Part shown: one piece after another, positions 1 through 64,000 of the stretch
How the letters are laid out: each line of letters opens with the position of its first letter
Numbering within the stretch: position 1 is the first letter of the stretch
Assembly (NCBI GenBank): GCA_016186765.1
Contig: JACPLD010000001.1
Coordinates: 133,647-197,646 of the forward strand
DNA from: Candidatus Kaiserbacteria bacterium
GTDB lineage: Bacteria > Patescibacteriota > Minisyncoccia > Phycocordibacterales > UBA2100
Direction of reading: 5' to 3'
Length of the DNA: 64,000 nt
Position numbers and translations under genes: made by a program
The notes under the pieces: generated by a model
Told to the model about the DNA's origin: nothing
What the model saw: the letters and a program-made list of their open reading frames with translations, nothing else
The model's database searches: none

Positions 1-281
1 TCCTCGAGAGTCCATGCGACGACCCTGCCAAGGCGCTCCGTCAGGAGTTCGATATCGAAACGGGTCTCGTACACTTCGTCTTCTTTCCTCGTAAGCAGAT
101 CGATAAGCAAGGTCCCAACGCCGCCGTCTTGGAGAACTTTTGCGACAAAGGTATTGCGCGGCGAGAAGCGGCTCGAGCCGCTCCCATGCGCGAACACGAC
201 GATACCCCTCGCACCTTTCGGTAGGACAAGCGTGCCGGGAAGCTCGATGCCGTCAACCGCTATGTTTATTTCCCGCTTCAT
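1..281 (-). CDS. alpha/beta hydrolase (dienelactone-hydrolase-like), truncated by window edge
   Basis: Minus-strand translation from ATG at 281: MKREINIAVDGIELPGTLVLPKGARGIVVFAHGSGSSRFSPRN... (HGSGSSR motif). Overlaps the 3' end of the next gene by 29 nt. Absent from ORF track because it runs off the window. Confidence 0.5.
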   Translation of the reverse strand, partial: MKREINIAVDGIELPGTLVLPKGARGIVVFAHGSGSSRFSPRNTFVAKVLQDGGVGTLLIDLLTRKEDEVYETRFDIELLTERLGRVVAWTLE

Positions 282-906
282 GCGCCAGTTTCAATAGCCT
301 GATAACCTCATCGTCCTCGACTTGATCAAACTTCATGTAGTGCGCGCCGACTGCTCCCATGAATGTTTCCGGCGGCTCGAGCACGATCGTCTCATCGGCA
401 CCTTCATCTTTGAGCGCGCGCAGAGCCTCGGCAGGTGCAACGGGAACAGCAACAACGATCTTTGAGGGCTTCAGCGCTCTCACGACGCGGACTGCAAGCT
501 GCATCGTGAGGCCCGTCGCGATACCATCGTCGACGACGATCGCGATTTTTTTCGCAAGAGGTTCGGCTCTCTTCTCGCCCCGGTACACACTGCTACGTCG
601 CTTCGCTTCATTCATTTCCCTCTCGGTTTCCACTGCAAGCCACTTCTCATCCAAGGTCGCCGCCTCCGCTTCATTTAAAATTCTCGCTCCACTTTCGTCG
701 ACGGCACCGATCGCATATTCGGGATGGAATGGATGACCGATCTTACGCACCGCGATAATGTCCAGAGGAACCGAAAGTGCACGAGCGATCTCGAATCCGA
801 GGACAACGCCGCCGCGCGGCAGCGCAAGCACAACTGCGCTTTTGCCGCCATACTGCATGAGCTTTTTGGCGAGCTGTCTTCCCGCATCTACCCTGTCCCT
901 AAACAT
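253..906 (-). CDS. phosphoribosyltransferase-domain protein
   Basis: ORF track 217 aa; type-I PRTase PRPP-binding motif IAIVVDDGIATGLTM; coding-like codon usage. Confidence 0.8.
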   Translation of the reverse strand: MFRDRVDAGRQLAKKLMQYGGKSAVVLALPRGGVVLGFEIARALSVPLDIIAVRKIGHPFHPEYAIGAVDESGARILNEAEAATLDEKWLAVETEREMNEAKRRSSVYRGEKRAEPLAKKIAIVVDDGIATGLTMQLAVRVVRALKPSKIVVAVPVAPAEALRALKDEGADETIVLEPPETFMGAVGAHYMKFDQVEDDEVIRLLKLAHEAGNKHSG

Positions 907-1188
907 GCCCCAACTCTACCACTGCACGTTTCGTTTTCTATTGCGTTTTGCTTTTCTATGCTTGCGCTTTGGCTGCATCATCGCCTCTTTTGTCTTGCCC
1001 TCAAGGCGCGGCGGACGCGTTAGGTGTGATACCTCTCTAATCTCACGCTTGTCGCCTTTTGTCGGTTTCAGTTTCATACGTGCTACTGTACATCCATCTT
1101 ACACTCGCGGGTAGCATAGGCAGGCGCTCACGAGCGGGAGCGGGAACGGGAGCGCGGCATCTTAACTTTTAATGCTACGCCCGAGACA

Positions 1189-1833
1189 TCACCACCAGTA
1201 GGAGTACGGATAGTTGTAGGAGGACGGGTACTGGTAGTACTGGTAATACGGTTGGTAGTACTGGTACTGCTGGTAGTAGGTCGGTTGATAGTAGGGGTAC
1301 TGTTGGTAGTAGGTTGCCTGACACGTGTTCGTGCCGCCGGGCCCGTACACCGTCATCCTGTAGGTCGTGTTTGGCGCGGGGTAGACAGTCCTCGAGCCGT
1401 ACGTCGCCACAACGCCGACATCGGGATAGATGTATGCCGAGCTCGCTCCGCTCGAAGACCACGAGAGCGTCGCCGGTTGGTTGTACCAGTAGCCGTACCC
1501 GTAGGACGAGCCGCCGTACGATGAGGTCACGGTGATGGTGCACGAGGGCGTCGGATACGCGTACGCGTAGTTGTAGTTCATGTACGGATAGCTGTATTGG
1601 TAGTTGTACGGATACGTGTACGAGTACTGATAAGGATTCGTATAGGTGTAGCTGTAATTACCTGCCTGTCCGGTAGGCAGGTACGAGCTGCACGGGTACG
1701 AAGACCAGTACCCAGTCTGTCCACTTTGGCACCAGTAGGGCGTCGTGACGGTCTGCGCAGCCGCAAACGCAAGCGGCACAAGGAGGAGCATGAGAGCAAT
1801 CGAAATTACGGCAATGGTGTGTGTTGATTTCAT
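1189..1833 (-). CDS. secreted tyrosine-rich low-complexity protein
   Basis: ORF track 1189..1890; probable start at internal MKSTHTIAVISIALMLLLVPLAFAAAQ (signal peptide), followed by Y-rich repeats (YSYTYPYNYQYSYPY... YYQQYQYYQPYYQYYQY). Confidence 0.55.
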   Translation of the reverse strand: MKSTHTIAVISIALMLLLVPLAFAAAQTVTTPYWCQSGQTGYWSSYPCSSYLPTGQAGNYSYTYTNPYQYSYTYPYNYQYSYPYMNYNYAYAYPTPSCTITVTSSYGGSSYGYGYWYNQPATLSWSSSGASSAYIYPDVGVVATYGSRTVYPAPNTTYRMTVYGPGGTNTCQATYYQQYPYYQPTYYQQYQYYQPYYQYYQYPSSYNYPYSYWW

Positions 1834-1967
1834 ATTGGCCACCTGTTTGCTGATAACTATTGCACTTCTGCACTTACTTTCTGATAACATCGACCTTTAC
1901 GATAAGAACCCGGATGGGGTTTCCTCGCACGCGCCCTATTGTGCGCGTGCGAAACAGTCTTTGCAAC

Positions 1968-2567
1968 TCACCTCCCTTTTCGGCCAAGATCGTGCACTTT
2001 TCGGAGCCACTTCTCGCGCTTGTCGTGAGCAGGGTGTTCGGCTGGCCCATACCATGTGGTGCGAACGGAAAAGCCTGCGAACCACAAAATGCCCCACCGA
2101 AGCTGCGCGTTCACGTTGCCCGGCAAAAAGCGCACGAGGAGGGGGTGCGTGCCGCTCGTCATGACGATGCGCGCGGTCTTCCCGCGATACAGACGGTGCC
2201 AAAAGATCGTTCGCTCGCCGTTTCTGGTCTTGATGTAGCGGAACGCGGAGCCGGGGAGCCACGCGCGATCGAACAAACCCTTCAAGGCTGCAGGCATGCT
2301 TACCCACCACACGGGATACACGACTACGAAGTGGTCGGCCCATCCCACGTTCTTCTGGAACTCCACGAGATCCGGTTCCAGCTCCTGACGCTCGCGGTAT
2401 CCTCGGTGGAGGATCGGATCGAACCGCATCTCACCCACGTTCATGCGAACAATCTGATGCCCAGCTTCTTTCGCGCCTTGCACATACGCATCGGCGAGTG
2501 AGCCGCACAGACCGCTCTTGTCGGGATGCCCAAGCAAGAGAAAGACTTTTTTTGTGTTATGTTTCAT
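1968..2567 (-). CDS. NAD(P)H dehydrogenase (quinone) / flavodoxin-like fold (Flavodoxin_2) family protein
   Basis: 199 aa: MKHNTKKVFLLLGHPDKSGLCGSLADAYVQGAKEAGHQIV... typical of NAD(P)H:quinone oxidoreductase / general stress protein 14-like proteins. Confidence 0.75.
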   Translation of the reverse strand: MKHNTKKVFLLLGHPDKSGLCGSLADAYVQGAKEAGHQIVRMNVGEMRFDPILHRGYRERQELEPDLVEFQKNVGWADHFVVVYPVWWVSMPAALKGLFDRAWLPGSAFRYIKTRNGERTIFWHRLYRGKTARIVMTSGTHPLLVRFLPGNVNAQLRWGILWFAGFSVRTTWYGPAEHPAHDKREKWLRKVHDLGRKGR

Positions 2568-2991
2568 CGAATTCTCCTGCCGTATCGTGCTTGCCTACCA
2601 TGTGCGTGAGGCCCGCTCTGACGGTCTTCACGCTGAAATAAAATGAGATGAGAAAGATGATAGCGATGGCTTCTCGCAGCCCGAATTGCACCCACGTACT
2701 CTCCTGATAGCTATAGAGCGCCCACACCTCGTAGATAAACGCTCCCACTCCCGATGCGATCGCACTCGCGACAAAAACAAGGTGCTTGTGTGGACTTGCG
2801 AGCGCCGCGAGGGCGACCAGCACAAGCGCACCAACCACCACAAAGGGAAATTCAGTGCGCAACTCGTCGGCGTAAAATGGCGCTCCAATAAGCATCAGCG
2901 CTGCCGCGGCAATGAAGAGTTGGCGCATCTGATCTCCATAGTAGTGAGAAACGCGCGGCTCGGGTGGATACGGCGGGTAATAGTCGGCCAT
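2557..2991 (-). CDS. hypothetical integral membrane protein
   Basis: 144 aa ORF with several hydrophobic segments (LFIAAAALMLIGAPFY, FVVVGALVLVALAALA, AIASGVGAFIYEVWAL). Confidence 0.5.
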   Translation of the reverse strand: MADYYPPYPPEPRVSHYYGDQMRQLFIAAAALMLIGAPFYADELRTEFPFVVVGALVLVALAALASPHKHLVFVASAIASGVGAFIYEVWALYSYQESTWVQFGLREAIAIIFLISFYFSVKTVRAGLTHMVGKHDTAGEFDET

Positions 2992-2993
2992 GA

Positions 2994-3305
2994 TTATGAA
3001 TTATCTCTCACGTACCTGCCTTCGGCAACGGCAGCGAGCGTCTGTTGATCATCCTCAGGAGATGCGGCGTTTCTCCGCCTCACACCGCAGCGCGTACACC
3101 GGTGAATAATATCGTAGTGCGGCGAGCTGCCCTCGATTTGCACGGGCTCCATCAAGGCGCCGCAGGAAGCTGCGCGATCGCCCGGTTCGACGTCCACGTG
3201 CTTGCTCCAGAGGCAGCGCGGACAATGGTTCGAGTAGCCGCTTCCCTTCACAGCCGTACCGCATCTCTCACAGGTGAAGTCTTCAAGCACTTTGATGAAT
3301 GTCAT
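2994..3305 (-). CDS. RNHCP-domain zinc-ribbon protein
   Basis: 103 aa with the literal NHCPRC motif (SGYSNHCPRCLW) plus CxxC pairs (CERCG, CTRCG). Confidence 0.7.
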   Translation of the reverse strand: MTFIKVLEDFTCERCGTAVKGSGYSNHCPRCLWSKHVDVEPGDRAASCGALMEPVQIEGSSPHYDIIHRCTRCGVRRRNAASPEDDQQTLAAVAEGRYVRDNS

Positions 3306-3314
3306 GACGGCTTG

Positions 3315-5054
3315 CTACTTAACCAGTACTGATGCACTGCTCTCGAGGAGCGTACCCCCAGTGGCGCTACACTGCAAGGTAAATTTCCACGTTCCGGGAG
3401 TCGATGTCGCAGAGACTACGAGAGTCCTCGAGCCCTCATTGCTTCGCGCAAAGAGCGCATTGGCTCCTCCGCTCTCGACATACACACGGCAGGGATCCTG
3501 TGCTCTCACGCCGACACTCGACCACGAGACGACAAGTGGGTTCCCGCGCAAAACCTCTTTTGGCTGAACAACGATTAGGGCGGCAGGAGCGACCTCCGCA
3601 GCCTGCGAGGCCCTCCGCAATGCCTCTCGCAACTGCTCCGCGGCGGAGGAGGTCGCAAGCGGGGTCGGAGCAATGTGGCTGACCGGTCGGAGTTCATACT
3701 GTCCGGTCGCAGGATTGTAGACATATTGAGACTGCGGCTGCTGCGCAGACTGCGGAGCAATAGCCGGGTACCCTGCGCCGGAAGAAGGTACTCCACTTGT
3801 GGGAACACCGCCTCCAGAAGGTCCGTATCCAGCCGAAGCTCCAGAAGCAAACGGATTAGCGTTCGCAAACGGACTTCCCCCACCTCGTATGGCATAGTCT
3901 TTCGCATCGTAGTTGAAATTTGGATCGCCAAAAAGTCGGGCGAATTGTGCAGCATAGCTTCCGACGGTCGTCCCAAAGGCATCAGCCCTCCCATACTTCC
4001 CAACCGATCCTGGACCCCCAAACCACGCTTGGGCGGCAGCCGTGTGGCTCCCAAATTGATTCACGTATTGGCCGAATTTGTGCCTAAACACGGCATCCTG
4101 CAGGGCTGGGTTGCGGAGGAACTGTTCCGGTGTCGCGCATTGGCCAATTTCGCACGTCCACCTCCAAATATTATCTCCTCTGACCTGGTACGCGCCGTAG
4201 ACACATACGTTTGTACAAGTTCTAATCCCATACCTACCGCCGCTCTCCATGTACCGTATGACTTGCGCGGCTCTGCACAATTCGTCGCAAACTTGTCCCG
4301 CTTCTCCCACCGGAGCCGCACCAAGCGTTACGTCTCCCAAGTACGTCCAGTCATCGGTCCTCTCATAGTTGATCCGTTCGTTATCCTCATCCGGCTGCAA
4401 GTATTTGACATCTCGCAGGTCTTCGTTCAAACCTAATTCCCCAGCCGCTGCCCTCGCCCCCTCTCGGTCTCCGTCGATAATTTTTAATGCCAAATCTTTT
4501 GCTAGATCCGGATTTTCATTTACGTCTGCGCTGGTAATGTCAGATACGCCCATCTCTTGAAGCGCCTGTGCGAGCGCTTCCCGATCTGCGCTGGTCGTAA
4601 GATCAAGATTTCCAACCTGTTCGCGGGCAGTTGCACGATCGCTCAAATCAATGGGGGTGCGCAAGCATGATGAGATCTTCTTTTCGTAGTTCGGGTCGCA
4701 TTTCGAGATCGTGCAAGACTTTTTGACATCAACATAAAACGTAACATCCCCACAGCGAGTGGTTGGACAGCTGTCAACTTTACATGCATCCTCTCCGGCT
4801 CTCCGTGTGCTTCCAGTTGGAGTAATGGTGAAAGTTCCCTGCTCTGCGTCGAGTTTTATAGACTCGTGAACACATCGGTCGTTGGAACTCTTTATCGGCC
4901 CCTTGATATCCTCAAGCTTAGTGGCCGGCAGCTCCTTGTCCGCCGGACATTTAACGGATCCATCCTTGTAGGAGGTTGACTCTCCAACAGCTCCGACTAC
5001 AACAGGAATCAGCAACAGTGCGCCAAAGAGAAAAAAAGCGCGAATACGCATCAC
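3315..5054 (-). CDS. secreted multidomain protein: signal peptide, Cys-rich N-terminal region, putative lysozyme/lytic-transglycosylase-like core, C-terminal ~90-aa domain shared with the next gene
   Basis: 579 aa; MMRIRAFFLFGALLLIPVVVGA signal peptide; YMESGGRYGIRTCTNVCVYGAYQV resembles the ES...GLMQ catalytic motif of SLT domains (weak); C-terminal VVQPKEVLRGNPLVVSWSSVG...CRVYV...TPGTWKFTLQC is paralogous to the C-terminus of 5114..6478. Confidence 0.55.
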   Translation of the reverse strand: MMRIRAFFLFGALLLIPVVVGAVGESTSYKDGSVKCPADKELPATKLEDIKGPIKSSNDRCVHESIKLDAEQGTFTITPTGSTRRAGEDACKVDSCPTTRCGDVTFYVDVKKSCTISKCDPNYEKKISSCLRTPIDLSDRATAREQVGNLDLTTSADREALAQALQEMGVSDITSADVNENPDLAKDLALKIIDGDREGARAAAGELGLNEDLRDVKYLQPDEDNERINYERTDDWTYLGDVTLGAAPVGEAGQVCDELCRAAQVIRYMESGGRYGIRTCTNVCVYGAYQVRGDNIWRWTCEIGQCATPEQFLRNPALQDAVFRHKFGQYVNQFGSHTAAAQAWFGGPGSVGKYGRADAFGTTVGSYAAQFARLFGDPNFNYDAKDYAIRGGGSPFANANPFASGASAGYGPSGGGVPTSGVPSSGAGYPAIAPQSAQQPQSQYVYNPATGQYELRPVSHIAPTPLATSSAAEQLREALRRASQAAEVAPAALIVVQPKEVLRGNPLVVSWSSVGVRAQDPCRVYVESGGANALFARSNEGSRTLVVSATSTPGTWKFTLQCSATGGTLLESSASVLVK

Positions 5055-5113
5055 GCCTTATTCTACCGCGGGATTCGGACGAGAATTTCGAGAATGTTGA
5101 AAACCCCTAGCTC

Positions 5114-6478
5114 TCACTTCACAACAGCAGACGTCTCGCGCTTCAGCAACGTGCCGGAGGGCCGCGTGCACTCAAGCGTGAAGTTCCATACGCCGGGAGT
5201 CGTCGTCGCATGAGTGGAGATAGCGCGAGACCCCGCATTCCCGCGAGCGAGGATGGTACTCGCTCCCCCGCGTGAGAGGCTCACCTGACAGGGACTCAAG
5301 ACGCTCATGCCGACCGAAGACCACGAAACAAAGATCGGATTACCGCGCGTGACTTCTTGCGGCCGTACGACGATGGACGCCTCGGGCGAAGGTGATGGTC
5401 TGGGCGAAGCGGGTGATTCGGACGACCTGCGAGAAAATAAGTTGCGCAGGAGTGAAAAGAGACTCGAGAACAGATTCGAATTAGCGAACGGACCTCCACG
5501 CTGATACGAAGGACTCGCATACGGATAGCCCGTTGGATAGTACGACGAATCGTACCCGTAGAACGCATCCTCTTGAGCTGCCGAATCTGGAGGCGCAGCT
5601 TGTGTTGTTCCCCCTCTCTCAAAGGTATCTGGAACTGCTTGAGTCATCTCTTTTACAGAAGCAACCGTCGCCGGAGGAATCTTCTCAGGATCGATGTCAG
5701 ACAGTTTTTTAACGTCCTCCCGATTCAACTCCGGTACATTACTCGCAATTGCTTCCGCGCTCTGTGCGTCGCCTGACCTCCCTTTGGCAATAACATTTAG
5801 GACATCTTCCGTTTTTCGTGGGTCCTTGGCAATCTCAGCAGCTTTCTGTGGATCCATACCTACCTCCTCCGTTAAGAACTTTTCGGTTGCGGCTGCTCCA
5901 GCCGGTGGTGTAAGTGCCTTCGTAACTCCTTCTGTCACCGGTTTATCAATTTGCGGGACCGCCACGGGTTCCGCGGACGAAGGCGCCAGTGCCGCATGGG
6001 CACTGACAGGTGGAACATACTTGCTCAAATCCGCTCCGCCGCAAGCATCCTCAAATGCCCTCCTATAATCAGTAACGCACTTAGAAATCCTGAACACTGG
6101 CTTCTTGCAATTCCTATTGTACGTTCTGAGATCGATCGTCACCGTCGGCCGTCGTTGCCTCTTGCCGGGGTCACAACCCACCTCCTCAAGATGACTCGGC
6201 TCCGTACAAATGCACGTGATTCTATCGGTGAGTAAACCATAACCACTGAAAAGACCGGTCCTTTTGATGCTCAGCGTTACGACCTCATCGGTGCACAAAT
6301 TTGTGCTTCCAAAAAATCCACTCAGGGCCTCTGCAAATGTGGGCTTGTCAGTAACTTTATCAGAGGACCTTTTCGTGACAGTTCCCGGTTTGCAGACAGT
6401 CTGGTGCACTTGCAGGGATTCCGCCGTCGCTGCGGGCACAAGAATAGCCAACACGAGGAGAAGGCGTGTAATGAGCAT
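5114..6478 (-). CDS. secreted protein, paralog of 3315..5054 (shared Cys-rich N-terminal and C-terminal Ig-like domain; acidic/Pro-rich middle)
   Basis: 454 aa; signal peptide MLITRLLLVLAILVPAATA; C-terminal VVRPQEVTRGNPIFVSWSSVG...CQVSL...TPGVWNFTLEC aligns with the C-terminus of the upstream gene. Confidence 0.55.
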   Translation of the reverse strand: MLITRLLLVLAILVPAATAESLQVHQTVCKPGTVTKRSSDKVTDKPTFAEALSGFFGSTNLCTDEVVTLSIKRTGLFSGYGLLTDRITCICTEPSHLEEVGCDPGKRQRRPTVTIDLRTYNRNCKKPVFRISKCVTDYRRAFEDACGGADLSKYVPPVSAHAALAPSSAEPVAVPQIDKPVTEGVTKALTPPAGAAATEKFLTEEVGMDPQKAAEIAKDPRKTEDVLNVIAKGRSGDAQSAEAIASNVPELNREDVKKLSDIDPEKIPPATVASVKEMTQAVPDTFERGGTTQAAPPDSAAQEDAFYGYDSSYYPTGYPYASPSYQRGGPFANSNLFSSLFSLLRNLFSRRSSESPASPRPSPSPEASIVVRPQEVTRGNPIFVSWSSVGMSVLSPCQVSLSRGGASTILARGNAGSRAISTHATTTPGVWNFTLECTRPSGTLLKRETSAVVK

Positions 6479-6536
6479 TCCTTCATTCTATATTCCAAAA
6501 TGCGGTGTGCGCGAGGTCGTGTTGAGAACTGCGTCC

Positions 6537-6788
6537 TCAGAGAAGTACAACAGCGCGATTGCTGGAAAATTCCAGCACGCCGCTCTCAATGGGAAAATCC
6601 TTCGGCTCCTCCGTTAATTCACGGACTCGGATGGTTCCCTTCTTGAGCGTTGTCACCAGCGGTTCGTGGTGCGCAAGTACGGTCAGCTCGCCATCAGAGC
6701 CGGGAAAAGTGGCCGACACCGCCGGACCGTCGAAACGCGTTTCCCCGATGCTTGCGATGACAAGATGAAAAGTATTCGCTCCGCTCAT
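6537..6788 (-). CDS. atpC: F0F1 ATP synthase subunit epsilon (short form, N-terminal beta-sandwich only)
   Basis: 83 aa MSGANTFHLVIASIGETRFDGPAVSATFPGSDGELTVLAHHEPLVTTLKKGTIRV; lies immediately downstream of atpD. Confidence 0.8.
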   Translation of the reverse strand: MSGANTFHLVIASIGETRFDGPAVSATFPGSDGELTVLAHHEPLVTTLKKGTIRVRELTEEPKDFPIESGVLEFSSNRAVVLL

Positions 6789-6794
6789 ACTTAG

Positions 6795-8626
<1,832 letters not shown>

Positions 8627-8630
<4 letters not shown>

Positions 8631-9226
8631 AGAAATTCTGCTATGAGGATCTCTCTTGCTTTTGCGAGCGCTCGGCCGCGATGGCTATAGCGATTCTTTT
8701 CCTCGACGGACATTTCTCCGCCGGTTTTGCCAGCTTCATCGTAGAGAAAAATCGGATCGTAACCGAACGATCGCTCGCCTCTCGGTTCACGTGTGATGTG
8801 GCCATATACTTCTTCGCGGCACGTTTTTAGATCTCCCCTCGCTGGATCGTAGATAGCGATCACCGTAACGAATCGCGCCGTTCTCTTTTCATCAGGAACA
8901 TCCTTCATCGCATCAAGCAGCTTTCTGTTTCTGTCGGCATCAGTGCCCGGTACGTACCGAGCGCTCTGTATGCCGGGAGCGCCGTCGAGCGCATCCACTT
9001 CGAGCCCCGAATCGTCGGCAAGCGTGAGCATACCAGCCTTCGTTCCGTATTCTCTCGCCTTGATGACCGAGTTTTCCTTGAATGTCGCGCCTGCTTCCTC
9101 CGGTTCGAATCCTTCAAGCTCCGGTACATGGTTGATGTCAATGACGTTGAACGGAACCCCTTCAAACGCATGGCGTATCTCCGGCATCTTTCCCTCGTTC
9201 CGAGTCGCGATAAGTAATTCTCTCAT
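8627..9226 (-). CDS. rdgB: non-canonical purine NTP pyrophosphatase (dITP/XTP pyrophosphatase, RdgB/HAM1 family)
   Basis: 199 aa MRELLIATRNEGKMPEIRHAF...ADDSGLEVDALDGAPGIQSARY, characteristic of the Ham1/RdgB family. Confidence 0.85.
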
Positions 9227-9227
9227 G

Positions 9228-9253
9228 CCCTAGTGGCTATACCCTAGTGGCTA
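9228..9253. repeat. CTAG-rich direct-repeat element (ccctagtggctata x2) between the atpG stop and the rdgB start
   Basis: ccctagtggctataccctagtggcta. The same module recurs at 12275..12299 and, inverted, at 22051..22113. Confidence 0.7.
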
Positions 9254-9257
9254 ACGA

Positions 9258-10172
9258 CTATTTCATCGCCTCAATGCCAGAAGTGATCTCGGAAACTTCG
9301 CGAGTAATCGCGGCCTGGCGGGCTTTGTTGAAGGTGCGCGTGAGCTCCCCGGCCATTTCTTTCGCCTTGTCGGTCGCGTTCTTCATCGCGACCATGCGCG
9401 CGCTATGTTCGGATGCTTTTGATTCGAGCATCTTGTGGAATATGGCGATGTTAACCAGGCGCGGCACGAGAGCCGCCAAGACCTCGTCGGCATCCGGCTC
9501 GATCGTGTATACCGCTACCCCATTGCCATTTTCAACCTCGGCATACTTGCCACGCACCGGGAGGATCTCCTCGACCATGTGCTCCACAGCTCTTCGCGAG
9601 AGCGGCAGCACTTTGTGCACGGCTGGATGCTGTTCGAAAATTGATCGGAAATTTGTATAGGCGACGCGTACTTCGCGGACGCCTCCTGCTCGATACAGAG
9701 AAATCGCTTGGTCCGTGATTACGCGGAATTCGCGCTCGTCAATGGCATCAGCAATGTTCGTGTGAAAATGCACCACGTTGTATCCGCTACGGAGCGCAAA
9801 TTCGTATCCACGCTTCCCGAGACAAAGAAAAATGAGATCATCGCGTGAAAGATTCTCTTCTTTGATGAACTTCTCGGTTTCTCGGATGACGGCACTGTTG
9901 AGGGCGCCAGCAAGTCCTTTATCACTCGTGATGATGATGATCACTACCTTGCCCTCCGCAGGCACGTGCATTAAGGAGTGCCGTGCGACGTTCGTGCTGC
10001 CGGAGATACCGGCGAGCACCCGCAGTCCTGCACGGGCATATGGCCTGGAGGAAATGGCACGCTCTTGGCTCTTGCGCATCTTCACGGCGGATACCGCCTC
10101 CATGGCATGCGTGACCGTACCAGTCTTTTTGTATGACTGGATCTTCAGCTTAATGTTCTTTAAACTCGCCAT
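9258..10172 (-). CDS. atpG: F0F1 ATP synthase subunit gamma
   Basis: 304 aa MASLKNIKLKIQSYKKTGTVTHAMEAVSAVKMRKSQERA..., typical gamma N-terminus; conserved operon position. Confidence 0.9.
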   Translation of the reverse strand: MASLKNIKLKIQSYKKTGTVTHAMEAVSAVKMRKSQERAISSRPYARAGLRVLAGISGSTNVARHSLMHVPAEGKVVIIIITSDKGLAGALNSAVIRETEKFIKEENLSRDDLIFLCLGKRGYEFALRSGYNVVHFHTNIADAIDEREFRVITDQAISLYRAGGVREVRVAYTNFRSIFEQHPAVHKVLPLSRRAVEHMVEEILPVRGKYAEVENGNGVAVYTIEPDADEVLAALVPRLVNIAIFHKMLESKASEHSARMVAMKNATDKAKEMAGELTRTFNKARQAAITREVSEITSGIEAMK

Positions 10173-10175
10173 GAC

Positions 10176-11744
10176 TTATTTTTTCTCAAACAATTCCGGA
10201 TGCGCGAGCTTGAACTCTTCGATCTGTTTGTTCAGCTGTTTCTTAGTATCATCGGGGAGGTCTCCCGTCTTCTTGATTTCAGCGAGCACTTCGGAGCACT
10301 CGGCATCGAAGAATTCTGTGAGCTTTGCTTCGACGGCCGTGACACTCACGACGGGAACATCGGCAAAAAGCTTCTGCCCGGCTGCGTAGAGTATCGCGAC
10401 TTGCATCTCCATTGGGATTGGCGCGCCGTTCTTTTGTTTCAGCACTTCCACCATGCGCTGCCCCGAGGCTATTGCGTCGGCGGTGGCCTTGTCGAGATCC
10501 TGCGCAAACTGCATGAAGGCTTCCAGCTCGCGAAATTGCGCGAGTTCGAGCTTCAGGCCTCCGGCAACAGCCTTCATCGCCTTACGCTGAGCGGCTGACC
10601 CCACGCGCGAGACCGAAATGCCGACGTCTATTGCGGGCCTCACACCTTTGTTGAACAGCTCAGAAACGAGAAATATCTGACCGTCGGTGATGGAAATGAC
10701 GTTGGTCGGGATGTAGCCGGTGACGTCACCATCCTGCGTCTCGACAATTGGAAGCGCTGTGAGGCTCCCTCCACCCTTCTCTTTGGAAAGACACGCGGCG
10801 CGCTCAAGGAGCCGCGAGTGAAGGTAGAAAATGTCGCCGGGATACGCCTCGCGGCCCGGCGGCCGGCGCAAAAGGAGCGAGAGCTGCCGGTACGCGACGG
10901 CCTGCTTCGAGAGATCGTCGTATACGACGACGACATCCTTGCCCTTATCCATGAAATATTCGCCCATCGCAACGCCGGCGTATGGAGCGAGGTACTGGAG
11001 CGCAGCAGGAGAAGAGGCAGGCGCATCAACGACAATGGTGTATTCGAGTGCGCCGGCCTGACGCAGCTGCTCGACGATACGAGCTGTCTTCGATTCTTTT
11101 TGACCGATAGCAACATAGATGCAGACAGGGCGGGTTGCCTTCGGCTCGTTCCGCTGGCTGACGATGGTATCGATTGCGATAGTCGTTTTGCCCGTGCTTC
11201 GGTCGCCAATGATGAGCTCACGCTGTCCACGACCGATCGGGATCATTGCGTCGATCGCTTTGATGCCTGTTTGCACGGGCACCGAGACCGATCGGCGGTC
11301 AATGACACCCTTAGCTTCTCGCTCGACGGGCATGAGTGTCGTTTTTTTGAAGGGACCCTTGCCGTCGATCGGCTCGCCCAAGGCGTTCACGACGCGGCCC
11401 AAGAGCTCTTCGCCCGCAGACACCGAGAGAACGCGACCTGTGGATTTGACGGTCATGCCTTCCGTCACTCGAGCGGTGTCGCCGAGGACCGCGACGCGCA
11501 CCCCATCCTCTTCAAGATTGAGAATGAGGCCGTAGAGTTCTGTCTGTGCTTTCATCGCTTCCGAAAGTGGCTTCCCCTTTCCCTCTTCGAAAAGTACGAC
11601 CTCGCTCATCACTGCTTTCGAAAGTCCGTCGATCGCAACAACGCCGTCTCCGACGGCGGTGACCCGCCCGACGTGTTCGGCACGAGTGCTCGGCGCATGC
11701 GCCTCGATTTCTTTGAGTATCTTGTCAACGGTAGTACTGCTCAT
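10176..11744 (-). CDS. atpA: F0F1 ATP synthase subunit alpha
   Basis: 522 aa; Walker [16 protein letters not shown]; strong alpha-subunit conservation throughout. Confidence 0.95.
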
Positions 11745-11747
11745 ACC

Positions 11748-12212
11748 CTATTCAGTCGCACGATTATACCCCGACGCTTCGGTCGGGGCCCCGACTTCCG
11801 ATTGAACATCGGAACGTCGGGGTATCGAATTTGTAACTTTGTTATAAATCTCCAGCAAGCTTTTCTTATAACTCGCATCGACGAGACGCTCGCGGCCTTC
11901 CAAGCGCCAACCGCCAATGAGCGAATCGTCGACACGCATCTCCATGTCTTTCGCACTCGTGCCGAGCTCTTTGAGAATATCTCTTGCCTCACGCTCTGCA
12001 TTTTCGATATCCTTATGCCGCGCAACCGAGAGCACAACAGCTCTCTTCGCGCTCTCCCGCGCCGCGACGCGCATGAGAGCGTGGGCAATCTTAGGCAGAA
12101 GGTTCGCCCGACCGTGCCTCTCCAGATACGCTCGCAACTTCGCGACAGCCGCCTTCGGCTGCTCCCCAGCTTCTATCATCTTCCAAAGCGCTTCTGCGTA
12201 CGCATTCTCCAT
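11748..12212 (-). CDS. atpH: F0F1 ATP synthase subunit delta (OSCP)
   Basis: 154 aa; C-terminal ...DDSLIGGWRLEGRERLVDASYK resembles the delta C-terminal domain; sits between atpF and atpA. Confidence 0.75.
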   Translation of the reverse strand: MENAYAEALWKMIEAGEQPKAAVAKLRAYLERHGRANLLPKIAHALMRVAARESAKRAVVLSVARHKDIENAEREARDILKELGTSAKDMEMRVDDSLIGGWRLEGRERLVDASYKKSLLEIYNKVTNSIPRRSDVQSEVGAPTEASGYNRATE

Positions 12213-12303
12213 AAGTGATTAGCCAATAGGGTTTAGGGTATAGGGTTTTTGAATTTGGTTTTTTGATTTCATATCTAGTGGCTATACCCTAGTGGCTAGA
12301 CCC
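12213..12303. repeat. composite CTAG-rich repeat module upstream of atpH (tagggtttagggtataggg + ctagtggctataccctagtggctag)
   Basis: Shares the ctagtggctataccctagtggcta unit with 9228..9253 and the tagggtatagggtttaggg unit with 22051..22113. The 3' copy overlaps the last codons of atpF. Confidence 0.7.
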
Positions 12304-12738
12304 TCGTAATATTCTCTCTGCCGCGAGCATTGCCGCACGAGCTATTTCCCGCTCACTCTCCTTCAGGGCCTGGCGCTTAGCTTCTTCGGCACGCAGCGCC
12401 GCGTCTTTGAGCGTGCTTGAAGCTCGCGATTCGGCTTCTCTCACAATCTCTTCGGCCTTCTCTTCAGCACGGCTTCGCGCAGCCGCGACGATTCCTTCAG
12501 CCTCTCGAGACGCGCTGCCGATAATCCCCTCCCCTTTCGTTTTTGCTTCAGCAAGTCGCCCTGCCGCAGCTTCTGCGTTCTGCACGCCCTCGGCAATTTT
12601 CTTCCTGCGATCGTCGATCATCTTCAAAACAGGTTCATAGAGAAAGTACCATAGGACTGCAAGCAGAATGCCGAAGTTGAACGCCTGCACCAAGAGCAGT
12701 TTCCAGTTGATGCCAAACGCTGCGAACAACTCGCTCAT
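12289..12738 (-). CDS. atpF: F0F1 ATP synthase subunit b
   Basis: 149 aa; N-terminal TM helix (LLLVQAFNFGILLAVLWYFLY) followed by a long charged coiled-coil rich in A/E/R. Confidence 0.75.
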   Translation of the reverse strand: MSELFAAFGINWKLLLVQAFNFGILLAVLWYFLYEPVLKMIDDRRKKIAEGVQNAEAAAGRLAEAKTKGEGIIGSASREAEGIVAAARSRAEEKAEEIVREAESRASSTLKDAALRAEEAKRQALKESEREIARAAMLAAERILRGSSH

Positions 12739-12762
12739 GCCACGACGAAAAAGTTCACCGCT

Positions 12763-13026
<264 letters not shown>

Positions 13027-13119
13027 TCACTTCTGCTAATTAATAACAAATATGGTCGCATTCTAACATGCGTTTTCAGAAATTCTACGGCTTGACAACT
13101 AGGGATAAAAAGTATGTAG

Positions 13120-13488
13120 TTGTCGCACGAAGCACACGGCTTCGAGCACATTGGAGGATTCGTCATGCCCAAATGCGCATGTACACTTAATGTTCCTGAA
13201 CCTATCGCCCGTCGCTACATGAGTACGCACGACGGGAACTGGCCTTTCGACAGCGAGTGGGCGTTGTTTAAAGCGCGGCTCACATTCGCCTCTGAGCCGG
13301 TGGAGGGCCGAAAGCTGCAGTTCGGTGACGTCATCCACACTGTGACGTTGCAAATCGACGAGGTCTTCTACCATGGTACGCATGAGCGCGTGGAGACTAC
13401 GGTCTACCTCAGCATCGCGCCAACGCCCGTAGAGGTCCAACACGTTGGCGAGTTTATCGACGAGCTGCGACAACACGGCTGGAGGTGA
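13120..13488 (+). CDS. hypothetical protein encoded on the opposite strand inside the atp operon (between atpB and atpE)
   Basis: 122-aa plus-strand ORF with coding-like codon usage; an alternative start is MSTHDGNW. Preceded by TTGACA at 13092 and followed by a weak hairpin+T-run at 13519..13548. A competing minus-strand ORF 13099..13476 is judged less coding-like. Confidence 0.4.
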   Translation: MSHEAHGFEHIGGFVMPKCACTLNVPEPIARRYMSTHDGNWPFDSEWALFKARLTFASEPVEGRKLQFGDVIHTVTLQIDEVFYHGTHERVETTVYLSIAPTPVEVQHVGEFIDELRQHGWR

Positions 13489-13518
13489 AATTTTAGGACG
13501 CTGTTTCTATTAGGGTCT

Positions 13519-13548
13519 GCCGGCGCCATAAGTCCGGCTTTTTCTTTT
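13519..13548 (+). terminator. weak intrinsic terminator candidate after the 13120..13488 ORF
   Basis: gccgg-cgccataagt-ccggc stem (5 bp) followed by tttttctttt. Confidence 0.3.
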
Positions 13549-13626
13549 AATCCGCTTTCGTGCCCAGATTATACGTTCACGAGGGCTGTCCTAATACTCG
13601 TACCATGGTACGAAAACTATGACAGG

Positions 13627-14367
13627 TTAATGCGCCTCGGCACCATGCGGCTCGGAAACGGCGAGCTTGATAAAAAAGAGCGTAAGTAGGGCAAAGATAG
13701 CCGCCTGCAAAAAGCCGATGAAGATTTCAAACAGCATAAGTGGGACAGGCCCGAGATAGGGCGCGAAGAAAATCGCGACCGCGATGATAACCTCCCCAGC
13801 AAGGATATTGCCAAAGAGCCGGAACGCGAGCGAGAACGCTCGCGCAAATTCTCCGATGAATTCGACGATGCCGACAAAAAATCCGATAAAGCTGCGTATA
13901 TCAAAAAATTTCTTGAAATACTGCCATGTGCCTATCACCGCAATACCTGTTATCTCGATAACGAAGAACGAGATGATGGCGAGCGTTAAGGGAACGGTGA
14001 GGTCCGTCGAGGGAGCACGAAGGAGCGGTTCATCCATATACTCAATGGAGCCGATGCCGGGCAGAAAGTGAATCATATTGCCAACAAAGACAAAGAGGAA
14101 AATGGTCATGAGAAGCGGAAAAAATCGCTTCGCCATTTCTCTGCTCTCGAGCACCTCGGCCACATAGTCGTATACAAATGAAAACGCTTCTTCAAGAAGC
14201 GTCTGCAAACGGCCTGATACCATCTCGAGCCTTCCGCGAACGAAGAGGGCGAGGCTGACGAGCAGTGCGATCACGATCCAAGTCGTCACAAGCGTATTCG
14301 TTATGGGTATACCAAACAATTCGCCAAGCTTTTCAGCCGCGATCGCGACGTGTATTCCCTCCTCCAT
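13627..14367 (-). CDS. atpB: F0F1 ATP synthase subunit a
   Basis: 246 aa polytopic membrane protein with the conserved AFRLFGNILAGE motif (essential Arg). Confidence 0.9.
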   Translation of the reverse strand: MEEGIHVAIAAEKLGELFGIPITNTLVTTWIVIALLVSLALFVRGRLEMVSGRLQTLLEEAFSFVYDYVAEVLESREMAKRFFPLLMTIFLFVFVGNMIHFLPGIGSIEYMDEPLLRAPSTDLTVPLTLAIISFFVIEITGIAVIGTWQYFKKFFDIRSFIGFFVGIVEFIGEFARAFSLAFRLFGNILAGEVIIAVAIFFAPYLGPVPLMLFEIFIGFLQAAIFALLTLFFIKLAVSEPHGAEAH

Positions 14368-14388
14368 TGATGGCTAGTCTAGCACGAT

Positions 14389-15273
14389 TTACCGAGCAAT
14401 AAAGCGCCGAATAGCGCGAGCAACATCTCGCTCATAGCCCTTGAATCCATGCCGCGCACCGGCAATTACCATTGCGCGGAAATCGCGCGAGCGATTGTTT
14501 ACCTCGAACCACTTCACGATCTCTTTTGCTGGCCGATCGCCGAATTCATCGCGTCCTGCGAGCAACACGAGAGCCGGCAGGCGAACAGACTTTAGTACTC
14601 TAGGATTTCTCTTCGGATCCCAATAGGTAAATATTTCTTCAGGACCACGTCCTGAGTATAGACTCATGAATCGTTGTGCATCCGCGATCCATGGCCATCC
14701 CCATACACTCGGAGGAAGCAATTCTTTCGCGCGACCGCGTCGCAATGCTCTGCGCGCGTACGTGAGTGCACGAGCAACCTTTTTCTTGTCGTACTCGAGT
14801 CGAAGCGCTGCGTAATCACTGACGGGACCCAGAAGAACGAGGCCTCGCACACCTCTGCCCTTCTTATGAGCCCAAAAGACGGATTTCTGGCAACCGGTCG
14901 AATGGCCGGCAACATAGATTTCCTTCGCGCCCTGCCTGCGCGCAAAGTTGACTGCCCCTTGAATGTCATCGACGCAATCAGTAAAGCGCTCGTGTGCGGC
15001 ACCCGCGCGCAACGCGCGCCGATATACATGGCTCTTATGCGGGAGATACGTGACTTTGTCATGCCCTCTATTATTAAAAGCAAGGACTGCGGTTTTGTTA
15101 TCAACCGATTGCTTTGCTATCTTCAGCTTGCTGAACATGGAACTTCCGAGTCCATGCACCCAAACAATGCACCGTTTGGACCTTTTTGGGCCTAGCCAAA
15201 GACCGTTCAGCAAATATTTTTTCGGCGTGACTATCTCAACGACATGAGCCGGCGTCATGTTCCCTCTTGCCAT
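14389..15273 (-). CDS. alpha/beta hydrolase fold protein
   Basis: 294 aa; GHSTG nucleophile elbow (GxSxG) with upstream HG oxyanion-hole motif (VWVHGLGSS). Confidence 0.7.
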   Translation of the reverse strand: MARGNMTPAHVVEIVTPKKYLLNGLWLGPKRSKRCIVWVHGLGSSMFSKLKIAKQSVDNKTAVLAFNNRGHDKVTYLPHKSHVYRRALRAGAAHERFTDCVDDIQGAVNFARRQGAKEIYVAGHSTGCQKSVFWAHKKGRGVRGLVLLGPVSDYAALRLEYDKKKVARALTYARRALRRGRAKELLPPSVWGWPWIADAQRFMSLYSGRGPEEIFTYWDPKRNPRVLKSVRLPALVLLAGRDEFGDRPAKEIVKWFEVNNRSRDFRAMVIAGARHGFKGYERDVARAIRRFIAR

Positions 15274-16523
15274 GAGCTCAAATATTTTTTTTGTTCAGGT
15301 GAAAGTTTGTCGATTTCTATGCCCATCGAGGCAAGCTTGAGGGAGGCAACAGTTTCCTCGATTTCATCGGAGACGTCGTACACTCCTGATGTCAAGGTGT
15401 CACCTTGACGCACCAGCCACTCGACAGCGAGTGCTTGCGTTGAAAAACTCATGTCCATCACACTCGCCGGATGCCCTTCGGCCGCCGCGAGGTTTACGAG
15501 CCGACCTTCCGAAAGAAGATACACTTTCTTATTTCCTATGCGGTATTCGTCGACGTTCTCACGAATCCGCTTCGGCTTCCCTCCCAGCTTCTCAAGGTCC
15601 TTGAGGCTCACCTCAACATCGAAGTGTCCCGCATTACAGACAAAAGCACCGTCTTTCATCTTCTTGAAGTGTTCGCCGCGAATGACATTGATGTTGCCAG
15701 TGACCGTACAGAAAAGGTCGCCGAAGGGCGCGGCTTCCTCCATCGTGAGCACACGAAAACCGTCCATCGCCGCTTCGAGCGCTTTCACGGCATCAACCTC
15801 GGTGATGATAACGTTTGCACCCATTCCACGTGAGCGCATCGCAAGGCCTTTTCCGCACCAGCCGTAGCCTGCGATCACAAACGTGCGGCCCGCGACGAGC
15901 ATATCGGTCGCGCGGATAATTGCTTCGAGCGTCGATTGGCCGGTGCCATAGCGATTGTCGAAAAGATTTTTCGTCTTTGCGTCGTTCACCGCGACAACGG
16001 GAATTTTGAGTGCTCCGTCGCGCTGCATCGCGCGAAGACGGATAACGCCTGTCGTCGTCTCCTCGGTCGAGCCGATCATCTGCGAAAGGAGCTTCGGATG
16101 GTTCTTATGTATCGTCGAGACTAGATCCGCGCCGTCGTCCATGGTGATGTCCGGCTTCGTCGCAATAACGGCCTCGATATGCTTGAAAAAAGTCTTGCGA
16201 TCTTCCCCAGAAATAGCAAAAACGGGGATTCCGTGCTCGACAAGTCCCGCTGCGGCCTCGTCTTGCGAAGAGAGCGGATTCGATGCACAGAGCGCGACAG
16301 ATGCGCCACCTTCTTTCAGCGTAACCATGAGATTCGCCGTCTCGACGGTCACATGCAGACATGCTCCCACTCGCTTCCCCTTGAGCGGCTTCTCTTTCCG
16401 AAATCGTTCCCGGATCTTCAGCAAAACAGGCATATCCCGCGCCGCCCACTCAATGAGCTGCGCCCCTTCTTTGGCTAGCTTCCTGTCTTTTATGTCGTAT
16501 CGCACGGAGGCAGTATACCCCAT
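15255..16523 (-). CDS. ahcY: adenosylhomocysteinase (S-adenosyl-L-homocysteine hydrolase)
   Basis: 422 aa, conserved along its length (LHVTVETANLMVTLKEGGA..., NAD-binding region GYGWCGKGLA). Confidence 0.95.
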   Translation of the reverse strand: MGYTASVRYDIKDRKLAKEGAQLIEWAARDMPVLLKIRERFRKEKPLKGKRVGACLHVTVETANLMVTLKEGGASVALCASNPLSSQDEAAAGLVEHGIPVFAISGEDRKTFFKHIEAVIATKPDITMDDGADLVSTIHKNHPKLLSQMIGSTEETTTGVIRLRAMQRDGALKIPVVAVNDAKTKNLFDNRYGTGQSTLEAIIRATDMLVAGRTFVIAGYGWCGKGLAMRSRGMGANVIITEVDAVKALEAAMDGFRVLTMEEAAPFGDLFCTVTGNINVIRGEHFKKMKDGAFVCNAGHFDVEVSLKDLEKLGGKPKRIRENVDEYRIGNKKVYLLSEGRLVNLAAAEGHPASVMDMSFSTQALAVEWLVRQGDTLTSGVYDVSDEIEETVASLKLASMGIEIDKLSPEQKKYLSSWQEGT

Positions 16524-16562
16524 TAGATTGCGAGCGGATAGCTCGATCTAACGGGGCAGGCA

Positions 16563-17501
16563 CTAAAGCGGACAATTTTCTCCGTAGGTTTCTTGGTAGC
16601 GTTCTCGCAATTCTGGAAGCGTGAATTGATGATTCTGCGTCCCCTGCTGCTCGACAGCATAGGCGGCGACAGCGCTGCCAATCTGCGCACATATGCGCGG
16701 TGATTGCCCCGAAAGATATCCCGCGATGAATCCCGCGCGAAACGCATCTCCTGCGCCCGTTGGGTCGATCACCTGCTCTACGGCAGCGGCCTTCACGCGC
16801 ACGCTTGAGTCTTTACTCATGATGCGTGAGCCGCTTTCTCCAAGAGTCACGACGACAAGAGCCGCCCGCGCGAGAAGCTCTTTCTCATTCCATCCCGTCT
16901 TTTGCATGATGAGATCGATCTCATAGTCGTTCCCAAAAAGTCCCGCCGATCCATCTATTGCACTTTGCAAATCGTCTGCAGAAAGGATGGGTATCTCTTG
17001 CGCAGGATCGTAAAAGTACGGAAGTCCGCGGGATTTGTAGTGAAGGGGAAGGGCGCGCATGTCGTCCGGATTTCCAGCACCGATGATAGCGCATAACGCA
17101 CTTTCAGTTTCTGGCAACGTTTTGTAGGCAGCTCTTCCGGCTCCAAAGGAAAACGCAGCTATCTGATTGTCTGCCTTGTCGGTAATGATGTATGCAGAAG
17201 AGGTGAGTTCGCTCGGATCGACGTGAATCAGCTCCGTTGCAATGTCCTGCTTCTCTAAATAGGCGCGGTAGGCTCCAAAATCAGAGCCGGCCGTCGAGAT
17301 AATAGACGGTTCATGTCCGAGGAGCTTGAGATTGTATGCGATGTTACCCGCAGTTCCGCCAAAGTTTTCCTCAACACCCTCAACCGCAAAGCTCACGTTG
17401 ATAGTATGTAATTTGTGGGCCAAAAAGTGATCGCGAAAATGTCCCGGAAAATCCATGATCCTGTCGTAGGCGATCGAGCCAGAGACAATGACACGTGACA
17501 T
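16563..17501 (-). CDS. PfkB-family carbohydrate/nucleoside kinase (likely adenosine kinase, given the ahcY context)
   Basis: 312 aa; ribokinase-family motifs GGTAGN and DPTGAGDAF; the adenosine-kinase role is inferred from adjacency to ahcY. Confidence 0.8.
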   Translation of the reverse strand: MSRVIVSGSIAYDRIMDFPGHFRDHFLAHKLHTINVSFAVEGVEENFGGTAGNIAYNLKLLGHEPSIISTAGSDFGAYRAYLEKQDIATELIHVDPSELTSSAYIITDKADNQIAAFSFGAGRAAYKTLPETESALCAIIGAGNPDDMRALPLHYKSRGLPYFYDPAQEIPILSADDLQSAIDGSAGLFGNDYEIDLIMQKTGWNEKELLARAALVVVTLGESGSRIMSKDSSVRVKAAAVEQVIDPTGAGDAFRAGFIAGYLSGQSPRICAQIGSAVAAYAVEQQGTQNHQFTLPELRERYQETYGENCPL

Positions 17502-17545
17502 GCTGCAAGTGTATCAGACTGGATCGGCGTGATATCCTCCCGAAC

Positions 17546-18238
17546 ATGCGAAGTACAGAGGAAGAGAACTCGATCCTGGAGCAGTTCCTAACTCCGAGAG
17601 GGTGCCTCTCGTACATCGTCGGAGACCGCGTGAGTGGTGTGGCCGCTATCATCGACCCTTCGATCGAGATAGAGAACGATGCGTATAAGAACTTCTTGCA
17701 GCAGCACGAACTTTCGCTTTCATACATTATCGACACGCATACACACGCCGACCACATCTCTTCGTCGAAAGAGCTGCGTGCGGAGGGCGCGCGTATCGTC
17801 ATGCACACGCTCGCCCCTTCACCGCGCGTCGACCTTCGTGTAAATGATGGCGACACTCTCGCGGTCGGAAGCCTTGAGCTCAAGTTTCTTGCGGCGCCGG
17901 GGCACGCGCCTGACCACGTTTCTCTCTACGTTCCCCAGCTCGAGACGGTGTTCACGGGCGACACTCTCCTCATCGGAGGAACGGGACGTGCCGATTTTTC
18001 TCACAGCGATCCAGCGGCTCTCCATGAAAGCCTGCAAAAGCTCTTGGCATTCCCTGCTGCCACCCGTGTCTATCCGGGCCATGAGTACAAGGGGCGAACA
18101 CGCTCGACTATTGGGCAAGAGCGCGCGAAAAATCCGCGCCTGCAGCTCTCGCGCGAAGAGTTCATCCGCCACATGCGCGAGCATCGGCCACCCCTTCCAG
18201 AACTCTTCGAGGCATCACTCAAGGCAAACAGAGAATAG
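17546..18238 (+). CDS. MBL-fold metallo-hydrolase (glyoxalase II / ETHE1-like)
   Basis: ORF track 17495..18238; start taken at MRSTEEE; HxHxDH motif THTHADHIS plus downstream PGHAPDH. Confidence 0.8.
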   Translation: MRSTEEENSILEQFLTPRGCLSYIVGDRVSGVAAIIDPSIEIENDAYKNFLQQHELSLSYIIDTHTHADHISSSKELRAEGARIVMHTLAPSPRVDLRVNDGDTLAVGSLELKFLAAPGHAPDHVSLYVPQLETVFTGDTLLIGGTGRADFSHSDPAALHESLQKLLAFPAATRVYPGHEYKGRTRSTIGQERAKNPRLQLSREEFIRHMREHRPPLPELFEASLKANRE

Positions 18239-18497
18239 CGCGAAGAAATTCCGAATGTGACCCCTAACGGCCCTGGAAACCCACGGTTTTCCAGCGTGCT
18301 TCGCGCTACCTTCCTCCACGGAGAACTCCCGTTCTCCGACCCTCTCCCATCCGTCGGAGTCATTTCGTTTCGTAAACTCACTCCATGACCCCGACGGAAG
18401 TCGAATCCGTGTTTCCAGGATGAGAACCTGGCGTCCTGGGCCTCTAGACGACGGGGCCAACAACTGTATTCTTCACACTTTTTGAAAGCGGGCAAGC

Positions 18498-18800
18498 TTA
18501 TTCTGTGTCATCAATCTTCTTGAGAGCGTCCGGATGGCAACGGTAGGGTTTCCCTGTTCCATATTGAACGATTACATCCAATCTGACCTCGTCTTTATTA
18601 ACGATGCTCACTTTCCGGTCGAAATTCATAACCTCCTCTCCTATAGAAAAACTTGCAAGTTTCTCCCGCCGCCGGGCTTTTTCGGCTGCTCGATCGGCGA
18701 GCTGCGCCGCCCTCCTTTCTCCACGCTCCTTATCTCGCGCCAACTGCTTGCGTAGATCTTTCTCAATAATGCCCTGACCTCTTTTTGGCTTTTCAATCAT
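18498..18800 (-). CDS. hypothetical protein (charged N-terminal region, small C-terminal beta-rich domain)
   Basis: 100-aa ORF; no recognisable motif. Confidence 0.4.
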   Translation of the reverse strand: MIEKPKRGQGIIEKDLRKQLARDKERGERRAAQLADRAAEKARRREKLASFSIGEEVMNFDRKVSIVNKDEVRLDVIVQYGTGKPYRCHPDALKKIDDTE

Positions 18801-19080
18801 GGTGTGCCGTATGCAATTATCCTACCATTCCGCGCCGACGGATATGTCGATATTGCAAGTACTCCGTTGTCATGTTTTCAAAAGCCACTCGGGTTCCTGG
18901 CGGACGAGCAGATCGACCGCTTTTTCGGGTTCGGCCATGAGTTTCTCTACTGTGCACTCAAAACACTAAGAAAAATCGAAGGGTCTTACATTTTTAAAAA
19001 TATGTGCTAAAGTGCTGTCAGATGGAAAGTGCCAAATCGGAACTTTTTGTTCTCTCTCAACTCCAACATATGAGGTTGTC

Positions 19081-19959
19081 ATGGACGAGCTCAGACGGAT
19101 GTTACGCGCAGAACCGCTTCTGCATACAACACCTACTCTCAAAGCGCTCAATCTCGCTCGAGTCAGTGCGTCAGGCGGTTCAATCTACTACGGTACCGGC
19201 CTCCGCACGAAAACAGCATTGTCAATCGGGCTTCCGTTTGACGTGTTGATACTCGTTCTAGTTGCCGAGTACCTCAGACGCACGCTTGGATTAAAGGATA
19301 TCTACCACCACATCGCGGATACGCACGCGCTTTCGAATTCGTTCTGTACGAAAGAGAGTGTAGATGCAATTTCAGAAGAATACGAAAAATTACTGAAACG
19401 TATCGCTGAAGTAGTCGGGGTTCCACTTATCGTACAGCGATCTTCTTCCTTCGATGCTTCGCCGGAGTATCGGTCGCTTTTGGAAAACGTCCATAGCGAG
19501 AAAGGGGAATACGTCAAACGCGAGATGTCCGATATCCTTTGGTACCGTACCAAGCACAACGTGTCGCTGAAACTCGGTTGGTTGATTGACCCAAGCGCTA
19601 AACGTATGGGCTTTGATGAACGGCTGTTTGATACAGAGTTCCTGTCTCATTGCGACACGAACATGGATTTCGCCTATACGGTCTCCGGCAGGACGTTCGA
19701 CCGAAAACGCTCTCGCGTATCCCCATACGTAGCAGTGCCGGGGGAGACCCGTTTGCTTTTCAAGAAAGGCGAAGACGCGCAATCCAAGTACGAGCAGGGT
19801 CTGAATAACTGGAGTAACATCGAAACCATGGGAAGTGCAATAGGCACTTTGACGGCTGTTATGCACCTTTGGGACCGCGTGTCCCGCACCCACGTTCCGT
19901 CGCATGCAAATCTGATGGACCGCGTGCAGGCAATTATCGATACAGTCTGTAAGGAATAA
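19081..19959 (+). CDS. hypothetical protein in a compositionally distinct (lower-GC) segment
   Basis: ORF track 19012..19959; start taken at MDELRRMLRAE. The region 18800..20030 is visibly more AT-rich than its surroundings. Followed by a strong terminator. Confidence 0.5.
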   Translation: MDELRRMLRAEPLLHTTPTLKALNLARVSASGGSIYYGTGLRTKTALSIGLPFDVLILVLVAEYLRRTLGLKDIYHHIADTHALSNSFCTKESVDAISEEYEKLLKRIAEVVGVPLIVQRSSSFDASPEYRSLLENVHSEKGEYVKREMSDILWYRTKHNVSLKLGWLIDPSAKRMGFDERLFDTEFLSHCDTNMDFAYTVSGRTFDRKRSRVSPYVAVPGETRLLFKKGEDAQSKYEQGLNNWSNIETMGSAIGTLTAVMHLWDRVSRTHVPSHANLMDRVQAIIDTVCKE

Positions 19960-19974
19960 CGTGGGCCCACCTTG

Positions 19975-20012
19975 CTCCGACCGAAAACGAAACGGTCGGA
20001 GTTTTTTTATTT
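19975..20012 (+). terminator. Rho-independent terminator
   Basis: ctccgaccg-aaaacgaaa-cggtcggag perfect 9-bp stem followed by tttttttattt. Confidence 0.75.
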
Positions 20013-20033
20013 GGTATATACTGGTTATTATAT

Positions 20034-20738
20034 ATGGAATCGAAGGTAATTGGCATACTTGGAGGTCTTGGTCCCGAAACTACAGCCCATTTCTACCTCG
20101 ATATAATCTCCTCTCTAAAAGAACAAGGAGTGTTTGCCCGTCCGCCGATCGTAGCTTGGAGCGTACCTCTCCCCTATGCGCTCGAACGAACATTCATAAC
20201 CGAAGGCGGTGGAAAAGACGAATATCTTTCTTTCCTTGTCGATGGCTGTCAAAGAATTGAGCGAGCTGGAGCCGATTTTATCGTTATACCCTGCAACTCG
20301 GTCCACATCTTTATTCAGGAGTTGCGTCAGAGAGTACAGATACCGGTGCTAAGCATTGTCGAAGAAACCAGGGAATTTCTACGTGGTGCGGGACTCGAAA
20401 AAATCGTCCTTCTCGCGACAACCCCAACCATCGAGGGCGACCTCTACCAGACCGTCCTTGAACAAAGCGGTGTGCGGGTAAAGATACCTGATGCCGGCCA
20501 ACAGGCGATTTTGAATCGAGTCATTCAGCGGCTCGCTGCAAGCGAAGCCGATGAAACGGATGCGAAATCATTCCACAATATACTAGAGTCATTTTTGAGG
20601 ACTGGCACTGCAACAATACTTCTGGCCTGCACCGATCTTCAGTTGCTTGCAGAAAAAGAAGCGGAACCGATGCGCGTTTACGACACCATAAATATTTTAG
20701 TTCAAGCTACAGTGAGAAAATGGAACAACGTACACTAA
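20034..20738 (+). CDS. aspartate/glutamate racemase family protein
   Basis: 234 aa MESKVIGILGGLGPETTAHFY...IVIPCNSVH...LLACTDL; the two conserved Cys regions of Asp/Glu racemases. Confidence 0.8.
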   Translation: MESKVIGILGGLGPETTAHFYLDIISSLKEQGVFARPPIVAWSVPLPYALERTFITEGGGKDEYLSFLVDGCQRIERAGADFIVIPCNSVHIFIQELRQRVQIPVLSIVEETREFLRGAGLEKIVLLATTPTIEGDLYQTVLEQSGVRVKIPDAGQQAILNRVIQRLAASEADETDAKSFHNILESFLRTGTATILLACTDLQLLAEKEAEPMRVYDTINILVQATVRKWNNVH

Positions 20739-20740
20739 AA

Positions 20741-22036
20741 CTATCTCTTTTTCCATTCATCATCCTGGCGCACCAAGAGCTCAGGGGCGCGCTCCGGTTC
20801 GGCCATGAGTTTCTCCACCGAACGCTCCATGCGCATGGATTGCGAGCCCTTCACGAGAACGATGTCGCCGTCGCGAAGTTCGCCCCGCAACTCTTGTCCC
20901 GCGCGCCGCGATTCATTCTGTTCGTACTCTTTGATGTTTGCTTCTGGCATGCTAGCGTCGAGCGCCGCCTCTCCTGTCGCGCGCGAGCGAAAACCGACGG
21001 TGATGAGTCTCTCTGCGCACTGTGCAGTGCGTACTCCCACCTGCCTGTGCGCCTCGGTTGCAAACCTACCGAGCTCGAGCATGTCGCCCAAAACAGCGAT
21101 GCGCCGCCCGCCTTCCGGAATTTTGACTTCTTTGAGTGTATCGAGCGCCGAGAGCGCCGCCGCCGGGGAGGAGTTGTACGTGTCGTCGATGATAGTCGAG
21201 CCATTCACGCCCCTGATCACGCGCATCCTCCCCGGCGGCGGGCTCCACTGCGAGAGCGCCTGCCGCAACTGCGCCGCGTCGATGCCTGCGACGTCAGCTA
21301 CCGCAAAAGCGGCAAGTGCCCCGTAGGTATGGGCCTTTCCGAGCGCACCGACAATGGAGACCGGAAGTGCAAGATTGCCGCTTACAAGCCGAAAGCGCGT
21401 ACCGATGGGCTTCCCCTTTTCGTACAGAATACCCTGATGCGAAGCTGAGTACGTATTGTGTTTTCCGAGTCCGTACGTTGCAACATTTTTGAATCCGGCG
21501 GACATATCGATCGTCCGGGAATCATCCCCGTTCACAATCACCCTGCCGCTTTCTTTCACGTGTTCGGCGAGCGCGCGCTTCTCTCGCGCGAGCTCGAGGG
21601 GCGTGCGGAAAAATTCCACATGCACGGGAATATCCGGTACGCCCGTGATAACGGCGATATCGGGCTTCAGCCACCTTGCGACACGCCTGATGTCGCCGGG
21701 ACGATCAGCGCCGACTTCGACGACGAGCCACAGGGGATACGGCGTCTTTCGAACAACGAGCATAAGTCCGCGCGCGAGATTCAGGGCCCACATAAGGGGG
21801 TTCCGCCACGCGTTCTCCAGACCGAGGATGGTGAGTGGAACGCCGATATCGCTGTTGAAACTCTTCTCGCTTTTGCGGACATGCAAAGCGCTCGAAAGCG
21901 CTGCGTATATCGCATCCTTCGTCGTAGTCTTTCCGACACTGCCGGTAACGGCGATTATCTTCGGCTGATAGCGCCACAGGACAAGCTTAGCTTCTAGAGT
22001 AAGGGTGACCACTATCAGTTTTTTGATCGTTTGCAT
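20741..22036 (-). CDS. murF: UDP-N-acetylmuramoyl-tripeptide--D-alanyl-D-alanine ligase
   Basis: 431 aa; Mur ligase ATP-binding motif GSVGKTTTKD; sits in the dcw-cluster position after ftsI. Confidence 0.85.
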   Translation of the reverse strand: MQTIKKLIVVTLTLEAKLVLWRYQPKIIAVTGSVGKTTTKDAIYAALSSALHVRKSEKSFNSDIGVPLTILGLENAWRNPLMWALNLARGLMLVVRKTPYPLWLVVEVGADRPGDIRRVARWLKPDIAVITGVPDIPVHVEFFRTPLELAREKRALAEHVKESGRVIVNGDDSRTIDMSAGFKNVATYGLGKHNTYSASHQGILYEKGKPIGTRFRLVSGNLALPVSIVGALGKAHTYGALAAFAVADVAGIDAAQLRQALSQWSPPPGRMRVIRGVNGSTIIDDTYNSSPAAALSALDTLKEVKIPEGGRRIAVLGDMLELGRFATEAHRQVGVRTAQCAERLITVGFRSRATGEAALDASMPEANIKEYEQNESRRAGQELRGELRDGDIVLVKGSQSMRMERSVEKLMAEPERAPELLVRQDDEWKKR

Positions 22037-22050
22037 GGCGAAGTGGACGA

Positions 22051-22113
22051 GCCACTAGCCACTAGGGTATAGGGTTTAGGGAATTTCACTAGTGGCTATC
22101 CCCTATTAGCTAG
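22051..22113. repeat. composite CTAG-rich repeat module upstream of murF (inverted and direct copies of the ctagtggcta / tagggtataggg units)
   Basis: gccactagccactagggtatagggtttagggaatttcactagtggctatcccctattagctag, between the ftsI stop (22117) and the murF start (22036). Confidence 0.7.
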
Positions 22114-22116
22114 TTC

Positions 22117-23829
22117 CTATCTATCGGGCGGGATATCGTAGTAGTTAATCAAAAACTTCGTAATGTCGAGAAACGGCCGCGCGAGCGTTGCCGAGGCGAA
22201 TTGAGCGCCGTGCGGTTCGACCGCTACAAGAAAGACAATAAACTGTGGATCATGCGCGGGGAAATAACCGAAGAACGAGTGCAGGTAGCGATCTTTGTAG
22301 TAGCCTCCTCCGCCTGGAATTGCTATCTGGGCCGTCCCGGTCTTTGCGGCGATCGAGTAGTGCTCTTGCTTGAGGACCCCTCCCAGAAGCGCAGTATCAA
22401 ATACCTTCACCAGCATGTCGGTCACCGTCTGAACCGTCTCCTCCTTCAGTACACGTGGCCCTTGCGGCGGGAGGATGCTTCGAACAATGCCGCTCTCGAG
22501 CTTAATATCGGAGACGACATGCGGTGATGGCAGCACTCCATCATTTGCCAAGGCACTAAGCGCGCGGATCATCTCGACGCCGGTCACTGCGATCCCCTGT
22601 CCGAAGGAAGCCGAAGCAAAGTCGACGTCGTAGGCTCGATCGAGACTTTTCACTAGCCCCGTCGCCTCATTAGGAAGATCGATGCCGGTTTTTTCACCGA
22701 GGCCGAAGGCATGAACGTATTCGCGAAACACATTATGACCGACCCGCCCCTCGATGAACGAGGCACCAAGGTTCAACGATTGATTCAACACCTCTTGCAT
22801 GTCGACGACCCCGCGCGCTTTGCCGTCATAGTTGCATATCTCCTTCCCGCTCTTTTGAATGCAGCCGCGGTCCTCATAGGTCGTCTTCGGCCTTATCGCA
22901 CCTACATCCAAGCCAGCGGCAATGGTGAGAGGCTTCATGATTGAGCCCATCTCGTAGACATTTTCGACCAACGGGTTCCCGAACATGGAGACCTCGGTGG
23001 TGTTGTAGGTGTTAGGATCGAAGCCCGGCCGCGCCGCGATCGCGATGATCTCACCGGTGTGAGGGTCCATGATGATCCCGCCCCCGATCTTCGGCGTATA
23101 GGTGCTCATCACCGCCTCGAGTGTCTTCTCGAGACGCGCCTGCACCTGTGGCTCGATGGAGGTAATGACATTCCCATAGCTCTCGGCGGGGTCGGAAAGC
23201 GCCGTTCCGACATTGATGAAGATCTCCGCGAATGGATTGACGTACAAACCCGAGGCTGCCTTCGCAAGAGTTTTTTCGTAGCTTCGCTCAAGCCCGTACC
23301 TGCCGACCTTCTCGTCGCCCCGATACCCAACGAAGCCGATCGCATGCGCCGCAAGCACACCTCCCGGATAGTTGCGCCACTTATCTTGAACGAGGATCAC
23401 GCCCAGAAGCTTGAGCGAGCGGATACGCTGTGCAGTATCGTCCGGAAGTCGAAAGGCTACCTCTTCATACGGGTCATCATACTTGCTGGCACTCGCAAAA
23501 AAGCGCTCGCGATCAGGTACGGCGAACGAGAGCGTCTGGTAGGCAGCTTCGGGATCTTCAAGCTCCTTCGGCACGATAGCGAGGCGCCATCCACTCTGCA
23601 TCAGCGCCGCTGCAACGAGATCGCCATCGCGCTTCGTAAAGAATATGGAGCCGCGGTCCTCGACGTCGCGTACGTCGGCGACGTACTGGCCGCGAGCGTC
23701 TAGCTCATATCGATCGCCGTGCACGATTTGCACGAAATACAGCCGCGCCGCAAGGAATGCCGCGGCGAGGATGAAGAGGGCGGAAAGGACTCTCGCTCGC
23801 TCGACAAAGCCGAGACTCTTAAATTTCAT
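22117..23829 (-). CDS. ftsI: penicillin-binding protein (FtsI-type transpeptidase)
   Basis: ORF track 22117..23985; start taken at MKFKSLGF (membrane anchor) so that it overlaps the ftsL stop by 11 nt. SxxK (GSIMKP) and KTG (AAKTGTAQ) motifs. Confidence 0.85.
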   Translation of the reverse strand: MKFKSLGFVERARVLSALFILAAAFLAARLYFVQIVHGDRYELDARGQYVADVRDVEDRGSIFFTKRDGDLVAAALMQSGWRLAIVPKELEDPEAAYQTLSFAVPDRERFFASASKYDDPYEEVAFRLPDDTAQRIRSLKLLGVILVQDKWRNYPGGVLAAHAIGFVGYRGDEKVGRYGLERSYEKTLAKAASGLYVNPFAEIFINVGTALSDPAESYGNVITSIEPQVQARLEKTLEAVMSTYTPKIGGGIIMDPHTGEIIAIAARPGFDPNTYNTTEVSMFGNPLVENVYEMGSIMKPLTIAAGLDVGAIRPKTTYEDRGCIQKSGKEICNYDGKARGVVDMQEVLNQSLNLGASFIEGRVGHNVFREYVHAFGLGEKTGIDLPNEATGLVKSLDRAYDVDFASASFGQGIAVTGVEMIRALSALANDGVLPSPHVVSDIKLESGIVRSILPPQGPRVLKEETVQTVTDMLVKVFDTALLGGVLKQEHYSIAAKTGTAQIAIPGGGGYYKDRYLHSFFGYFPAHDPQFIVFLVAVEPHGAQFASATLARPFLDITKFLINYYDIPPDR

Positions 23830-24250
23830 TGAGCTCAACGTCGGCGTTTGCAGTATCTGCCTCAGCGGGCCCGCCTGCGGAGAGGGTCCCCGGACGGTGA
23901 ATGTAGAGCGTCCGAGCGACGGGAGAGAGGCCAAGGCGCACGCCATCCTCGGGTCCGATGCCCTGTGAGAGAGCGAAGTATTCACGCTCGAGTTTTGAAA
24001 CGGCAGTCACGAGATGAGCCGACTCCGCAAGCGCTTCTTTTCTCGCGATGACGTTCAAGATCGTCGAACCGACAAAATACACGTAGGAGAACGCGAGGAG
24101 TACTACAGCGCCGATGAGTACGCGAAAGAGCAAATGCTCCGCGGGATGTTCGGAGGTAAGCGAAAACGCTCGATGCCTACCGGCAAAATCAAGCCTCCCC
24201 TGAAATATCGAGGGAGCGTACTTGCTTATTTTTTGTATTTTGGCTCTCAT
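23819..24250 (-). CDS. ftsL: FtsL-like cell-division protein (small bitopic membrane protein)
   Basis: 143 aa; single TM (LLFRVLIGAVVLLAFSYVYFV); position between rsmH and ftsI. Confidence 0.5.
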   Translation of the reverse strand: MRAKIQKISKYAPSIFQGRLDFAGRHRAFSLTSEHPAEHLLFRVLIGAVVLLAFSYVYFVGSTILNVIARKEALAESAHLVTAVSKLEREYFALSQGIGPEDGVRLGLSPVARTLYIHRPGTLSAGGPAEADTANADVELNEI

Positions 24251-24253
24251 GCG

Positions 24254-24330
24254 AAGAAGTTGGATGTTAGAAGTTGGAAGTTTGATATTTCCAACCTCTA
24301 ATCTCTAACTCCTAACTTCTCAATCACACG
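24254..24330. repeat. AT-rich imperfect palindrome / AGTTAG direct repeats in the rsmH-ftsL junction
   Basis: gaagaagttggatgttagaagttggaa gtttgatatt tccaacctctaatctctaactcctaacttctc; the right half overlaps the rsmH 3' end. Confidence 0.4.
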
Positions 24331-25434
24331 AAGCTTTGCGCTGCGTGCACGAGGGTTCTCTCGCACCTCTTCCCTGCTCGGCACAATTGGTTTCCTCGAA
24401 AGCAAGCGGCCCTCCTGCTCACGGACCCACTCGGCAAATGCACGCTTGACTATCCTGTCCTCAAGGCTATGAAAGGATATGACCGCGAGGCGGCCGCGAG
24501 GCTTAAGCAGCTGCCACGCCGCCTGCAAGCCTTCGGTGAGTGCCGCAAGCTCGTCGTTCACGGCGATGCGAAGCGCCTGAAACGCACGCGTCGCGGGATG
24601 TATCCGGCCTCGCCTTAAGCGAACGGGGGTCGCCGCTGCAATCGTCTGGGCAAGTTCGCGGGAAGTCGCGAAAGGTTTCTTCATCCTGCGCTCGACTATC
24701 GCTTTGGCAATCCTTCGTGCGTATCGCTCGCCACCGAATCCGAAAAAAATATCGGCGAGGGTTCTCTCACTCCACGTGTTCACGATGGTCGCTGCAGTTA
24801 GTTCAGCCTCCTTGCCTCCATATGTCATGAGGAGCGGCTCGTCAGAAAGAAACGAAAATCCTCTTCCGGAGTTGAGCTGGTAGCTGCTCCACCCTAGATC
24901 GAAGAGAGCCTTCGTCATCGTCGTTACGCCGAGCGCACGAAGCTCACGTGTCATATTTCTGAAATTGCCGCACACCACGTGGACTTTCGCGCGAACACCG
25001 GCAAGACGCCTGCGGGCACGCACTACTGCCTGTGGATCTGCGTCGAAGCCGACGAGGAGTCCCCGAGGCCCGAGGCCCTTCGAGAGCTCTCTCGCGTGAC
25101 CTGCCCCGCCGAGTGTCGCGTCCACGACAATATCGTCTGGCTGCACGTCGAGCGCACGCATGACTTCGTGTAAAAGAACGGGTCGGTGCCTTTGGCTCGC
25201 CGTAGCTTTAGCGAAGGCGGCTGCCCGCCTCCGCTCTACCGAGCTTCGGCGAGACGATGACAGCACCGGGTTGCTGGAGGAAAAATGTCGCGTGCGCATA
25301 TTTTTTTGATCCTCCAGCCACCTTGTGCAACCATCCGTCTTTATAGAGCTCCGATCTGACCGAGCTTCTTCGCCATCTGCTCTGCGTTGCGGTCGATTCC
25401 GCGTTTGTAATTTCCCCAGCGATCGGCATCCCAA
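24298..25434 (-). CDS. rsmH: 16S rRNA (cytosine1402-N4)-methyltransferase
   Basis: 378-aa ORF (true start probably internal); RsmH/MraW motifs PVLLHEV...DATLGGAGHA...FDLGWSSYQL. Confidence 0.9.
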   Translation of the reverse strand: MGCRSLGKLQTRNRPQRRADGEEARSDRSSIKTDGCTRWLEDQKNMRTRHFSSSNPVLSSSRRSSVERRRAAAFAKATASQRHRPVLLHEVMRALDVQPDDIVVDATLGGAGHARELSKGLGPRGLLVGFDADPQAVVRARRRLAGVRAKVHVVCGNFRNMTRELRALGVTTMTKALFDLGWSSYQLNSGRGFSFLSDEPLLMTYGGKEAELTAATIVNTWSERTLADIFFGFGGERYARRIAKAIVERRMKKPFATSRELAQTIAAATPVRLRRGRIHPATRAFQALRIAVNDELAALTEGLQAAWQLLKPRGRLAVISFHSLEDRIVKRAFAEWVREQEGRLLSRKPIVPSREEVRENPRARSAKLRVIEKLGVRD

Positions 25435-25785
25435 ATCTCGACACGATCCGAAACTCCCGCAAAGACAACACGCTTTTTCAAGCCTGCGAAATCTCTTTGG
25501 TGTTCAGGAATGAGGATGCGCCCCGCGGCGTCTACCTCGATTTCCGCCGCACCCGAGAGCATAAAGCGGCTGAACCCCCGTGTTTCGGCCTGCACCAAGG
25601 AAAGGCCTTGGAGCCTTTTTGCCAAGATCTCCCACGCACTGCGTGAATATACAAAGAGACAATTGTCGAGCCCCCTCGTGATGACGACCTTTCTTCCAAG
25701 AGCTGCTCGAAACGTCTTTGGGAGTGAAATGCGCTTTTTCTCGTCGAGGTTGTGCAGATATTCACCGATCAACAGATTGGCCATG
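25341..25785 (-). CDS. mraZ: division/cell wall cluster transcriptional regulator MraZ
   Basis: ORF track 25341..25823; start taken at MANLLIGEY; duplicated MraZ halves (LDEKKRISLPKTFR / DAAGRILIPEHQR); first gene of the dcw cluster. Confidence 0.85.
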
Positions 25786-25923
25786 TTTCCCACTCTATCC
25801 CACTGTGATAGAGTATATACCACTATACCCTACCGCAAGTGAGTTATCCCCACCACACATCAACTACTGTAATCCGTCAATGCGAGCTTAAGGACGACCT
25901 CACACTGTGCTAGAATCACACAA

Positions 25924-27582
25924 ATGCTCCGGGTTTTTAGAACAGCAGATACGGAGACTCTCAATGAAATAGCTGAAGAGACGCGCGTGCGGAAAGTCCC
26001 CACGTACGTGATGCTTTTTTCTATGGGTTCGCAGTTCGACCATCTCATCGTGCGAGAGCTCGCAAAGCTCGGGGCATTTTGCGTTGTCGCTGATCCTTCG
26101 ACCGTTACCGCCGACGACGTGAAAAAGGTGGCGCCAGCGGGAATCATCCTCTCGGGAGGTCCTGCATCGGTAGAAACAGAGCCTCCGCCGTTTGATGAGA
26201 AAATCTTCGATCTCGGGATCCCGACACTCGGCATTTGCCTCGGATTTCAAATGTGGGCGAAGCATGTGGGTGCAAAGGTCCCGCCTTCTGAAAAACGCGA
26301 GTTTGGCGTCCACACGTTCACGATTAGCGCGGATGATCCGCTTTTTGCAGGCATTCCTCGCGAGACACAGGTACTCCATAGTCATGGCGATGCCGTGCTT
26401 CCAGATTCTGTCATTACAGTTCTCGGCACTACCGACAATGCACCCGTTGCGGCCGGGAGATTCAAGCATCTATGGGGGGTGCAGTTCCACCCCGAGGTGA
26501 CCGAAACAGTCGAGGGAGCACACATCTATGATAATTTCCTCACGATCTGCGGCATTAGCGAGCGCTTCCCTGCGCACAATGTGGCGGAGCAAAAGATAGC
26601 TGAACTGAAAAAACTCGTCGGCCCCTCGACTCCGCTCGGGGTAAACAAAAAAGTGCTCATCGCGCTGTCGGGCGGTTCGGATTCTTCGGTCGTTGCATTT
26701 CTTCTAAAGCGCGCTTTAGAAGAAATGCCCCGAGCAAAGTCGAGGGGCCAACCCTTCGACTCCGCTCAGGGTAAACTCCGAGGAGTTTACATCCGCGGCA
26801 TCGATCGTCCCGACGACGAGGCATACGTGAGAACATATTTCGGCAAGGAAGATTGGATTGAGCTCGAGATTGCTGATGCAACGGCGCTTTTTCTCGATGC
26901 ATTGCGTGGAAAGACTGCAATGCGCGAGAAACGGCTGGCAATGCAGAGCGTGTATCGCGACGTGCTCGAAGAGAAGATAAAAGAGTTTGGAGCGGATTTC
27001 ATCGCACAAGGCACACTCTATACCGACCTCCGAGAAAGCGGCCTTGGGACAGCCACCGGTGCGCGTGTCGCCGAGATAAAGGTGCACCACAATGTCGGCA
27101 TCACCTTCTCTGTTCCCGAACTTCGCCCTCTCGAGGATCAGGTGAAAGACTCGGCGAGAAATATCGGACGCGAGATCGGCGTGCCCGAAGACCTTGTCCT
27201 CCGACATCCCTTCCCCGGTCCTGGCCTCGTCGTTCGCATCGAAGGAGAGGTCACCGCCGAAAAACTTGCCGCCGCGCGCGCGGTGGATGGCATCTACATC
27301 GAAGAACTTCGCAAGGCCAACCTCTACTCGACCGTGTGGCAAGCAGGCGCTGTCGTCACGAGTTCAGAGCATACTGTTTCCAAGGGAGACGACGCCGGCA
27401 TGGGACACGTTGTCGCGCTGTGGGCAGTATGGAGCGTGAATGGCTTTACCGCACGCTTTGCGCAGCTACCGTACGATTTTCTGGGCAAAGTCTCCCGCCG
27501 CATCACCAATGAAATCCGCGAGGTCGGCGCTGTCACCTATCGCATCTCCAACAAACCTCCTGCTACGATAGAATGGGGTTAA
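25924..27582 (+). CDS. guaA: GMP synthase (glutamine-hydrolysing), carrying in-frame repeat-element insertions
   Basis: 552 aa; GATase domain (GICLGFQMW), PP-loop SGGSDSS, C-terminal dimerisation domain ending PATIEWG. Start may be the internal MLFSMGSQ. Extra segments PSTPLGVNK and EEMPRAKSRGQPFDSAQGKL are encoded by GC-rich repeat copies. Confidence 0.9.
   Translation: MLRVFRTADTETLNEIAEETRVRKVPTYVMLFSMGSQFDHLIVRELAKLGAFCVVADPSTVTADDVKKVAPAGIILSGGPASVETEPPPFDEKIFDLGIPTLGICLGFQMWAKHVGAKVPPSEKREFGVHTFTISADDPLFAGIPRETQVLHSHGDAVLPDSVITVLGTTDNAPVAAGRFKHLWGVQFHPEVTETVEGAHIYDNFLTICGISERFPAHNVAEQKIAELKKLVGPSTPLGVNKKVLIALSGGSDSSVVAFLLKRALEEMPRAKSRGQPFDSAQGKLRGVYIRGIDRPDDEAYVRTYFGKEDWIELEIADATALFLDALRGKTAMREKRLAMQSVYRDVLEEKIKEFGADFIAQGTLYTDLRESGLGTATGARVAEIKVHHNVGITFSVPELRPLEDQVKDSARNIGREIGVPEDLVLRHPFPGPGLVVRIEGEVTAEKLAAARAVDGIYIEELRKANLYSTVWQAGAVVTSSEHTVSKGDDAGMGHVVALWAVWSVNGFTARFAQLPYDFLGKVSRRITNEIREVGAVTYRISNKPPATIEWG
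26622..26790. repeat. cluster of three copies (+, -, +) of a ~25-bp GC-rich repeat element plus an 8-bp-stem palindrome, all in-frame inside guaA
   Basis: cccctcgactccgctcggggtaaac (26622..26646); ccccgagcaaagtcgagggg (26728..26747, reverse complement with 2 mismatches); cccttcgactccgctcagggtaaac (26752..26776); gtaaactccgaggagtttac palindrome (26771..26790). Confidence 0.8.
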
Positions 27583-27591
27583 TTACCGAGC

Positions 27592-28560
27592 ATGAGTGAT
27601 ATAGACCGAGATTTCGGGAAGCCAGAATCTTACTCCGAACGGCAGCGGATGAACTTTTCTGACGCTCTGCTCTCAAAGCCGTTCGAAAGTGGAGACGCCG
27701 CTCTCGATAAGGTATTTTGCCTCGGCAAAGTGTCTAAAGAGGGACATGTGTGGACCGTATCGGTGGATTCGGGATCACCAACGGTAGCATTGAACCAAAA
27801 GGTTAAAGAGCAACTCGCACTCGCCGATTCCCCCACCGTCGCGGACGTGCGAGCAAGAGCTGTGTATCCTGAACTATCTCTCATATCTGGCGGTTCATTT
27901 GTCTGGCTCCATGACCATAAGGGCGAACGGCTCGTTTGTCTCAGGCGAGACGAAGCGGCTCCCGTGGACGCCGGATACCTGACGTGTCCGGCGGGAAGAT
28001 CGGGAGAGCCGCTCACGCAAACGATCGTCGGGGAAACGAACGAGGAGCTCATTATCATAAAGACGCTGCGAGACGGCCAGGAGCGATTCAAGCTACTCGG
28101 CTTTTTCAGAGACGAGAACACGAAAGATAAGATCGTGCAGCAGCGTCTCGCGCAGGTCAAAAGGATCCACGACAACTTAAAACAGCGCGGGCGCGAGAGC
28201 GATGCGGAGCTTCTTCTCAAGATCCGCGGGGAGGACGACGTTGAGATGCTTCAGATTGAAGGATATCTCGACAGCAATCCGAATGGTGAGGAAGTCGTGA
28301 CGCTTGTACGCAGCCGGGAAATCGACCGAGTGCAAAATAGCATTGTACTGTTCGATAAAGCTAACAACACGCTTGAGGTCAATCAGGCGCTGCGCGTTAG
28401 ATTACCGGAAGACGCAGAAATCCAAACCGTTATAGACGGAGAAGTATTCGGACGAAAAATCGAAATGTTTTCATCTCTTTCAGCGCTCACAAACGAGAAA
28501 CTTGTCCCCGCTTTGCAGAACTACCGCAATCGTCTGCTAGCTCAAGACAGAGAAACCTAG
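27592..28560 (+). CDS. hypothetical protein (possible cargo of an insertion into the guaA 3' end)
   Basis: 322-aa ORF with coding-like codon usage and no recognisable motif. Flanked by the guaA terminus and a degenerate copy of that terminus (28593..28634). Confidence 0.5.
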   Translation: MSDIDRDFGKPESYSERQRMNFSDALLSKPFESGDAALDKVFCLGKVSKEGHVWTVSVDSGSPTVALNQKVKEQLALADSPTVADVRARAVYPELSLISGGSFVWLHDHKGERLVCLRRDEAAPVDAGYLTCPAGRSGEPLTQTIVGETNEELIIIKTLRDGQERFKLLGFFRDENTKDKIVQQRLAQVKRIHDNLKQRGRESDAELLLKIRGEDDVEMLQIEGYLDSNPNGEEVVTLVRSREIDRVQNSIVLFDKANNTLEVNQALRVRLPEDAEIQTVIDGEVFGRKIEMFSSLSALTNEKLVPALQNYRNRLLAQDRET

Positions 28561-28592
28561 ATCCTTCTCCGGCGCGTTTCGTCCACATCTCC

Positions 28593-28634
28593 CGTCCATC
28601 TCGGACAAACCTCCCGCGACGATCGAGTGGGGTT
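28593..28634 (+). repeat. degenerate direct duplicate of the guaA 3' terminus (putative attR-like scar)
   Basis: catctcggacaaacctcccgcgacgatcgagtggggttga versus the guaA end catctccaacaaacctcctgctacgatagaatggggttaa (about 80% identity). Both encode ...IS(D/N)KPPATIEWG-stop, and the differences are mostly synonymous. Confidence 0.6.
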
Positions 28635-28639
28635 GAATC

Positions 28640-29498
28640 TTAGAAAACTGTTTTCGAAACAGCGCCCGTTGATTTGTCCACCTTCCATTGCTCCAAGGGA
28701 ATTGGTAACGTTCTTCCACTGCTTGAACCGCCCACATACAAGCGCACCTTCCAGAGCGATCCCGCGTCCTCTGCCTCCAACACGTAGCCCATCCCGCGCT
28801 CCAAAGCAGAATCTCGATAGAGCGCGAAATCCGGCAGGCGCTCGACGAGCGCTTTCGCCTCATCGGCACTCATGCGCGGAGCGCTCTCGTCGCGCTCGAC
28901 AATACGCTTGCTTCCCCCACCTCGCACCGAAAGGAGCGCGGCATCCACCGTGGGACCGAGCTCGTCGACGTGCGCGGCAAGAACCTCGGTTCGAAATGTT
29001 ACCTTGCTGCCTGCGGGGTCTAAAATACCGATCTCCTTGAACACGTATTGCCCCGAACTGTTATCGAACAATCCTGAAGCCACATAGCCGTTGTATTCGG
29101 CGCCGGCTTCCGGCGTGATCCATCCGAAGAAATCCAGGGAATAGTTCGGGCTGCCGGTAAAACCGAGTTCTGTCTCTTTTGCAACTGCTGCCCGCCCGGT
29201 GCGCTCCTGAAGCCGGGTCTCACGGTGCGAGGAGATCACGATCGTGGCGCGTCCCAGCGGCTCGCGTATCAGTTCGGATTCGTAGGAGCTGTCGCGCCGC
29301 ACTTCTCCTATAATCCAGTCCGCCGGATAGCGGAGCGTGTAGCCTGCATGCGAAACAAAGAGACGCTCGGCGGGAAGCGGCACATACGACAGTGCAATCG
29401 CAACAGCACCGAGAATGAGCACGGATACCGCAACCGCGACAATGAAGCGCACGTTTTTATATCGCACGATTCGCTTCAAGAAAGAGATATTCGCGGCC
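28640..29498 (-). CDS. membrane-anchored hypothetical protein with a PepSY-like C-terminus
   Basis: ORF track 28640..29584, but its first ~28 codons are the tRNA-Ala gene read as protein. Real start likely MAANISFLK. N-terminal TM (FIVAVAVSVLILGAVAIAL); C-terminal LWKVRLYVGG...WKVDKSTGAV is PepSY-like. Confidence 0.45.
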
Positions 29499-29499
29499 A

Positions 29500-29575
29500 T
29501 GGTGGACCATACCGGACTCGAACCGGTCACCTCATCCATGCCATGGATGCGCTCTGCCAGATGAGCTAATGGCCC
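29500..29575 (-). tRNA. tRNA-Ala (anticodon GGC)
   Basis: Manual fold of the reverse complement GGGCCATTAGCTCATCTGGCAGAGCGCATCCATGGCATGGATGAGGTGACCGGTTCGAGTCCGGTATGGTCCACCA: 7-bp acceptor with G3-U70, D and T arms, anticodon loop AUGGCAU, CCA encoded. Confidence 0.9.
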
Positions 29576-29604
29576 GTGCGGCACATCCTAGCAAAATTCA
29601 CCCG

Positions 29605-30072
29605 TCAGTACACCTGCAATTCGGAGGTATCACGCGAGGGCGGATTCGCCAGGCAGCGTTGCAGCTCGGGGGTTTCCGTCCAACCACACTTCCCGTCCGC
29701 TTGCGGTTCGCAGGAGGCTTCCTTGTAGCAGGCATACTCGGCACGGTATTCGCAAGTGGTAACGATACCCTCTGCTTCCTCTGCCGAAACACAAAGCTGT
29801 CCCGAGCAGCCTGCGACAGCGCACCCGTTAAAGGCAATCGAATCTGGAGGGAGTGTTTGACGCTCGTTTACAAAGGTGCGGCCGTCGGGAGTTGCGCAGC
29901 GCTCGGGATACGATTCCATAAGAGAGAAGCCTGCGGCGACGCACTCATCGAAATTGGTGATGAGGAAGAGAGATTGCTGTGCCCTGTTTTGCGAGAGCGC
30001 AACGAGAAGTCCTGCAATGATAGTGAGCACGACGACAATACCGATGAGCGTTGTTGTTGAGAGATTGGTCAT
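29605..30072 (-). CDS. hypothetical membrane-anchored Cys-rich secreted protein
   Basis: 155 aa; N-terminal TM (LIGIVVVLTIIAGLLVAL) then 10 Cys in the ectodomain. Confidence 0.5.
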   Translation of the reverse strand: MTNLSTTTLIGIVVVLTIIAGLLVALSQNRAQQSLFLITNFDECVAAGFSLMESYPERCATPDGRTFVNERQTLPPDSIAFNGCAVAGCSGQLCVSAEEAEGIVTTCEYRAEYACYKEASCEPQADGKCGWTETPELQRCLANPPSRDTSELQVY

Positions 30073-30144
30073 ATCCAGTTAGTACGACCAGTATACCAGA
30101 ACTTCCCCCGCAACTGTGGAAACTAGAGGGAACGGGGTGGTATT

Positions 30145-30657
30145 ATGGACATACGTTCCATGCAGATCGTCATTCGAAAAGCCGGGTGGAGGGACTTCGG
30201 CCCCCTTCTCAACTTGCAACGACAAGTCGTGCGTGAATCCGAGCACTTGGCCGCTACCCGCGGAGAGCGGAAGGAACCAGTCCTCTTTGCGTTTGCAAAA
30301 GCGATCCTGCACCGCAAACGCGTGCACACGCTGCTTGCCCTTGCCGGAAATGAACCGGTCGGCTACATCACAGTCGTATTCGGGAAGTTCAGGAAAGTTG
30401 GCGAAACAGCCTACCTTGTCGTCGGGGTGCGCGCATCGCACCAAGGGCAAGGTATCGGCACCACACTCCTCAATGAGGCAGAAAAATTCGCTCGTTCACG
30501 CAAAATGCACCGGATGGAGCTTGAGGTCTTCGAACGAAATGAAAGCGCCGTGCGACTCTACGAAAAACTCGGCTATCAGATCGAAGGCCGCCGCCGCGAA
30601 GCAGTAAAAACGCCGAACGGATACTCAGACATCATCTGGATGGGCAAACTCCTTTGA
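30145..30657 (+). CDS. GNAT family N-acetyltransferase
   Basis: 170 aa; acetyl-CoA binding motif A VGVRASHQGQGIGTTLL and motif B ...RLYEKLGY. Confidence 0.8.
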   Translation: MDIRSMQIVIRKAGWRDFGPLLNLQRQVVRESEHLAATRGERKEPVLFAFAKAILHRKRVHTLLALAGNEPVGYITVVFGKFRKVGETAYLVVGVRASHQGQGIGTTLLNEAEKFARSRKMHRMELEVFERNESAVRLYEKLGYQIEGRRREAVKTPNGYSDIIWMGKLL

Positions 30658-30676
30658 CTCAAATCCACTTATTTAT

Positions 30677-30748
30677 CCCCGCGGCAGGAATCGAACCCAC
30701 ATTACGAGCTCCGGAAGCTCGCGTCCTATCCGTTGAACGACGCGGGGC
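30677..30748 (-). tRNA. tRNA-Arg (anticodon CCG)
   Basis: Reverse complement CCCCGCGTCGTTCAACGGATAGGACGCGAGCTTCCGGAGCTCGTAATGTGGGTTCGATTCCTGCCGCGGGGA folds as a cloverleaf with anticodon loop UUCCGGA; CCA not encoded. Confidence 0.85.
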
Positions 30749-30770
30749 GAGACAACAGCGTATCATCGTG

Positions 30771-31727
30771 TCAGTCCGTCTCAAAAAGAGCGCTCAAGGA
30801 TTCTCCGTCCTCGATGCGGTGTATCGCCTCGCCGAATACCTCACCGACCGAGACGATCTCCACCTTGGACGAGAATGATCTATCCGTTGATATCGTATCC
30901 GTGATAAAAAGTTTCTTGATGGACGAGCCATCGAGTGTGGCTTTCGCTTCCCCGCTCAGGAGTCCGTGGGTCGTGCAGGCGTAGACTTCGCGGGCACCGT
31001 TTTCCGTGAGAAGCTTCGCGGCGGTTGCAAGCGTGCCGCAGGTGTCAGCCATGTCGTCCACGATGAGCGCGATCTTATCCTTCACGTCTCCGATGAGCTT
31101 CATGCGGGTCACTTTGTTCGGAAGCTCCCGTTCTTTGTGAATGATGGCAAGCTCAGCTTCTTTCATGAGACGTTTGGCGTACGACTGGGCGCGCACGACG
31201 CCGCCGACATCGGGAGACACCACAACGAACTTACCTTCTGCGAGAGCTTTCTTGAAGAACTCCCGCAGGTGCGGAATAAACACGCGCCGCGCGAGCAGAT
31301 TGTCGACGATCGCCGTCCGGAAGTAGCCGCCGATGGCGTCGTTGTGCAGATCCATCGTGAGAAAACGATTCGCGCCCAACGTCTCCACTATCGCCGCAAA
31401 AACGCGCGCGGAGATTGGCTCGCGAGGGCGAGACTTTCTGTCCTGTCGCGCGTAGCCGAAGTATGGAACGACCGCTGTTATTTCGCTTGCAGAGGCTCCG
31501 CGAGCTGCATCTATCGCAAGAAAAAGTCGCACCCAATTTTCCGCCGGAGGCGGAGTAGACTGTATGAGAAAAACATGTTTTCCCCGAAGATTCTCGAGGA
31601 ATTGCACATATTGTTCGCCATCGGAAAAGGTTTTGCATTTCACCTCCCCGAGCGGCATCCCGAGCTTCGCCGCAATTTTCTCCGCGAGTCCGTCGTTGCT
31701 GCCAAGACTGAAAACGCGAAAGTCCAT
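30771..31727 (-). CDS. prs: ribose-phosphate pyrophosphokinase
   Basis: 318 aa; PRPP-binding loop ALIVDDMADTCGT; strong Prs conservation throughout. Confidence 0.95.
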   Translation of the reverse strand: MDFRVFSLGSNDGLAEKIAAKLGMPLGEVKCKTFSDGEQYVQFLENLRGKHVFLIQSTPPPAENWVRLFLAIDAARGASASEITAVVPYFGYARQDRKSRPREPISARVFAAIVETLGANRFLTMDLHNDAIGGYFRTAIVDNLLARRVFIPHLREFFKKALAEGKFVVVSPDVGGVVRAQSYAKRLMKEAELAIIHKERELPNKVTRMKLIGDVKDKIALIVDDMADTCGTLATAAKLLTENGAREVYACTTHGLLSGEAKATLDGSSIKKLFITDTISTDRSFSSKVEIVSVGEVFGEAIHRIEDGESLSALFETD

Positions 31728-31753
31728 ATGGATTCGCAGTATAGCAGATTTTG

Positions 31754-31794
31754 TGGACCCAGCGAGAATCGAACTCGCGCCTCTGCAATGTTCA
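31754..31794 (-). pseudogene. 3' half of an interrupted tRNA (acceptor/T-arm portion) - outer split tRNA, 3' segment
   Basis: Reverse complement TGAACATTGCAGAGGCGCGAGTTCGATTCTCGCTGGGTCCA is a paralog of the 3' half of the nested tRNA-Ala. Its acceptor strand TGGGTCC pairs with the GGGCCCA of the 5' half at 31905..31939. Confidence 0.55.
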
Positions 31795-31808
31795 CCCCGT
31801 TAGATAAT
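31795..31808. repeat. left arm of a perfect 14-bp inverted repeat flanking the nested tRNA-Ala
   Basis: ccccgttagataat; reverse complement of attatctaacgggg at 31891..31904. Confidence 0.85.
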
Positions 31809-31814
31809 TTTCTG

Positions 31815-31885
31815 TGGACCTAGCGGGAATCGAACCCGCGCCTCTGCAATGCGAATGCAGCGTTTTGCCACTGAACTATAGGCCC
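31815..31885 (-). tRNA. tRNA-Ala (anticodon CGC), intact, nested inside the interrupted tRNA
   Basis: Reverse complement GGGCCTATAGTTCAGTGGCAAAACGCTGCATTCGCATTGCAGAGGCGCGGGTTCGATTCCCGCTAGGTCCA: G3-U70, anticodon stem CTGCA/TGCAG, loop UUCGCAU, T arm GCGGG-TTCGATT-CCCGC; 71 nt with a short D arm. Confidence 0.8.
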
Positions 31886-31890
31886 GCTGC

Positions 31891-31904
31891 ATTATCTAAC
31901 GGGG
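31891..31904. repeat. right arm of the perfect 14-bp inverted repeat flanking the nested tRNA-Ala
   Basis: attatctaacgggg. Confidence 0.85.
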
Positions 31905-31939
31905 CGTAGTGCAGCGTTTTACCACTGAACTATGGGCCC
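31905..31939 (-). pseudogene. 5' half of the interrupted tRNA (acceptor, D arm, 5' anticodon stem and first 5 loop nt) - outer split tRNA, 5' segment
   Basis: Reverse complement GGGCCCATAGTTCAGTGGTAAAACGCTGCACTACG, near-identical to the 5' half of the nested tRNA-Ala, with G3-U70 retained. Confidence 0.55.
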
Positions 31940-31974
31940 GTTTCTCTCGGACGCGAGAGAATATAGCACGTCTT

Positions 31975-32045
31975 TCGGGCTGCCGAGAATCGAACTCGGG
32001 CTACAAGCACCCCATGCTCGCGTACTACCACTATACGACAGCCCG
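31975..32045 (-). tRNA. tRNA-Pro (anticodon GGG)
   Basis: Reverse complement CGGGCTGTCGTATAGTGGTAGTACGCGAGCATGGGGTGCTTGTAGCCCGAGTTCGATTCTCGGCAGCCCGA: acceptor CGGGCTG/CAGCCCG, anticodon loop AUGGGGU, T arm CCGAG-TTCGATT-CTCGG. Confidence 0.85.
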
Positions 32046-32047
32046 GA

Positions 32048-32118
32048 TCGGGCCGCCGGGAATCGAACCCGGTCTACACGCACCCGAAGCGTGCGTACTA
32101 CCGGTATACTACGGCCCG
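32048..32118 (-). tRNA. tRNA-Pro (anticodon CGG)
   Basis: Reverse complement CGGGCCGTAGTATACCGGTAGTACGCACGCTTCGGGTGCGTGTAGACCGGGTTCGATTCCCGGCGGCCCGA: anticodon stem CACGC/GCGTG, loop UUCGGGU. Only 2 nt separate it from the previous tRNA. Confidence 0.85.
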
Positions 32119-32119
32119 G

Positions 32120-32193
32120 TGCACCCTGAAGGATTCGAACCTTCGGCCTTTCGAATGTGAATCGAACGCTCTAACCAACTGAGCTAAGGGTGC
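32120..32193 (-). tRNA. tRNA-Val (anticodon CAC)
   Basis: Reverse complement GCACCCTTAGCTCAGTTGGTTAGAGCGTTCGATTCACATTCGAAAGGCCGAAGGTTCGAATCCTTCAGGGTGCA: anticodon loop UUCACAU. 1 nt from the neighbouring tRNA-Pro. Confidence 0.85.
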
Positions 32194-32241
32194 GTTCCAG
32201 GATTATCTCTCAAAAATACTGAAGACTCAACGCCAGATTTT

Positions 32242-32739
32242 TTAGGCCCTGCACGTCGTGCACTTGCAATCTTTGCAGCACGCACAATCTCCGGCAGCAC
32301 AATCAGGGCACACGTTGCCCGGACACTTTTTGTAGGGAATCTGGAACGGTCCCGGTCCATACACTTTTATCATGAGGAGACCGCCAATGATCGCGAGATT
32401 TTTGAGGAACATCGTTTGCTGCAGCGGATCCGAAAGATTCGTGTGATACGCGAGAGTGACGAGTGCGATGAAGACGACGAGCGCTGCTGCAGCGATTCGT
32501 GCATGATAGCCGAGGATGAGCATGATCGCTCCGCCAAACTCAACGATGATAGAAAGAACAGCCAAGACACTCGGCGCAGGCAGTCCGGCAGAGGCGATAT
32601 ATGCGACCGCGCCTTCAAAACCGGTGAGCTTCCCCCACCCCGCAACCAAGAACACGAGTCCGAGTAATATACGTGCGAGTACGACGGCATACGTTTTCCA
32701 TCCCGTTTCGCACTTGAGGCAACCACATGTGGCACCCAT
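32242..32739 (-). CDS. DoxX-family membrane protein with a C-terminal Cys-rich tail
   Basis: ORF track 32242..32817; start taken at MGATCG. DoxX-like helices (ILLGLVFLVAGWGKL...); C-terminal CPGNVCPDCAAGDCACCKDCKCTTC. Confidence 0.65.
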   Translation of the reverse strand: MGATCGCLKCETGWKTYAVVLARILLGLVFLVAGWGKLTGFEGAVAYIASAGLPAPSVLAVLSIIVEFGGAIMLILGYHARIAAAALVVFIALVTLAYHTNLSDPLQQTMFLKNLAIIGGLLMIKVYGPGPFQIPYKKCPGNVCPDCAAGDCACCKDCKCTTCRA

Positions 32740-32850
32740 AGGTAAGCGAGAAATTATTGCTATGCCACTAAGGGTACGATGGCCTGTGAGAGCGTCAAGC
32801 GACGTTTTCCACTCCACCTCCCAAAGTGATGAGAGGCTCGCGCCGCGATG

Positions 32851-33336
32851 TCACTTTATATTCACAATCTTGTACTTTTGGGTGCCCTTGGGCGTGTCGA
32901 ACGAGAAGACGTCGCCTTTCTTTTTCTCCATGAGAGAAGATCCCAGCGGCGAGAGGTGCGATATCTTGTGCTCTTGCATGTTGGCTTCCGCGCTTCCTAC
33001 GATCTCATACGTGTGCTCCTCTTTTTCCCCCTGCTTTTGGATCGTCACAAAGCTTCCGAGCGAAACCGCGCTCCCCTTCCCACCCTTTCCATGCTCGATG
33101 ATACGTGCACGACTAAGCTCCCCCTCGATGGTGCGTATCCGATCTTCGGTCGCCGCCTGTAGGTTCCTCGCCTCTTCGTATTCGGCATTTTCCGAAAGAT
33201 CGCCGAGGCTGCGCGCGTATTCGAGCTGCTCGGCGATCTCGCGCCGCCGCACGGTTTTCAAATGTTCGAGCTCAGCCGTGAGCTCGTCGAATTTTTCTTT
33301 ACTCAAATAGTTTGAGTCGTCTTTTTCATCAATCAT
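32851..33336 (-). CDS. greA: transcription elongation factor GreA
   Basis: 161 aa; N-terminal coiled-coil (LTAELEHLKTVRRREIAEQLEYARSLGDLSENAEY) and C-terminal FKBP-like domain. Confidence 0.9.
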   Translation of the reverse strand: MIDEKDDSNYLSKEKFDELTAELEHLKTVRRREIAEQLEYARSLGDLSENAEYEEARNLQAATEDRIRTIEGELSRARIIEHGKGGKGSAVSLGSFVTIQKQGEKEEHTYEIVGSAEANMQEHKISHLSPLGSSLMEKKKGDVFSFDTPKGTQKYKIVNIK

Positions 33337-33342
33337 GCGCGA

Positions 33343-33380
33343 GCATTATACCTTGATAAGGCGAAAGTCAAAGGGCAAAA
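33343..33380 (-). promoter_or_regulatory. putative sigma70-type promoter of greA (consensus TATAAT -10, TTGACT -35)
   Basis: Minus strand reads ...tttgacttTCGCCTTATCAAGGtataatGCTCGCGC-ATG. Perfect TATAAT lies 8 nt upstream of the start codon (very short leader); TTGACT at a 15-nt spacer. Confidence 0.45.
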
Positions 33381-33447
33381 GTCAAAAGTATTCAACAGAC
33401 TCAACGCATTGCAAACTTTTGCCTTTTGATTTTTGCCTTTTGACTTT
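33364..33447. repeat. extended imperfect inverted repeat with internal gtcaaa(a/g)ggcaaaa direct repeats between mrdA and greA
   Basis: aaagtcaaagggcaaaagtcaaaag ... cttttgccttttgatttttgccttttgacttt (arms ~25 bp, spacer ~30 bp); overlaps the mrdA stop. Confidence 0.5.
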
Positions 33448-35143
33448 ACTCTACATATTCCGGTTTATTCGCGATAAGCCATTCGAAAAAGGGCCGCAGG
33501 CCTGGCGCTGCGCCGCTAAGCGTCCCTGCCGGAGCTTTCTCCAAAACAGCCGCGTATGCGTACTTCGGATTCTCTGCGGGCCAGAAGCCGACAGACCATG
33601 AGTTTATCCATTCATTCTTCGCGCCGACCTGCGCAGTCCCCGTTTTCGCCGCGATCGAGATCCCCGGCATATTGAGGACCTTCACGGTCGCATCCTGTCG
33701 CGTTGATGTAACTGCCATACGCATGCCTTCGCGCACGATCTGCAGGTACAAATCCGGTACACCGACATCGACGTACTCCGGTGCTTCCCCCGCAATGATC
33801 TGAGGCGTGAGAAGCCTACCGCCGTTTGCGATCGCGGCGATGAAGCGTACCGCCTGCAGCGGCGTAATTTGGAAGCCATATTGCCCGATCGCGGTATGGT
33901 ATGTGTTGCCGATCCGCCACGGGTCATCTTCGCCGAACACCGCCGCTTTCCACTCGGGTGTCGGTATCACTCCTACTTGCTCGCCAAAGAGCGCAACGCC
34001 GGATAGCTGCCCGAGGCCAAAGCGCCTCGCGTATTCGTCGAGCTTGCGTATGCCGAGACCCACCTGTGAACCATATCCGCCACCGATCGTATAGAAGTAC
34101 TCATCGCTCGAAACCGCGATCGCCTCACGCATGTCGATCGCACCGTGCACGGTCCAGTCGCGATAGACTGAAGGGTGCTGCGGATCGTACGGATTCGGGA
34201 TCGTGATCGCACCCTTGGAGACGACCTCCTCCTCAGGGCCAATGATCCTCTCATTCAAGGCAGCGGCAGCGAAGATCGGCTTCACGATAGAGCCCGGTGC
34301 ATAGAGCCCGGAGATCGCGCGATCGAGAAGCGGTGAGCGCAAGTCTTCCGAGACTACGCGGATCGTCTCTGCATCACCTTCGGCAAAGGCCGCATGATCG
34401 TAGCCGGGAAAGCTTGTAAGTGCGATCAGCTCGCCGGTTTCCACATCCATGATGACAGAGGCACCCCCGACAAAATCCTGCCTCCTAGCATGAGCTGAGA
34501 GAAACGAAAAAAGTTTGCTCTGCAGCTCGGCGTCTATTGAGAGCACGAGATCCTGCCCGCTCACTGCTTTTTCGACAACAAGGTGCCCCTGCGCCTCTCC
34601 TCTCGCGTCAGTTTCGGTCATCGTGCTGCCGTTTTTACCAGCGAGCGTTCCGTCGAACGCGCGCTCGGCACCCGAGACACCCGTAATCTCTTCGCGCCAC
34701 CAAACCCCCGTGGCATCCACTTTCGGATAGCGTACAAATCCGACGAGGTGCGAGAGACCCGGCGAATCAGCGTAGGCGCGAAGCGCAAATGAGCTCTCGC
34801 TGCTCGAGGCGGCGACGTTCCACGCGAGTTTGCGTCCCGTCCTATCGTAGAGTTCTCCGCGGGAAGCGAAGGTGAGTGAGCGGTGGAAGCGATTCTCACG
34901 CGAGATATCGGCATAAGCCTCGCCGTTGAGGATTGACAAATCGAAGAGGCGTGCGGTAAATGCCGCGATCACGAGAGTGAGCGCGAGACCGACACCGAGA
35001 ATAGCGCGGCTAGAAAGGGGCAGAACGACCCGCGCCTCAAGATGCGGGTCGTCACGGCCTGGGAGGTTCGACGAGTCGAGAAAAATATCTTCGGGTGCGA
35101 TCTCACGAACGTTGCGAGATTTTCTTCCAAACATCACGACCAC
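33446..35143 (-). CDS. mrdA: penicillin-binding protein 2 (elongasome transpeptidase)
   Basis: 565 aa; SxxK (GSIVKP), KTG (AAKTGTAQV); follows mreBCD. Confidence 0.85.
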   Translation of the reverse strand: MVVMFGRKSRNVREIAPEDIFLDSSNLPGRDDPHLEARVVLPLSSRAILGVGLALTLVIAAFTARLFDLSILNGEAYADISRENRFHRSLTFASRGELYDRTGRKLAWNVAASSSESSFALRAYADSPGLSHLVGFVRYPKVDATGVWWREEITGVSGAERAFDGTLAGKNGSTMTETDARGEAQGHLVVEKAVSGQDLVLSIDAELQSKLFSFLSAHARRQDFVGGASVIMDVETGELIALTSFPGYDHAAFAEGDAETIRVVSEDLRSPLLDRAISGLYAPGSIVKPIFAAAALNERIIGPEEEVVSKGAITIPNPYDPQHPSVYRDWTVHGAIDMREAIAVSSDEYFYTIGGGYGSQVGLGIRKLDEYARRFGLGQLSGVALFGEQVGVIPTPEWKAAVFGEDDPWRIGNTYHTAIGQYGFQITPLQAVRFIAAIANGGRLLTPQIIAGEAPEYVDVGVPDLYLQIVREGMRMAVTSTRQDATVKVLNMPGISIAAKTGTAQVGAKNEWINSWSVGFWPAENPKYAYAAVLEKAPAGTLSGAAPGLRPFFEWLIANKPEYVE

Positions 35144-35158
35144 TATACCATTACGTGC

Positions 35159-35436
35159 TCATCGAGTCAGAAATTCACTCCGAAGCGGCTCCAACCCCCA
35201 CGCGAGCATGAGGCCCAGGAGCGTAAAGATCGGAAGCGATGCAACAATTCCGCCCGCAGGCGAAAACCATATCATGTCGACAAGAAAACCGATCGCAATG
35301 ACCTCCCACGCGGCAAAACGCAGCGAGAGCATCGCCATCACGAGGAGCGGCACCCATGGTGGTAGAGCGATCGCGCCGACAAAACCGAGCGCTGAAAGCA
35401 ATACGCGAATGTTATTCGAGACGCGGTACGACATAC
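35159..35436 (-). CDS. mreD: rod shape-determining protein MreD (short form)
   Basis: ORF track 35159..35782 is an over-extension. Start taken at MSYRVSNN, giving ~92 aa of multi-TM sequence (LLSALGFVGAIALPPWVPLLVMAMLSLRFAAWEVIAIGFLVDMIWF...) directly after mreC. Confidence 0.55.
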
Positions 35437-36206
35437 ACAAACTGCAGCTCCGACAGGCTGACAGGTACTCGCACGAAGACGCGCGCGAGCGCACTGCCGG
35501 GATCGGAAGATACTGACCCGACGATACCGATGACACGGCCAGCAAAAGCGGTAGAGGTGACCGGCTCTCCGCTTGAAAGCGCGAGTGCGCTCGGCACCTC
35601 GGTACGCGCATTGCCACCTCCCCGCCCTTCGAGTGAAAGCACTGCACCTCCCGCCAAACCTTCAACCAAAGCCCCCGGTGCGAACACTTCCCGTACGAGC
35701 GAGATATGCTCTCCCGCTTCAGCGACGCTCCCGATGACAAATCCCTTTTCGCTTCCCGCGAGAACGATGCTTCCCTCGGCAACCCCCTCGAGAGTGCCTG
35801 CGCCTATCAGGAATGTTCCGTACGGCGAGGAGTTCGAGGACGAAACGATCGGCGCAGCCACACCTCGCTGCTGCTTAGCGAAGTTAACCATCGCTCGCAG
35901 CTGCGTATTTTCCCGCTCGAGCACCTCAAGACGTCCTGTGAGCGCTTGCTGCGCGGTGAGCTCTTGCTGCAGTGCTTCGATCTTTGCCTCGAGCCCGCGC
36001 TTGCTCGAAAAAAAGCCGCTGCCAAAGATGGCGCCGCTTGCAGCCGAACCCGCCGACCATACGGCCGATGCGGCAACTCGGGCAGCGCCACGCACCATTC
36101 CTCCTGAAGCAAGATCGAAGACGAGCGCAAGGAGAACGACGAGGGTCGCGATGAGAAGACGCCTGCGCGCTTTCACTCTCTCATTCCGTAGGTACGAGCT
36201 CATCAT
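35412..36206 (-). CDS. mreC: rod shape-determining protein MreC
   Basis: 264 aa; N-terminal TM, coiled-coil (LEAKIEALQQELTAQQALTGRLEVLERENTQLRAM), C-terminal beta domains; operon position. Confidence 0.8.
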   Translation of the reverse strand: MMSSYLRNERVKARRRLLIATLVVLLALVFDLASGGMVRGAARVAASAVWSAGSAASGAIFGSGFFSSKRGLEAKIEALQQELTAQQALTGRLEVLERENTQLRAMVNFAKQQRGVAAPIVSSSNSSPYGTFLIGAGTLEGVAEGSIVLAGSEKGFVIGSVAEAGEHISLVREVFAPGALVEGLAGGAVLSLEGRGGGNARTEVPSALALSSGEPVTSTAFAGRVIGIVGSVSSDPGSALARVFVRVPVSLSELQFVYVVPRLE

Positions 36207-37260
36207 CGGAGGTGAGGATCGCTTCGCGGTAGCGCTCTATGTCGTCGAGAACGACGCTCGTTCCGCGCACGACCGCGGTCAAGGGATCGGGGTCGACGTT
36301 GACCGATACGCCCAAACTCTCGGTGAGGAATTCCGGAAGCCCGCGAATCAGCGCGCCACCGCCCACAAGGTACATCCCACGCTGCATGATGTCGGATACC
36401 AATTCCGGCGGCGTCGTCTCAAGCACCTCCTTGACCGACTCGACCAATTCCTCAATCGAGTGACCGAGAGCATTGCGAATATCCTGATCGGTAAGCGATA
36501 TCTCGCGCGGGAGACCCGAGACGAGGTCGCGACCTCGCGCGAAGCTTTCAGCGCGCTCGCCACGCGGAATGACAGAGGCAAGCGCGATCTTCAATTCCTC
36601 CGCGGTTTTTTCGCCGATCAGAAGCTTGAACTCATTGCGCACATGCGACACGATGTCGGCGTTGAACCGATCGCCCGCGACGCGCGCGTTGTGCGCGTTC
36701 ACCAAACCTCCGAGCGAGATGACACCGATATCCGTCGTCCCGCCTCCGATGTCAACGACCATACTTCCCGTGGGCTCGTGTACCGGCAATTCGATCCCGA
36801 TCGCCGCTGCCATTGGCTCTTCAATAATATGCACTTCGTGTGCACCCGCTGCTTTGGCCGCATCGCGCACCGCGCGCATTTCGACGGAGGTGATGCCGGA
36901 GGGAACACCCACGCACACACGCGGGCCCAAAAGCCTCGTGTGACCAGCCTGCGCCTTATTGATGAGGTACGAGAGCATCTCGGAAGTCACTTCGAAATCA
37001 GAAATGACACCATCAACCACCGGCTGTACCGCGACGATGTGCTGGGGAGTCCTCCCGAGCATCTCTTTTGCCTGCGCGCCCACCGCAACGATCTGCCCGG
37101 TCTTCTTATTCATCGCGACAATCGAGGGCTCATTGATGACGATGCCACGCCCCTTCACGTAGACCAAGGTATTCGCGGTGCCGAGATCGATACCGATATC
37201 ATTCGAAAAGAGACCCAAAATCCGGTCCTTGTACCTACGCATTCTGTCCATGAAACTCAT
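36181..37260 (-). CDS. mreB: rod shape-determining protein MreB
   Basis: ORF track 36181..37302; start taken at MSFMDRM. Actin-fold motifs LGLFSNDIGIDLGTANTLVY, VVDIGGGTTD. Confidence 0.9.
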   Translation of the reverse strand: MSFMDRMRRYKDRILGLFSNDIGIDLGTANTLVYVKGRGIVINEPSIVAMNKKTGQIVAVGAQAKEMLGRTPQHIVAVQPVVDGVISDFEVTSEMLSYLINKAQAGHTRLLGPRVCVGVPSGITSVEMRAVRDAAKAAGAHEVHIIEEPMAAAIGIELPVHEPTGSMVVDIGGGTTDIGVISLGGLVNAHNARVAGDRFNADIVSHVRNEFKLLIGEKTAEELKIALASVIPRGERAESFARGRDLVSGLPREISLTDQDIRNALGHSIEELVESVKEVLETTPPELVSDIMQRGMYLVGGGALIRGLPEFLTESLGVSVNVDPDPLTAVVRGTSVVLDDIERYREAILTSDDELVPTE

Positions 37261-37261
37261 A

Positions 37262-38517
37262 CTATCGTTCGAGGTGTTCAATAAGGTCGTTCTCCGAAAC
37301 AAATGTCGTCAATCCATCCGCGCGCGAGATCACTTCGACCCCCCCTTCCGCCATAGTTTTTTCTGAAATGATGAGACGTTTTGGGATGCCGAGCAGATCC
37401 GAATCGGTAAATTTCTCTCCTGCGCGCATGTCACGATCGTCGTAGAGCGTCTCGATGCCATTTTCCTGCAGAAGCTCGTAGAGCCTGTCCGCCTCGGCGG
37501 AGACATCACGACTCCCGCCCGTGATAGCAATCAGATGCGCGGCAAATGGCGCAACCGCAGGTGGCCATACGAGCCCTTTTTCGTCGGAGAAAACTTCCGC
37601 AAGAGTGCCCATCAAGCGAGTCGGGCCCAGCCCATAGGAGCCCATGACAACATCCTTCTGTTTTCCCGCCCTGTCTTTGAAGTGTAGACCGAGCGCCTTG
37701 GAAAAGCGTGTGCCGAGACTGAAAATATTCCCAATCTCAATTGCTTTTTCTTCGGAGAGCTCGCGTTCCGAAAGTCCGAGATCTGCAAGAACCTCTTCGT
37801 TCATGACCTCTTTATTGACTGCGATACGCTTCTTTTTACTGACGTATATCGTGTCCTCTCCTACATCCGAGAGACACTGGAACTCATGGCTGTACTTCGA
37901 GAATACGCCGCCCCCGGCGAAGGTGCGGTAGGTCCGCTCGCCGAGCTGAAGGCGCGCGAAGACACGTTCGTACGCGGCAGCGACTGTTTCGTAGAGCTTG
38001 CCGTGCTCCTCTTCGGATGAGGCGAACGTGTAGAGATCTTTCATGAGAAATTCGCGACCGCGGATGATCCCGCTCTTCGCGCGTTCCTCGTTGCGGAATT
38101 TCCACTGGATCTGGTAGACGAGCTTTGGCAGATCGTGGTAGCTGGAGATGTGCGAGCGCATGATGCTCGTCAGCGGTTCCTCATGCGTGAAGCCCAAACC
38201 AACCTCACCTCCGTCTTTGAATTTGGTCTTGAACCAGCTGTCGACAGCTGAATCACTCCAACGATCCGTCTGCTCCCACAACTCTTTCTGCTGGAGCGTG
38301 GTCATCAGGATCTCCTGCCCGCCGATTCTGTTCATCTCCTCACGAATGATCGCGTTGATGCGCTCGAGTACGCGCAGGCCGAGCGGCAAAAAGTCGTACA
38401 CTCCCGCCATCTCCTTATTGATGTAGCCTGCACGGATGAGGAGTTGCGCATTCTTTGCGACTTCGTCTTTCGGCGCATCGCGCCGCGTCTTCGTGAAGAG
38501 CGCCGACTGTCGCATGG
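37262..38517 (-). CDS. proS: proline--tRNA ligase
   Basis: ORF track 37262..38674; start taken at MRQSALFTKTRRDAPKDEVAKNAQLLIRAGYI, which aligns with the canonical ProRS N-terminus. Class II motifs (FRNEERAKSGIIRGREFLMKD). Confidence 0.9.
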
Positions 38518-38895
38518 TGGGAGCATTGTAATCGTATGAAGCTGCTTTGCAAAGAAGGAGGCTACACGCGCTCTTCATCTCACGGTTGCTATAGTTGACT
38601 GGTTCGTGTTGAAACGTTGCATACAGCACGATGTGTTCATTGTTCTTCGTCATAGGTAGGGAGAGAGACCCCATGAGATGCAGCGAGACGATTCACCTGC
38701 CGGAAAGCTCCAGATACCCCATCTTCACAGCACAATCGGATATCCGCTTCGAACCGATCCCACGCGTAAACTACGACATGGGTCCCTGTTCGTGCGAGAG
38801 AGAACACATTGCCGCAATCGCCCGTCGGTGGAGAACTGGCACTAATAAAGAAGGCTCTGGAGGTGGCGGCATTCCGCTATGACATTCCCCTACGG

Positions 38896-38960
38896 GGAAA
38901 AGCCGGTCATGCCGGCTGACGTGGTCGCCGACAATTTCGACGGCCACTCTTTTTATTTTA
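38896..38960. terminator. convergent hairpin pair downstream of rseP (candidate bidirectional terminator)
   Basis: Minus-strand agccgg-catga-ccggct followed by tttccc. Plus-strand gtggtcgccg-acaattt-cgacggccac (10-bp stem, 1 mismatch) followed by tctttttatttt. Confidence 0.4.
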
Positions 38961-38961
38961 A

Positions 38962-40050
38962 TTAAGAGATCAGGCGAACAATGTCGTTATAGGTCACCGT
39001 CACCATGAGAACGATAATGAGCGCAACACCCAGCGCGTTCAGCATTTGAAGTGCGAGCTTGGGCGCGGCGCGGCGCATAAGCGTTTCGACACCGAGAAGA
39101 ACCAAACGTCCGCCGTCGAGAGCGGGGATCGGAATGAGGTTGATGATGGCGAGGTTCACGGAGATGAAGGCCGCAAGCGCAAGGACATTCCCAGCTCCAT
39201 GTTCCGCGGCGTCTCCCACGACACCCACAAGCCCTATTGGTCCTACAATCTCTGAAAGCGCTGGCGCGCCGGTGGAAGCGCGCCGCACAATGTCCCATAA
39301 GCCTCTCAAGACAGTTGCGAATGCCCCTCTGGTCGTCGTGAACGCTTCAACCGCGGCATCACTCCACGAGAGCGGCTGCGAACTTACGAGAACAATGCCC
39401 ACGCCGAGCGCCGGAGTGCCTGCCGCCTCGGGCACAACCGCATGCGCGGGAATTATGTCTGTCGTTTGCGTCTTCCCTGCGTGCACGTACGTGAGGCTCA
39501 CCTTCTCTCCCCCATGCGCGCGCACAAAATCTGAAAACGCTTCAGGCGTGAGCACGGTAAGTACTGTGTCTTCGTCCTCAAGCCCGAGTATTTCGTCGCC
39601 AGGAGAGACGCCCGCGGCATCAGCGGGAGAGCCCGGAACCACATTGGCGATCATGAGTCGCACCACTTCGCCTTCAGGCGGCACGTCGACGACACGCGGG
39701 ACACCGACGTGCAGAGCTGCTACGAAGAGCCCCCACGCCGCAAGCGCGTTCATCACAACTCCCGCAATGAGAATGATTGCCTGCACGGCGCGATTGGCAT
39801 CGACAAGAGAGCCTGCGCCATGCTCCCCTTCTCCGACGTCGCCGTAGAGCCGCACAAAGCCGCCGAATGGAATCCAATTGAGCGTGTATTCGGTGCTCCC
39901 TAGCCTCCCGATCGTGAACGCCCTCGGCGGATAGCCGATGCCGAATTCCTCCACTTTCACCCGCACGATCTTTGCGGCAATAAAGTGCCCGAGCTCATGC
40001 ACGACGATGAGAAAAACGAGGATGCCGATGACAAGCAGGGCTGTTATCAT
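38962..40050 (-). CDS. rseP: RIP metalloprotease RseP (site-2 protease)
   Basis: 362 aa; HExxH (VVHELGHFIAAK), PDZ region, C-terminal LDGG motif (IPIPALDGGRL). Confidence 0.9.
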   Translation of the reverse strand: MITALLVIGILVFLIVVHELGHFIAAKIVRVKVEEFGIGYPPRAFTIGRLGSTEYTLNWIPFGGFVRLYGDVGEGEHGAGSLVDANRAVQAIILIAGVVMNALAAWGLFVAALHVGVPRVVDVPPEGEVVRLMIANVVPGSPADAAGVSPGDEILGLEDEDTVLTVLTPEAFSDFVRAHGGEKVSLTYVHAGKTQTTDIIPAHAVVPEAAGTPALGVGIVLVSSQPLSWSDAAVEAFTTTRGAFATVLRGLWDIVRRASTGAPALSEIVGPIGLVGVVGDAAEHGAGNVLALAAFISVNLAIINLIPIPALDGGRLVLLGVETLMRRAAPKLALQMLNALGVALIIVLMVTVTYNDIVRLIS

Positions 40051-40610
40051 GCACTCAATTCTTTTTCCTTTGCTTCAAATGTTCCCTCGAGCTCCTCGTT
40101 CACCTTGTCGACGCGTTTTTGCAGCTCGTCTTTGAGGTGGAACTTGTCATCTTCTGTAAGCTCGCTCGCGCGCACCTTCTCTTGAATGTTCTTCCACGCC
40201 TCGTCGCGAGCTAGACGCACCGCCGTACGCGCCTCCTCGAGTTTTGCTTTAGCGAGCTTCCCGAGCTCCCCTCGCCGCTCCGAGGTAAGCTCGGGAAAGC
40301 TGACGCGCACAATCGCGCCATCGGTCGTCGTGCCAACGCCGAGGCTTGATGCCGTTATTGCTCGCTCGATATCTTTGAGCACAGAGGAGTCGAACGGCTG
40401 CACGCGAAGCGTGCGCGCGTCTTCGACGCCGATCGAAGCCACCTGTTTCAAGGGCATCATGGAGCCGTAGGCAGAAACCATCACGCCATCGAGGATTGCC
40501 GGTGCAGCACGGCCTGTGCGAAGTCCTCGATATTCCTTCGCGAGCCAGTCCTTTGCAGCAGCAACCTTCGCATCAAATGGTTTGAAATCGTAATTGGCCA
40601 TTGCCGACAC
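40047..40610 (-). CDS. frr: ribosome recycling factor
   Basis: 187 aa; RRF signature ...RVSFPELTSERRGELGKLAKAKLEEARTAVRLARDEA... Confidence 0.95.
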   Translation of the reverse strand: MSAMANYDFKPFDAKVAAAKDWLAKEYRGLRTGRAAPAILDGVMVSAYGSMMPLKQVASIGVEDARTLRVQPFDSSVLKDIERAITASSLGVGTTTDGAIVRVSFPELTSERRGELGKLAKAKLEEARTAVRLARDEAWKNIQEKVRASELTEDDKFHLKDELQKRVDKVNEELEGTFEAKEKELSA

Positions 40611-40614
40611 AATA

Positions 40615-41262
40615 TCACACTCGGGGTACGAGAAGCGCCACCTGTTCGAGAAGCGGTTTTACGAGTGCGCCCCTGTCGGCAATATACTTTCGCGCACGAT
40701 AGAGTGTCCGGAGACCTTCGGGGTTCTTTGCCAAAGCCGACTCGAGCGATCCAAGAAATGAGAGAATCGCTCCGAGATCGCGCTTATCGTCCTCACCCTT
40801 TTCCAAGAGAGGCTTTAGCATGTCGAGTCGTTTTTGGGTCGGCGCCTTAAGGAAATCCGAGACGGCAATGGTGGGACTCGGCAGATCCATAGGAATTGCC
40901 CGCTCCATAAGGTGCACACGTGAGCGGAAGGTCGGCAAAAGCATCCCCGGATTTGGAAGGACGAAAAAGAAGAGTGCGTTTCCCGGCGGCTCTTCGAGAG
41001 TTTTGAGAAGGGCATTTTGCGCTTCGCGATTGATTCCGGGCGCTGCAATCAGAAACACGCGTCGCTCCCCGAAAGGCCGCAGCGTCGCTCTCTCACGCAA
41101 TTCCCTTGCCTCATCAATACCGAAATGCTTGTACGCTCTCACGTATACGTCGGGATTGCCTCGTGTCTCAATTCCGGCAGAACCCAAAAATTCGACGACA
41201 TCGGTGAGCGTTTCCTGTCCTCCCGAAACCACATGAGTATTCCCCACCAACTTCGACTTCAT
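40615..41262 (-). CDS. holB: DNA polymerase III subunit delta' (clamp-loader AAA+ protein)
   Basis: ORF track 40615..41304; start taken at MKSKLVG. Conserved box NALLKTLEEPP and sensor motif FRSR. Confidence 0.7.
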   Translation of the reverse strand: MKSKLVGNTHVVSGGQETLTDVVEFLGSAGIETRGNPDVYVRAYKHFGIDEARELRERATLRPFGERRVFLIAAPGINREAQNALLKTLEEPPGNALFFFVLPNPGMLLPTFRSRVHLMERAIPMDLPSPTIAVSDFLKAPTQKRLDMLKPLLEKGEDDKRDLGAILSFLGSLESALAKNPEGLRTLYRARKYIADRGALVKPLLEQVALLVPRV

Positions 41263-41315
41263 CGTCCAAGTATAGCAATGCAGGGGTATACTGCCGAGAA
41301 GCAAACGCGGCCGCT

Positions 41316-41825
41316 ATGAAAGACCCCTACCACATCTGGAAAACCGCGATCGGAATCACGCGCTGGATCGGCTCGCCCACCTCTGTCGTCATCCACTCGC
41401 TCATATTCGTCGCATTCTTCGTAGCATCTGCAGAGGAATGGCTCGCCTACGAGGAGATGCTCCTCGTCTTGACCACCATCGTCTCGCTCGAAGCGATCTA
41501 CCTTTCTATTTTCATTCAGATGACGATCAACTATACGACGCACGAACTCGAGGAGGTGAGCGAGGACATCGAGACCATGCAGGAGAACATCGGCGAGATC
41601 CAAGAAGACGTCGGCGAGCTGCAGGAAAACGTCGAGGAGATCAGCGAAGAGGTCGAGGAGATAACGGAGGAAGAAGAATCCGAAGAAGTCGCGGAAGAGC
41701 AACGCAAAGCCGAACAGAAAAAAACACTCGCAGATATCCAAACTGACCTGCGCAAGCTCATGCAGGACATCACAAAGTTTCAGCAATCAGCTCCAAAAGA
41801 ACCCCCTCCCCCGAGAAACGGATAG
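41316..41825 (+). CDS. hypothetical membrane protein with a C-terminal acidic coiled-coil
   Basis: 169 aa; two hydrophobic helices then an E-rich repeat (EEVSEDIETMQENIGEIQEDVGELQENVEEISEEVEEITEEEE...). Confidence 0.5.
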   Translation: MKDPYHIWKTAIGITRWIGSPTSVVIHSLIFVAFFVASAEEWLAYEEMLLVLTTIVSLEAIYLSIFIQMTINYTTHELEEVSEDIETMQENIGEIQEDVGELQENVEEISEEVEEITEEEESEEVAEEQRKAEQKKTLADIQTDLRKLMQDITKFQQSAPKEPPPPRNG

Positions 41826-41826
41826 C

Positions 41827-42843
41827 TCAGCGCTTGGCAATTATTGCCTTCTTATATGCGTCGAGGTGCTTGAGTGCCTCGCCCGTGCCCATTGCAACGC
41901 AAAACGGCGCGTCTTTGGCAAGCCGCGCACGCACGCCCGTGCGGCGGAAAACGAGCTCGGGAAAGTTGCGGAGAAGGCTCGTGCCACCCGTCATTACGAT
42001 GCCGTTGTCGATGATGTCTGCCGCAAGTTCGGGAGGCGTCTCCTGCAGCACATCCTTCATTGCGTTGATGATGGTGCGCAGCTCTTTGCCGATCGCACGC
42101 ACGACCTCATTGGTGCCGATCTCGATCGAGCGCGGCAGTCCTGTGAGGTGATCACGCCCCTTCGCCATCATCATCAACTCTTGCTCGATCGGTACGGCGG
42201 AGCCGATGCGTATTTTTACATCCTCCGCCATCTTGTCGCCTATCGAGAGGTTATATGTCTTCTTGGTGTAGTCGGCGATCGCGCGATCCAGAGCATTACC
42301 AGCGCACTTCACCGAGGTTGAAGCGACAATACCACCAAGAGAAATGACGGCAATGTCAGTCGTGCCCCCTCCGATATCAACGATCATGTGCCCACGCGCC
42401 TCGTGAATGGGAATCCCCGCACCGATTGCAGCAAGGATTGGCTCCTTTACGACATATGCTTCACGCGCACCCGCTTTCGTTGCCGCCTCTATGACCGCGC
42501 GACGCTCCGTCGATGTCACGCCGGCAGGGACGGAAACCATGACTTCAGGACGGAAGAGGTTCCACTTCCCCAGCGATTTGCGGATGTAGTAGCGGAGCAT
42601 CGCTTCGGTGACGCGGTAATCTGCTATCACGCCGTCTTTCATCGGCCGGTAGGCGACGATCTCGTCGGGTGTGCGGCCGACCATCTCTTTCGCCTCATTG
42701 CCTACCGCGAGGATTCTGTTGCCCGCAGTGGAGACTGCCACGACTGATGGCTCATTGAGAACGATCCCCTTACCCGGAACGAAGACCAAGACCGTCGTCG
42801 TGCCGAGGTCGATACCGAGTTTTGGAGATAGCGAGAATGCCAT
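41827..42843 (-). CDS. MreB/Mbl-family actin homolog (second paralog, separate from mreBCD)
   Basis: ORF track 41827..42984; start taken at MAFSLSPKLGIDLG (ATG at 42843). Motifs GIDLGTTTVLVFV, MIVDIGGGTTD. Confidence 0.85.
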   Translation of the reverse strand: MAFSLSPKLGIDLGTTTVLVFVPGKGIVLNEPSVVAVSTAGNRILAVGNEAKEMVGRTPDEIVAYRPMKDGVIADYRVTEAMLRYYIRKSLGKWNLFRPEVMVSVPAGVTSTERRAVIEAATKAGAREAYVVKEPILAAIGAGIPIHEARGHMIVDIGGGTTDIAVISLGGIVASTSVKCAGNALDRAIADYTKKTYNLSIGDKMAEDVKIRIGSAVPIEQELMMMAKGRDHLTGLPRSIEIGTNEVVRAIGKELRTIINAMKDVLQETPPELAADIIDNGIVMTGGTSLLRNFPELVFRRTGVRARLAKDAPFCVAMGTGEALKHLDAYKKAIIAKR

Positions 42844-42874
42844 AGAGAAAAGCATTGTATCCGTAAGAGGAGAT

Positions 42875-43060
42875 TTGACAAACTTCACACAACTTTTATA
42901 AAGGATGAAGCGTGGTCTGGAGCTCCTCTTCCAGACCAAGCCGCGGCGGGGAGCTGCTTCCCCCCAGTGGCTTACCCGCCGCACTTTACGTCCGCCGAAT
43001 CCTCACGAGGTTCAACCGGACGAAGGAGCCGTTGTCATACCCCAGCGGCTCCTTTTCTTT
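42875..43060 (+). ncRNA. candidate small RNA transcription unit (sigma70-like promoter ... GC-rich hairpins ... intrinsic terminator)
   Basis: TTGACA (42875..42880), 16-nt spacer, TATAAA (42897..42902). Hairpins ggtctgga/tccagacc and gggga/tcccc. Terminator ggagccg-13 nt loop-cggctcc + ttttctttct (43025..43060). No plus-strand ORF. Confidence 0.3.
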
Positions 43061-43061
43061 C

Positions 43062-43346
43062 TCAACGAGACTTGTTCTCGAGATCGGAGTGGTTTTCCGG
43101 CTTGATCAACCACCAGAATTTCTTTGAAAAATTCTGTGCGTCGTCGCAGACACGCTTGAGGTAGTAGAGATCCTTCGTCGGGACCTTTTCCAAGATCTTG
43201 CCCATTCGTGCCATCGTTATCGGCGGTAAGCCGTCGCGCACGCGGCTCTTGTTCAGCCGCTCGCAAAAGTACTTCATGAGCTCTCCCCGCTCCGTCGCGC
43301 GGCTCTTCGCGGCAGTGCGCTTCAAGTGAGTACCGATGTGCCGCAT
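43062..43346 (-). CDS. small hypothetical protein (possible start at internal MKYFCERL, 71 aa)
   Basis: 94-aa ORF with coding-like third-position bias (MKYFCERLNKSRVRDGLPPITMARMGKILEKVPTKDLYYLKRVCDDAQNFSKKFWWLIKPE...). The overlapping 43012..43518 ORF looks like noise. Confidence 0.4.
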   Translation of the reverse strand: MRHIGTHLKRTAAKSRATERGELMKYFCERLNKSRVRDGLPPITMARMGKILEKVPTKDLYYLKRVCDDAQNFSKKFWWLIKPENHSDLENKSR

Positions 43347-43380
43347 AGCAGTATTCTACACTTTTGGCTATAGTTCCCGA

Positions 43381-43953
43381 ATGCGAACAATTTTGCCTGC
43401 GAGCAAGAACTCCGCGCTGCGCAAGAAAGCGCAAGAGATACCGCCCTCGGAAATAACGGGCAAGCGCACGCAAAGGCTCATCAAAGAGATGAAAACATTG
43501 CTTGCAAAAGAAGAGCACGGCGTCGCGCTTGCCGCCCCGCAGGTCGGTGAGTCGCTACGGCTTTTCATCATCTCCGGTCGAGCGCTCCTTCGACAAGCTC
43601 AGGATAAATTGCCCGCGCATCCGAGTCGTGAATATTTGCAAAGTGAACAGTCTACCGACCTGTCCCGAGCGCAGTCGAGGGACCAGGTCTACATCAATCC
43701 CGAGCTGATCAAGATGTCGCGCGGGAGACGTGAAAAGCACGAGGGCTGTCTCTCTGTTCGCGGCAAGTGGGGCATGGTGCCGCGGGCCGAAAAGGCAACC
43801 ATTCGTGCCTACAACGAGCGAGGCTCACGCTTCACGCGCGGCGCATCCGGTTTTCTCGCGCACATCTTCCAGCACGAGATGGACCATCTCGAAGGCATCC
43901 TCTATACCGATAAAGCGATGCACCTCTATGACGAATCCGAAAAAGGAAAGTGA
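43381..43953 (+). CDS. def: peptide deformylase, carrying an in-frame repeat-element insertion
   Basis: ORF track 43336..43953; start taken at MRTILPA. PDF motifs GVALAAPQVG, EGCLSVRG, QHEMDHLEG. ~36 extra residues (GRALLRQAQDKLPAHPSREYLQSEQSTDLSRAQSRD) lie between motif 1 and the VYINPE segment. Confidence 0.85.
   Translation: MRTILPASKNSALRKKAQEIPPSEITGKRTQRLIKEMKTLLAKEEHGVALAAPQVGESLRLFIISGRALLRQAQDKLPAHPSREYLQSEQSTDLSRAQSRDQVYINPELIKMSRGRREKHEGCLSVRGKWGMVPRAEKATIRAYNERGSRFTRGASGFLAHIFQHEMDHLEGILYTDKAMHLYDESEKGK
43575..43690. repeat. pair of inverted copies of the GC-rich repeat element inside def (in-frame)
   Basis: ccttcgacaagctcaggataaa (43587..43608, + orientation) and tcccgagcgcagtcgaggga (43663..43682, - orientation), related to the guaA copies cccttcgactccgctcagggtaaac and ccccgagcaaagtcgagggg. 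Confidence 0.7.
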
Positions 43954-44809
43954 GATTCGATTTGCGTTTTTTGGGACCTCGCGGATCGCGGTTGGTATCC
44001 TGGACGAACTCGAGCGCGAGAATTTCATTCCCGCGCTCATCGTCGCGGCACCCGATGCGCGAAAGGGGCGCGGGATGAATCTCACTTCCCCACCGACCAA
44101 AGAATGGGCGAGCGCTCACGACGTTCCAACGCTCCAGCCCGATAAACTTGATTCAGACTTTCTTCGGAACATGAGAGTGTCGGTGTGGGACGTGTTCGTC
44201 GTCGTCGATTACGGTAGAATTCTTCCCAAGCTACTCCTCGATGTGCCGCGCCGCGGCTGCCTGAACGTCCACTTCTCACTTCTGCCGCGCTACCGCGGTG
44301 CCTCTCCGATCCGCTCCGCTATCCTGAACAATGATAAAAATATTGGAACTTCGATCATCCTCCTCGTGGAGAAACTCGACGAGGGACCGATCATCGCGCA
44401 AAAGGCGCTAGAGCTTCCGTCATGGCCAATGAAAGCCTCCGCGCTCGAAGATATATGTTTACGTGAGAGCGGACAGCTCCTCGCGCGCATTCTTCCGGCG
44501 TGGGTCGCGGGAGAAATCGATGCACGAGAGCAAAACCACGACCTCGCAACGTACTGCGAAAAGATAAAAAAAGAAGACGGATTGCTTGATCTTTCGAGAG
44601 ACCCATATCACAACCTCCTCAAGGTATACGCGTACGAAGGATGGCCCAGCACATACTCATTTTTCGAGCGAAGCCGAAAGAAAATCCGTGTTCAGATTCT
44701 CGACGCCCACATCGAGGATGGAACGTTCATCGTCGACCGCGTCAAACCCGAAGGAAAACGCGACATGAGCTACCAAGAATTCTCGCGCTCCGGCGCAAAA
44801 CCGATCTAA
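43928..44809 (+). CDS. fmt: methionyl-tRNA formyltransferase
   Basis: ORF track 43730..44809; start taken at MTNPKKESEIRFAFFGTS, overlapping the def end by 26 nt. Formyltransferase motifs (LNVHFSLLPRYRGASPI). Confidence 0.85.
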   Translation: MTNPKKESEIRFAFFGTSRIAVGILDELERENFIPALIVAAPDARKGRGMNLTSPPTKEWASAHDVPTLQPDKLDSDFLRNMRVSVWDVFVVVDYGRILPKLLLDVPRRGCLNVHFSLLPRYRGASPIRSAILNNDKNIGTSIILLVEKLDEGPIIAQKALELPSWPMKASALEDICLRESGQLLARILPAWVAGEIDAREQNHDLATYCEKIKKEDGLLDLSRDPYHNLLKVYAYEGWPSTYSFFERSRKKIRVQILDAHIEDGTFIVDRVKPEGKRDMSYQEFSRSGAKPI

Positions 44810-44834
44810 GCGAGGCATTTCTAGAAGAAGCCGC

Positions 44835-45368
44835 TTACTCCGATTTGTCTTCCCGTTGCATGTCCTCAAAAATCCAATGCAACCCCTTGCTATTCACTTT
44901 TATCGCTTCTGCGAGTAAGTCCTCTTCTCCAATAAACGAGGAATGTATGCGAGAATCCTTTTTCACGGCCTCCTCAACGTCATGCACTGCTCGGAAATAC
45001 GTATCATGTATCAACATGTCTGCTTCCTCCTGACTCTCCACCTCATCCATTCTCCGAGTGGCGTCTTGCAGGGCCCCTCCAAAGATTTCTTTGAATTTCT
45101 CTTCAGCCACGTCAGTAAATAGTTGCCATCTCTTTGTGCCCATCTCGAGACGAACAGCCCGTTGGGCTGCAAGTTCCTCAATATACTTTCCGGCCGCTTC
45201 TTTATCCTTCGAGTCCAACTTCCTGAAATAATCAAAGACCGTTTTGAAATCGAGCTTGGAGGCGAAACCCTGCCTTCGTTCGGCGTCCATTTCAGTTTCA
45301 GCAAATTCGCGGGCTGCGTCCCGTATTTTCCCAAAATCCCGTATTTTTCTCGGCTTTTCTTTCTCCAT
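44835..45368 (-). CDS. hypothetical cytoplasmic protein (charged, helical)
   Basis: 177-aa ORF with no recognisable motif. Confidence 0.45.
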   Translation of the reverse strand: MEKEKPRKIRDFGKIRDAAREFAETEMDAERRQGFASKLDFKTVFDYFRKLDSKDKEAAGKYIEELAAQRAVRLEMGTKRWQLFTDVAEEKFKEIFGGALQDATRRMDEVESQEEADMLIHDTYFRAVHDVEEAVKKDSRIHSSFIGEEDLLAEAIKVNSKGLHWIFEDMQREDKSE

Positions 45369-45372
45369 AATC

Positions 45373-45747
45373 CTACGTGTATCCCCCGAAGCGCAAAAGG
45401 CGTTTTGCTAAGGCACCACCTTTCCGATATAGCCGGATGTGGAGCTTGCGTTCGCGGCGAAGTTGGCGCTCGACCTCTTCTTTCACATCGTCGATCGCGC
45501 CGTTCACGCTCTCCGAATTGTTGCGCGCATAGACGCGATCTTGTCCCGGGACAATGACTTGTATCTCCGCAAACCAGATATTCTTGCCATGCCGTGGTCG
45601 CCCAGCGTCGCGCCCGAGTTCGACCTCGATCCGGGCCACATCCTCAACACCCGTAAGGAGCTTCGCGAGCGAATCGACACGCTGGTCGAGGTAGTCTCGC
45701 ACGTCAGGCGTCATCTGGAAGTCGGTTGTCTTTACGCGAACATCCAT
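45373..45747 (-). CDS. hpf: ribosome hibernation-promoting factor / RaiA family (short form)
   Basis: 124 aa MDVRVKTTDFQMTPDVRDYLDQRV...IEVELGRD..., the beta-alpha-beta-beta-beta-alpha S30AE/YfiA pattern. Confidence 0.8.
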   Translation of the reverse strand: MDVRVKTTDFQMTPDVRDYLDQRVDSLAKLLTGVEDVARIEVELGRDAGRPRHGKNIWFAEIQVIVPGQDRVYARNNSESVNGAIDDVKEEVERQLRRERKLHIRLYRKGGALAKRLLRFGGYT

Positions 45748-45754
45748 AAAAACG

Positions 45755-46366
45755 CTACAGTGCGACCCGCTTATACTTTCCTACAAACTCCTCCTGCTCA
45801 AGGACGTGTCCCTCCATTGCCCGCAATACGTCCACTTTGGAAGTGCCAGGGGGCAAATCGAGCATCATGTCGAGCGCATAGACTCTAAAGAAGTAGCGGT
45901 GCTCGCTCGGTTCGTATTCGCGCGGTGGGCAGGGGCCAGTGTACTCGTTTTTCCCCGCGCCGTTTACGCCGCGTGTGCCGACACTGCCTCCCTGCGGGAT
46001 CTCGGTCGTCTCGGGAGGAATATTGAAGAGTGTCCAGTGATCGAACGAGTCGATGCCGCGCTCTTGTTTAAAGACTTGCGGGATGTCGGGATCATCCATG
46101 AGGAGTGCGAGCGACATCGCCCCTTCCGGCACGCCCGAAATCGAAAGCGGCGGGCTTATATTCTCGGCATCGCAGGTGAATTGAGATGGAATGCTCGCAT
46201 TGTGCTGAAACGCGGAACTGGTAAGAGTAAGTGTCATAGCATCAGATGGTGAGCTCGTAATTCCTCCAGTATCTGCAGACTCCATGGAGCTACGATTAAA
46301 TGCGTACCACGCCCCGGCAATGACGATGAGAGTCGTAATGCCAATGAGCACGTAGGTGCTTCGCAT
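45755..46366 (-). CDS. YbhB/YbcL-family (PEBP-like) secreted protein
   Basis: 203 aa; signal/TM anchor then the PEBP signature region ...YTGPCPPREYEPSEHRYFFRVYALD... Confidence 0.8.
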   Translation of the reverse strand: MRSTYVLIGITTLIVIAGAWYAFNRSSMESADTGGITSSPSDAMTLTLTSSAFQHNASIPSQFTCDAENISPPLSISGVPEGAMSLALLMDDPDIPQVFKQERGIDSFDHWTLFNIPPETTEIPQGGSVGTRGVNGAGKNEYTGPCPPREYEPSEHRYFFRVYALDMMLDLPPGTSKVDVLRAMEGHVLEQEEFVGKYKRVAL

Positions 46367-46444
46367 GAAGCAAGTATATCATTCCTCCCGCCCGCGCTCG
46401 CGTCGCAAGAGTAATCTGATACTATACGCCGCGTCTTCGCGCCT

Positions 46445-47539
46445 ATGACAAAAAGAGCAATCATCGGAGTTTTCATCGGAGCCGTCGCGTTCTCAGGCTA
46501 CACGCTCTGGAGCGAGAACCGAACGATCCGCGCGGAAGGCGGCACACAAGCAGGATCGGTCTCGAATCAGGGCGGGAGTGCGGGCATGGCAGAGATCCCG
46601 AGCAAAAAAACGATCGAGGGTCTTCCGCACGCGTGGCAGACCTTCAACAACTGCTCATCGGTCGGACTTATGGTCGCACTTTCCCATTGGGGCATCGCAG
46701 ATACCCAAGAAGCGATCGCCGAAGCAACGCGCCCGTGGAACAACCCGAAGGGAAACAACGATGATAAATCGGTAACGCTCTACGAACTCGCGGACTACGC
46801 AAAAGAAAAGTACGGGCTCGCAGTTTATGTGCGGCCGCACGGCGACATCGAACTTCTCAAAGAATTTATTGCTAGCGACATCCCCGTCGTTGCGAGAACG
46901 CTTATGTATCCGGAGGACGACATTGTGCACTACAGAGTCGTAAAGGGTTACGACGACAGCACAAAAACGTTCGTTGAAAGCAACGGAATCGACGGACCCA
47001 ATCACACCTTCAGTTATGACAGGTGGCTCCACTTCTGGAAAGATTTCAACTATTCATACCTCATAGTCGTTCCTCCGGAAAAAAAGGCGCTCGTTGAGAG
47101 AATCCTTGGAGACGAACGCAACGAAAGAGTGGCGTGGCAGAACGCCAAAGCGAGAGCCGAAGGCGAGCTCGCAAATAATCCGAACGATTTGCGTGCGCAT
47201 TACAACCTCGTGACGGCTCTTTATTATCTTGGCGATTACGAGGGCTCTGCGCGCGAGTTTGAAAAGATCGAGGGCAAGCTTTCAAGGCGCAAATTGTGGT
47301 ACCAGCATGAACCCATTGATGCGTACTTCCGGCTCGGGAAGTATGATCGCGTCCTCTCACTCACCGATGGCGTCATCAACGACAACAACAAATCTGTTTC
47401 TGAACTCTACGTCTTGCGGGGAAAGGTTTTTGAGAGCCGCGGTGACACCGCGTCGGCACGAAGCGAGTACGAAAAAGCCCTGTACTACAAGGAACATTTG
47501 CAGTCTGCCAAAGATGCGCTCGCTTCACTTGGAAACTAG
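46445..47539 (+). CDS. C39-like peptidase (BtrH_N-like) domain protein with C-terminal TPR repeats
   Basis: 364 aa; N-terminal TM; WQTFNNCSSVGLMVALSHWG resembles the Q...C catalytic region of the papain-like C39 fold; C-terminal TPR-like helices (NLVTALYYLGDYEGSAREFEK..., ELYVLRGKVFESRGD...). Confidence 0.55.
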   Translation: MTKRAIIGVFIGAVAFSGYTLWSENRTIRAEGGTQAGSVSNQGGSAGMAEIPSKKTIEGLPHAWQTFNNCSSVGLMVALSHWGIADTQEAIAEATRPWNNPKGNNDDKSVTLYELADYAKEKYGLAVYVRPHGDIELLKEFIASDIPVVARTLMYPEDDIVHYRVVKGYDDSTKTFVESNGIDGPNHTFSYDRWLHFWKDFNYSYLIVVPPEKKALVERILGDERNERVAWQNAKARAEGELANNPNDLRAHYNLVTALYYLGDYEGSAREFEKIEGKLSRRKLWYQHEPIDAYFRLGKYDRVLSLTDGVINDNNKSVSELYVLRGKVFESRGDTASARSEYEKALYYKEHLQSAKDALASLGN

Positions 47540-47614
47540 GCTCGAAGATCGGCATGCAGTCGAAAGGCAGCCGCCGGCTTCCCGCCGGCGGCCGCACCAC
47601 TTCATCCAAGACTA

Positions 47615-48694
47615 TTAATTCGTGGTCGAGAAGCTCTGCGCTGAGGTCGTTGCCGTGTTGCCGGCTGCATCACTCGATTCAAGCGCGTAGGAATACGTCG
47701 TGCTTGCGGTAAGACCGGCGAGCGTGAGTGCGTGAGTCACCACTGCGGTCACGCTGCTCACGTTGAGCGCCGTCGAAAGGTCGAGAGGTGTCGCTGTTCC
47801 ATAGTATGCCTTGCTCGTCGAAAGCTCGTTCGTCGTCCACCCTATCGAAGCGGTCGTGGACGAAATGCCCGACACGGTGACGCCTGATATCGCCGGAGCT
47901 GTGGTATCTGCCGGCGGCGGCGTAGGCGGCGTTGTCGTAGCCGCGCCGGGGCACACGCCGACCGTATCACCATGCGCGAGATGTGCGCCGAGCGAAGGGA
48001 CAGCGACGACGAGCGTCTGCGGCGAAACACCTACTGGCTTGTGACAGAGCGTTACAAAACCCGCTCCCGGCGTCGTCGTGCTCGTTCCGAGACCGAGGCG
48101 CTTGATGATGCCTGGTGGTAATTCACGTCCGACAAAGAGTGCAAGGACCTTTGCCTGCGTCTTCGGGCCGAAGATGCCGATGCTCTCGATACCATACTTC
48201 TCTTGGAATTTCTTGAGTGCCCGCTCAGTGAGATCGCCGAAGAAGCCGGTTATGAGCCTCTGCGGATAGACATCGGGAAATTGTGCGAGAAGCTCTTGGA
48301 GATCACGCACGTCATCTCCCGACATGCCGCGGCGAAGCGAGCGGAGAAACTTGAGATCCGCCCGTACCTCTTTTACATCCGCCCTGAGTTCACCCCGCGC
48401 CGCTTTCAGCGCGTCGCGCTCTGCTTTCGTTGACGTTGCGGTAGTGTCATCGTCGTCGTCGTCATTGTCGACGACAGACTGCCGGAGTTCTTTGATCGCC
48501 TCCTTCTGCTTCTTCTGAAGTTCCTCGATCTGTTCCTTGAGTTTCTTAATTTGCTCGTGAAGAGCCTGAACAGTCGCTGGGACATTGCTGTTGCCCCGAC
48601 CGCTATTATCCGATTCCGCGTATGCAACCGCCGCCGCAAAGATCACCAGCACGCTTGCGACGATCGCCCCTGCTGCCAAAGATACACGCTGCAT
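47615..48694 (-). CDS. secreted protein with coiled-coil, peptidoglycan-binding domain (PG_binding_1-like) and C-terminal fibronectin-III-like domain
   Basis: 359 aa; signal peptide; MSGDDVRDLQELLAQ...GFFGDLTERALKKFQEKYGIES...GIFGPKTQAKV (PGBD-like); C-terminal PAISGVTVSGISSTTASIGWTTNE...YSYALESSDAAGN (FN3-like). Confidence 0.65.
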   Translation of the reverse strand: MQRVSLAAGAIVASVLVIFAAAVAYAESDNSGRGNSNVPATVQALHEQIKKLKEQIEELQKKQKEAIKELRQSVVDNDDDDDDTTATSTKAERDALKAARGELRADVKEVRADLKFLRSLRRGMSGDDVRDLQELLAQFPDVYPQRLITGFFGDLTERALKKFQEKYGIESIGIFGPKTQAKVLALFVGRELPPGIIKRLGLGTSTTTPGAGFVTLCHKPVGVSPQTLVVAVPSLGAHLAHGDTVGVCPGAATTTPPTPPPADTTAPAISGVTVSGISSTTASIGWTTNELSTSKAYYGTATPLDLSTALNVSSVTAVVTHALTLAGLTASTTYSYALESSDAAGNTATTSAQSFSTTN

Positions 48695-49043
48695 ATATAC
48701 GATTCACAATAGTTACTAATAGTAATGTGCTCCCGCCTTTTCGGATGAAGCACCGATGAAGACGGCAGTGCTGTATGTATCTTACCACCTTCGGATGGGC
48801 ACGGGGCCTATTCCAGCAGCTTTTGCGGGAGCTACGGCGTGCTGGTCGCGGTTCCCCCAGAATCCGGAGCGAGTATCGGACTTGAGACGGCATAAAAATA
48901 GATCGCGCCCGTGACGAGGGCGACGATGACGATTCCCCACATCAGGGCGGTGTTGTTTTCCATAGGCTCCATCATGGTGCTGCAACGATGAAAAGCGCGT
49001 GAGAATGAGCTCGCATTTTTTGGATTTCAATGAGGAATTAGGC

Positions 49044-49049
49044 TATACT
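49044..49049 (+). promoter_or_regulatory. candidate -10 element (TATACT) for tRNA-Asn
   Basis: TATACT lies 24 nt upstream of the mature tRNA 5' end, with a weak -35 (TGGATT at 17-nt spacing). Confidence 0.3.
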
Positions 49050-49073
49050 TCGCGCGGCCAGCAATGGCCAGAT

Positions 49074-49148
49074 TCCGGGGTAACTCAATGGTAGAGTGGC
49101 TCCCTGTTAAGGAGTAAGTTGTGGGTTCGAGTCCCACCCCCGGAGCCA
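49074..49148 (+). tRNA. tRNA-Asn (anticodon GTT)
   Basis: TCCGGGGTAACTCAATGGTAGAGTGGCTCCCTGTTAAGGAGTAAGTTGTGGGTTCGAGTCCCACCCCCGGAGCCA: acceptor TCCGGGG/CCCCGGA, anticodon loop CUGUUAA, CCA encoded. Confidence 0.9.
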
Positions 49149-49174
49149 GATTGGACAACGCAATTATAGTGGAC

Positions 49175-49203
49175 GCACCGCCCCGCTTTACGCGGGGCGG
49201 TGC
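49175..49203. other. perfect 12-bp GC-rich hairpin between the convergent tRNA-Asn and the Gly-rich protein gene
   Basis: gcaccgccccgc-tttac-gcggggcggtgc; no adjacent T-run on either strand. Confidence 0.5.
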
Positions 49204-49265
49204 TAAGCCTTCCAATCAGTTCGGCTGAGGAGGACCCTGCTCAGGCGGAGCTGAGTCCTCCTGAC

Positions 49266-49961
49266 TCAGAAAAGTATCCGAATTCGGACTCTATTCATTA
49301 CGTTGGTGCTGGTCGCCGTGCTGTTGGCCGCACCAGTGAAGACCGTGCCGCCAATACCGCCCGTGCCGCCCGTGCCGCCCGTGCCGCCTGTTGCACCGCC
49401 GTTATTGTTGCTCCCGCCACCTGAGGCATCAACAGTGCCGCCTGCATCACCCGCGCCGCCTGTGCTCCCCGCTGCAGTGTTGCCGCCTGTGCGTGCTCGC
49501 GAGCGCGTGTCGTTGACGATTGCGCCGCCCGAGGTAGACGTGGCCGTGATAGAAGAACTGCTGATATTTGCGGTCGTCGAGGCAATTATTTCAATCTCGG
49601 TGTCGTTCAGCGTATTAGACGATGACGCAGTCGACGATGCGCTGCCGGTCGAGACAAATCCTCCATCGCCTCCATTCCCGCCATTGCCGCCATTGCCGCC
49701 ACTCGCGTTGCCGTTGTTGAAGCTGCCAGTGCCAGTTGCCATGACTGATCCTCCAGCTCCTCCCATGCCGCCTGTGCTCCCCGCTGCAGTGTTGCCACCT
49801 GTTTCGGCCGTTGAGGAACTCGTGTTGGTAATCGAGCCGGAGTTCTCGACAGTCACGGTGATCGAACTGCTACTAATATCCGCAAAGGCAAACGACGCGA
49901 CTGCGAACGCACCGATTATTGCGGCGAAGAATACTATCCACGCATCCCTTGTTGTGGTCAT
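49266..49961 (-). CDS. secreted Gly/Ser/Thr-rich repetitive protein
   Basis: 231 aa; signal peptide MTTTRDAWIVFFAAIIGAFAVASFAFA; two internal copies of the module TGGNTAAGSTGGxGxAGGxV...GGNGGNGG.... The plus-strand Pro-rich ORF 49303..49968 is its mirror artefact. Confidence 0.5.
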   Translation of the reverse strand: MTTTRDAWIVFFAAIIGAFAVASFAFADISSSSITVTVENSGSITNTSSSTAETGGNTAAGSTGGMGGAGGSVMATGTGSFNNGNASGGNGGNGGNGGDGGFVSTGSASSTASSSNTLNDTEIEIIASTTANISSSSITATSTSGGAIVNDTRSRARTGGNTAAGSTGGAGDAGGTVDASGGGSNNNGGATGGTGGTGGTGGIGGTVFTGAANSTATSTNVMNRVRIRILF

Positions 49962-50296
49962 ACAATAAGTTAGTAAGCGAATAACGCACCTGCACTTCTC
50001 ATGCGGGGCGCCTACGCTTCAGGCACCGATACAGCGCACGCTGTACTGATCGCTGGTTCCCCATGTCCCAGGACAGTGCAATGCATACGAATCATAGCAT
50101 GCCGTCGTGTCGTAACCGTGAAGTCGGGTCATCGATGTGAACAACAGGGTGCACACGACCAAAAAAAATAAGTACTTTGCAGCATTGACAAAGGACTTTC
50201 GTCATGCCATCTGAAGACGGCGCCACAAGGATGACGGCTTAGAGCGTTCTTGCCAAAGAGCTCGAGATGAGCGCAGGCTGCGCGCTATACTGAAGC

Positions 50297-51382
50297 ATGC
50301 GAGAATCGGGATTCGTCATCCCGCAGGTAGTGCTTCTTGTATTCGTGCTCCTTGTTGTCGGAGGAGGCATTGCGCTCGTCGCTTCATCCGGCGCCGAGCA
50401 AAATGGGAAAGACGCCACGGACAGCCTTTCGGCCGGCGAATCGGGCGACGCGGCTTCGGCGCTCGACAGCGGCAGTTCAAAAGCTGTTGCGAAGACAACC
50501 ATTCCCTCTCCCAAACCTCCACCTCCTTCACCGCTTCCCTCGCGACCTCCGATCGCATCCGCGTCCGAATCCTTGCCGCCCTACGATCGCACCGTGTGTC
50601 CCGATAGCTCTGAAGGAAATGACATCTTCATCAGAGACGGCGTGCGGTATCGTGTCGACGACGAGGTGCGGAGATGGGCAGAAGAATTTTGCGGTCCCAA
50701 TGCGCATACGCCTCTCGTCGCACTTTCTCCTTCTTCCACACCGCCATCCCAGCTTTCTCAACCTCCCGCGCCCCCCGAACCCATGTGTGAAAGCAACTCC
50801 TCTCCTGTTTTCACAAACCACATCACTGATATGAGCAAAGTTAATTACATCGTCCCTCCGCCCACGATGGGCGCGGGCCCCAGTTTGAAGCCGCACAGCT
50901 ACATAGGGACGGATCATGCGCGCGTGCCTGTGTATGCGCCGATTGACATGACGCTTATCACGGGAGCCCATACTTTCGACGGGCCATATGGCTTCATATT
51001 CAAAGTTAACTGTGAGGTGCAGCTGCGCTTTGGCCACATCACCGAACCGATCCAAGAAATAAAGGATGTTTTTCCATCAACACCCGCGCAAGATAGCAGA
51101 GACCAAAAGATTGACCATGAAATATTTTTTAAGGCCGGCGATGTAATTGCTTACACAACCGGTACCGAGATGGCAGGCAACTGGGACTTCGGCGTGTACA
51201 ATTCCGCGACGAGCAATCGCTATGCGAACGACCCGGAGTGGAACATCAGTGCCACATATACTACCGCCGTCTGCCCTTTTGATTACTTTGAAGCCAGCTT
51301 GAGGCAGGCGTATGTTTCCAAGTTCAATTCGGCGATTTTGGGCGGCAATCCACCCCATGGCGAATCGTTTTGTAAGATCTAA
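50297..51382 (+). CDS. hypothetical membrane-anchored/secreted protein with a Pro-rich linker
   Basis: 361 aa; N-terminal hydrophobic helix (VIPQVVLLVFVLLVVGGGIALVA), PPPSPLPSRPP linker, Cys-containing C-terminal domain; no motif recognised. Confidence 0.5.
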   Translation: MRESGFVIPQVVLLVFVLLVVGGGIALVASSGAEQNGKDATDSLSAGESGDAASALDSGSSKAVAKTTIPSPKPPPPSPLPSRPPIASASESLPPYDRTVCPDSSEGNDIFIRDGVRYRVDDEVRRWAEEFCGPNAHTPLVALSPSSTPPSQLSQPPAPPEPMCESNSSPVFTNHITDMSKVNYIVPPPTMGAGPSLKPHSYIGTDHARVPVYAPIDMTLITGAHTFDGPYGFIFKVNCEVQLRFGHITEPIQEIKDVFPSTPAQDSRDQKIDHEIFFKAGDVIAYTTGTEMAGNWDFGVYNSATSNRYANDPEWNISATYTTAVCPFDYFEASLRQAYVSKFNSAILGGNPPHGESFCKI

Positions 51383-51634
51383 GTTTTTTGAACAAACGCT
51401 AGCCGATCGAGAGAAACTTTGAGGGCAAGCGGTGACCGTGAATGATACGAACGGAGGTTTTCGGGACTTTGAAATGCAGTGCGATAAGCTCGACAACGCG
51501 TCGGTTCGCGGCGTTCTCGAGTGCTTTTTCACGCACCGAGATTCGAAATGATGTCGACGAAACTGGCTCGAATTTCTCTCGCCGCGCACCCGTACGCACT
51601 CGCACATGTACCTGCATTCTTTTACAATACCACC

Positions 51635-51859
51635 ATGACCCCAAAATCATGGCTCGGCCGCTTCCTCCTCTACATTACAAACAACGAACCCTTCTCGCGG
51701 CACGAGCAGGAGTTCGACATCGCGTTCTTCATCGTGAACACGATCGCGGTCCTTGCGGGAAGCGCCTACATCGCCTACATCGGCGAGTGGCAGTGGATTC
51801 CCTTCCTCGTCATCGAGTATACGTGGGCTATCGACACCATGCGCCACAACAGGCCCTAA
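51635..51859 (+). CDS. small hypothetical membrane protein immediately upstream of the P-type ATPase (possibly leaderless)
   Basis: ORF track 51521..51859; internal start MTPKSWLGRF at 51635 lies 7 nt after a TACAAT -10 box (51623..51628); two hydrophobic helices. Confidence 0.3.
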   Translation: MTPKSWLGRFLLYITNNEPFSRHEQEFDIAFFIVNTIAVLAGSAYIAYIGEWQWIPFLVIEYTWAIDTMRHNRP

Positions 51860-51890
51860 AGACGGCCGCGAGCACGGGTATAATGTCCCG

Positions 51891-54491
51891 ATGACGTTGG
51901 GTCGCGAGACTTCTGCACGCTCATTCTGGAGCATGGGCGCGGATCAGGTTGCGGATGCGCTCGAAACCGACATCCATCGTGGTCTCTCGGAAGAAGAAGC
52001 GAAGCGGCGGAGAGAGATCTTCGGCGCGAACTCGATCGAGCAAGTGCGCCGCGCCTCGGCCTTTGGTATTTTTTTCAAGCAATTTGAAAGTCCACTCATT
52101 CTCATCCTTCTTGCCGCCGCAGCAACGACGCTCGCAATTTCCCACTTCCGCGACACACTCTTTATCTTGATTGCAGTTTTCGCAAACGTCATCCTCGGCT
52201 TCTATCAAGAGCACAAAGCGGAGCGTGCGCTTTCCGAGCTGAAAAGCTATTTGCGCGAGCGAGCGCGCGTCGTGCGCGCAGGGAAAGAGCGAGAAGTCGA
52301 CGCAGAGCACCTGGTGCCAGGCGACATCATCCGCCTCTCGCAGGGCGATCGTGTGTCCGCCGATGCGCGCATCGTCTTTGGCAACGACCTGCAAATCGAC
52401 GAGACCGTGCTCACCGGCGAATCTCTTCCTGTCGAGAAGACCGTCGAGGCCGTATCGCCGGAGACCGACCTCGCCGACCAGCGCTGCATGGCATTCGCGG
52501 GAACACTGGTGACGCAAGGCGTCGGCACGGGAATCATCTGCCGCACCGGAAGCACGACGGAGTTCGGAACAATCGCGACGCTCGTCGCACGTGCAGAGCA
52601 CGAAGCGACGCCTCTGCAAGTGGCGATCCAGAAGTTCTCTCTCCGCGCAAGCTTCCTTTTAGGAGCGCTAACGGCTGTTGTGTTTCTCGTCGGTATTCTC
52701 GTAGGACACTCGTACATCGATATGTTTCTCACGTCGGTGGCAATCGCGGTTGCGGCGATTCCCGAAGGTCTCCCCGTCGCGCTCACCGTCATTCTTGCGG
52801 TCGGCGTCGAGCGGATGGCGAAGAGAAACGGGGTCGTGCGTAAGCTCGTCGCAGCGGAAGCGCTTGGCGATGTGAGCGTTATCCTCACCGACAAAACGGG
52901 TACGCTCACGATGGCAAAGATGGAGCTCTCCGACGTCATACCCGCTCGAGGCGAAGACGAACACGCCCTCCTTTCGCGCGCTCTCCTGAACGCAAACGTG
53001 CTCATCGAGAACAAAAACGATAAGCCGCATGAATGGCGTATGAGCGGACCCATTATGGAGGTTGCGCTCGTGCGCGCGGCAGCTCTGCGGGGCATCGACA
53101 TCGAGCACGTGAAAGCGGAAGCGCAGATCGAGCAATTGCTCCCTTTCAATGCCGCGAACAAGTTCTCGGTCTCGCTGATTCGCGAGGGCGAGCACCACCG
53201 GCTCATCTTCTTCGGCGCTCCCGACATCCTCGTTTCCCGCTCAACGTTTGATGTCACGAAGCGAAGTGAGATGCTCGCGAAAATCGATATGCTCGCGCGT
53301 TCGGGCAAGCGCGTGCTCGGCGTAGCGACGAAAGCAACACACCGGAAGAAAGATCTATCTCTTGCACACGAGCTCGATGCGGAAAACCTCGAATTCGAAG
53401 GCCTTATTGCGTTTCGCGATCCTGTTCGTCCGAGTGTGCGCGAAGCTATCCAACGTGTGGAGCATGCCGGCATAAAAACAGTCATCGTCACCGGAGACCA
53501 TCTCGGCACCGCAGAAACAATTGCTCGCGAGGTGGGCTTGCCGCTCGATGCACAATCGTCCATTGCGGGGGCCGAGCTTGCATCGCTCTCGGAGCCGGAG
53601 TTCGCGGAGAGACTCCCGAAGCTCCGCGTCATTGCGCGCGTCTCTCCGTTCGACAAGGTGCGCATCGTGCGAATGCTGCGAAAATCGGGTGAAATTGTGG
53701 CTATGACGGGCGATGGCGTCAATGATGCGCCGAGCATCAAGGAAGCCGATGTCGGCGTCGCAATGGGCTCGGGAACCGAGGTCGCACGCTCTGTGGCCGA
53801 TCTCGTCCTTCTCGACGATAACTTCGAGACGATTGCCGCGGCGGTAGACGAAGGGCGGCAGATCATGAGCAACATCCGCAAGGTTATCGTCTATCTCCTT
53901 TCGACTGTGATGGATGAGCTCACGCTCATAGGTGGTGCACTCATCGCAGGCGTTGCACTCCCCCTCAACGCGTTACAGATACTATGGGTCAATTTCTTTT
54001 CCGACAGTTTTCCCGCAGTCGCATTTGCGTTTGAAAAAGGAATTGATGGCCTCTCCGTCCGTTCGCGCCCCTCTAAGCGGCAACTCTTCGATCCCCTGAT
54101 GCGATTCCTCGTGCTCGTTGTCGGCCTCTCCTCGAGTGCGCTTTTGCTTGCGCTCTACCTCGCGCTCCTCTATGCCGGCTATGAGGAAAAGCTTGTTCGC
54201 ACATTTATCTTTGCATGCTTCGGGAGCTACACGCTCTTCGTCGCGTTCTCGATACGAAGCCTCGAAAAGAGTATTTTTTCCTACTCCCCGTTTTCAAACC
54301 GGTACCTCCTCGGAGGAATCAGCATCGGTGTTGCGCTCATGCTCGCAGCAGTATACGTACCTTTTCTGCAGTCACTCTTTGGCACCGTTGCGCTTCCGCC
54401 ACTTTGGCTACTCGCCGTCGCCGCAGTCGGCGCTCTGAACATCTCCGCTATCGAAGTGGGAAAATGGCTCTTCCGTGGACGAATGCCATGA
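51891..54491 (+). CDS. P-type (E1-E2) cation-transporting ATPase, P2-type (Ca2+/Mg2+-like)
   Basis: ORF track 51753..54491; start taken at MTLGRETS. Phosphorylation motif ILTDKTGTLT, hinge motif MTGDGVNDAPSIKEADVGVAMG, TGES motif (VLTGESLP), ~10 TM helices. Confidence 0.9.
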   Translation: MTLGRETSARSFWSMGADQVADALETDIHRGLSEEEAKRRREIFGANSIEQVRRASAFGIFFKQFESPLILILLAAAATTLAISHFRDTLFILIAVFANVILGFYQEHKAERALSELKSYLRERARVVRAGKEREVDAEHLVPGDIIRLSQGDRVSADARIVFGNDLQIDETVLTGESLPVEKTVEAVSPETDLADQRCMAFAGTLVTQGVGTGIICRTGSTTEFGTIATLVARAEHEATPLQVAIQKFSLRASFLLGALTAVVFLVGILVGHSYIDMFLTSVAIAVAAIPEGLPVALTVILAVGVERMAKRNGVVRKLVAAEALGDVSVILTDKTGTLTMAKMELSDVIPARGEDEHALLSRALLNANVLIENKNDKPHEWRMSGPIMEVALVRAAALRGIDIEHVKAEAQIEQLLPFNAANKFSVSLIREGEHHRLIFFGAPDILVSRSTFDVTKRSEMLAKIDMLARSGKRVLGVATKATHRKKDLSLAHELDAENLEFEGLIAFRDPVRPSVREAIQRVEHAGIKTVIVTGDHLGTAETIAREVGLPLDAQSSIAGAELASLSEPEFAERLPKLRVIARVSPFDKVRIVRMLRKSGEIVAMTGDGVNDAPSIKEADVGVAMGSGTEVARSVADLVLLDDNFETIAAAVDEGRQIMSNIRKVIVYLLSTVMDELTLIGGALIAGVALPLNALQILWVNFFSDSFPAVAFAFEKGIDGLSVRSRPSKRQLFDPLMRFLVLVVGLSSSALLLALYLALLYAGYEEKLVRTFIFACFGSYTLFVAFSIRSLEKSIFSYSPFSNRYLLGGISIGVALMLAAVYVPFLQSLFGTVALPPLWLLAVAAVGALNISAIEVGKWLFRGRMP

Positions 54492-55237
54492 ACAAAAAAG
54501 GGAACGTACTCGTCGTTGGCGGCTCCGAAGAATTCGTGGGGGCTCCATACCTCGCGGCAATCGCGGCACTGCGCTCTGGAGCGGAGTCAGTGATCGTGAT
54601 GGCGCCCGAAAGAGTAGCGTGGGCCATCAATACGCTCTCCCCCGATCTTATGACGCGAAAGTTGAAAGGCACACATCTTTCAAAAAAGCACGAACGGGCG
54701 ATCCGGAAGCAAATGAAAACCGTGGACATCCTCGTACTCGGGAATGGTGCCGGCACAAAGCCTGTGACGGCCGCGCTCATGCGCTCGTTGATGCGCTCTC
54801 CCCTTCCCAAGATTATCGATGCCGACGCGCTCAAGGTGCTTCGCGGCACATCGGTCAAAAACGCGATCCTGACCCCAAATGAAGGAGAGTGGCACTTGCT
54901 CGAAACGCAGAGTGACATCCGCGCACTTCTAAAAAATGGAAATGTCATCGTTAAAAAGGGATTCCCCACAAAGATACTTTCTAAAGGGGAGACGATCGTG
55001 CGACAGACCAACAGGGGTCTGCGGAAAGCCGGCACGGGAGATGTACTCGCTGGTCTCGTCGCCGGATACCTAGCGCAGGGACTCTCGCCGGCAAGAGCCG
55101 TACAAGAAGCCTGCAAGACGGGCAACGCTATCGCTACTGTTCTGACAAAGAAAAAGAAAGGCCACTACTTCCTTGCAAGTGACATCGCAGAGGAGCTCAC
55201 TGTAGTTTCTTCCAGAAGCGGAAAAGTCGCGGGGTAA
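54488..55237 (+). CDS. ADP-dependent NAD(P)H-hydrate dehydratase (YjeF C-terminal/Nnr2-like carbohydrate kinase fold)
   Basis: ORF track 54215..55237; start taken at MNKKGNVLVVGGS, overlapping the ATPase stop via ATGA. Motifs VLVVGGSEEFVGAPYLAA and KAGTGDVLAGLVAG. Confidence 0.75.
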   Translation: MNKKGNVLVVGGSEEFVGAPYLAAIAALRSGAESVIVMAPERVAWAINTLSPDLMTRKLKGTHLSKKHERAIRKQMKTVDILVLGNGAGTKPVTAALMRSLMRSPLPKIIDADALKVLRGTSVKNAILTPNEGEWHLLETQSDIRALLKNGNVIVKKGFPTKILSKGETIVRQTNRGLRKAGTGDVLAGLVAGYLAQGLSPARAVQEACKTGNAIATVLTKKKKGHYFLASDIAEELTVVSSRSGKVAG

Positions 55238-55841
55238 ACGGCAATCGCGCTTGCCGATACATCCAGAAGTATCCAGCAATGCTCACGATGAGCGCGCCCG
55301 TGCCGTCGGCGATCAGATCCCACATCGTGTCGGCATTACTGTTTTGCCAGTCGATGCCGAAGAATGAATCGGCGGTAAATTCGACAAGCTCCCACACCAC
55401 ACCGATCGCAAGCGAGAAGGTTACCGAAAAAAACGATACGAAGCCGGGACTTAAGTCGAGACCGACGGACTCTTGCTCGTTGAGCGTATACACCAAGACG
55501 AAGCCCGCGACACCGAGGATGAGCCCGGATTGGAAATGGACGAACTTGTCCCACAGCGGGATGTAATCGTAGAAATTCGCCAGATGCCCGAGAAAGAGCG
55601 TTGCGAATACGAAACAGACGATGCCGAGGTCGAGTGCAAACGGCAGGTAGAACCGGTAGCGGTGCTTCAAGATCGAGGGCGCAGACATAAGGACGAACAC
55701 GAGGACAGTGCTAAACACCGACGCCCAATCGCCCCTAAGAGCAAAGTACAGAGCTGCAACGAGTATTGCAGCGCGCAGTCCGTAGTAGAGCATGAGCGTG
55801 TAGCGGTTGCGGTACGCTTCCGATATCGCTTTCGGATCCAT
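55197..55841 (-). CDS. hypothetical polytopic membrane protein
   Basis: 214-aa ORF with ~6 hydrophobic helices. Confidence 0.5.
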   Translation of the reverse strand: MDPKAISEAYRNRYTLMLYYGLRAAILVAALYFALRGDWASVFSTVLVFVLMSAPSILKHRYRFYLPFALDLGIVCFVFATLFLGHLANFYDYIPLWDKFVHFQSGLILGVAGFVLVYTLNEQESVGLDLSPGFVSFFSVTFSLAIGVVWELVEFTADSFFGIDWQNSNADTMWDLIADGTGALIVSIAGYFWMYRQARLPFTPRLFRFWKKLQ

Positions 55842-56067
55842 GTGGCGATGGTAGCACGCTAAACGCCCCGAGCGCTAAAATAGACCCCGGGTGAGCTGCG
55901 TCACGCAGCTAACCCGGGGTACAGCGGGGCCTCACGCCCCTCGCCATTCGGCTTGAGAGCGCTCACGCCGGCCAGATGCCCCGTGGTCGCCTCGAGGGGG
56001 CAAAAAATCGCAGCGTCTTCAGCCGTCACGACTAACTACCATAAGCGTACCTCGAGCCTGAAGTATT

Positions 56068-56508
56068 TCAATACCAGTAGCAGCTGTATCCCCCATAGCA
56101 GTAGTCGTAGGAATCGTACCAGTAGTCATCGTACCAGTAGTCATCGTACCAGTAGTCATAGTTATATGTCGGGTAGTAGTAGTACGTATCGTAGGGATAG
56201 TACCAGTAGTCGTAATAGTACGCTGGATACGTATACGTCGGATATGAATAGGAGTATGACGGATATGAATACGAGTACGATGGATAGGAGTACGAGTAGG
56301 ACGTCGGGTACGTGTACTGCGGCGCGCTCACATTCACATATGGCGAGGTGTTGATGTAGGTGTATGGAGCGAAGGTATGACTCGAGTAATTCAAACTCGG
56401 CATTTGATACGGATACGAGGAGTAGTACTGGGCGAGCACCGGCGTTGGCGAAGCAATCGCGAGCACTCCAAGCAAGACACCATATGCGAGCGTCTGCTTC
56501 ATATCCAT
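56068..56508 (-). CDS. secreted tyrosine-rich low-complexity protein (paralog-like of 1189..1833)
   Basis: 146 aa; signal peptide MDMKQTLAYGVLLGVLAIASPTPVLA then YSYSYPSYSYSYPSYSYSYP...DYWYDDYWYDDYWYD. Confidence 0.55.
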   Translation of the reverse strand: MDMKQTLAYGVLLGVLAIASPTPVLAQYYSSYPYQMPSLNYSSHTFAPYTYINTSPYVNVSAPQYTYPTSYSYSYPSYSYSYPSYSYSYPTYTYPAYYYDYWYYPYDTYYYYPTYNYDYWYDDYWYDDYWYDSYDYCYGGYSCYWY

Positions 56509-56582
56509 AACACTATCATCGCCACATGATTAGCAAAGGAAGAATGAGGGAACGCACCGTTTGCTATACTTCTGTCAATTCC

Positions 56583-57812
56583 ATGAGAAAAACAACGGCT
56601 CTAACACTTGGCCTTCTCCTCCTCTTGAGTTTTTTGTTTTTCATGTCGCCGGTAGGGCGATACGTTGTCGGTACACCGTTTTCAGGCAACCCTGAACCCC
56701 CTCCACCGCCGCGCAGCGAGCAACTCTCCTTCGAGCTCGCAGAGGGATTTGCGGCACATCTTTTCGCAGAGAATGTCCCCGGGGCGCGCGTGATGCACCG
56801 TGATCCGAAAGGAACACTTCTTGTCTCCGAAACATCTCAAGGCAAGATCGTTGCGCTTCCAAACCTTGACAGCGATGGTAAGGCTGATCGCCTGATCACG
56901 GTGCTCGACGGCCTCAATAACCCGCATGGATTGCTAATGCTTTGCCCGGACACTGGAAACGTCAGCGCCGATCAGGATGTATGTCTACTTTATGTAGCGG
57001 AAACTCATCGAGTCGCAGCGTACGCTTATGATGCGGATACGTACTCGGCAACGTTCGAAAAAACGCTCATTAATCTTCCTGACGACGGTGGCCACTTCAC
57101 GCGTACCCTGATGCTTCATCCCGACAACAAGCGGATACTCGTATCCGTCGGCTCATCGTGCAATGTGTGCATGGAAAACGACGAGCGGCGCGCCACCGTC
57201 CTTGCGATCGATCTCGAAATAAAGAAGATGAGCGTTTTTGCGACAGGACTCCGCAACACAGTCTTTATGACCACCCACTACGTCACGGGAGACATTTGGG
57301 GTACCGACATGGGCCGCGATTACTTGGGAGACGACCTACCGCCGGATGAAATAAACATTATCCGCCCCTCGACTTCGCTCGGGGTAAACAACTATGGGTG
57401 GCCGTTCTGCTATGGGAAAGGCATCCGCGATTCGACGTTCCGCTCCGACAAGGAATTCGACTGCACGACGACGGACACATCGCACCTCGACATCCCCGCG
57501 CACTCCGCTCCTCTCGGTATTGCGTTCGTTCCCGAAGAAGGATGGCCGGAAGAGATGTGGTACGACGCCTTGGTCGCCTACCATGGTTCCTGGAACCGAA
57601 GCACTCCGACGGGCTATCGTGTAGTGCGCTTCCCGCTCGACGCGGAGGGCAATCCCGAAGGAGGACCGCAAGATTTTATGACCGGATTTATGAATGAACG
57701 CGGCACCGTCATCGGTCGCCCTGTTGATATTCTTCTCGAGCCAGGTGGTGTCATGTTCGTCTCCGACGACAAAGCTGGTGTAATCTACCGTATCGCAAGA
57801 ACGGGTGCGTAA
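56583..57812 (+). CDS. PQQ-dependent sugar (glucose/sorbosone) dehydrogenase-family beta-propeller protein, carrying an in-frame repeat-element copy
   Basis: ORF track 56526..57812; start taken at MRKTTALTLG (signal peptide). Typical motifs NPHGL, GLRNTVFM, DIWGTDMG, NNYGWPF, MFVSDDKAGVIYRI. Segment RPSTSLGV is encoded by the repeat element. Confidence 0.7.
   Translation: MRKTTALTLGLLLLLSFLFFMSPVGRYVVGTPFSGNPEPPPPPRSEQLSFELAEGFAAHLFAENVPGARVMHRDPKGTLLVSETSQGKIVALPNLDSDGKADRLITVLDGLNNPHGLLMLCPDTGNVSADQDVCLLYVAETHRVAAYAYDADTYSATFEKTLINLPDDGGHFTRTLMLHPDNKRILVSVGSSCNVCMENDERRATVLAIDLEIKKMSVFATGLRNTVFMTTHYVTGDIWGTDMGRDYLGDDLPPDEINIIRPSTSLGVNNYGWPFCYGKGIRDSTFRSDKEFDCTTTDTSHLDIPAHSAPLGIAFVPEEGWPEEMWYDALVAYHGSWNRSTPTGYRVVRFPLDAEGNPEGGPQDFMTGFMNERGTVIGRPVDILLEPGGVMFVSDDKAGVIYRIARTGA
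57365..57389. repeat. copy of the GC-rich repeat element, in-frame inside the dehydrogenase gene
   Basis: cccctcgacttcgctcggggtaaac, 24/25 identical to the guaA copy at 26622..26646 and read in the same frame (PST(S/P)LGVN). Confidence 0.8.
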
Positions 57813-57917
57813 AAAATCAGGCGGCCGCGGATTATCGGGCGCGGCGCACTATGTGCGTATTCCCCATACTTCTTACACGCCAGTTGACGAAACTGCCATG
57901 CGGGAATACGGTTTGCA

Positions 57918-58484
57918 ATGGCAACTCGCAGAACAAAGGAGACAGCCGTGCACACATGTACTTTGACATTCATCGCGACACTCGCGTTCGCGCTTTTGCC
58001 CACTCTCGGGCAAGCCGAAGACGCGCCGCAGCCACCTCCGGCGGAACAAGCTCCGCCACCACCGGATCGCAATCCCTTACGACCGCCCCTGCCGGATCGT
58101 AATCCCGCGCGCGAAAAGGCGGTCGCGCCGGCGGACGACACCATGCTCCTGTGCCACACGATAGAGGGCATGGGGGCGTTCTTAGAAGCCTCGCTTGCGA
58201 AAGAAGCGCTGGAGTTCGATGAGCTTATCGCCATCGCCAATGAGAAGACGACGTTCCAGAATTGCGCGCTCGAGCGTGCGATCGTCCTCGTATTTCCCCA
58301 CGACATCGAGCCGTGGACGTCCGAGGGCGGTGCGTCGGTGCGGGAAGTGAGGATCATCGCCAGCTACATGAAATCAAGAAGCGAGTGGCTCGTTCACCTG
58401 CCACCCATCAAGGCTTACGCTCTCGTTTTCTTAGGAGAGAGCGGCCGCGAAGCAATGAAACAAAAGAGTCCACCATCGCGGTGA
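57918..58484 (+). CDS. hypothetical secreted protein (Pro-rich N-terminal region)
   Basis: 188 aa; hydrophobic signal-like segment (TLTFIATLAFALLPTLGQA); PPPAEQAPPPPDRNPLRPPLPDRNPA. Confidence 0.45.
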   Translation: MATRRTKETAVHTCTLTFIATLAFALLPTLGQAEDAPQPPPAEQAPPPPDRNPLRPPLPDRNPAREKAVAPADDTMLLCHTIEGMGAFLEASLAKEALEFDELIAIANEKTTFQNCALERAIVLVFPHDIEPWTSEGGASVREVRIIASYMKSRSEWLVHLPPIKAYALVFLGESGREAMKQKSPPSR

Positions 58485-58510
58485 TGGTCGGACTCTTTTT
58501 TTATTTTATT
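58466..58510 (+). terminator. Rho-independent terminator
   Basis: gagtccaccatc-gcgg-tgatggtcggactc (12-bp stem with one bulge) followed by tttttttatttt; overlaps the stop codon of the preceding gene. Confidence 0.65.
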
Positions 58511-58594
58511 GTGCGCACTCAACTGTCCATAGCACAAACCTTCACACTGGCTTCAGGAATCGCGTGGTGTACTATACACGACGCGCACACAAGT

Positions 58595-58786
58595 ATGGCG
58601 CAGGTACGAACATTGCGAGAGATCACGCACGAGGCACGGACCGCGCTCTCCGTGATACGCTTGACGGTCGAAACACTCTTGACGAGAGAACCTGCGGAGG
58701 AGGCACGTGCGGAGCTTGAGACGATCTTGAAGCAAGTAGATCGGCTCGCGGAGATCGCGGACGAGATTTCCCGCGCGAAGCGCTGA
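58595..58786 (+). CDS. stand-alone HisKA/DHp-like mini-protein (63 aa) immediately upstream of the hybrid kinase
   Basis: MAQVRTLREITHEARTALSVIRLTVETLLTREPAEEARAELETILKQVDRLAEIADEISRAKR has an H-box-like ITHEARTAL, comparable with LAHELRNPL of the downstream kinase. The stop codon lies 3 nt before the kinase ATG. Confidence 0.35.
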   Translation: MAQVRTLREITHEARTALSVIRLTVETLLTREPAEEARAELETILKQVDRLAEIADEISRAKR

Positions 58787-58789
58787 CGT

Positions 58790-60889
58790 ATGCCCCACAT
58801 CTCTGGTACACCCTACGTCGTCGTGCTACTCATCGTTTTTGGCACCTACCTCGGCACCGCGCTCCTAGGTCTTAGTGTCCAACCAGTGAATACGTTCGCG
58901 ACACTCATCTGGCCTCCTGCGGGCATCGCGATCGCGAGCCTCACGCTCGGCGGCTATCGGCTCTGGCCCGCAGTCTTTCTCGCAGCATTTCTCGCGAATT
59001 TCTACACAGGTGCGCCGGCTGCGGTTGCATGGGGCATCGGCGTCGGCAACACCTTCGAGGCACTTGCAGGCTCGTACATCCTCCGGAATCTCCAGCCGCG
59101 CGCGCTCGAATTCTCCTTTGGGAACTTGCGGGAGACGCTCGTCTTCGCCTTTGGCGCAGCGCTCGGCGCGTCCTTGATAAGCGCAACGATCGGGGTCGGG
59201 AGCCTTGCGCTCGGCGGCGTGCTCCCCGCCGCGGAGGTGGAGCGTACCTGGATCGCGTGGTGGGTGGGCAACGTGCTTGGGGTGCTCATCGTCGCACCCT
59301 TCCTCTTGCGCTGGCTCTCCGAGCCGTTCTACCGCATGAGCTTCCTTCGCTCGGCGGAGATCGTCGGGGTCGCTGCAGCCTCGGGGCTCGTCGCGTGGCT
59401 CGTGTTCTGGCACCAAGATGTCGCCGCGCCCTACCCCGTGCTCGTTCCGCTCGTGTGGGCGGCACTACGCACAGGCCCGCGCGGCACCACGCTTGCGATC
59501 CTCGTCGTTGCAGGAGTTGCGATCGCAGGGACGCTTGCCGGCAGCGGTCCGTTCTTCCAGCTCCCGCTCGAAAGAGCGCTTTTGCAGCTCCAGCTCTTTC
59601 TCGGAACGGTGACGACCATCTTCCTCGTCTTCACTGCAATCGTCGAAGATAGACGGCGCGCAGCGGATACCCTTGGAAAACAGGTGGACCATCTTGAGAA
59701 TCTCCTCGAGCGGCTCCGCGCAGAAGATCAGGCGAAAAACGAGTTCATCGCGACGCTCGCCCACGAGTTGCGGAATCCCTTATCCCCCATCGTGAGTACG
59801 ATAGAGCTTTTAAAGCGCGGCGAGAAGGTGGACATTGCGCGGCAGGCCAGCATCATGGAAAAACACGCGAAGAGCCTCTCAAGCCTCTTGAACGACCTCT
59901 TAGATGTCTCGCGCATATCGGCGCAGAAGCTCGAGATCGAGAAGAAGCCCGTGTACCTGGGCGCCTCGATCGCACAGGCGGTCGAATCCGTCGAGCCGCT
60001 CATGCAGGAGAAAAACCATATTCTCAATGTATCAATTAATCCCCGCCCAATCCTGCTCGAGGCCGATCCGGTGCGGCTCGAGCAGATCGTCACGAATCTC
60101 CTCAGCAACGCCGCAAAATACACGCCCGCCGGAGGAACGATCACGCTTTCCGCCACACGCGAAGGATCGCAGGCCGTGATCGTCATGCAAGATACCGGCA
60201 TCGGCATCGAAGCGCCGATGCTCACGCGAATATTTGAACCCTTCCTCCAGATCAAGAGAGCAAATTCCGCCGAAGCCGGCATCGGCGTCGGCCTCGCGGT
60301 CACCAAGAAGCTCATCGAGCTGCACGGCGGCACTATTGAGGCGAAGAGCGAGGGCACGGGCAAAGGGAGCGAATTCACCGTAAGATTGCCGCTGCCGCCG
60401 CACGGCGCGTTCGTGAAGGAAACGCGGAAGGAAGCGGCGCGTCGGCAGCGGCCTCTCTCGCCCTTGCGAATCCTCGTCGTGGACGACAATGTCGACGCGG
60501 CAAACGCACTCGGCAAGCTCCTTGGGATCCGTGGGCACGAGGTGACGCTTGCGCAAGACGGAACGAGCGCTCTCCGCATCGTGCCGCTCCTAAAGCCCGA
60601 TGTCGTCGTCCTCGACATCGGTCTTCCCGATTTCGACGGTTACGAAGTCGCGCGACGCTTGAAGAAAGCGAAGTTTGAGGGCCCACTGATTGCGCTCACC
60701 GGCTACGGGCAGGATCGTGACAAGAAAAAGACAAAGGAGGCAGGCTTCGCCCACCACCTTACCAAACCGGTCTCGCTCGCCGCGATCGAAGAGGCACTCT
60801 CCAAGGTCGTGAGTGGCGGACTGCTCTCACAGGAGGCTCCAAAGGTGGAAGCCGTCGCGAAGGTACCGGCGCAGTTCGTGAGAAGCTAA
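58790..60889 (+). CDS. hybrid sensor histidine kinase (MASE1-like membrane sensor, HisKA, HATPase_c, C-terminal REC)
   Basis: 699 aa; N-terminal multi-TM (LIWPPAGIAIASL...); H-box FIATLAHELRNPL; N/G-boxes (NLLSNAAKYT, DTGIGIE, GIGVGLAV); receiver ILVVDDNVDAA...VVVLDIGLPDFDGYEV...KPV. Confidence 0.9.
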   Translation: MPHISGTPYVVVLLIVFGTYLGTALLGLSVQPVNTFATLIWPPAGIAIASLTLGGYRLWPAVFLAAFLANFYTGAPAAVAWGIGVGNTFEALAGSYILRNLQPRALEFSFGNLRETLVFAFGAALGASLISATIGVGSLALGGVLPAAEVERTWIAWWVGNVLGVLIVAPFLLRWLSEPFYRMSFLRSAEIVGVAAASGLVAWLVFWHQDVAAPYPVLVPLVWAALRTGPRGTTLAILVVAGVAIAGTLAGSGPFFQLPLERALLQLQLFLGTVTTIFLVFTAIVEDRRRAADTLGKQVDHLENLLERLRAEDQAKNEFIATLAHELRNPLSPIVSTIELLKRGEKVDIARQASIMEKHAKSLSSLLNDLLDVSRISAQKLEIEKKPVYLGASIAQAVESVEPLMQEKNHILNVSINPRPILLEADPVRLEQIVTNLLSNAAKYTPAGGTITLSATREGSQAVIVMQDTGIGIEAPMLTRIFEPFLQIKRANSAEAGIGVGLAVTKKLIELHGGTIEAKSEGTGKGSEFTVRLPLPPHGAFVKETRKEAARRQRPLSPLRILVVDDNVDAANALGKLLGIRGHEVTLAQDGTSALRIVPLLKPDVVVLDIGLPDFDGYEVARRLKKAKFEGPLIALTGYGQDRDKKKTKEAGFAHHLTKPVSLAAIEEALSKVVSGGLLSQEAPKVEAVAKVPAQFVRS

Positions 60890-61143
60890 CGTAGGTGCTG
60901 AGAGACGAGTTTCGTCATCTCAAACATCGACACTTGGCTCTTTCCCCCGAAGATGACCTTCAGCTTCGCGTCCGCGTTGATATTTCGCCTGTTCTCTCGG
61001 TCTTGGAGCCCATGCTGCTTGATGTACTCCCACAGCTTCTTTACGACTTGCCCGCGAGGCAGCGGCCCCGAGCCCACGACCGCCTCTAATTCCGACGAAA
61101 GGTTCATCGGCTTCAGTAATGCAGGATTAGCTTTTCTAACCAT
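60886..61143 (-). CDS. SWIB/MDM2-domain protein
   Basis: 85 aa ...GQVVKKLWEYIKQHGLQDRENRRNINADAKLKVIFGGKSQVSMFEMTKLVSQHL matches the SWIB domain pattern. Confidence 0.65.
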   Translation of the reverse strand: MVRKANPALLKPMNLSSELEAVVGSGPLPRGQVVKKLWEYIKQHGLQDRENRRNINADAKLKVIFGGKSQVSMFEMTKLVSQHLR

Positions 61144-61199
61144 ATATGCGTTTTAGCTGGTAAACCTAATGGTTTCGAGCTCCTCGGCTCGGAAATGCA

Positions 61200-61229
61200 A
61201 AAGCGACCCTTTTGCATTTCCTCGCACTA
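61200..61229. promoter_or_regulatory. perfect 12-bp inverted repeat with 6-bp spacer (operator-like palindrome) upstream of the SWIB gene
   Basis: gaaatgcaaaag-cgaccc-ttttgcatttc. Confidence 0.45.
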
Positions 61230-61316
61230 CGTCGCTCGTAGACTTCAGTGTAGCGAATGTAGAGCAAGACGTGCAGAGGCCTGTGGATAGTCCCCGCCAA
61301 GTCCGGCTCATACACA

Positions 61317-61355
61317 AAAACAAAAACCGCCCGGAGATCCAGGCGGTTTTTGTGG
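61317..61355. terminator. bidirectional intrinsic terminator
   Basis: aaaaacaaaaa-ccgcccgg-agat-ccaggcgg-tttttgtgg: stem with one mismatch, T-runs on both strands; directly downstream of the 61362..61757 gene. Confidence 0.6.
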
Positions 61356-61361
61356 AGAGAC

Positions 61362-61757
61362 TCACATCATTCCTCCGCTGCCTTGCTTTCCGAGACCCGC
61401 ATAGAGCGCCCATGCGCCGATGACGAGATGAAGCACGGAGTCAGCTGGATTCTCGAGGTTGGCTCCCAAGAGACTCGTTGAAATAACGAGGCTCCAGAGC
61501 CCTACCAAGACAGCAACAACACCAACCACGATGACAAGCGGCTTCTGAAGTTCACTGCCGAGCCAAAATGCCGCTCCGAGGGCGACCACACCAAGGACAA
61601 GGTGGGCGATGTTCTCAACATTGTCGAAATACCAGAACGACCCAAAGAGACTGTTTTCTGGCGTGGGGCCGATAATGCCCACATAGCCTAAGATAGCGAC
61701 GAGAACAAGAATCCCTCCTCCGACCTGTAAAAAGCCTTTAGGAGTAAAAAGCTGCAT
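61362..61757 (-). CDS. hypothetical small polytopic membrane protein
   Basis: ORF track 61362..61811; start taken at MQLFTPKG; four hydrophobic helices. Confidence 0.5.
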   Translation of the reverse strand: MQLFTPKGFLQVGGGILVLVAILGYVGIIGPTPENSLFGSFWYFDNVENIAHLVLGVVALGAAFWLGSELQKPLVIVVGVVAVLVGLWSLVISTSLLGANLENPADSVLHLVIGAWALYAGLGKQGSGGMM

Positions 61758-62018
61758 GAATAATACGTTAGGTGATAAATGCGCACGCGTGCCCCGACGC
61801 CGGCGACGCACCGTAATTAGACCCCCCTTTCATGAGCTAGGCAACAGAGTTATCCACGCCGCCGAAGGGATACTAGTTTCTTATAATCCAACTCTCCCAT
61901 AGCGAGGAGGTATTGCGTCGTGAGGGTCTTCGCACAGGCGCGTAGGCGCCGAGCGGGAGCGTCCCGCGAGCTCGCGGGAACGCGACCTTCAGCGACGCGA
62001 TACCTCTGAGCGCTCCAT

Positions 62019-63164
62019 CTACCTCCATTCGCGCGCGATCTCCCACTTTATCTTCGAGAGCGCTCCGAGCGTCAGAAGCATGAGAATGAGCTGCGCGAGC
62101 CAACCGACGATCGGGACAATACCGAGGATAGCGTAGATCAGAGCGCCGAGCAGTATCGTTTTCCAGCCAACGTCGAACTCACCCCCGAAGAAACTGCGAT
62201 ATGCAAAACTCCCGAGAAGAACCGGCGTCATGATCCAGAGGTAGACGATAACCGTCGCAAACGCGAAGATGCCGAGGAGACCAAGCGGAATCCCCAGAAG
62301 CGACCACAAGAGCATCATCGAAACGACAGGCAGCACGATAGCTACCACAAGCCCGCGTCCGACTTCGAGCAAGGGCTGCGCAGCTGCCGTCTCGACGAGC
62401 CGCACGGCGTAGCGTCTGAACACGAGACCGAGTAGCAGCGCCGCGGCAAGCTGCGCGAGCGTCGTTCCGATGAGCGCAAGTGAAATAATGGCGACGATCC
62501 CGCCGACCGAAACAGCCCGCTCTCGTTTTTTGAATGTCGTCTCGCCGAGAACTGTAGCACCAGCCTCCATCTCTGCTTCCTTCGCCGCTGTGTACGAGAG
62601 ATTTCCTTGAATCCGCGCGCCCTGCCCGAGCGTCAGCTTCTCGGCGAACACCTCGACATCGCCCTCTATTGCGGCATTGAGATAGACGTCGCCGCCACCG
62701 ATTCGCACATCGCCGCCGACAGGAGCGTCGAGCCGCACTGTCCCGCCCGCCGCAAGCACATCTCCTGCTACACTTCCGCCGATATTGAGCTGTCCGCCGA
62801 GGGTCACGACGTCACCACCCACATCACCCCGCAGCAAAATATTCCCTCCTGCGGCCCGCACGTCGTCACCAACATCCCCAAGAATGGTCACGGTGCCTCC
62901 CGCAGCTGCGACATCACCCCCAACGTTGCCGCTCACAACGATCGTGCCGCCCGCGGCAATGAGGTCGGAGCCGAGTGCTCCACTGCTCGAGACGTTCCCG
63001 CCCGCAATGTAGACATCTTCGACAATGCTCTCCTCTACCTTGATGGAGGGTTGCTCTCCCGTTCGAAGCTCGGCGGCCTGCCCGCTGCCGGGAATAAGCG
63101 AAAGAACGAGGAGGCTTGCGAGTAGTGCTGGAAGCGGGATGCCGAGTTTCCAGCTCGTTTTCAT
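62019..63164 (-). CDS. membrane protein with beta-helical GDV/GG repeats (bactofilin/DUF4097-like) and a C-terminal multi-TM region
   Basis: 381 aa; signal peptide; tandem repeats (GGxVxxxGDVGGDV...); C-terminal ~5 TM helices. Confidence 0.55.
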   Translation of the reverse strand: MKTSWKLGIPLPALLASLLVLSLIPGSGQAAELRTGEQPSIKVEESIVEDVYIAGGNVSSSGALGSDLIAAGGTIVVSGNVGGDVAAAGGTVTILGDVGDDVRAAGGNILLRGDVGGDVVTLGGQLNIGGSVAGDVLAAGGTVRLDAPVGGDVRIGGGDVYLNAAIEGDVEVFAEKLTLGQGARIQGNLSYTAAKEAEMEAGATVLGETTFKKRERAVSVGGIVAIISLALIGTTLAQLAAALLLGLVFRRYAVRLVETAAAQPLLEVGRGLVVAIVLPVVSMMLLWSLLGIPLGLLGIFAFATVIVYLWIMTPVLLGSFAYRSFFGGEFDVGWKTILLGALIYAILGIVPIVGWLAQLILMLLTLGALSKIKWEIAREWR

Positions 63165-63170
63165 ACGGGC

Positions 63171-63590
63171 TTAGGGTAGCACGTTGACGTGAGTCGCGCA
63201 CGCGTTCGCAGCTCCCTGCCTGCTATATACGGTGAGCGTGTAGATCGTTGTTTCTCGAGGCGACACATTCGTGCCGCCCACGACGGCGACAGTGCCGACG
63301 GATGAGAGGTACGCAGAGGAAGTGTTCTCCGAGCCCCATGCAAGGTTCGAGCTCTCACCGCCTCGCAAGGTGGCCGGGTACGCGGAGATGATGCACGTAG
63401 GATCTGCGCTCGGAGGAGGAGATACCTCGCCGCAGTCGTAGCCGCAGTCGGACCAATATGCGAGCGCGCCTGATGCAACGAGCTGCCGATCCTCGGGGGC
63501 TGAAATGTCGAGCGAGAGGTACCCGAAGACAAGGCCAAGTAGCATGACGAGCAGGGCGACAAGAAACAGCGCAAGTGTGTAGCGCATCAT
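63171..63590 (-). CDS. hypothetical membrane-anchored secreted protein (small beta-rich domain)
   Basis: 139 aa; N-terminal TM (LALFLVALLVMLLGLVFGYL) then a Cys-containing beta-rich region. Confidence 0.45.
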   Translation of the reverse strand: MMRYTLALFLVALLVMLLGLVFGYLSLDISAPEDRQLVASGALAYWSDCGYDCGEVSPPPSADPTCIISAYPATLRGGESSNLAWGSENTSSAYLSSVGTVAVVGGTNVSPRETTIYTLTVYSRQGAANACATHVNVLP

Positions 63591-63685
63591 ATCCCCATAG
63601 TACGACGGTCGTGCGTATAGGGCAGCCGCCCGCTGTGGATGAGCACAGATGACCCTGGCGCACCGGTAGCGGCTTCCTATACCCC

Positions 63686-63823
63686 ATGAGATGGCGGCTT
63701 TCGCCTATCTCACGGGGCTCCGTGCTCTGGGACAACAAATCCTGGAAGTACTGGTTCATTACGAGCGGCTACTACCTTGTTGCGCTTCTCCTTATGGGCG
63801 TCGTCCTCGCTCTCTGGACCTAA
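63686..63823 (+). CDS. candidate 45-aa small membrane protein (below ORF-track cutoff)
   Basis: Manual translation MRWRLSPISRGSVLWDNKSWKYWFITSGYYLVALLLMGVVLALWT-stop; single C-terminal TM helix. Confidence 0.25.
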   Translation: MRWRLSPISRGSVLWDNKSWKYWFITSGYYLVALLLMGVVLALWT

Positions 63824-64000
63824 GAAGCGGTAATTGCCCCCTTTTTCCCTTAACACTGCTGTCTGACAGCTACAAAACCACGGCAATCGAGCGTTCAATA
63901 TTTACATTGGGCACGTTTCTGCCGCAGAGCCGATTTTTGACGCCCCCGCTTCCCCTTCCTCCATCATGAGCCCCAGCTCCTGTCCAATCTTTTTAATAAT

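Follow-up and report, generated by a model that had tools for sequence, protein, structure and literature searches.

The DNA analyzed here (the window, 64 kb at its full length) belongs to an uncultivated Kaiserbacteria bacterium and carries, inside the last 12 codons of guaA, an insert of ca. 1 kb with one Nudix-type gene. The insert measures 1,014 bp, of which only 9 + 36 nt are non-coding. GMP synthase is intact in spite of it, and the protein is 83% identical to the GuaA of L010 and L011, the two closest relatives. The features of the locus are the following:

25924..27582, + strand: guaA, GMP synthase, 552 aa, intact (Pfam GATase and GMP_synt_C); the last 33 nt and the stop are the terminus of the type that we read as imported
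27543..27582, + strand: repeat copy 1, the functional guaA terminus (..R ISNKPPATIEWG, TAA stop), from the repeat search, back-translation and codon-difference test
27583..27591, + strand: spacer of 9 nt (TTACCGAGC) from the guaA stop to the start codon of the cargo, left end of the inserted DNA (the alignment with the empty sites ends at the guaA stop)
27592..28560, + strand: cargo gene, 322 aa, divergent Nudix-superfamily protein, same orientation as guaA
28561..28596, + strand: trailing insert sequence of 36 nt, with CACATCTCC, without similarity to the empty-site references
28597..28636, + strand: repeat copy 2, displaced native guaA terminus (ISDKPPATIEWG, TGA stop), a non-coding relic, from comparison with the ends of L010 and L011
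28640..29494, - strand: convergent membrane-protein gene, 284 aa, the native right flank outside the insert (orthologs directly after guaA in L010, 70%, and L011, 73%)
29500..30747, no single strand: tRNA-Ala(GGC), Cys-rich protein, GNAT and tRNA-Arg(CCG), conserved synteny outside the insert (same order in L010)

The composition of the insert (GC content of 0.50 to 0.57, against 0.55 to 0.60 in the flanks) was considered as a possible anomaly and is not diagnostic.

The end of guaA at 27543-27582 recurs at 28597-28636 (coordinates that include the stop codons), and the repeat search ranked the pair 27543-27580 and 28597-28634 first among the direct repeats of this region, with 32 of 38 nucleotides identical (84%) and a spacing of 1054. 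Both copies encode IS(N/D)KPPATIEWG followed by a stop. The degenerate back-translation of KPPATIEWG matches the 64-kb window twice, at these two copies, while 0 matches are expected from 100 shuffles. Scored formally, the local alignment of the flanks of the cargo ORF exceeded 200 of 200 shuffles and ranked second among 503 control genes. Across the 39 in-frame nucleotides there are seven differences, six of them of synonymous type (five third-position changes and TAA/TGA), the sole non-synonymous one being the conservative change between AAC (Asn) and GAC (Asp); such an excess has a P value of 0.0007-0.002 under random substitution. Since so many of the differences are synonymous (P~0.001), each copy diverged while serving as a working end of guaA, in a genome different from that of the other, and in situ decay of an identical duplicate is rejected for the same reason. 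The longest unbroken identity between them is only ca. 10 nt. The repeat might seem to continue upstream, over about 130 nt in all (27454-27471 and 28509-28526, with "RFAELP" in another frame), but this is a chance similarity, since the DNA there codes for VPALQNY, the conserved C-terminus of the cargo family. Special synonymous constraint on the guaA terminus was discarded as a cause of the conservation of copy 2 (codon identity is 0.49, like the rest of the gene), and the relic showed no Rfam match, a fold z-score of -0.24 and no terminator-like site. That the repeat pair itself arises from chance or from faulty assembly is a practically negligible prospect, with nothing but its shortness in favor: zero chance matches are expected, and the guaA-cargo-relic arrangement recurs in nine independent Logan assemblies and the NCBI MAG (10 assemblies of the population), which rules out an artefact, as well as in two assemblies of a second lineage.

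When the guaA-prs interval was compared in the relatives, L010 and L011 were found to have clean, attB-like empty sites, in which guaA adjoins the convergent membrane-protein gene with a spacing of 3 nt. Copy 2 is collinear with the guaA end of these relatives, and the stop of the convergent gene again lies 3 nt away, so it is copy 2 that represents the displaced native terminus; it did once terminate guaA. It differs from the guaA end of L011 at two of the last 39 nt (95% identical). Copy 1, and not copy 2, is the outlier among the guaA ends of close relatives. It departs from the consensus of the closest ones at five positions, all of them GC-to-AT (GAC>AAC, CCC>CCT, GCG>GCT, GAG>GAA, and TGA>TAA), a polarity judged from about 40 nt. 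Copy 1 was most likely carried in by the insert. On the left side, native sequence gives way to imported sequence at the point where the relic begins, and further upstream the 3′ region of guaA is a mosaic, in which L013 and L028 match segment -120..-79 at 88% and L011 at 62%. About 70 species representatives do not have the cargo gene. Within the population itself, no empty-site allele was found, and every contig with the identical membrane protein is occupied. This is an insertion for which the relatives preserve the empty site, with an identifiable native copy and two ends of xenologous origin. Much of what the earlier note had read from the letters is borne out by these data: a guaA end duplicated ca. 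1 kb downstream (at a claimed identity of about 80%) with largely synonymous differences, an insertion at the 3′ end of guaA, a second copy that formerly ended the gene, and a replacement 3′ end carried in, the in-gene copy behaving as imported by its synonymous-only divergence (the Asn/Asp change aside).

The same cargo is found at the same site, and in the same minimal unit (guaA end, one ORF, and relic), in a second and more distant lineage (L095/L096), whose guaA has 73% nucleotide identity to that of the window versus 83-84% for the empty-site relatives. The repeat of L096 is perfect (34/34 nt). Relics of the guaA end also flank other cargo in other Kaiserbacteria (L025 and L045). The L025 relic has the AGT Ser codon of the empty-site relative L081 and its working end has TCC, and in L045 the Arg codon families are swapped between relic and working end. 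Relic lengths across the Kaiserbacteria vary (about 34, 38, 55, and 102 nt). No genome of the donor type, with the cargo gene after guaA and no relic, came to light; relics are present in each of the two occupied lineages known.

The cargo is a working gene and not a mobility gene. Its ORF is intact and under purifying selection (dN/dS of 0.11), and the protein belongs to a rare, divergent family of the Nudix superfamily, with the alpha/beta/alpha fold of that group. The Nudix box (GX5EX7REUXEEXGU), read by eye, has invariant E139, E148, and E152 and a nearly invariant E151, with the Arg position variable and the final Gly absent. No match of the protein to Pfam, PF00293 included, was obtained at E<=0.1, and the sequence-level search of solved structures gave only a sub-threshold Nudix match (1nqy, E of 2.5). 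In three distant members of the family (P0200, P0217, and P0231), the PF00293 score is above the cut-off, at 21.3-21.5 bits versus 21.1. Unlike the usual members of the superfamily (PF00293, e.g., ADP-ribose, Ap4A, or NDP-sugar pyrophosphatases), the cargo has extra N- and C-terminal domains that double its size. Family members elsewhere adjoin genes of nucleotide or sugar-nucleotide metabolism, including nucleotide salvage, and some are fused to HAD or deoxyribosyltransferase domains. The cargo probably acts as a pyrophosphatase on nucleotides or nucleotide sugars and is expressed by read-through from guaA, and this rare uncharacterized family may be relevant to how CPR bacteria scavenge nucleotides. 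A role as a defense or phage gene was discarded, with no PADLOC or NCBIfam match and no relatives in viral contigs.

The reading that we prefer, with a probability of roughly 65%, is the integrase-free capture of foreign DNA by short homology at the guaA terminus. A segment of ca. 1.05 kb would have recombined into the resident guaA at or beside ...CGC ATC TC|C (about 27548-27550), made up of the last ca. 11 codons and stop of the guaA of another Kaiserbacteria lineage, the 9-nt spacer, the 322-codon gene, and the 36 trailing nt. With the imported terminus guaA stays functional, and the resident one was displaced 1,054 bp downstream, where it still adjoins the convergent membrane-protein gene as in the relatives. 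Most likely the source was a relative in which the cargo gene already followed guaA, with no element-encoded integrase involved. Recombination, whether short-homology or illegitimate, would have used the conserved end of guaA as its anchor, either as homology-facilitated illegitimate recombination after natural transformation or as the Campbell-type integration of a small circle. We infer this joining mechanism, and the main alternative for the joining step is a site-specific recombinase acting in trans.

Homology-facilitated illegitimate recombination and related short-homology capture were reportedly described in natural transformation by de Vries and Wackernagel and by Prudhomme and colleagues, both in 2002. 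The locus shows xenologous sequence at the anchor gene and a leftover of the recipient, as such a process would produce. It also resembles the process in relying on one conserved anchor gene, in requiring no mobility gene, and in combining a donor-type end with a recipient leftover of variable length (34 to about 102 nt in Kaiserbacteria). However, a longer donor tract would be expected upstream in guaA, whereas the switch in the window sits at the relic boundary, and one lineage (L096) has a perfect repeat. At the right junction there is CATCTC/CACATCTCC, the latter a near-copy of the guaA junction motif CGCATCTCC; upstream of 27549, within the mosaic 3′ region, no clear donor tract is seen. 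The term is used in PMC6382021, and natural competence has been demonstrated in CPR bacteria (Saccharibacteria; PMC10633639, PMC10187176). We counted in favor of capture the same cargo at guaA in L095/L096, whose guaA is more distant than that of the empty-site relatives, together with the relics beside other cargo, the codon switches of L025 and L045, the varied relic lengths, the mosaic region, the repeat statistics, the empty sites with their identical junctions, the synonymous differences, copy 1 as the outlier, the absence of a recombinase at the loci covered, the competence of Saccharibacteria, and the function and neighbors of the cargo family. Counted against it were that no donor-type genome was found, with relics in both occupied lineages, that an identity of ca. 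10 nt between copies is short for RecA, that the recombinase search was crude, and that the polarity of the differences is judged from about 40 nt. So were the coincidence of the switch with the relic start, which a site-specific or Campbell crossover predicts and one-ended homologous capture does not, and the perfect 34-nt repeat of L096, which a divergent donor does not predict and which points to duplication of the target, to gene conversion, or to an integration within the species, site-specific or of Campbell type. If the integrase-free reading is true, accessory genes are acquired in this way by ultra-small, probably naturally competent bacteria, and conserved gene termini act as recombination anchors at which datable relics are left behind.

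Insertions at the 3′ end of guaA that restore the gene end are already known from integrase-bearing islands. In the window that signature turns up in a CPR bacterium of reduced genome, beside one metabolic gene and without an accompanying recombinase, and it recurs with other cargo in several Kaiserbacteria. CIMEs, known from the literature on ICESt1 and ICESt3, are integrase-less remnants flanked by att sites that are mobilized in trans, and they are defined relative to a cognate integrase-bearing element with the same att site. The insert is similar in its attL/attR-like flanks and in having no recombination module, but a cognate element of this kind was looked for and not found, both in the 64-kb window and in the stretch of about 6 kb next to guaA in 78 related genomes. 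As the earlier note had stated, the guaA 3′ end is documented as an att site elsewhere, in GIsul2 (PMC9376610) and Tn5801 (PMC4844618). These islands and ICEs of Proteobacteria and Firmicutes use the same target, the last guaA codons (the GIsul2 core, GAGTGGGA, lies within ..IEWE), and likewise have direct-repeat flanks, preserve the function of the gene, and leave empty sites in relatives (PMC9376610, PMC4844618). In contrast to their 15-25 kb, an integrase adjoining guaA, and att repeats of 11-19 bp, the window has 1,014 bp with one metabolic gene, a repeat of 38-40 nt, and no recombinase.

The scar could also be read as that of a tyrosine- or serine-recombinase island that integrated into the guaA 3′ end with a replacement end and then decayed to one gene plus attL and attR, a CIME-like remnant. 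We consider this unlikely, even with the attL/attR-like architecture and its imported gene end, the left switch at the relic start, and the use of the same codons as the GIsul2 core att (GAGTGGGA), a target of Tn5801 and others (PMC9376610, PMC4844618, PMC4701971). The insert contains no recombinase or other element debris, its only ORF being Nudix-like. A crude regex search found no motif of tyrosine or serine recombinases in the 64 kb of this genome or in loci L001-L116, including 78 related guaA loci that reached only about 6 kb beyond guaA in the relatives. There was also no recombinase among the best 25 Pfam families listed for 150 ORFs downstream of guaA in relatives, a weak negative. 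The exact one-gene unit in the divergent L095/L096 means that decay would have been complete before the cassette spread, and the insertions of L025 and L045 are likewise without recombinases and differ in relic length. Nor did we find a transposase, or an inverted repeat bracketing the insert, and the flanking repeats vary from 20 to 38 nt between loci, unlike the fixed-length target duplication of a transposon or IS. The decayed islet of the earlier note is not supported, given the missing recombinase, the same unit in L095/L096, the relics beside other cargo, and the conserved synteny downstream: the note extended the variable region to the tRNA-Arg, whereas L010 has the same run (membrane protein, tRNA-Ala(GGC), Cys-rich protein, GNAT, tRNA-Arg(CCG), and then prs), and L019 and L034 have it for the most part. 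Its "PepSY-like" label could not be confirmed, as the membrane protein has no Pfam match. The insertion scar is real and fairly ordinary, and it is unusual mainly for the absence of a recombinase.

A single ancient entry, in the common ancestor of the window lineage and L095, with the empty sites of L010, L011, and others produced secondarily by precise deletion through the direct repeats, is very unlikely. Cargo and boundaries are alike in the two lineages, the cargo dS (1.48) exceeds that of guaA between the window and L011 (0.71), and recombination between repeats of 34-40 nt would indeed regenerate a clean site. However, with no more than two changes over 39 nt and a perfect terminus still encoded, the window relic cannot have spent long in neutral residence, and the absence of the gene from about 70 species representatives would demand many independent precise losses. 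In the same genome pair, the cargo pS (0.65) is lower than that of guaA (0.79), a hint that the cargo is younger than the split of its hosts.

Just as improbable is that the Nudix-family gene is itself the unit of an undescribed integrase-free mobile cassette, which inserts at the 3′ ends of genes for nucleotide metabolism, with a duplication of 20-38 bp of target. Against it are the window repeat, which was not identical at insertion, the variable repeat lengths, the lack of repeats at most family loci, the unrelated cargo that is also flanked by guaA-end relics, and viral contigs without copies of the family; moreover, the protein is a Nudix-fold enzyme with metabolic neighbors and HAD fusions, without a nuclease or recombinase domain. 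Still, flanking direct repeats are also enriched around family genes elsewhere, and a small chance of a new kind of mobile cassette remains. A somewhat wider proposal, which we hold to be quite doubtful, is that the 322-aa Nudix genes of Patescibacteria are recombinase-free single-gene cassettes that insert at the 3′ ends of nucleotide-metabolism genes (guaA, a tadA-like deaminase) and duplicate or replace 20-38 bp there and, more broadly, that the guaA terminus of Kaiserbacteria may be a general integrase-independent landing pad for accessory genes. In L114, the bare ORF is flanked by a repeat of 21/22 nt (the last five codons of a tadA-like deaminase, the stop, and 5 nt), L090 has a repeat of 20/20 nt and L096, as noted, one of 34/34 nt, and the position relative to tadA varies between close relatives. 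For the tadA insertion of L114 no clean empty site was obtained, since L111, which is closest to it, carries another gene downstream, and the flanking repeats of L097 (22/28 nt) and L092 (12 nt) do not rise above background. Flanking direct repeats with a score of at least 19 occur in 3 of 16 family genes versus 1 of 487 other genes (Fisher P = 1e-4), and that one, the top control (L034), lies between two paralogous tRNAs, a trivial pair.

The 3' end of guaA in the window bears a genuine insertion scar with an imported replacement terminus, and the cargo is one functional gene of the Nudix family. The features concerned are these:

25924-27582: guaA, 552 aa, Pfam GATase and GMP_synt_C
27543-27582: copy 1, the working guaA terminus, ..ISNKPPATIEWG, stop codon TAA included
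27592-28560: cargo ORF, 322 aa
28597-28636: copy 2, the displaced terminus, ISDKPPATIEWG, stop codon TGA included

In a repeat search, the 38 nt preceding the guaA stop (27543-27580) recurred at 28597-28634 with 32/38 identical positions, the top direct repeat of the region. A degenerate pattern for KPPATIEWG matches two sites only in the 64-kb window, both of them guaA-end copies, where shuffles expect none, and the flank-to-flank alignment of the cargo scores above 200 of 200 shuffles; set against 503 control genes, it takes second place. The two-copy arrangement was seen in 9 independent Logan assemblies and in the NCBI MAG of Candidatus Kaiserbacteria. An apparent upstream extension of the homology (27454-27471 and 28509-28526) was dismissed as chance; this stretch encodes VPALQNY, the conserved C-terminus of the cargo family.

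We compared the region with 78 related guaA loci from a scan of GTDB species representatives. The closest, L010 and L011 (GuaA identity 83% in each), have empty sites, in which 3 nt lie between guaA and the stop codon of a convergent gene; this gene, for a membrane protein, is the ortholog (70-73%) of window 28640-29494. The left flank of the window aligns with these sites as far as the guaA stop, and the right flank from CATCTC (28597) onward, with the 3-nt gap preserved and the membrane-protein gene behind it; for the intervening 1,014 nt the alignment gave no match to either empty site. Copy 2 differs from the L011 guaA end at 2 of the last 39 nt (95% identity) and copy 1 at 5 (87%), every one GC to AT, including a unique Asp-to-Asn change and the TAA stop. 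DNA has been inserted at the guaA 3' end, and of the two copies the downstream one is native. Incidentally, public gene calls give the membrane protein 299 aa with a start at 29539, overlapping tRNA-Ala(GGC) (29500-29575), and a start at 29494 (284 aa) would clear the tRNA.

To judge from their differences, the two ends are xenologous. Over 39 in-frame nt they differ at 7 positions, 6 synonymous-type and 1 conservative, a bias with P = 0.0007-0.002 under a random-substitution model. Had an identical duplicate decayed in place, the non-coding relic should also have changed at codon positions 1 and 2, and there are 0 such changes. Synonymous constraint does not explain the pattern either, because no unusual constraint was found in the terminal guaA codons across 70 relatives; the copies therefore diverged as working guaA ends in different genomes, and they were joined so recently that the relic has stayed pristine. 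The core proposal of the earlier note, that the second copy once terminated a guaA frame, is thus borne out by the synonymous-type differences and the intact relic. The last 360 nt of guaA (27222-27582) are also mosaic in similarity: between 120 and 79 nt ahead of the stop, identity is 62-64% to L011 and L010, elsewhere the closest relatives, and 88% to two other loci (L013 and L028), whereas over the following 39 nt it reaches 97% to L010, a pattern suggestive of short-patch recombination among Kaiserbacteria.

In other Kaiserbacteria, guaA is followed by different cargo and then by degraded guaA-end relics:

L025, 6566-8310: two membrane-protein genes (a DUF2157 membrane protein and a 187-aa protein), then a guaA relic of ~55 nt
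L062, 7593-9190: the same gene pair behind guaA
L045, 5655-7246: three small minus-strand ORFs and a 102-nt guaA relic

The L025 relic has an AGT serine codon, like its empty-site relative L081, and the working end has TCC; in L045, Arg codon families are swapped between relic and working end. The terminus of guaA is therefore a recurrent landing site. Across the family, what follows guaA is hypervariable, 251 ORFs falling into 186 clusters. In a Falkowbacteria locus (L078, 5956-7941), guaA (661 aa) has an in-frame partial tandem duplication of its C-terminal domain, the first copy stopping at ..VVYRI, the codon position of the window's repeat boundary. A second lineage (L095/L096) has an ortholog of the cargo (P0002) at this site, and behind it another guaA end, which repeats that genome's own terminus perfectly over 34 nt. 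The identity of guaA to the window is lower there (73% over 327 nt, against 83-84% in empty-site relatives), and pS between the lineages is lower for the cargo (0.65) than for the adjacent guaA (0.79); therefore, gain, transfer or precise loss of the one-gene unit has happened more than once.

The cargo, 9 nt behind guaA, had no match in Pfam, NCBIfam or PADLOC. We found 12 homolog clusters, and the family is rare, since a full profile search gave only 213 clusters among 1.84 billion proteins. The Nudix-helix acidic residues E148, E151 and E152 are invariant or nearly so, and distant relatives exceed the Pfam NUDIX threshold, some as fusions with HAD phosphatases or nucleoside 2-deoxyribosyltransferase. 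Next to its homologs elsewhere lie genes for, among others, phosphomannomutase, HAD phosphatases, NTP-transferases, glycosyltransferases, tadA-like and dCMP-type deaminases, dCTP deaminase/dUTPase, thymidylate kinase and a YfbR-like nucleotidase. Against the 78%-identical ortholog, dN/dS is 0.11. We infer that the product is a working pyrophosphatase for nucleotides or nucleotide sugars, and its gene is sensibly located behind guaA. It is not a mobility protein.

The same guaA codons are used by GIsul2 (core GAGTGGGA; PMC9376610) and by Tn5801, with 11-bp repeats (PMC4844618). However, these elements carry integrases, and no recombinase was found for the window insert: a crude regular expression found no Tyr/Ser recombinase motif in the window or loci L001-L116, and there was none among the matches listed (top families) for 150 ORFs downstream of guaA. 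As the insert otherwise holds just 9 + 36 non-coding nt, the decayed integrase island proposed earlier is unsupported. The one-gene unit in L095/L096, the other cargo and relics among Kaiserbacteria, the hypervariable DNA behind guaA and the mosaic 3' part of the window's guaA speak against it as well. Nor does the event extend to tRNA-Arg(CCG), as had been suggested: the run of membrane protein (labelled "PepSY-like" in the earlier note, without Pfam support), tRNA-Ala(GGC), Cys-rich protein, GNAT, tRNA-Arg(CCG) and prs keeps its order in L010 and, for the most part, in L019 and L034. We favour capture by integrase-free recombination, for which the conserved guaA terminus would be the anchor, because of the negative recombinase searches, the variable relic lengths, the xenologous ends and the competence demonstrated in CPR bacteria (PMC10633639). 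Three observations count against such capture, namely the native/imported switch at the start of the relic, the perfect repeat in L096 and the uninterrupted identity of just ~10 nt between the window copies. They fit a crossover of site-specific or Campbell type, which an enzyme acting in trans may have catalysed.

Because of the repeats around its members, there is some, though low, probability that the Nudix family itself acts as a novel mobile cassette. Flanking direct repeats scoring at least 19 surround 3/16 family genes versus 1/487 others, an enrichment with Fisher P = 1e-4, the sole exception sitting between paralogous tRNAs. Downstream of prs in L034 (11021-12110), two similar tRNA-Pro genes (CGG and GGG) of the tRNA cluster enclose a 294-aa gene that has a homing-endonuclease-associated repeat (PF18780). 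In L114 (Shapirobacteria-like), a bare cargo homolog is bracketed by a 21/22-nt repeat (2974-2995 and 3998-4019) of the last five codons, stop and 5 nt of a tadA-like deaminase gene; the homolog is downstream of tadA here but immediately upstream in four relatives (L104, L107, L108 and L111). In L090, perfect 20/20-nt repeats (524-543 and 1590-1609) flank the homolog. The start of the downstream glycosyltransferase gene (ATATGGATTT[A/G]TC) is also copied upstream of that cassette (455-467 and 1610-1622), not collinear with the 20-nt repeat.

Within guaA, a 25-nt direct repeat (26622-26646 and 26752-26776, 23/25 nt) and an inverted repeat (26617-26641 and 26728-26752) bracket the segment encoding the PP-loop (SGGSDSS). 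They encode the in-frame inserts "PSTPLG", found only in this genome, and "..SRGQPFDSAQGKLRG", which varies in length and sequence among relatives (SPFDSAQGQSGK in L012, no insert in L013 and L019). The stretch 26617-26776 resembles a short repetitive element that an essential enzyme tolerates in frame, and the motif has a looser copy at 57377. In L083 (3898-5635) the guaA match is split (residues 1-264 and 284-552, ~157 nt apart) at the variable loop that in the window carries the repeat-derived insert.

What the first reader, a model, noticed from the sequence alone, without database searches (positions are those of the whole stretch)
31754..31939. Intact tRNA-Ala(CGC) flanked by a perfect 14-bp inverted repeat and nested inside an interrupted paralogous tRNA
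On the minus strand the order is as follows. First, the 5' half of a tRNA, GGGCCCATAGTTCAGTGGTAAAACGCTGCA-CTACG (31939..31905), which ends just after the anticodon stem. Second, inverted-repeat arm CCCCGTTAGATAAT, then GCAGC. Third, a complete tRNA-Ala(CGC) at 31885..31815. Fourth, CAGAAA, then inverted-repeat arm ATTATCTAACGGGG. Fifth, the matching 3' half, TGAACAT-TGCAG-AGGC-GCGAG-TTCGATT-CTCGC-TGGGTCC-A (31794..31754). The outer halves pair with each other (acceptor GGGCCCA/TGGGTCC with G3-U70; anticodon stem CTGCA/TGCAG). They show compensatory differences from the inner tRNA. So the outer gene is a distinct tRNA-Ala-like paralog interrupted in its anticodon loop by a ~150-nt unit. If the outer exons were joined after the fifth loop nucleotide, the loop would read CUACGAU (U33, A37, anticodon ACG), so the interruption sits at or next to the canonical 36-38 intron position. 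Candidate explanations are a novel tRNA-borne insertion element or intron, a split or permuted tRNA arrangement processed at the RNA level, or a pseudogene created when a MITE-like tRNA-carrying element inserted.
Basis: seen in the sequence. Interest (0 to 1): 0.75.

Follow-up and report, generated by a model that had tools for sequence, protein, structure and literature searches.

The report
tRNA-carrying hairpin repeat splits resident tRNA
In an uncultured Kaiserbacteria (CPR) genome, the resident alanine tRNA gene has been cut in its anticodon loop by a 119-bp block: a complete replacement alanine tRNA gene bracketed by two inverted copies of a hairpin repeat that is also scattered through this genome, a relative and phage-like contigs, so this is a DNA insertion and not a bacterial split or spliced tRNA.

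Summary
On the minus strand, 31939..31754 holds the two halves of a tRNA-Ala around a perfect 14-bp inverted repeat that encloses an intact tRNA-Ala(CGC). Three independent assemblies reproduce it base for base.

The outer halves are not a distinct paralog. They are the ancestral resident tRNA-Ala(CGC). About seven sampled relative lineages carry an uninterrupted tRNA-Ala(CGC). In the closest group it sits at the same place, and its sequence equals outer 5' part + TTCG + outer 3' part (67/67 identical).

In the window, TTCG is replaced by 119 bp: CTACG, arm, GCAGC, inner tRNA, CAGAAA, arm, TGAA. The inner tRNA differs at five positions, including two compensatory pairs, so it came from another lineage.

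The arms belong to a dispersed hairpin-repeat family, CCCCRTKAGAT:
- 7 copies in the window (0.09 expected);
- a 112-116-bp insertion polymorphism in greA of a relative;
- many copies in phage-like IMG/VR contigs.

The block matches no group I intron model and has no bulge-helix-bulge motif.

Best reading: a recent insertion of a repeat-flanked tRNA cassette. The inner gene works; the outer gene is a fresh pseudogene. How the cassette moves is unknown: there is no target duplication here and no transposase was found. I rate it a new variant of a known kind, with moderate interest.

The parts
31910..31939 (-). Outer 5' part: the first 30 nt of the ancestral resident tRNA-Ala(CGC), from the acceptor 5' strand through the 5' strand of the anticodon stem (GGGCCCATAGTTCAGTGGTAAAACGCTGCA).
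   Evidence: 30/30 identical to the uninterrupted orthologous gene in L007/L008/L009/L010/L020/L022. Direct repeat D4 with the inner tRNA.
31905..31909 (-). Left junction CTACG. It is non-native sequence that sits where TTCG is in the native loop.
   Evidence: Comparison with the empty site CTGCA-TTCG-CAT-TGCAG in L007. It adds C-G and G.U pairs to the arm helix in the RNA fold.
31891..31904 (-). Left arm of the inverted repeat, CCCCGTTAGATAAT. It is a copy of the dispersed CCCCRTKAGAT hairpin-repeat family.
   Evidence: 14/14 complementary to the right arm.
31886..31890 (-). Linker GCAGC between the left arm and the inner tRNA.
   Evidence: Read directly from the sequence.
31815..31885 (-). 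Inner tRNA-Ala(CGC): 71 nt, complete, with G3:U70 and A73 and no encoded CCA. It is presumed to be the functional copy.
   Evidence: ARAGORN. Rfam tRNA 67.4 bits, E = 2.5e-14. Five differences from the ancestral gene, including two compensatory pairs.
31809..31814 (-). Linker CAGAAA between the inner tRNA and the right arm.
   Evidence: Read directly from the sequence.
31795..31808 (-). Right arm of the inverted repeat, ATTATCTAACGGGG.
   Evidence: for the pairing. for family membership.
31791..31794 (-). TGAA: non-native, and the usual outer extension of the repeat family.
   Evidence: Absent from the empty site. The same TGAA or TAAA follows the GGGG arm in the L007 copy and in most IMG/VR copies.
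31754..31790 (-). Outer 3' part: the last 37 nt of the ancestral tRNA-Ala(CGC), i.e. CAT of the loop, the 3' strand of the anticodon stem, the variable loop, the T-arm, the acceptor 3' strand and A73.
   Evidence: 37/37 identical to the L007-group gene. Direct repeat D2 with the inner tRNA. The trailer reads CAA where L007 encodes CCA.
31940..31968 (-). Promoter-like TGCTATATT (31968..31960) plus the leader hairpin CTCTCGCGTCCGAGAG. Together they precede the outer 5' part and would drive the whole unit.
   Evidence: Conserved in L007 (TGGTATATT plus the same hairpin) directly before GGGCCCATA. That it acts as a promoter is inferred from its resemblance to TGnTATAnT; the strict consensus scan did not list it.
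16518..16556 (.). Second copy of the repeat family, short form: CCCCATTAGAT, 17 nt, ATCTAACGGGG. It lies between a PfkB-family kinase gene and the SAH-hydrolase-like ORF 15255..16523 (assignment by eye; the ORF was not scanned).
   Evidence: the repeat finder 11 nt, 91%. Sequence. Gene identities.
63682..63717 (.). Third copy, short form: CCCCATGAGAT, 14 nt, ATCTCACGGGG. Its arms carry a compensatory T:A to G:C change relative to the 16.5-kb copy.
38669..38679 (+). Solo arm CCCCATGAGAT, overlapping the first in-frame ATG (38674) of the class II aminoacyl-tRNA-synthetase ORF 37262..38674.

Best explanation
The genome's own tRNA-Ala(CGC) gene was hit in its anticodon loop, after nucleotide 35, by a small DNA cassette.

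What the cassette is. It is a complete tRNA-Ala(CGC) gene from a different lineage, flanked 5-6 bp away on each side by two inverted copies of a hairpin-forming repeat (CCCCGTTAGATAAT). This repeat is dispersed in Kaiserbacteria genomes and in phage-like contigs. The cassette is therefore a MITE-like or 'mobile insertion cassette'-like unit with a tRNA as passenger.

What the insertion did. It destroyed the resident gene, and the two outer halves are what is left of it. It also delivered a working substitute.

How the locus most likely works now (inferred). The old promoter transcribes outer 5' part, arm, inner tRNA, arm and outer 3' part as one RNA. The arms form a 14-16-bp helix that presents the inner tRNA. 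RNase P, 3' trimming and CCA addition then release the inner tRNA. The leftover outer pieces have no anticodon loop and cannot decode.

What is shown:
- the anatomy;
- the uninterrupted ortholog in relatives;
- the foreign origin of the inner gene;
- membership of the arms in a dispersed repeat family that shows insertion polymorphism;
- the recency of the event.

What is inferred:
- that the cassette arrived pre-formed;
- the processing pathway;
- that the outer gene is non-functional.

What is unknown: the enzyme that moves the repeat.
For: (1) Empty site. About seven distinct relative lineages (21 loci: L004, L007-L011, L016, L018-L020, L022, L104-L107, L109-L112, plus two more distant organisms, L021 and L023) have an uninterrupted tRNA-Ala(CGC). 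In the closest group (L007 and its near-identical loci) the Val-Pro-Pro-Ala-prs order is the same. That group's gene equals outer 5' 30 nt + TTCG + outer 3' 37 nt exactly.

(2) Recency. prs four-fold degenerate sites differ by 50% between the window and L007, yet all 67 native outer positions are identical and the arms are 14/14. So the split is much younger than the lineage split, or the halves are under constraint.

(3) Foreign inner gene. All five differences lie on the inner gene's lineage, and they include two compensatory pairs. This does not fit a recent local duplication.

(4) The arms are a repeat family.
- CCCCRTKAGAT occurs 7 times in the window against 0.09 expected. These are three inverted pairs and one solo arm.
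- It occurs 0 times in the 80 unrelated control loci.
- A near-identical inverted pair (TCCCGTTAGAAAT, 13-14 bp) flanks an unrelated core at the greA start codon in L007/L008/L009, as a 112-116-bp insertion. It is absent from the window, L004 and L104.
- IMG/VR contigs carry many copies with the same arms and the same TTTA / TGAA extensions. L118 has at least 9 hairpins in 13 kb.

(5) Not an intron. No group I or other Rfam hit in the block at E up to 10. The block is 110-119 nt. The junction folds as a 5-bp stem, a 3x5 internal loop and a 16-bp helix, with no bulge-helix-bulge.

(6) Not a misassembly. Three independent assemblies are identical.

(7) Intact inner gene. It scores 67.4 bits; the uninterrupted ortholog scores 67.5.
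Against: - No target-site duplication at the tRNA copy. Native TTCG is replaced by CTACG on the left, and only TGAA is added on the right.
- No transposase, integrase or HUH/Y1 gene was recognised in the 59 of 64 window ORFs scanned against Pfam. No autonomous element with these arms was found.
- Only one tRNA-bearing copy is known. The exact inner tRNA and the arm pair were not found in the JGI metagenome or IMG/VR scans.
- The cargoes of the two long copies are unrelated. The short copies have 8-19-nt loops. This is unusual for a classical MITE and fits a REP/REPIN-like or purely structural motif equally well.
- A cassette with an Ala(CGC) cargo landing in the Ala(CGC) gene is a coincidence that a random-insertion model does not explain.
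- There are no expression data.
Confidence: 0.6

Rival explanations
1. In-situ origin. The nested structure was not delivered as a pre-formed cassette. It was assembled at the locus by several steps: for example, a short hairpin repeat inserted in the anticodon loop, followed by break repair or recombination with a homologous tRNA-Ala(CGC) from incoming phage or strain DNA.
For: - There is no target duplication, and the left junction is untidy (TTCG to CTACG).
- Cargo and target are the same isoacceptor and 93% identical, which hints at a role for homology.
- Short copies of the repeat exist and could be the primary inserting unit.
- A phage-like contig has a tRNA-Met 4 nt from a hairpin copy, L120:8374-8489.
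Against: - Ordinary homologous repair with an intact donor would restore a single gene, not nest one inside another.
- The route needs at least two rare events at one 7-nt site.
- The arms face outward, as the ends of one unit. The unit is the same size class (110 vs 112-116 bp) as the greA copy in L007.
Confidence: 0.2
2. RNA-level arrangement. The 110-119-nt block acts as an intron or processing unit, and the outer halves still yield a functional RNA. This could be a spliced tRNA, or a two-piece tRNA-like molecule held together by the 16-bp helix. Alanyl-tRNA synthetase could charge such a molecule, because it reads G3:U70 and not the anticodon.
For: - The outer halves are undamaged (67/67) and still fold with each other around the helix.
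- G3:U70 and A73 are kept.
- Patescibacteria are rich in tRNA and rRNA insertions (PMC13011429, PMC11270868).
Against: - No group I or group II signature, and the block is too short.
- No bulge-helix-bulge motif.
- No splicing endonuclease or RtcB was recognised in the window. The rest of the genome was not seen.
- Joining the native parts would need precise removal of 119 nt and restoration of TTCG, which is no longer encoded.
- The arrangement is found in one lineage only, so nothing indicates selection for it.
- Undamaged halves are explained by recency.
Confidence: 0.05
3. The arms are primarily a functional hairpin motif, such as an RNase III-type processing stem or the binding site of an RNA- or DNA-binding protein shared by CPR bacteria and their phages. 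The tRNA sits in one because such stems are used to excise structured RNAs. On this reading, mobility is secondary.
For: - Conserved stem sequence with variable loops.
- Copies sit in transcribed intergenic spots, often directly upstream of a Shine-Dalgarno sequence or start codon. Examples are L118 (GGGG-TAAAAAAGGAG-N7-ATG), window 16518-16556 and the L007 greA copy.
- Compensatory T:A to G:C changes between copies.
Against: - New copies at new sites (greA, the tRNA loop) still need a DNA insertion mechanism.
- No Rfam family matches.
- The strand on which the single mismatch becomes G.U is not consistently the sense strand: it is the sense strand in the window but the antisense strand in L118.
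- This reading does not by itself explain why the resident tRNA was split.
Confidence: 0.1
4. Assembly artefact from collapsed or mixed tRNA-Ala alleles.
For: This is a MAG-type sequence from a strain mixture. tRNA repeats break assemblies: the Logan contigs end inside the neighbouring tRNA-Pro.
Against: - Three assemblies from different runs are identical across all junctions.
- An artefact would not create 14-bp arms that belong to a repeat family found elsewhere in the genome.
Confidence: 0.02

Closest known systems
MITEs and mobile insertion cassettes (MICs): short non-autonomous elements with terminal inverted repeats. MICs also carry passenger genes (e.g. PMC3913671).
   Same: Short (110 bp), with perfect 14-bp terminal inverted repeats and no transposase. 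The arms are shared with other copies. There is presence/absence polymorphism between relatives. A passenger gene sits between the ends.
   Different: The passenger is a tRNA gene, which I have not seen reported for a bacterial MITE or MIC (own knowledge; literature searches found none). There is no target duplication at this copy. The cores of different copies are unrelated, and many copies are only 30-40 bp. No parent IS is known.
REP / REPIN elements mobilised by RAYT (Y1/HUH) transposases (own knowledge).
   Same: A dispersed family of short intergenic palindromes with a conserved stem sequence and variable loop. Both singlets and longer inverted doublets occur. No target duplication. Relatives do encode Y1 transposases (L011, PF01797).
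   Different: There is no GTAG-type 5' tetranucleotide. Each arm is not itself a palindrome. No RAYT gene was seen in the window. The family also occurs in phage-like contigs.
Group I introns in the anticodon loop of Patescibacteria tRNA genes (PMC13011429).
   Same: Same phylum, same kind of host gene, and insertion in the anticodon loop. Here the insertion lies after nt 35, and 35/36 is the site reported there for tRNA-Asn and tRNA-Asp.
   Different: The block is 110-119 nt and has no group I core (no Rfam hit). It contains a tRNA. The flanking loop bases are altered, so precise exon ligation would not restore the anticodon loop.
Archaeal bulge-helix-bulge introns and split tRNAs (Nanoarchaeum, Caldivirga) (PMC4090602).
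   Same: Two tRNA halves are brought together by a long complementary helix next to the anticodon stem.
   Different: This is a bacterium. There is no BHB motif (3x5 internal loop). The halves are on one transcript. No splicing endonuclease was seen. The arrangement is not conserved in relatives.
Phage and ICE integration into tRNA genes, where the element carries a replacement segment of the tRNA (own knowledge: Williams 2002 classification; crossover often in the anticodon loop).
   Same: A foreign element interrupts a tRNA gene at the anticodon loop and carries the sequence needed to keep a functional tRNA.
   Different: Here the element carries a whole tRNA and is only 110 bp. There is no integrase. 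No hybrid attL/attR tRNA is formed.
Intervening sequences in bacterial rRNA genes that RNase III excises without religation, and the non-intron insertions in CPR rRNA genes (PMC11270868; RNase III excision from own knowledge).
   Same: A short insertion in a stable-RNA gene whose ends pair into a long helix.
   Different: Fragmented rRNA stays functional. A tRNA without its anticodon loop does not.

Membership tests
MITE / mobile insertion cassette | Terminal inverted repeats at both ends | tested here: met
   14/14 arms at 31795-31808 and 31891-31904.
MITE / mobile insertion cassette | Small size and no transposase gene inside | tested here: met
   110 bp. The content is a 71-nt tRNA plus 11 nt of linkers.
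MITE / mobile insertion cassette | Several copies with the same ends in the genome or in relatives | tested here: met
   7 arm copies in the window against 0.09 expected. Also the L007 greA copy and the IMG/VR copies.
MITE / mobile insertion cassette | Presence/absence polymorphism at orthologous sites | tested here: met
   The tRNA site is empty in about seven relative lineages (and others). The greA site is filled in L007-L009 and empty in the window, L004 and L104.
MITE / mobile insertion cassette | Target-site duplication flanking the element | tested here: not met
   The flanks are CTACG and TGAA, and native TTCG is lost. The short copies have no duplication either. Only the greA copy can be read as having a 2-4-bp duplication (GA or TGAA), and TGAA is also the family's usual end.
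MITE / mobile insertion cassette | A related autonomous IS with the same ends | tested here: inconclusive
   No transposase was found in the 59 of 64 window ORFs scanned against Pfam. The rve IS next to the L007 copy ends differently. The rest of the genome and the Kaiserbacteria pangenome could not be searched.
Group I intron in a tRNA | Conserved catalytic core (P3-P9) detectable by the Rfam Intron_gpI model; length of about 200 nt or more | tested here: not met
   No hit at E up to 10 in 31400-32400. The block is 110-119 nt.
Group I intron in a tRNA | Insertion in the anticodon loop | tested here: met
   The block lies between the native CTGCA...CG and CAT-TGCAG.
Archaeal-type BHB intron / split tRNA | Bulge-helix-bulge motif (two 3-nt bulges separated by 4 bp) at the exon-intron junctions | tested here: not met
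   The MFE and all near-optimal folds of the junction give a 5-bp stem, a 3x5 internal loop and a 16-bp helix.
Archaeal-type BHB intron / split tRNA | Splicing endonuclease (EndA) and RNA ligase in the genome | tested here: inconclusive
   None among the window ORFs with Pfam hits. The remainder of the genome was not available.
Permuted tRNA gene | 3' half encoded upstream of the 5' half | tested here: not met
   The order is 5' part then 3' part on one strand.
Integron attC site / gene cassette | R'' (RYYYAAC) at the 5' end and R' (GTTRRRY) at the 3' end of the site, with AAC/GTT facing the centre | tested here: not met
   GTTAGAT and ATCTAAC are present in the arms, but in the opposite order and polarity (GTT at the outer side). 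Most family copies have GTG/CAC.
Integrase-mediated tRNA-targeting island | Integrase gene and a partial tRNA direct repeat forming hybrid attL/attR | tested here: not met
   No integrase in the neighbourhood. Neither outer part is fused to a complementing part.
REP/REPIN | Dispersed short intergenic palindromes with a conserved stem, as singlets and inverted doublets | tested here: met
REP/REPIN | Cognate RAYT gene flanked by the repeats | not testable with these tools
   This needs the whole genome. Only 64 kb was seen, and it has no Y1_Tnp hit.

The most novel reading that the evidence does not exclude
The CCCCRTKAGAT hairpin repeats are the ends of a so far undescribed small mobile cassette system shared by CPR bacteria and their phages. 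It can carry a tRNA gene, and it inserts into stem-loop targets such as the anticodon arm of the cognate resident tRNA gene. In effect it is a selfish element that knocks out the host tRNA allele and substitutes its own.

A still bolder variant: the two outer pieces survive as a two-piece RNA that can be charged with alanine.
Probability: 0.12. Interest if true: 0.8.

Novelty: new variant of a known kind. Interest (0 to 1): 0.55.

Why it matters
If this reading is right, it matters in four ways.

- It would be the first bacterial case I know of in which a MITE- or REPIN-like inverted-repeat unit carries a complete tRNA gene and lands inside the anticodon loop of the gene it can replace. That is a compact example of a self-complementing insertion.
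- It warns annotators of CPR genomes that tRNA fragments next to an intact tRNA can be the remains of the original gene. A tRNA-in-tRNA picture does not by itself mean a bacterial split or spliced tRNA.
- It brings to light an unannotated hairpin-repeat family shared between Kaiserbacteria chromosomes and phage-like contigs. That family could serve as a marker for phage-host links and for small-scale genome plasticity in very reduced genomes.
- The precursor RNA is a natural substrate for testing how RNase P, RNase III and 3' processing handle a tRNA embedded in a tRNA.

Tried and rejected
- Group I intron: no Rfam hit and too short.
- BHB or split tRNA: no such motif.
- Integron attC: the arms contain GTTAGAT and ATCTAAC, but with the wrong order and polarity, and most family copies have GTG/CAC.
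- Classical cut-and-paste insertion with a target duplication: every reading of the element boundaries fails to give a direct repeat at the tRNA copy.
- L007 element core as a decayed tRNA: global alignment scores are no better than shuffles (z about 0.5) and Rfam finds nothing.
- rve IS next to the L007 copy as the parent element: its end abuts the greA promoter with a different terminal sequence.
- Leader-trailer pairing as a general feature of this genome's tRNAs: the other seven tRNAs have at most 6 complementary bases.
- Invertible-segment (inverton) reading: all four assemblies have one orientation, and the short family copies, with 8-19-nt loops, cannot invert.
- Searches that gave nothing:
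  - exact arm pair in IMG/VR;
  - inner tRNA 47-mer in JGI metagenomes;
  - degenerate 3'-half pattern in JGI metagenomes, which returned only plain intact genes.
Because of this, the locus could not be surveyed across GTDB Kaiserbacteria.
- The Rfam 'Plastid-ycf2' and 'tmRNA_permuted' matches are antisense-tRNA or sub-threshold noise.
- Literature searches found no report of a nested bacterial tRNA or a tRNA-carrying MITE.
Full report
**Observation**

On the minus strand the sequence reads as follows:
- promoter-like TGCTATATT and a small leader hairpin;
- GGGCCCATAGTTCAGTGGTAAAACGCTGCA (31939-31910);
- CTACG;
- CCCCGTTAGATAAT (31904-31891);
- GCAGC;
- a complete tRNA-Ala(CGC) (31885-31815);
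- CAGAAA;
- ATTATCTAACGGGG (31808-31795);
- TGAA;
- CATTGCAGAGGCGCGAGTTCGATTCTCGCTGGGTCCA (31790-31754);
- then the prs promoter, with the prs start codon at 31727.

The tools agree with this reading.
- ARAGORN and Rfam call only the inner gene (67.4 bits). ARAGORN with intron options does not call the outer one.
- The repeat finder reports the perfect 14-nt inverted pair and the two direct repeats between the outer parts and the inner gene.
- None of the other seven tRNAs in the window has more than 6 complementary bases between its flanks. A 14-mer is expected by chance about 3e-6 times.
- The 186-nt RNA folds into the nested shape with z = -5.8.
- Three Logan assemblies from three different SRA runs are identical to the window through every junction. 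The structure is therefore not a one-off misassembly.

**Organism and context**

The downstream gene is ribose-phosphate pyrophosphokinase. It is 100% identical to a protein annotated 'Candidatus Kaiserbacteria bacterium', and its next relatives, at 74-91% identity, carry Kaiserbacteria, Parcubacteria or Patescibacteria-group labels where they carry any. The local order is PBP, GreA, DoxX, tRNA-Val, tRNA-Pro, tRNA-Pro, [this locus], prs, tRNA-Arg. I scanned 59 of the window's 64 ORFs against Pfam. None matched a transposase, integrase, splicing endonuclease or RtcB.

**What the outer halves are**

I fetched the prs neighbourhood from relatives whose Prs is 86-91% identical. They represent about seven distinct lineages, plus two more distant organisms from a DNA scan. 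The loci are L004, L007-L011, L016, L018-L020, L022, L104-L107, L109-L112, and L021 and L023.

- Every locus that contains a tRNA-Ala(CGC) has an uninterrupted one.
- In the L007 group the gene order is the same as in the window.
- That group's tRNA is GGGCCCATAGTTCAGTGGTAAAACGCTGCA-TTCG-CATTGCAGAGGCGCGAGTTCGATTCTCGCTGGGTCCA. This is exactly the window's outer 5' part, then TTCG, then the outer 3' part. The upstream leader and the downstream prs promoter also match.

So the outer gene is the ancestral resident tRNA-Ala(CGC). Its anticodon was CGC, not ACG. In the window, four loop bases (TTCG) have been replaced by 119 bp.

Between the window and L007, prs four-fold degenerate sites differ at 50%. 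The 67 native outer positions show no change and the arms are 14/14. The event is therefore far younger than the split of these lineages, or the halves are under constraint.

One difference lies just outside the gene. L007 encodes CCA after A73, where the window has CAA.

**What the inner gene is**

It differs from the ancestral gene at five positions:
- 6 and 65, C:G to T:A in the acceptor stem;
- 50 and 60, A:T to G:C in the T stem;
- 19, in the D loop.

All five changes lie on the inner lineage, and two of them are compensatory pairs. This is what is expected of a gene that evolved as a functional tRNA in another lineage, not of a fresh local duplicate. Its exact 3' 47-mer was not found in the JGI metagenome collection. 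The donor is unknown.

**What the arms are**

This is the key result.

- A BLAST of the non-tRNA parts against all fetched loci found a near-identical inverted pair in L007, L008 and L009. There, TCCCGTTAGAAAT and ATTTCTAACGGGA (13-14 bp, perfect) lie about 86 nt apart, followed by TGAAC as in the window.
- That copy sits exactly at the greA start codon. It is absent from the same site in the window, L004 and L104, so it is an insertion polymorphism.
- Its core is unrelated to tRNA.
- Inside the window, the 11-mer CCCCRTKAGAT occurs seven times against 0.09 expected. Besides the pair around the tRNA, there are two short hairpins (16518-16556 and 63682-63717) and one solo arm (38669-38679).
- The 80 unrelated control loci have none.
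- IMG/VR scans with the degenerate pair found many copies in phage-like contigs of 41-53% G+C. One 13-kb contig (L118) has at least nine hairpins. Their extensions are conserved: TTTA or TTCA before CCCC, and TGAA or TAAA after GGGG.
- The TGAA that follows the right arm in the window is thus part of the repeat and not a target duplication.
- Many phage copies lie between small co-directional genes, directly upstream of a Shine-Dalgarno sequence. One lies 4 nt from a tRNA-Met.
- No Rfam family matches these hairpins.

**Interpretation**

The simplest account is that a cassette of the form arm-tRNA-arm, a member of this repeat family, was inserted after nucleotide 35 of the resident gene's anticodon loop.

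Functionally (inferred):
- the old promoter now transcribes a precursor in which the arms form a 14-16-bp helix at the base of the inner tRNA;
- RNase P and 3' processing would release the inner tRNA;
- the outer pieces lack an anticodon loop and cannot decode.

How the repeat moves is open.
- There is no target duplication at the tRNA copy or at the short copies.
- The left junction is altered (TTCG to CTACG).
- No transposase was found.
- These features fit REP/REPIN-like or other non-DDE mobilisation, or a multi-step origin, better than a classical MITE.
- That an Ala(CGC) cargo sits in the Ala(CGC) gene remains unexplained. Homology may have played a part, or only such an insertion is harmless enough to persist.

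**Rivals**

- An RNA-level intron or split tRNA is unlikely. There is no group I core and no bulge-helix-bulge motif. The native loop bases are gone. The arrangement is confined to one lineage.
- A multi-step in-situ origin cannot be excluded (probability 0.2).
- A primarily structural or regulatory role of the hairpins is compatible with the data, but it does not remove the need for a DNA insertion event.

**Comparison with known systems**

- Patescibacteria are known for group I introns in tRNA anticodon loops, including position 35/36 (PMC13011429), and for frequent insertions in rRNA genes (PMC11270868). This block is neither.
- It works most like a mobile insertion cassette or MITE with a passenger gene (PMC3913671), or like a REPIN. 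It fails the target-duplication test and lacks a known parent element.
- It resembles phage and ICE integration into tRNA genes only in the outcome, namely a disrupted gene with a supplied substitute.

**Verdict**

This is a new variant of a known kind, known from a single lineage and without expression data. Interest 0.55.

Noticed in passing
L007:2821-2903; L016:389-459; L104:2335-2407; L107:2088-2162 (minus strand): In most relatives the tRNA-Ala(CGC) gene is preceded by a conserved 65-85-nt leader with two hairpins. The leader begins with an exact copy of the tRNA's first 9-10 nt (GGGCCYATA). The C/T at position 6 of that copy tracks the local tRNA allele, and it also covaries with its partner in hairpin 1 (5 of 20 pairs show compensatory changes). 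The leader is absent from the window, L004 and L109. It could be a regulatory leader that mimics the tRNA 5' end, or another site-specific small insertion with a 9-bp duplication.
   Followed up: partly
L007:966-1079 (same element at L008:325-438 and in L009): This 112-116-bp copy of the hairpin-repeat family is inserted exactly at the greA start codon. The end of the element plus TGAA recreates an ATG, so the reading frame continues (GGG ATG AAC GGT...). The site is empty in the window (33336), L004 and L104.
   Followed up: yes
window 16518-16556, 63682-63717, 38669-38679: Short copies of the same repeat lie directly upstream of, or overlapping, candidate start codons, in the form ATCTNATGGGG followed by TATA(C/G). 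In both short pairs the single arm mismatch is a G.U on the minus (sense) strand.
   Followed up: partly
L118 (IMGVR_UViG_3300031369_000089), e.g. 2210-2249, 2707-2747, 3212-3252: This phage-like contig has at least nine copies of the hairpin repeat between small co-directional ORFs of unknown function. Each lies 3-6 nt upstream of an AAGGAG ribosome-binding site. No Rfam family matches, and only one PHROG of unknown function matches. The arrangement resembles the mobile regulatory stem-loops of T4-type phages.
   Followed up: partly
L120:8374-8489: A hairpin-repeat copy lies 4 nt from the 3' end of a tRNA-Met gene in a phage-like contig. This suggests how tRNA genes and these repeats could become linked.
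   Followed up: no
window 31738-31746 and 31725-31727; 33336-33355; 31960-31968: Promoter-like TGnTATAnT or GGTATAAT boxes lie only 6-10 nt upstream of start codons (prs, greA, possibly the GTG of ahcY). This suggests leaderless or nearly leaderless mRNAs in this organism.
   Followed up: no
L004:2140-2282 and 1815-1995; L020:112-255; L016:140-265: The spacers of the tRNA array in relatives contain lineage-specific G+C-rich, hairpin-rich insertions of 120-180 nt that the window lacks. The array is a hotspot for small insertions. In L004, L011 and L107 it is also inverted relative to prs.
   Followed up: no
L007:1-965; L011:3423-4109: Relatives carry an rve-family IS immediately upstream of the greA promoter (L007) and a Y1 (IS200/IS605-type) transposase gene near tRNA-Ala(GGC) (L011). 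Both kinds of transposase therefore exist in this clade.
   Followed up: no
window 31751-31753 versus L007:2975-2977: The uninterrupted ortholog encodes the 3' CCA (GGGTCCA-CCA). The window's outer 3' part is followed by CAA and the inner tRNA by CAG. This may be the first sign of decay of the outer gene, or just normal variation, because several tRNAs here lack an encoded CCA.
   Followed up: partly
window 31814-31885 and 32119-32193, plus strand: The Rfam 'Plastid-ycf2 5'UTR' matches (34-38 bits, below the gathering score) are simply the antisense strands of tRNA genes. They are a false lead.
   Followed up: yes

What the first reader, a model, noticed from the sequence alone, without database searches (positions are those of the whole stretch)
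43575..43690. def (peptide deformylase) carries a ~36-residue in-frame insertion built from an inverted pair of the same repeat family
Between the conserved GVALAAPQVG and VYINPE...EGCLSVRG segments, this Def has GRALLRQAQDKLPAHPSREYLQSEQSTDLSRAQSRD. The DNA for this region contains ccttcgacaagctcagg and, about 55 bp later, its reverse-complement-like partner cccgagcgcagtcgaggg. These are the same + / - arrangement seen in guaA. An inverted pair could form a long RNA hairpin inside the def-fmt mRNA.
Basis: partly seen in the sequence, partly recalled or inferred. Interest (0 to 1): 0.6.

Follow-up and report, generated by a model that had tools for sequence, protein, structure and literature searches.

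The report
Palindromic repeat pair inside deformylase loop
Two inverted copies of a short GC-rich repeat, also found in other genes of this ultra-small (Kaiserbacteria) bacterium, sit in frame in the naturally long surface loop of its peptide deformylase; this resembles the "selfish DNA inside essential genes" known mainly from Rickettsia.

Summary
The sequence features are real. def (43381-43953) is an intact deformylase. It carries a sense unit (43586-43611) and an antisense unit (43656-43682) of a dispersed 24-27-nt repeat with core CCYTCGAC-N2-5-GCTCRGG. A profile built only from copies in other genomes finds six units in the window and nothing else: three in guaA, two in def, one in a GSDH-like gene.

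The "36-residue insertion" is overstated. This Def is type-1A-like, and relatives without any repeat already have a loop of median 25 residues at this site. The repeat version has 31. About 13% of 163 related Defs carry the arms, and they are scattered among relatives rather than forming one clade. The loop is a hotspot: relatives show nested units and at least three other short repeat families there. Fmt has two similar hotspots in beta-turns.

The 102-nt doublet folds as a hairpin (-32 kcal/mol, z -2.4; relatives down to -5). In the arms, 4/6-fold synonymous sites vary far less than elsewhere in the gene (0.19 vs 0.58, p=2e-4), so something constrains the nucleic acid. No compensatory changes were seen, and some lineages let an arm decay.

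Best reading: an old RPE/REPIN-like repeat passenger in a permissive loop. How it spreads is unknown. I found no description of it in the literature.

The parts
43381..43953 (+). def, peptide deformylase, 190 aa, type-1A-like; motifs GVALAAPQVG, EGCLS and QHEMDH are intact
   Evidence: Pfam PF01327 E=2.7e-39. Best PDB sequence hit is 1zxz, AtPDF1A. Best Foldseek hits are 1zxz, 4je6 and 1szz. 100% identical to an NCBI 'Candidatus Kaiserbacteria bacterium' protein.
43576..43683 (+). Loop between the strand after motif 1 and the DQVYINP strand (residues 66-101). Residues 66-75 are predicted helical and 76-97 disordered.
   Evidence: AF2 model built on 120 sequences: mean pLDDT 80, H66-75, pLDDT<50 for residues 76-97. 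Aligned against the PDF1A insertion.
43586..43611 (+). Sense repeat unit (5' arm), TCCTTCGACAAGCTCAGGATAAATTG, read as LRQAQDKL
   Evidence: nhmmer E=1.1e-5 with the family profile and E=0.001 with a profile free of def and window copies. Orthologous arms are listed.
43612..43655 (+). Spacer between the arms (PAHPSREYLQSEQST). It varies among relatives and is probably in part a remnant of the native loop.
   Evidence: Only 24% of spacer columns are conserved, against 75% in the arms. L001 and P0031 keep the native DEPE..PPV between their arms.
43656..43682 (-). Antisense repeat unit (3' arm). On the + strand it reads CGACCTGTCCCGAGCGCAGTCGAGGGA (DLSRAQSRD). Its reverse complement is TCCCTCGACTGCGCTCGGGACAGGTCG.
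   Evidence: One mismatch to the 18-nt family core. nhmmer E=3.2e-5 and 0.0037. In relatives GCGGAG gives a perfect 18/18 core.
43583..43684 (+). Predicted ~100-nt imperfect hairpin formed by the two arms (RNA or ssDNA)
   Evidence: MFE -31.7 kcal/mol, z -2.38 for the 102 nt. The stems are TCCTTCGAC/GTCGAGGGA and GCTC.GGA/TCC.GAGC.
43928..44809 (+). fmt, methionyl-tRNA formyltransferase. It overlaps the def 3' end by 26 nt and carries no repeat unit in this window.
   Evidence: Pfam PF00551/PF02911. Hotspots in relatives are shown.
26622..26776 (+). Three units of the same family inside guaA: 26622-26646 (+), 26723-26747 (-), 26752-26776 (+)
57365..57389 (+). One unit of the same family inside a GSDH-like beta-propeller gene (56526-57812), read as RPSTSLGVN
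   Evidence: Pfam PF07995.

Best explanation
WHAT IT IS. def encodes an intact, type-1A-like peptide deformylase. Its loop between motif 1 and the DQVYINP strand (the CD-loop / type-1A insertion site) is long across the whole Kaiserbacteria-like clade.

SHOWN. In the window, and in about 13% of related Defs, this loop is rebuilt around two units of a dispersed 24-27-nt GC-rich repeat (CCYTCGAC-N2-5-GCTCRGG plus a GGACAAG/GGGTAAAC-type tail). One unit is in sense and one in antisense orientation, 44 nt apart. The same units occur in all three reading frames: as PSTxLGxN, PFDSAQGK or LRQAQDK. Hosts are guaA, a GSDH-like gene, and two beta-turns of Fmt in relatives. Every copy is in frame and lies inside a gene, and those whose position could be placed lie in loops or beta-turns. 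So this is a DNA-level repeat family, not a protein module.

INFERRED: HOW IT WORKS. Single units are copied into new places by a mechanism not yet identified. Candidates are a hairpin/ssDNA-dependent REP-like process or microhomology-templated copying. No transposase and no target-site duplication were seen. Selection then keeps only stop-free, multiple-of-three copies in permissive loops. In a genome with almost no intergenic space, that means inside genes. The units are translated. In Def they provide part of a short helix (LRQAQDK, replacing the native ARDSRNA and keeping the invariant R71) and a disordered hydrophilic stretch, at the one site where deformylases tolerate or use insertions.

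SHOWN: A CONSTRAINT ON THE NUCLEIC ACID. The doublet can fold into a ~100-nt hairpin. The stem-forming 4/6-fold synonymous sites of the arms are nearly frozen among orthologues, so the nucleic-acid form of the arms is under constraint. The agent was not identified. It could be an mRNA or ssDNA structure, a binding or mobilising protein, or conversion from other copies.

AGE. The def doublet is old: it is as diverged as the rest of the gene. Its patchy distribution is best explained by recombination among lineages.
For: Family membership. The motif occurs 6 times in the window against 0.02 in shuffles, and 21 times in 444 kb of Patescibacteria loci against once in 391 kb of other phyla.

Location: all 6 window units and all 31 units in related loci lie inside ORFs of at least 194 aa, with no stop codon. 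Three reading frames are used.

Presence/absence: 15 Defs carry both arms, 6 carry one, and 142 carry none. Loop medians are 31 and 25 residues.

Nested extra units inside the 3' arm in L086 and L092, and a further unit in L166. Arms are acquired singly: L138 has one arm, while its sister L117 has two arms flanking the native PPPPVP.

Other repeat families in the same loop: EVRPH type 16, LEARSSKLEA type 13, mid-loop RQAQGK type 6. Fmt beta-turn hotspots.

Structure: the core is confident, residues 76-97 have pLDDT<50, and the best matches are PDF1A and Leptospira PDF. Type 1A PDFs have a long insertion at the active-site entrance and also occur in bacteria (PMC5591237). The enlarged, mobile CD loop is described in PMC3101196.

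Nucleic-acid constraint: synonymous pair diversity at 4/6-fold codons is 0.19 in the arms (n=10) against 0.58 in the rest of the gene (n=59), Mann-Whitney p=2e-4. Two-fold codons do not differ.

Hairpin: class-A z from -0.5 to -5.2, mean -2.7, against -0.67 for repeat-free loops.

Age: loop DNA is 67-77% identical between class-A genes, the same as the flanks.

Patchiness: the pairing of WIN with L091 (no arms) has 85% bootstrap support on the linked mreB, and class-A monophyly is recovered in 0 of 200 replicates. The mreB/def/fmt identities of WIN to L091 are incongruent, at 96/78.5/53%.
Against: No mobilising enzyme was found: 30 window ORFs scanned, with no transposase or RAYT. No target-site duplication is visible. 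So mobility is inferred from distribution only.

A pure passenger should decay. Instead the arms are better conserved than the protein average, with 75% against 57% of columns conserved. This fits a function or ongoing homogenisation better than neutrality.

The class-A loop appears to replace the native loop rather than simply add to it, which a plain insertion model does not explain. The phylogenies rest on short, saturated sequences and moderate bootstraps (67-85%).

The census covers only 64 kb plus about +/-3 kb around def in relatives. It therefore cannot show whether intergenic copies exist or how many copies a genome holds.
Confidence: 0.6

Rival explanations
1. The doublet is kept because it is a functional hairpin in the def-fmt mRNA, controlling stability, ribosome pausing, co-translational folding or the def:fmt expression ratio. 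The peptide is a by-product.
For: 4/6-fold synonymous sites at stem positions are frozen (0.19 vs 0.58, p=2e-4), while unpaired centre and tail positions vary. The hairpins are significantly stable in most class-A genes, down to z -5.2. An inner third stem, GGACAAGTCG/CGACTTGTCC, is perfect in L163, L165, L162 and L164.
Against: Of 163 related Defs, 142 have neither arm and 6 have only one, so 148 lack the hairpin, including the window's nearest relatives. No compensatory pair changes were seen. The 5' GATAAA/GACAAG haplotypes match the 3' arm in only 5 of 12 genes. L083 and L085 let the 3' arm decay, and L081 breaks a pair without compensation. With natural flanks z is -0.33. No Rfam family matches. 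The same units occur singly, without a partner, in fmt and the GSDH-like gene.
Confidence: 0.15
2. The arm-encoded peptides are a protein-level adaptation of the type-1A / CD-loop insertion, for example tuning access to the active site or ribosome docking. The resemblance to the repeat only reflects the raw material.
For: RQAQDK is invariant and DLSRAESRD nearly so across genes only 65-76% identical. Residues 66-75, including LRQAQD, are predicted helical and take the place of the native ARDSRNA while keeping invariant R71. In type 1A PDFs the insertion shapes the active-site entrance (PMC5591237), and in LiPDF the CD loop is mobile (PMC3101196).
Against: Amino-acid selection cannot explain invariant codon choice: CTC, CTT, CGA, GCT, TCC, TCG and AGG in 10-12 of 12 genes, while the flanking conserved S, G, R and A codons vary freely. 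Most of the segment is predicted disordered. The same units are read in other frames in other proteins.
Confidence: 0.1
3. The whole ~100-nt doublet (arms plus spacer) is the mobile unit, a REPIN or MITE in the strict sense. It has inserted repeatedly and site-specifically into def in different lineages, which would explain the patchy distribution.
For: Class A is scattered in the mreB and def trees. The architecture, 27-nt inverted arms plus a 48-nt spacer, is REPIN-like. GATAAA and GACAAG arm haplotypes also occur in fmt units.
Against: Units clearly occur and arrive singly (L138 vs L117; fmt; GSDH). In guaA the pair flanks the native P-loop motif. The spacer is the least conserved part, and in L001 and P0031 it holds native loop residues. 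A search of 1.84 billion protein representatives with the 35-aa element found no other host protein; the only two hits are unrelated low-complexity repeats. Class-A loop DNA is as diverged as the flanks, so the insertions are not recent. Insertion would not remove the native loop.
Confidence: 0.1
4. Chance or compositional resemblance: the loop is an ordinary lineage-specific sequence that only looks like the guaA repeat.
For: The window's sense arm is degenerate: its centre is 1 nt shorter, with 4 differences from the guaA unit. A 17-mer search with 3 mismatches finds nothing else.
Against: Independent-profile E-values are 0.001 and 0.0037. The ancestral-like arms in relatives are 18/18 and 24/24 identical to units in other genes. 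Nested further units occur at the same place.
Confidence: 0.02

Closest known systems
Rickettsia palindromic elements (RPE; Ogata et al. 2000 Science, as summarised in the MITE review PMC10969869)
   Same: A dispersed palindromic repeat found inside unrelated housekeeping genes of a reduced genome. Copies are in frame and non-disruptive, located where the protein fold tolerates extra residues, and show presence/absence among orthologues.
   Different: RPEs are units of about 100-150 bp that encode a family-specific conserved peptide. Here the dispersed unit is only 24-27 nt, is read in three frames, and arrives singly; the ~100-nt palindrome arises from two units. The host is a different phylum (Patescibacteria). 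Sequence relatedness was not tested.
REP sequences and REPIN doublets mobilised by RAYT transposases (Bertels and Rainey 2011; from my own knowledge)
   Same: A short GC-rich unit. Two units in inverted orientation, separated by a variable spacer, form a hairpin. The arms are better conserved than the spacer. Elements persist at orthologous sites for a long time.
   Different: REPs and REPINs are extragenic by definition; here every copy seen is intragenic and translated. The single unit is only weakly self-complementary (CCY..RGG). No RAYT was found in the part of the genome available.
MITEs
   Same: A small non-autonomous element with terminal inverted repeats, and occasional in-frame fusions with host ORFs (PMC10969869).
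   Different: No target-site duplication is seen. The complete doublet is not the dispersed unit. The size is at or below the lower limit for MITEs.
Type 1A peptide deformylase insertion / enlarged CD loop of Leptospira PDF
   Same: Same position in the fold. The window's Def is closest in sequence and structure to AtPDF1A, human-like mitochondrial PDF and LiPDF. All have an enlarged loop here (PMC5591237, PMC3101196).
   Different: In those enzymes the loop is ordinary protein sequence. Here part of it is coded by two units of a dispersed DNA repeat and is predicted to be mostly disordered.
GC-cluster, double-hairpin and 'byp' elements in fungal mitochondrial genes (from my own knowledge)
   Same: Short GC-rich hairpin elements that invade protein-coding genes of compact genomes.
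   Different: byp elements are skipped by the ribosome and need not preserve the frame. Here all 37 copies preserve the frame and lack stops, which argues that they are translated.

Membership tests
Rickettsia palindromic elements (RPE) | Multi-copy dispersed repeat within one genome | tested here: met
   Six units in 64 kb in three unrelated genes; the next-best profile hit has E>3.
Rickettsia palindromic elements (RPE) | Inserted in frame in protein-coding genes without disrupting them | tested here: met
   All 6 window units and 31 units in related loci lie inside ORFs of at least 194 aa, with no stops. The Def motifs are intact.
Rickettsia palindromic elements (RPE) | Unit of about 100-150 bp that encodes a conserved family peptide | tested here: not met
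   The unit is 24-27 nt and is read as PSTxLGxN, PFDSAQGK, LRQAQDK or, in antisense, SRAESR, depending on frame.
Rickettsia palindromic elements (RPE) | Sequence relatedness to RPE-1..10 / occurrence in Rickettsia | not tested
The organism is Candidatus Kaiserbacteria.
REP / REPIN-RAYT system | Inverted doublet of units with a short spacer, forming a hairpin | tested here: met
   def: 27-nt arms plus a 44-48-nt spacer, z -2.4 (down to -5.2 in relatives). guaA pair: I9.
REP / REPIN-RAYT system | Each unit is itself an imperfect palindrome | tested here: inconclusive
   Only CCY...RGG (3-4 bp) is self-complementary. Y and R covary 13 C..G: 13 T..A: 2 T..G, but this may reflect two subfamilies rather than independent events.
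REP / REPIN-RAYT system | Extragenic location | tested here: not met
   0 of 37 units are intergenic.
REP / REPIN-RAYT system | Cognate RAYT (Y1 transposase) gene in the genome | tested here: inconclusive
   No transposase-like Pfam hit in 30 window ORFs. The rest of the genome was not available.
MITE | Terminal inverted repeats | tested here: met
   The arms are CTCCTTCGACAAGCTCAGGACAAGTCG and CGACTTGTCCCGAGCGGAGTCGAGGGA in the ancestral-like form.
MITE | Target-site duplication | tested here: not met
   No direct repeat flanks the def doublet or the single fmt units when filled and empty sites are compared.
MITE | The whole element is the dispersed unit | tested here: not met
   Arms occur singly and spacers are unrelated. 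No other protein among 1.84 billion representatives carries the 35-aa element.
Type 1A peptide deformylase | Catalytic motifs GxGxAAxQ, EGCLS and HExxH | tested here: met
   GVALAAPQVG, EGCLS and QHEMDH are present and invariant in the clade.
Type 1A peptide deformylase | Closest to PDF1A in sequence and fold | tested here: met
   phmmer best hit is 1zxz at 4.8e-22 over the full length. Foldseek top hits are 1zxz, 4je6 and 1szz, TM 0.73-0.74.
Type 1A peptide deformylase | Long insertion between motif 1 and motif 2 at the active-site entrance | tested here: met
   Loop of 17-46 residues in 163 clade members (median 25 without arms), aligned with the AtPDF1A insertion. Its position relative to the active site was not measured on the model.
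Type 1A peptide deformylase | C-terminal domain folded in the orientation opposite to type 1B | not tested
   Model coordinates could not be inspected.
Programmed translational bypass elements (byp, T4 gene 60 type) | The element interrupts the frame or carries stops and is skipped by the ribosome | tested here: not met
   All copies keep the frame and have no stop. Insert sizes in Fmt are multiples of three.
Known structured RNA families (Rfam 15) | Match to a curated covariance model | tested here: not met
   No hit at E<=1 in 43000-44200.

The most novel reading that the evidence does not exclude
The 24-27-nt units would be members of a very widespread family of replicators or functional motifs that act at the nucleic-acid level. 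The core CCYTCGAC-N3-GCTCRGGGCAAGC also occurs in 31 viral contigs with GC from 41 to 71%. In ultra-compact Patescibacteria genomes these units would live inside essential genes. They would integrate in sense orientation into loops and beta-turns, and recruit a second, antisense unit downstream to form a hairpin around native coding sequence. Selection on the DNA or RNA, not on the peptide, would then maintain them over long periods. That would make them an intragenic, translated counterpart of REPIN-type 'domesticated' repeats, with an unknown mobilising or binding factor.
Probability: 0.25. Interest if true: 0.75.

Novelty: new variant of a known kind. Interest (0 to 1): 0.55.

Why it matters
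If the reading holds, Kaiserbacteria-like CPR bacteria have genomes of about 1 Mb with almost no intergenic space, yet still host several families of short palindromic repeats by placing them in frame in permissive loops of essential enzymes (Def, Fmt, GuaA). So far this has been documented mainly for Rickettsia RPEs.

It matters in four ways:
- It gives a natural map of insertion-tolerant sites in these proteins.
- It is a source of loop diversity at the entrance of the deformylase active site, which is an antibiotic target.
- It provides markers for recombination among uncultivated lineages.
- It is a warning for annotation and alignment of CPR proteins, because peptides such as LRQAQDK, PSTSLG, STSSGQA, EVRPH and LEARSSKLEA are repeat-derived.

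The frozen synonymous sites raise a testable question: what reads these units as nucleic acid?

Tried and rejected
1. The unit centre varies in length, so a gapped regex and a profile were needed.
2. Folding 141 nt with natural flanks gave z -0.33. Only the 102-nt element alone is significantly structured.
3. Rfam gave no hit.
4. The first AF2 run, with 31 sequences, was useless (pLDDT 43). The 120-sequence alignment gave pLDDT 80.
5. I looked for covariation between the arms. The GATAAA/GACAAG haplotypes show no significant matching with the 3' arm (5 of 12), and no compensatory changes were found.
6. I looked for a recent recombination tract around the loop. DNA identity is uniformly 60-80%, so sites are too saturated to see breakpoints.
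7. Homology between the class-A spacer (RHPKSEYE) and the native loop (RNAPDEPE) is about 50% at the DNA level, by eye, and not significant.
8. A search for the whole 35-aa element in other proteins across 1.84 billion representatives returned only two unrelated low-complexity proteins.
9. Literature searches by peptide strings, by DNA strings and by REPIN/RAYT plus Patescibacteria found nothing relevant.
10. Translational bypass was rejected because all copies preserve the frame.
11. A DNA-uptake-sequence idea was rejected. The density is only about 0.1 per kb, and the motif is shared across phyla and viruses.
12. A resemblance of CCCC..GGGGTAAAC to type I-E CRISPR repeats comes from memory only. 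There is no array and the units are intragenic, so I did not pursue it.
13. No transposase or RAYT was found in 30 window ORFs. This says nothing about the rest of the genome.
Full report
OBSERVATION. The ORF at 43381-43953 (+) is a peptide deformylase (Pfam PF01327, E=2.7e-39) with intact motifs GVALAAPQVG, EGCLS and QHEMDH. It is 100% identical to a protein that NCBI names 'Candidatus Kaiserbacteria bacterium' peptide deformylase. The two DNA strings are at 43587-43603 and 43664-43681.

Simple searches do not link them to other copies. A 17-mer search with up to 3 mismatches finds only itself, and gapless inverted-repeat search does not report the pair. The reason is that the unit has two conserved boxes separated by a centre of variable length.

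A whole-window repeat search found the family CCCCTCGACTYCGCTCGGGGTAAAC at 26618, 26748 and 57361, and an inverted pair in guaA (D6, I9, I16). The def antisense arm matches its 18-nt core with one mismatch; by my arithmetic about 1e-4 such matches are expected. A profile built only from nine copies in other genomes, none of them in def, recovers exactly six units in the window: guaA x3, def x2 (E=0.001 and 0.0037), and one in a GSDH-like gene. The next hit has E>3. The gapped motif occurs 6 times in the window against 0.02 in shuffles. It occurs 21 times in 444 kb of related Patescibacteria DNA against once in 391 kb from other phyla.

WHAT THE LOOP IS. By sequence the best solved relative is Arabidopsis mitochondrial PDF1A (1zxz), which aligns end to end and has its own insertion at exactly this place. 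An AF2 model from 120 homologues (mean pLDDT 80) has a confident deformylase core, a helix at residues 66-75 and an unconfident segment at 76-97. Its best Foldseek matches are AtPDF1A, a human-like mitochondrial PDF and Leptospira PDF. Type 1A PDFs are described as having a long insertion that partly tethers the active-site entrance and as also occurring in bacteria (PMC5591237). Leptospira PDF has an enlarged, mobile CD loop (PMC3101196). So a long loop here is a family trait, not something the repeat created.

RELATIVES. I collected 163 distinct Defs of the clade, 60-81% identical outside the loop. Of these, 142 have no arm; their loop is typically ARDSRNAPDEPEKKEEAPPLP, median 25 residues. 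Fifteen have both arms (LRQAQDK...DLSRAESR, median 31 residues) and six have one arm.

In relatives the arms are closer to the family consensus than in the window. The antisense arm is a perfect 18/18 core (TCC CGA GCG GAG TCG AGG GA). The sense arm, TCCTTCGACAAGCTCAGGACAAG, is identical over 24 nt to a unit inside fmt of L083. The ancestral-like element has 27-nt arms, CTCCTTCGACAAGCTCAGGACAAGTCG and CGACTTGTCCCGAGCGGAGTCGAGGGA, around a 48-nt spacer.

Further units have been nested into the 3' arm in L086 and L092 and added in L166. Independent arrangements exist. L117/L118, L128, L155 and P0032 carry a sense unit after APDEP. L138 has only that unit followed by the native PPQP, while its sister L117 also has an antisense unit after the native PPPPVP. 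Arms therefore arrive one at a time and can flank native sequence, as in guaA, where the pair brackets the native SGGSDSSV P-loop.

The loop also holds other short repeat families in relatives: EVRPH type in 16, LEARSSKLEA type in 13, mid-loop RQAQGK type in 6. Fmt has two analogous hotspots in beta-turns. At FFER-xG-KK-IRV, STSSGQA-type units or an unrelated 24-residue element occur. At DAHIxxG-xxVID, PSTSLGAS-type units occur. All 31 units seen in related loci and all six in the window are inside long ORFs, without stops. They are read in three different frames, so the family is defined at the DNA level.

AGE AND DISTRIBUTION. Class-A loop DNA is 67-77% identical between genes, no more than the flanks. 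Two-fold synonymous sites in the arms are as diverged as elsewhere. The element is therefore old.

Even so, arm-bearing Defs are not a clade. On the linked mreB gene the window pairs with L091, which has no arms (96% identity, 85% bootstrap). Monophyly of the arm-bearing genomes is recovered in 0 of 200 replicates. Outside the loop, the window's Def is closest to arm-less L088, at 81%. The mreB, def and fmt identities are mutually incongruent: WIN to L091 gives 96, 78.5 and 53%. I read this as an old loop dimorphism shuffled by recombination. Recurrent site-specific insertion cannot be excluded, and the trees are short and only moderately supported.

NUCLEIC-ACID SIGNAL. Restricted to the 102-nt element, the window folds at -31.7 kcal/mol (z -2.4). 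Twelve class-A genes average z -2.7, with the strongest at -5.2, against -0.67 for repeat-free loops. With natural flanks the signal disappears (z -0.33).

Among 12 class-A genes, codons at stem positions are almost invariant. CTC, CGA and GCT are found in 12 of 12 genes. CTT, TCC, TCG and AGG are found in all, or all but one, of the 10-12 genes that keep that residue. The flanking conserved S, G, R and A codons vary freely. Synonymous pair diversity at 4/6-fold codons is 0.19 in the arms against 0.58 in the rest of the gene (p=2e-4), and two-fold codons do not differ. The positions that vary are the unpaired centre and the tail.

This is a constraint on nucleotides, not on amino acids. However, there are no compensatory changes, the GATAAA/GACAAG haplotypes do not track the opposite arm (5 of 12), and L083 and L085 have let the 3' arm decay. 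What exerts the constraint is unresolved. It could be an RNA or ssDNA hairpin, a binding or mobilising protein, or conversion from other copies.

MECHANISM AND CLASSIFICATION. My best reading (confidence 0.6) is an RPE-like or REPIN-like passenger. A short GC-rich repeat unit is copied around the genome. It survives only as stop-free, in-frame copies in permissive loops, because there is hardly any intergenic DNA. In Def it occupies the one site that tolerates extra residues.

It behaves like Rickettsia palindromic elements (PMC10969869) and like REPIN doublets, but it fails defining features of each family:
- RPE: the unit is 24-27 nt, not 100-150 bp, and has no fixed peptide.
- REP/REPIN: it is never extragenic.
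- MITE: it has no target-site duplication, and the full doublet is not dispersed.
- No transposase was found in 30 ORFs of the window.

Rfam has no match. Literature searches by peptide, by DNA string, and by REPIN/RAYT plus Patescibacteria found no description. The same core motif occurs in 31 IMG/VR contigs of GC 41-71%, mostly inside long ORFs, so the family reaches far beyond this clade.

VERDICT. The interpretation needs correcting: this is not a 36-residue insertion but a repeat-rebuilt version of an ancestral type-1A loop. The hairpin is plausible but not shown to be functional. I rate it a new variant of a known kind, interest 0.55. The more novel reading is intragenic, translated, nucleotide-constrained REPIN-like units with sense-first, convergent-pair behaviour; I give it probability 0.25.

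Noticed in passing
window 26622-26776 (inside guaA, 25924-27582): Three units of the same repeat (+, -, +). The first +/- pair brackets the native ATP-pyrophosphatase P-loop VLIALSGGSDSSV, and the third unit directly follows the second. They are read as PSTPLGVN, PRAKSRG and PFDSAQGKL.
   Followed up: partly
window 57365-57389 (inside the GSDH-like gene, 56526-57812): A single sense unit read as RPSTSLGVN, just before the conserved NYGWP of a glucose/sorbosone-dehydrogenase-like beta-propeller.
   Followed up: partly
L083:4270-4293, L132:1817-1840, L119:4282-4305, L082:2828-2853, L088:4339-4363, L105:2790-2813, L092:4310-4336: Fmt of relatives has two beta-turn hotspots carrying the same units (STSSGQA and PSTSLGAS readings). 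The window's fmt is empty at both. L111, L138 and L145 carry an unrelated 24-residue element, RGLNRAKGAVGRTPNETSSHGVLG, at the first hotspot.
   Followed up: partly
def loops of L127/L132/L119/L091 (EVRPH type), L093/L149/L007 (LEARSSKLEA type), and L094: Other short repeat families occupy the same Def loop. These include a perfect 13-bp hairpin GATGAGGTCAGACCTCATC (z -3.3), a tandem CTCGAAG array, and in L094 two strong hairpins (z -5.9).
   Followed up: partly
L167-L197 (IMG/VR contigs): The core CCYTCGAC-N3-GCTCRGGGNAARC occurs in 31 viral contigs of GC 41-71%, against roughly one expected by my estimate. Most copies lie inside ORFs of 200-1100 aa. Some show tandem half-site duplications (L170, L194).
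   Followed up: partly
window 41827-44809 compared with L091, L088, L082: The linked genes give incongruent relatedness: WIN to L091 is 96% for mreB, 78.5% for def outside the loop and 53% for fmt. This suggests frequent recombination or gene exchange in this region among Kaiserbacteria lineages.
   Followed up: partly
window 9225-9259, 12275-12307, 22047-22118: A separate repeat, CTAGTGGCTATACCCTAGTGGCTA, in direct and inverted copies. All copies appear to lie in short intergenic gaps, next to ATP-synthase genes and a murein-related gene. It may be a promoter, terminator or regulatory motif.
   Followed up: no
window 1228-1314 and 56086-56244: Tandem 15-21-nt coding repeats (GTAGTCATCGTACCAGTA...) that give Tyr/Pro-rich low-complexity stretches in small secreted or membrane proteins on the minus strand.
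   Followed up: no
window 30680-32110: A cluster of tRNA-like sequences appeared as repeat families D3, D14 and D20. I did not run the tRNA finder on it.
   Followed up: no
window 43928-43953: fmt starts at ATG 43928 and overlaps the last 26 nt of def. The same 26-nt overlap is called in relatives (L162, L163, L164), which implies translational coupling.
   Followed up: partly
window 43062-43346 (-): A 94-aa ORF between mreB and def has no Pfam hit. A gene of 90-97 aa is called at the same position in relatives (L161, L164, L166), so it is a conserved unknown small protein.
   Followed up: no
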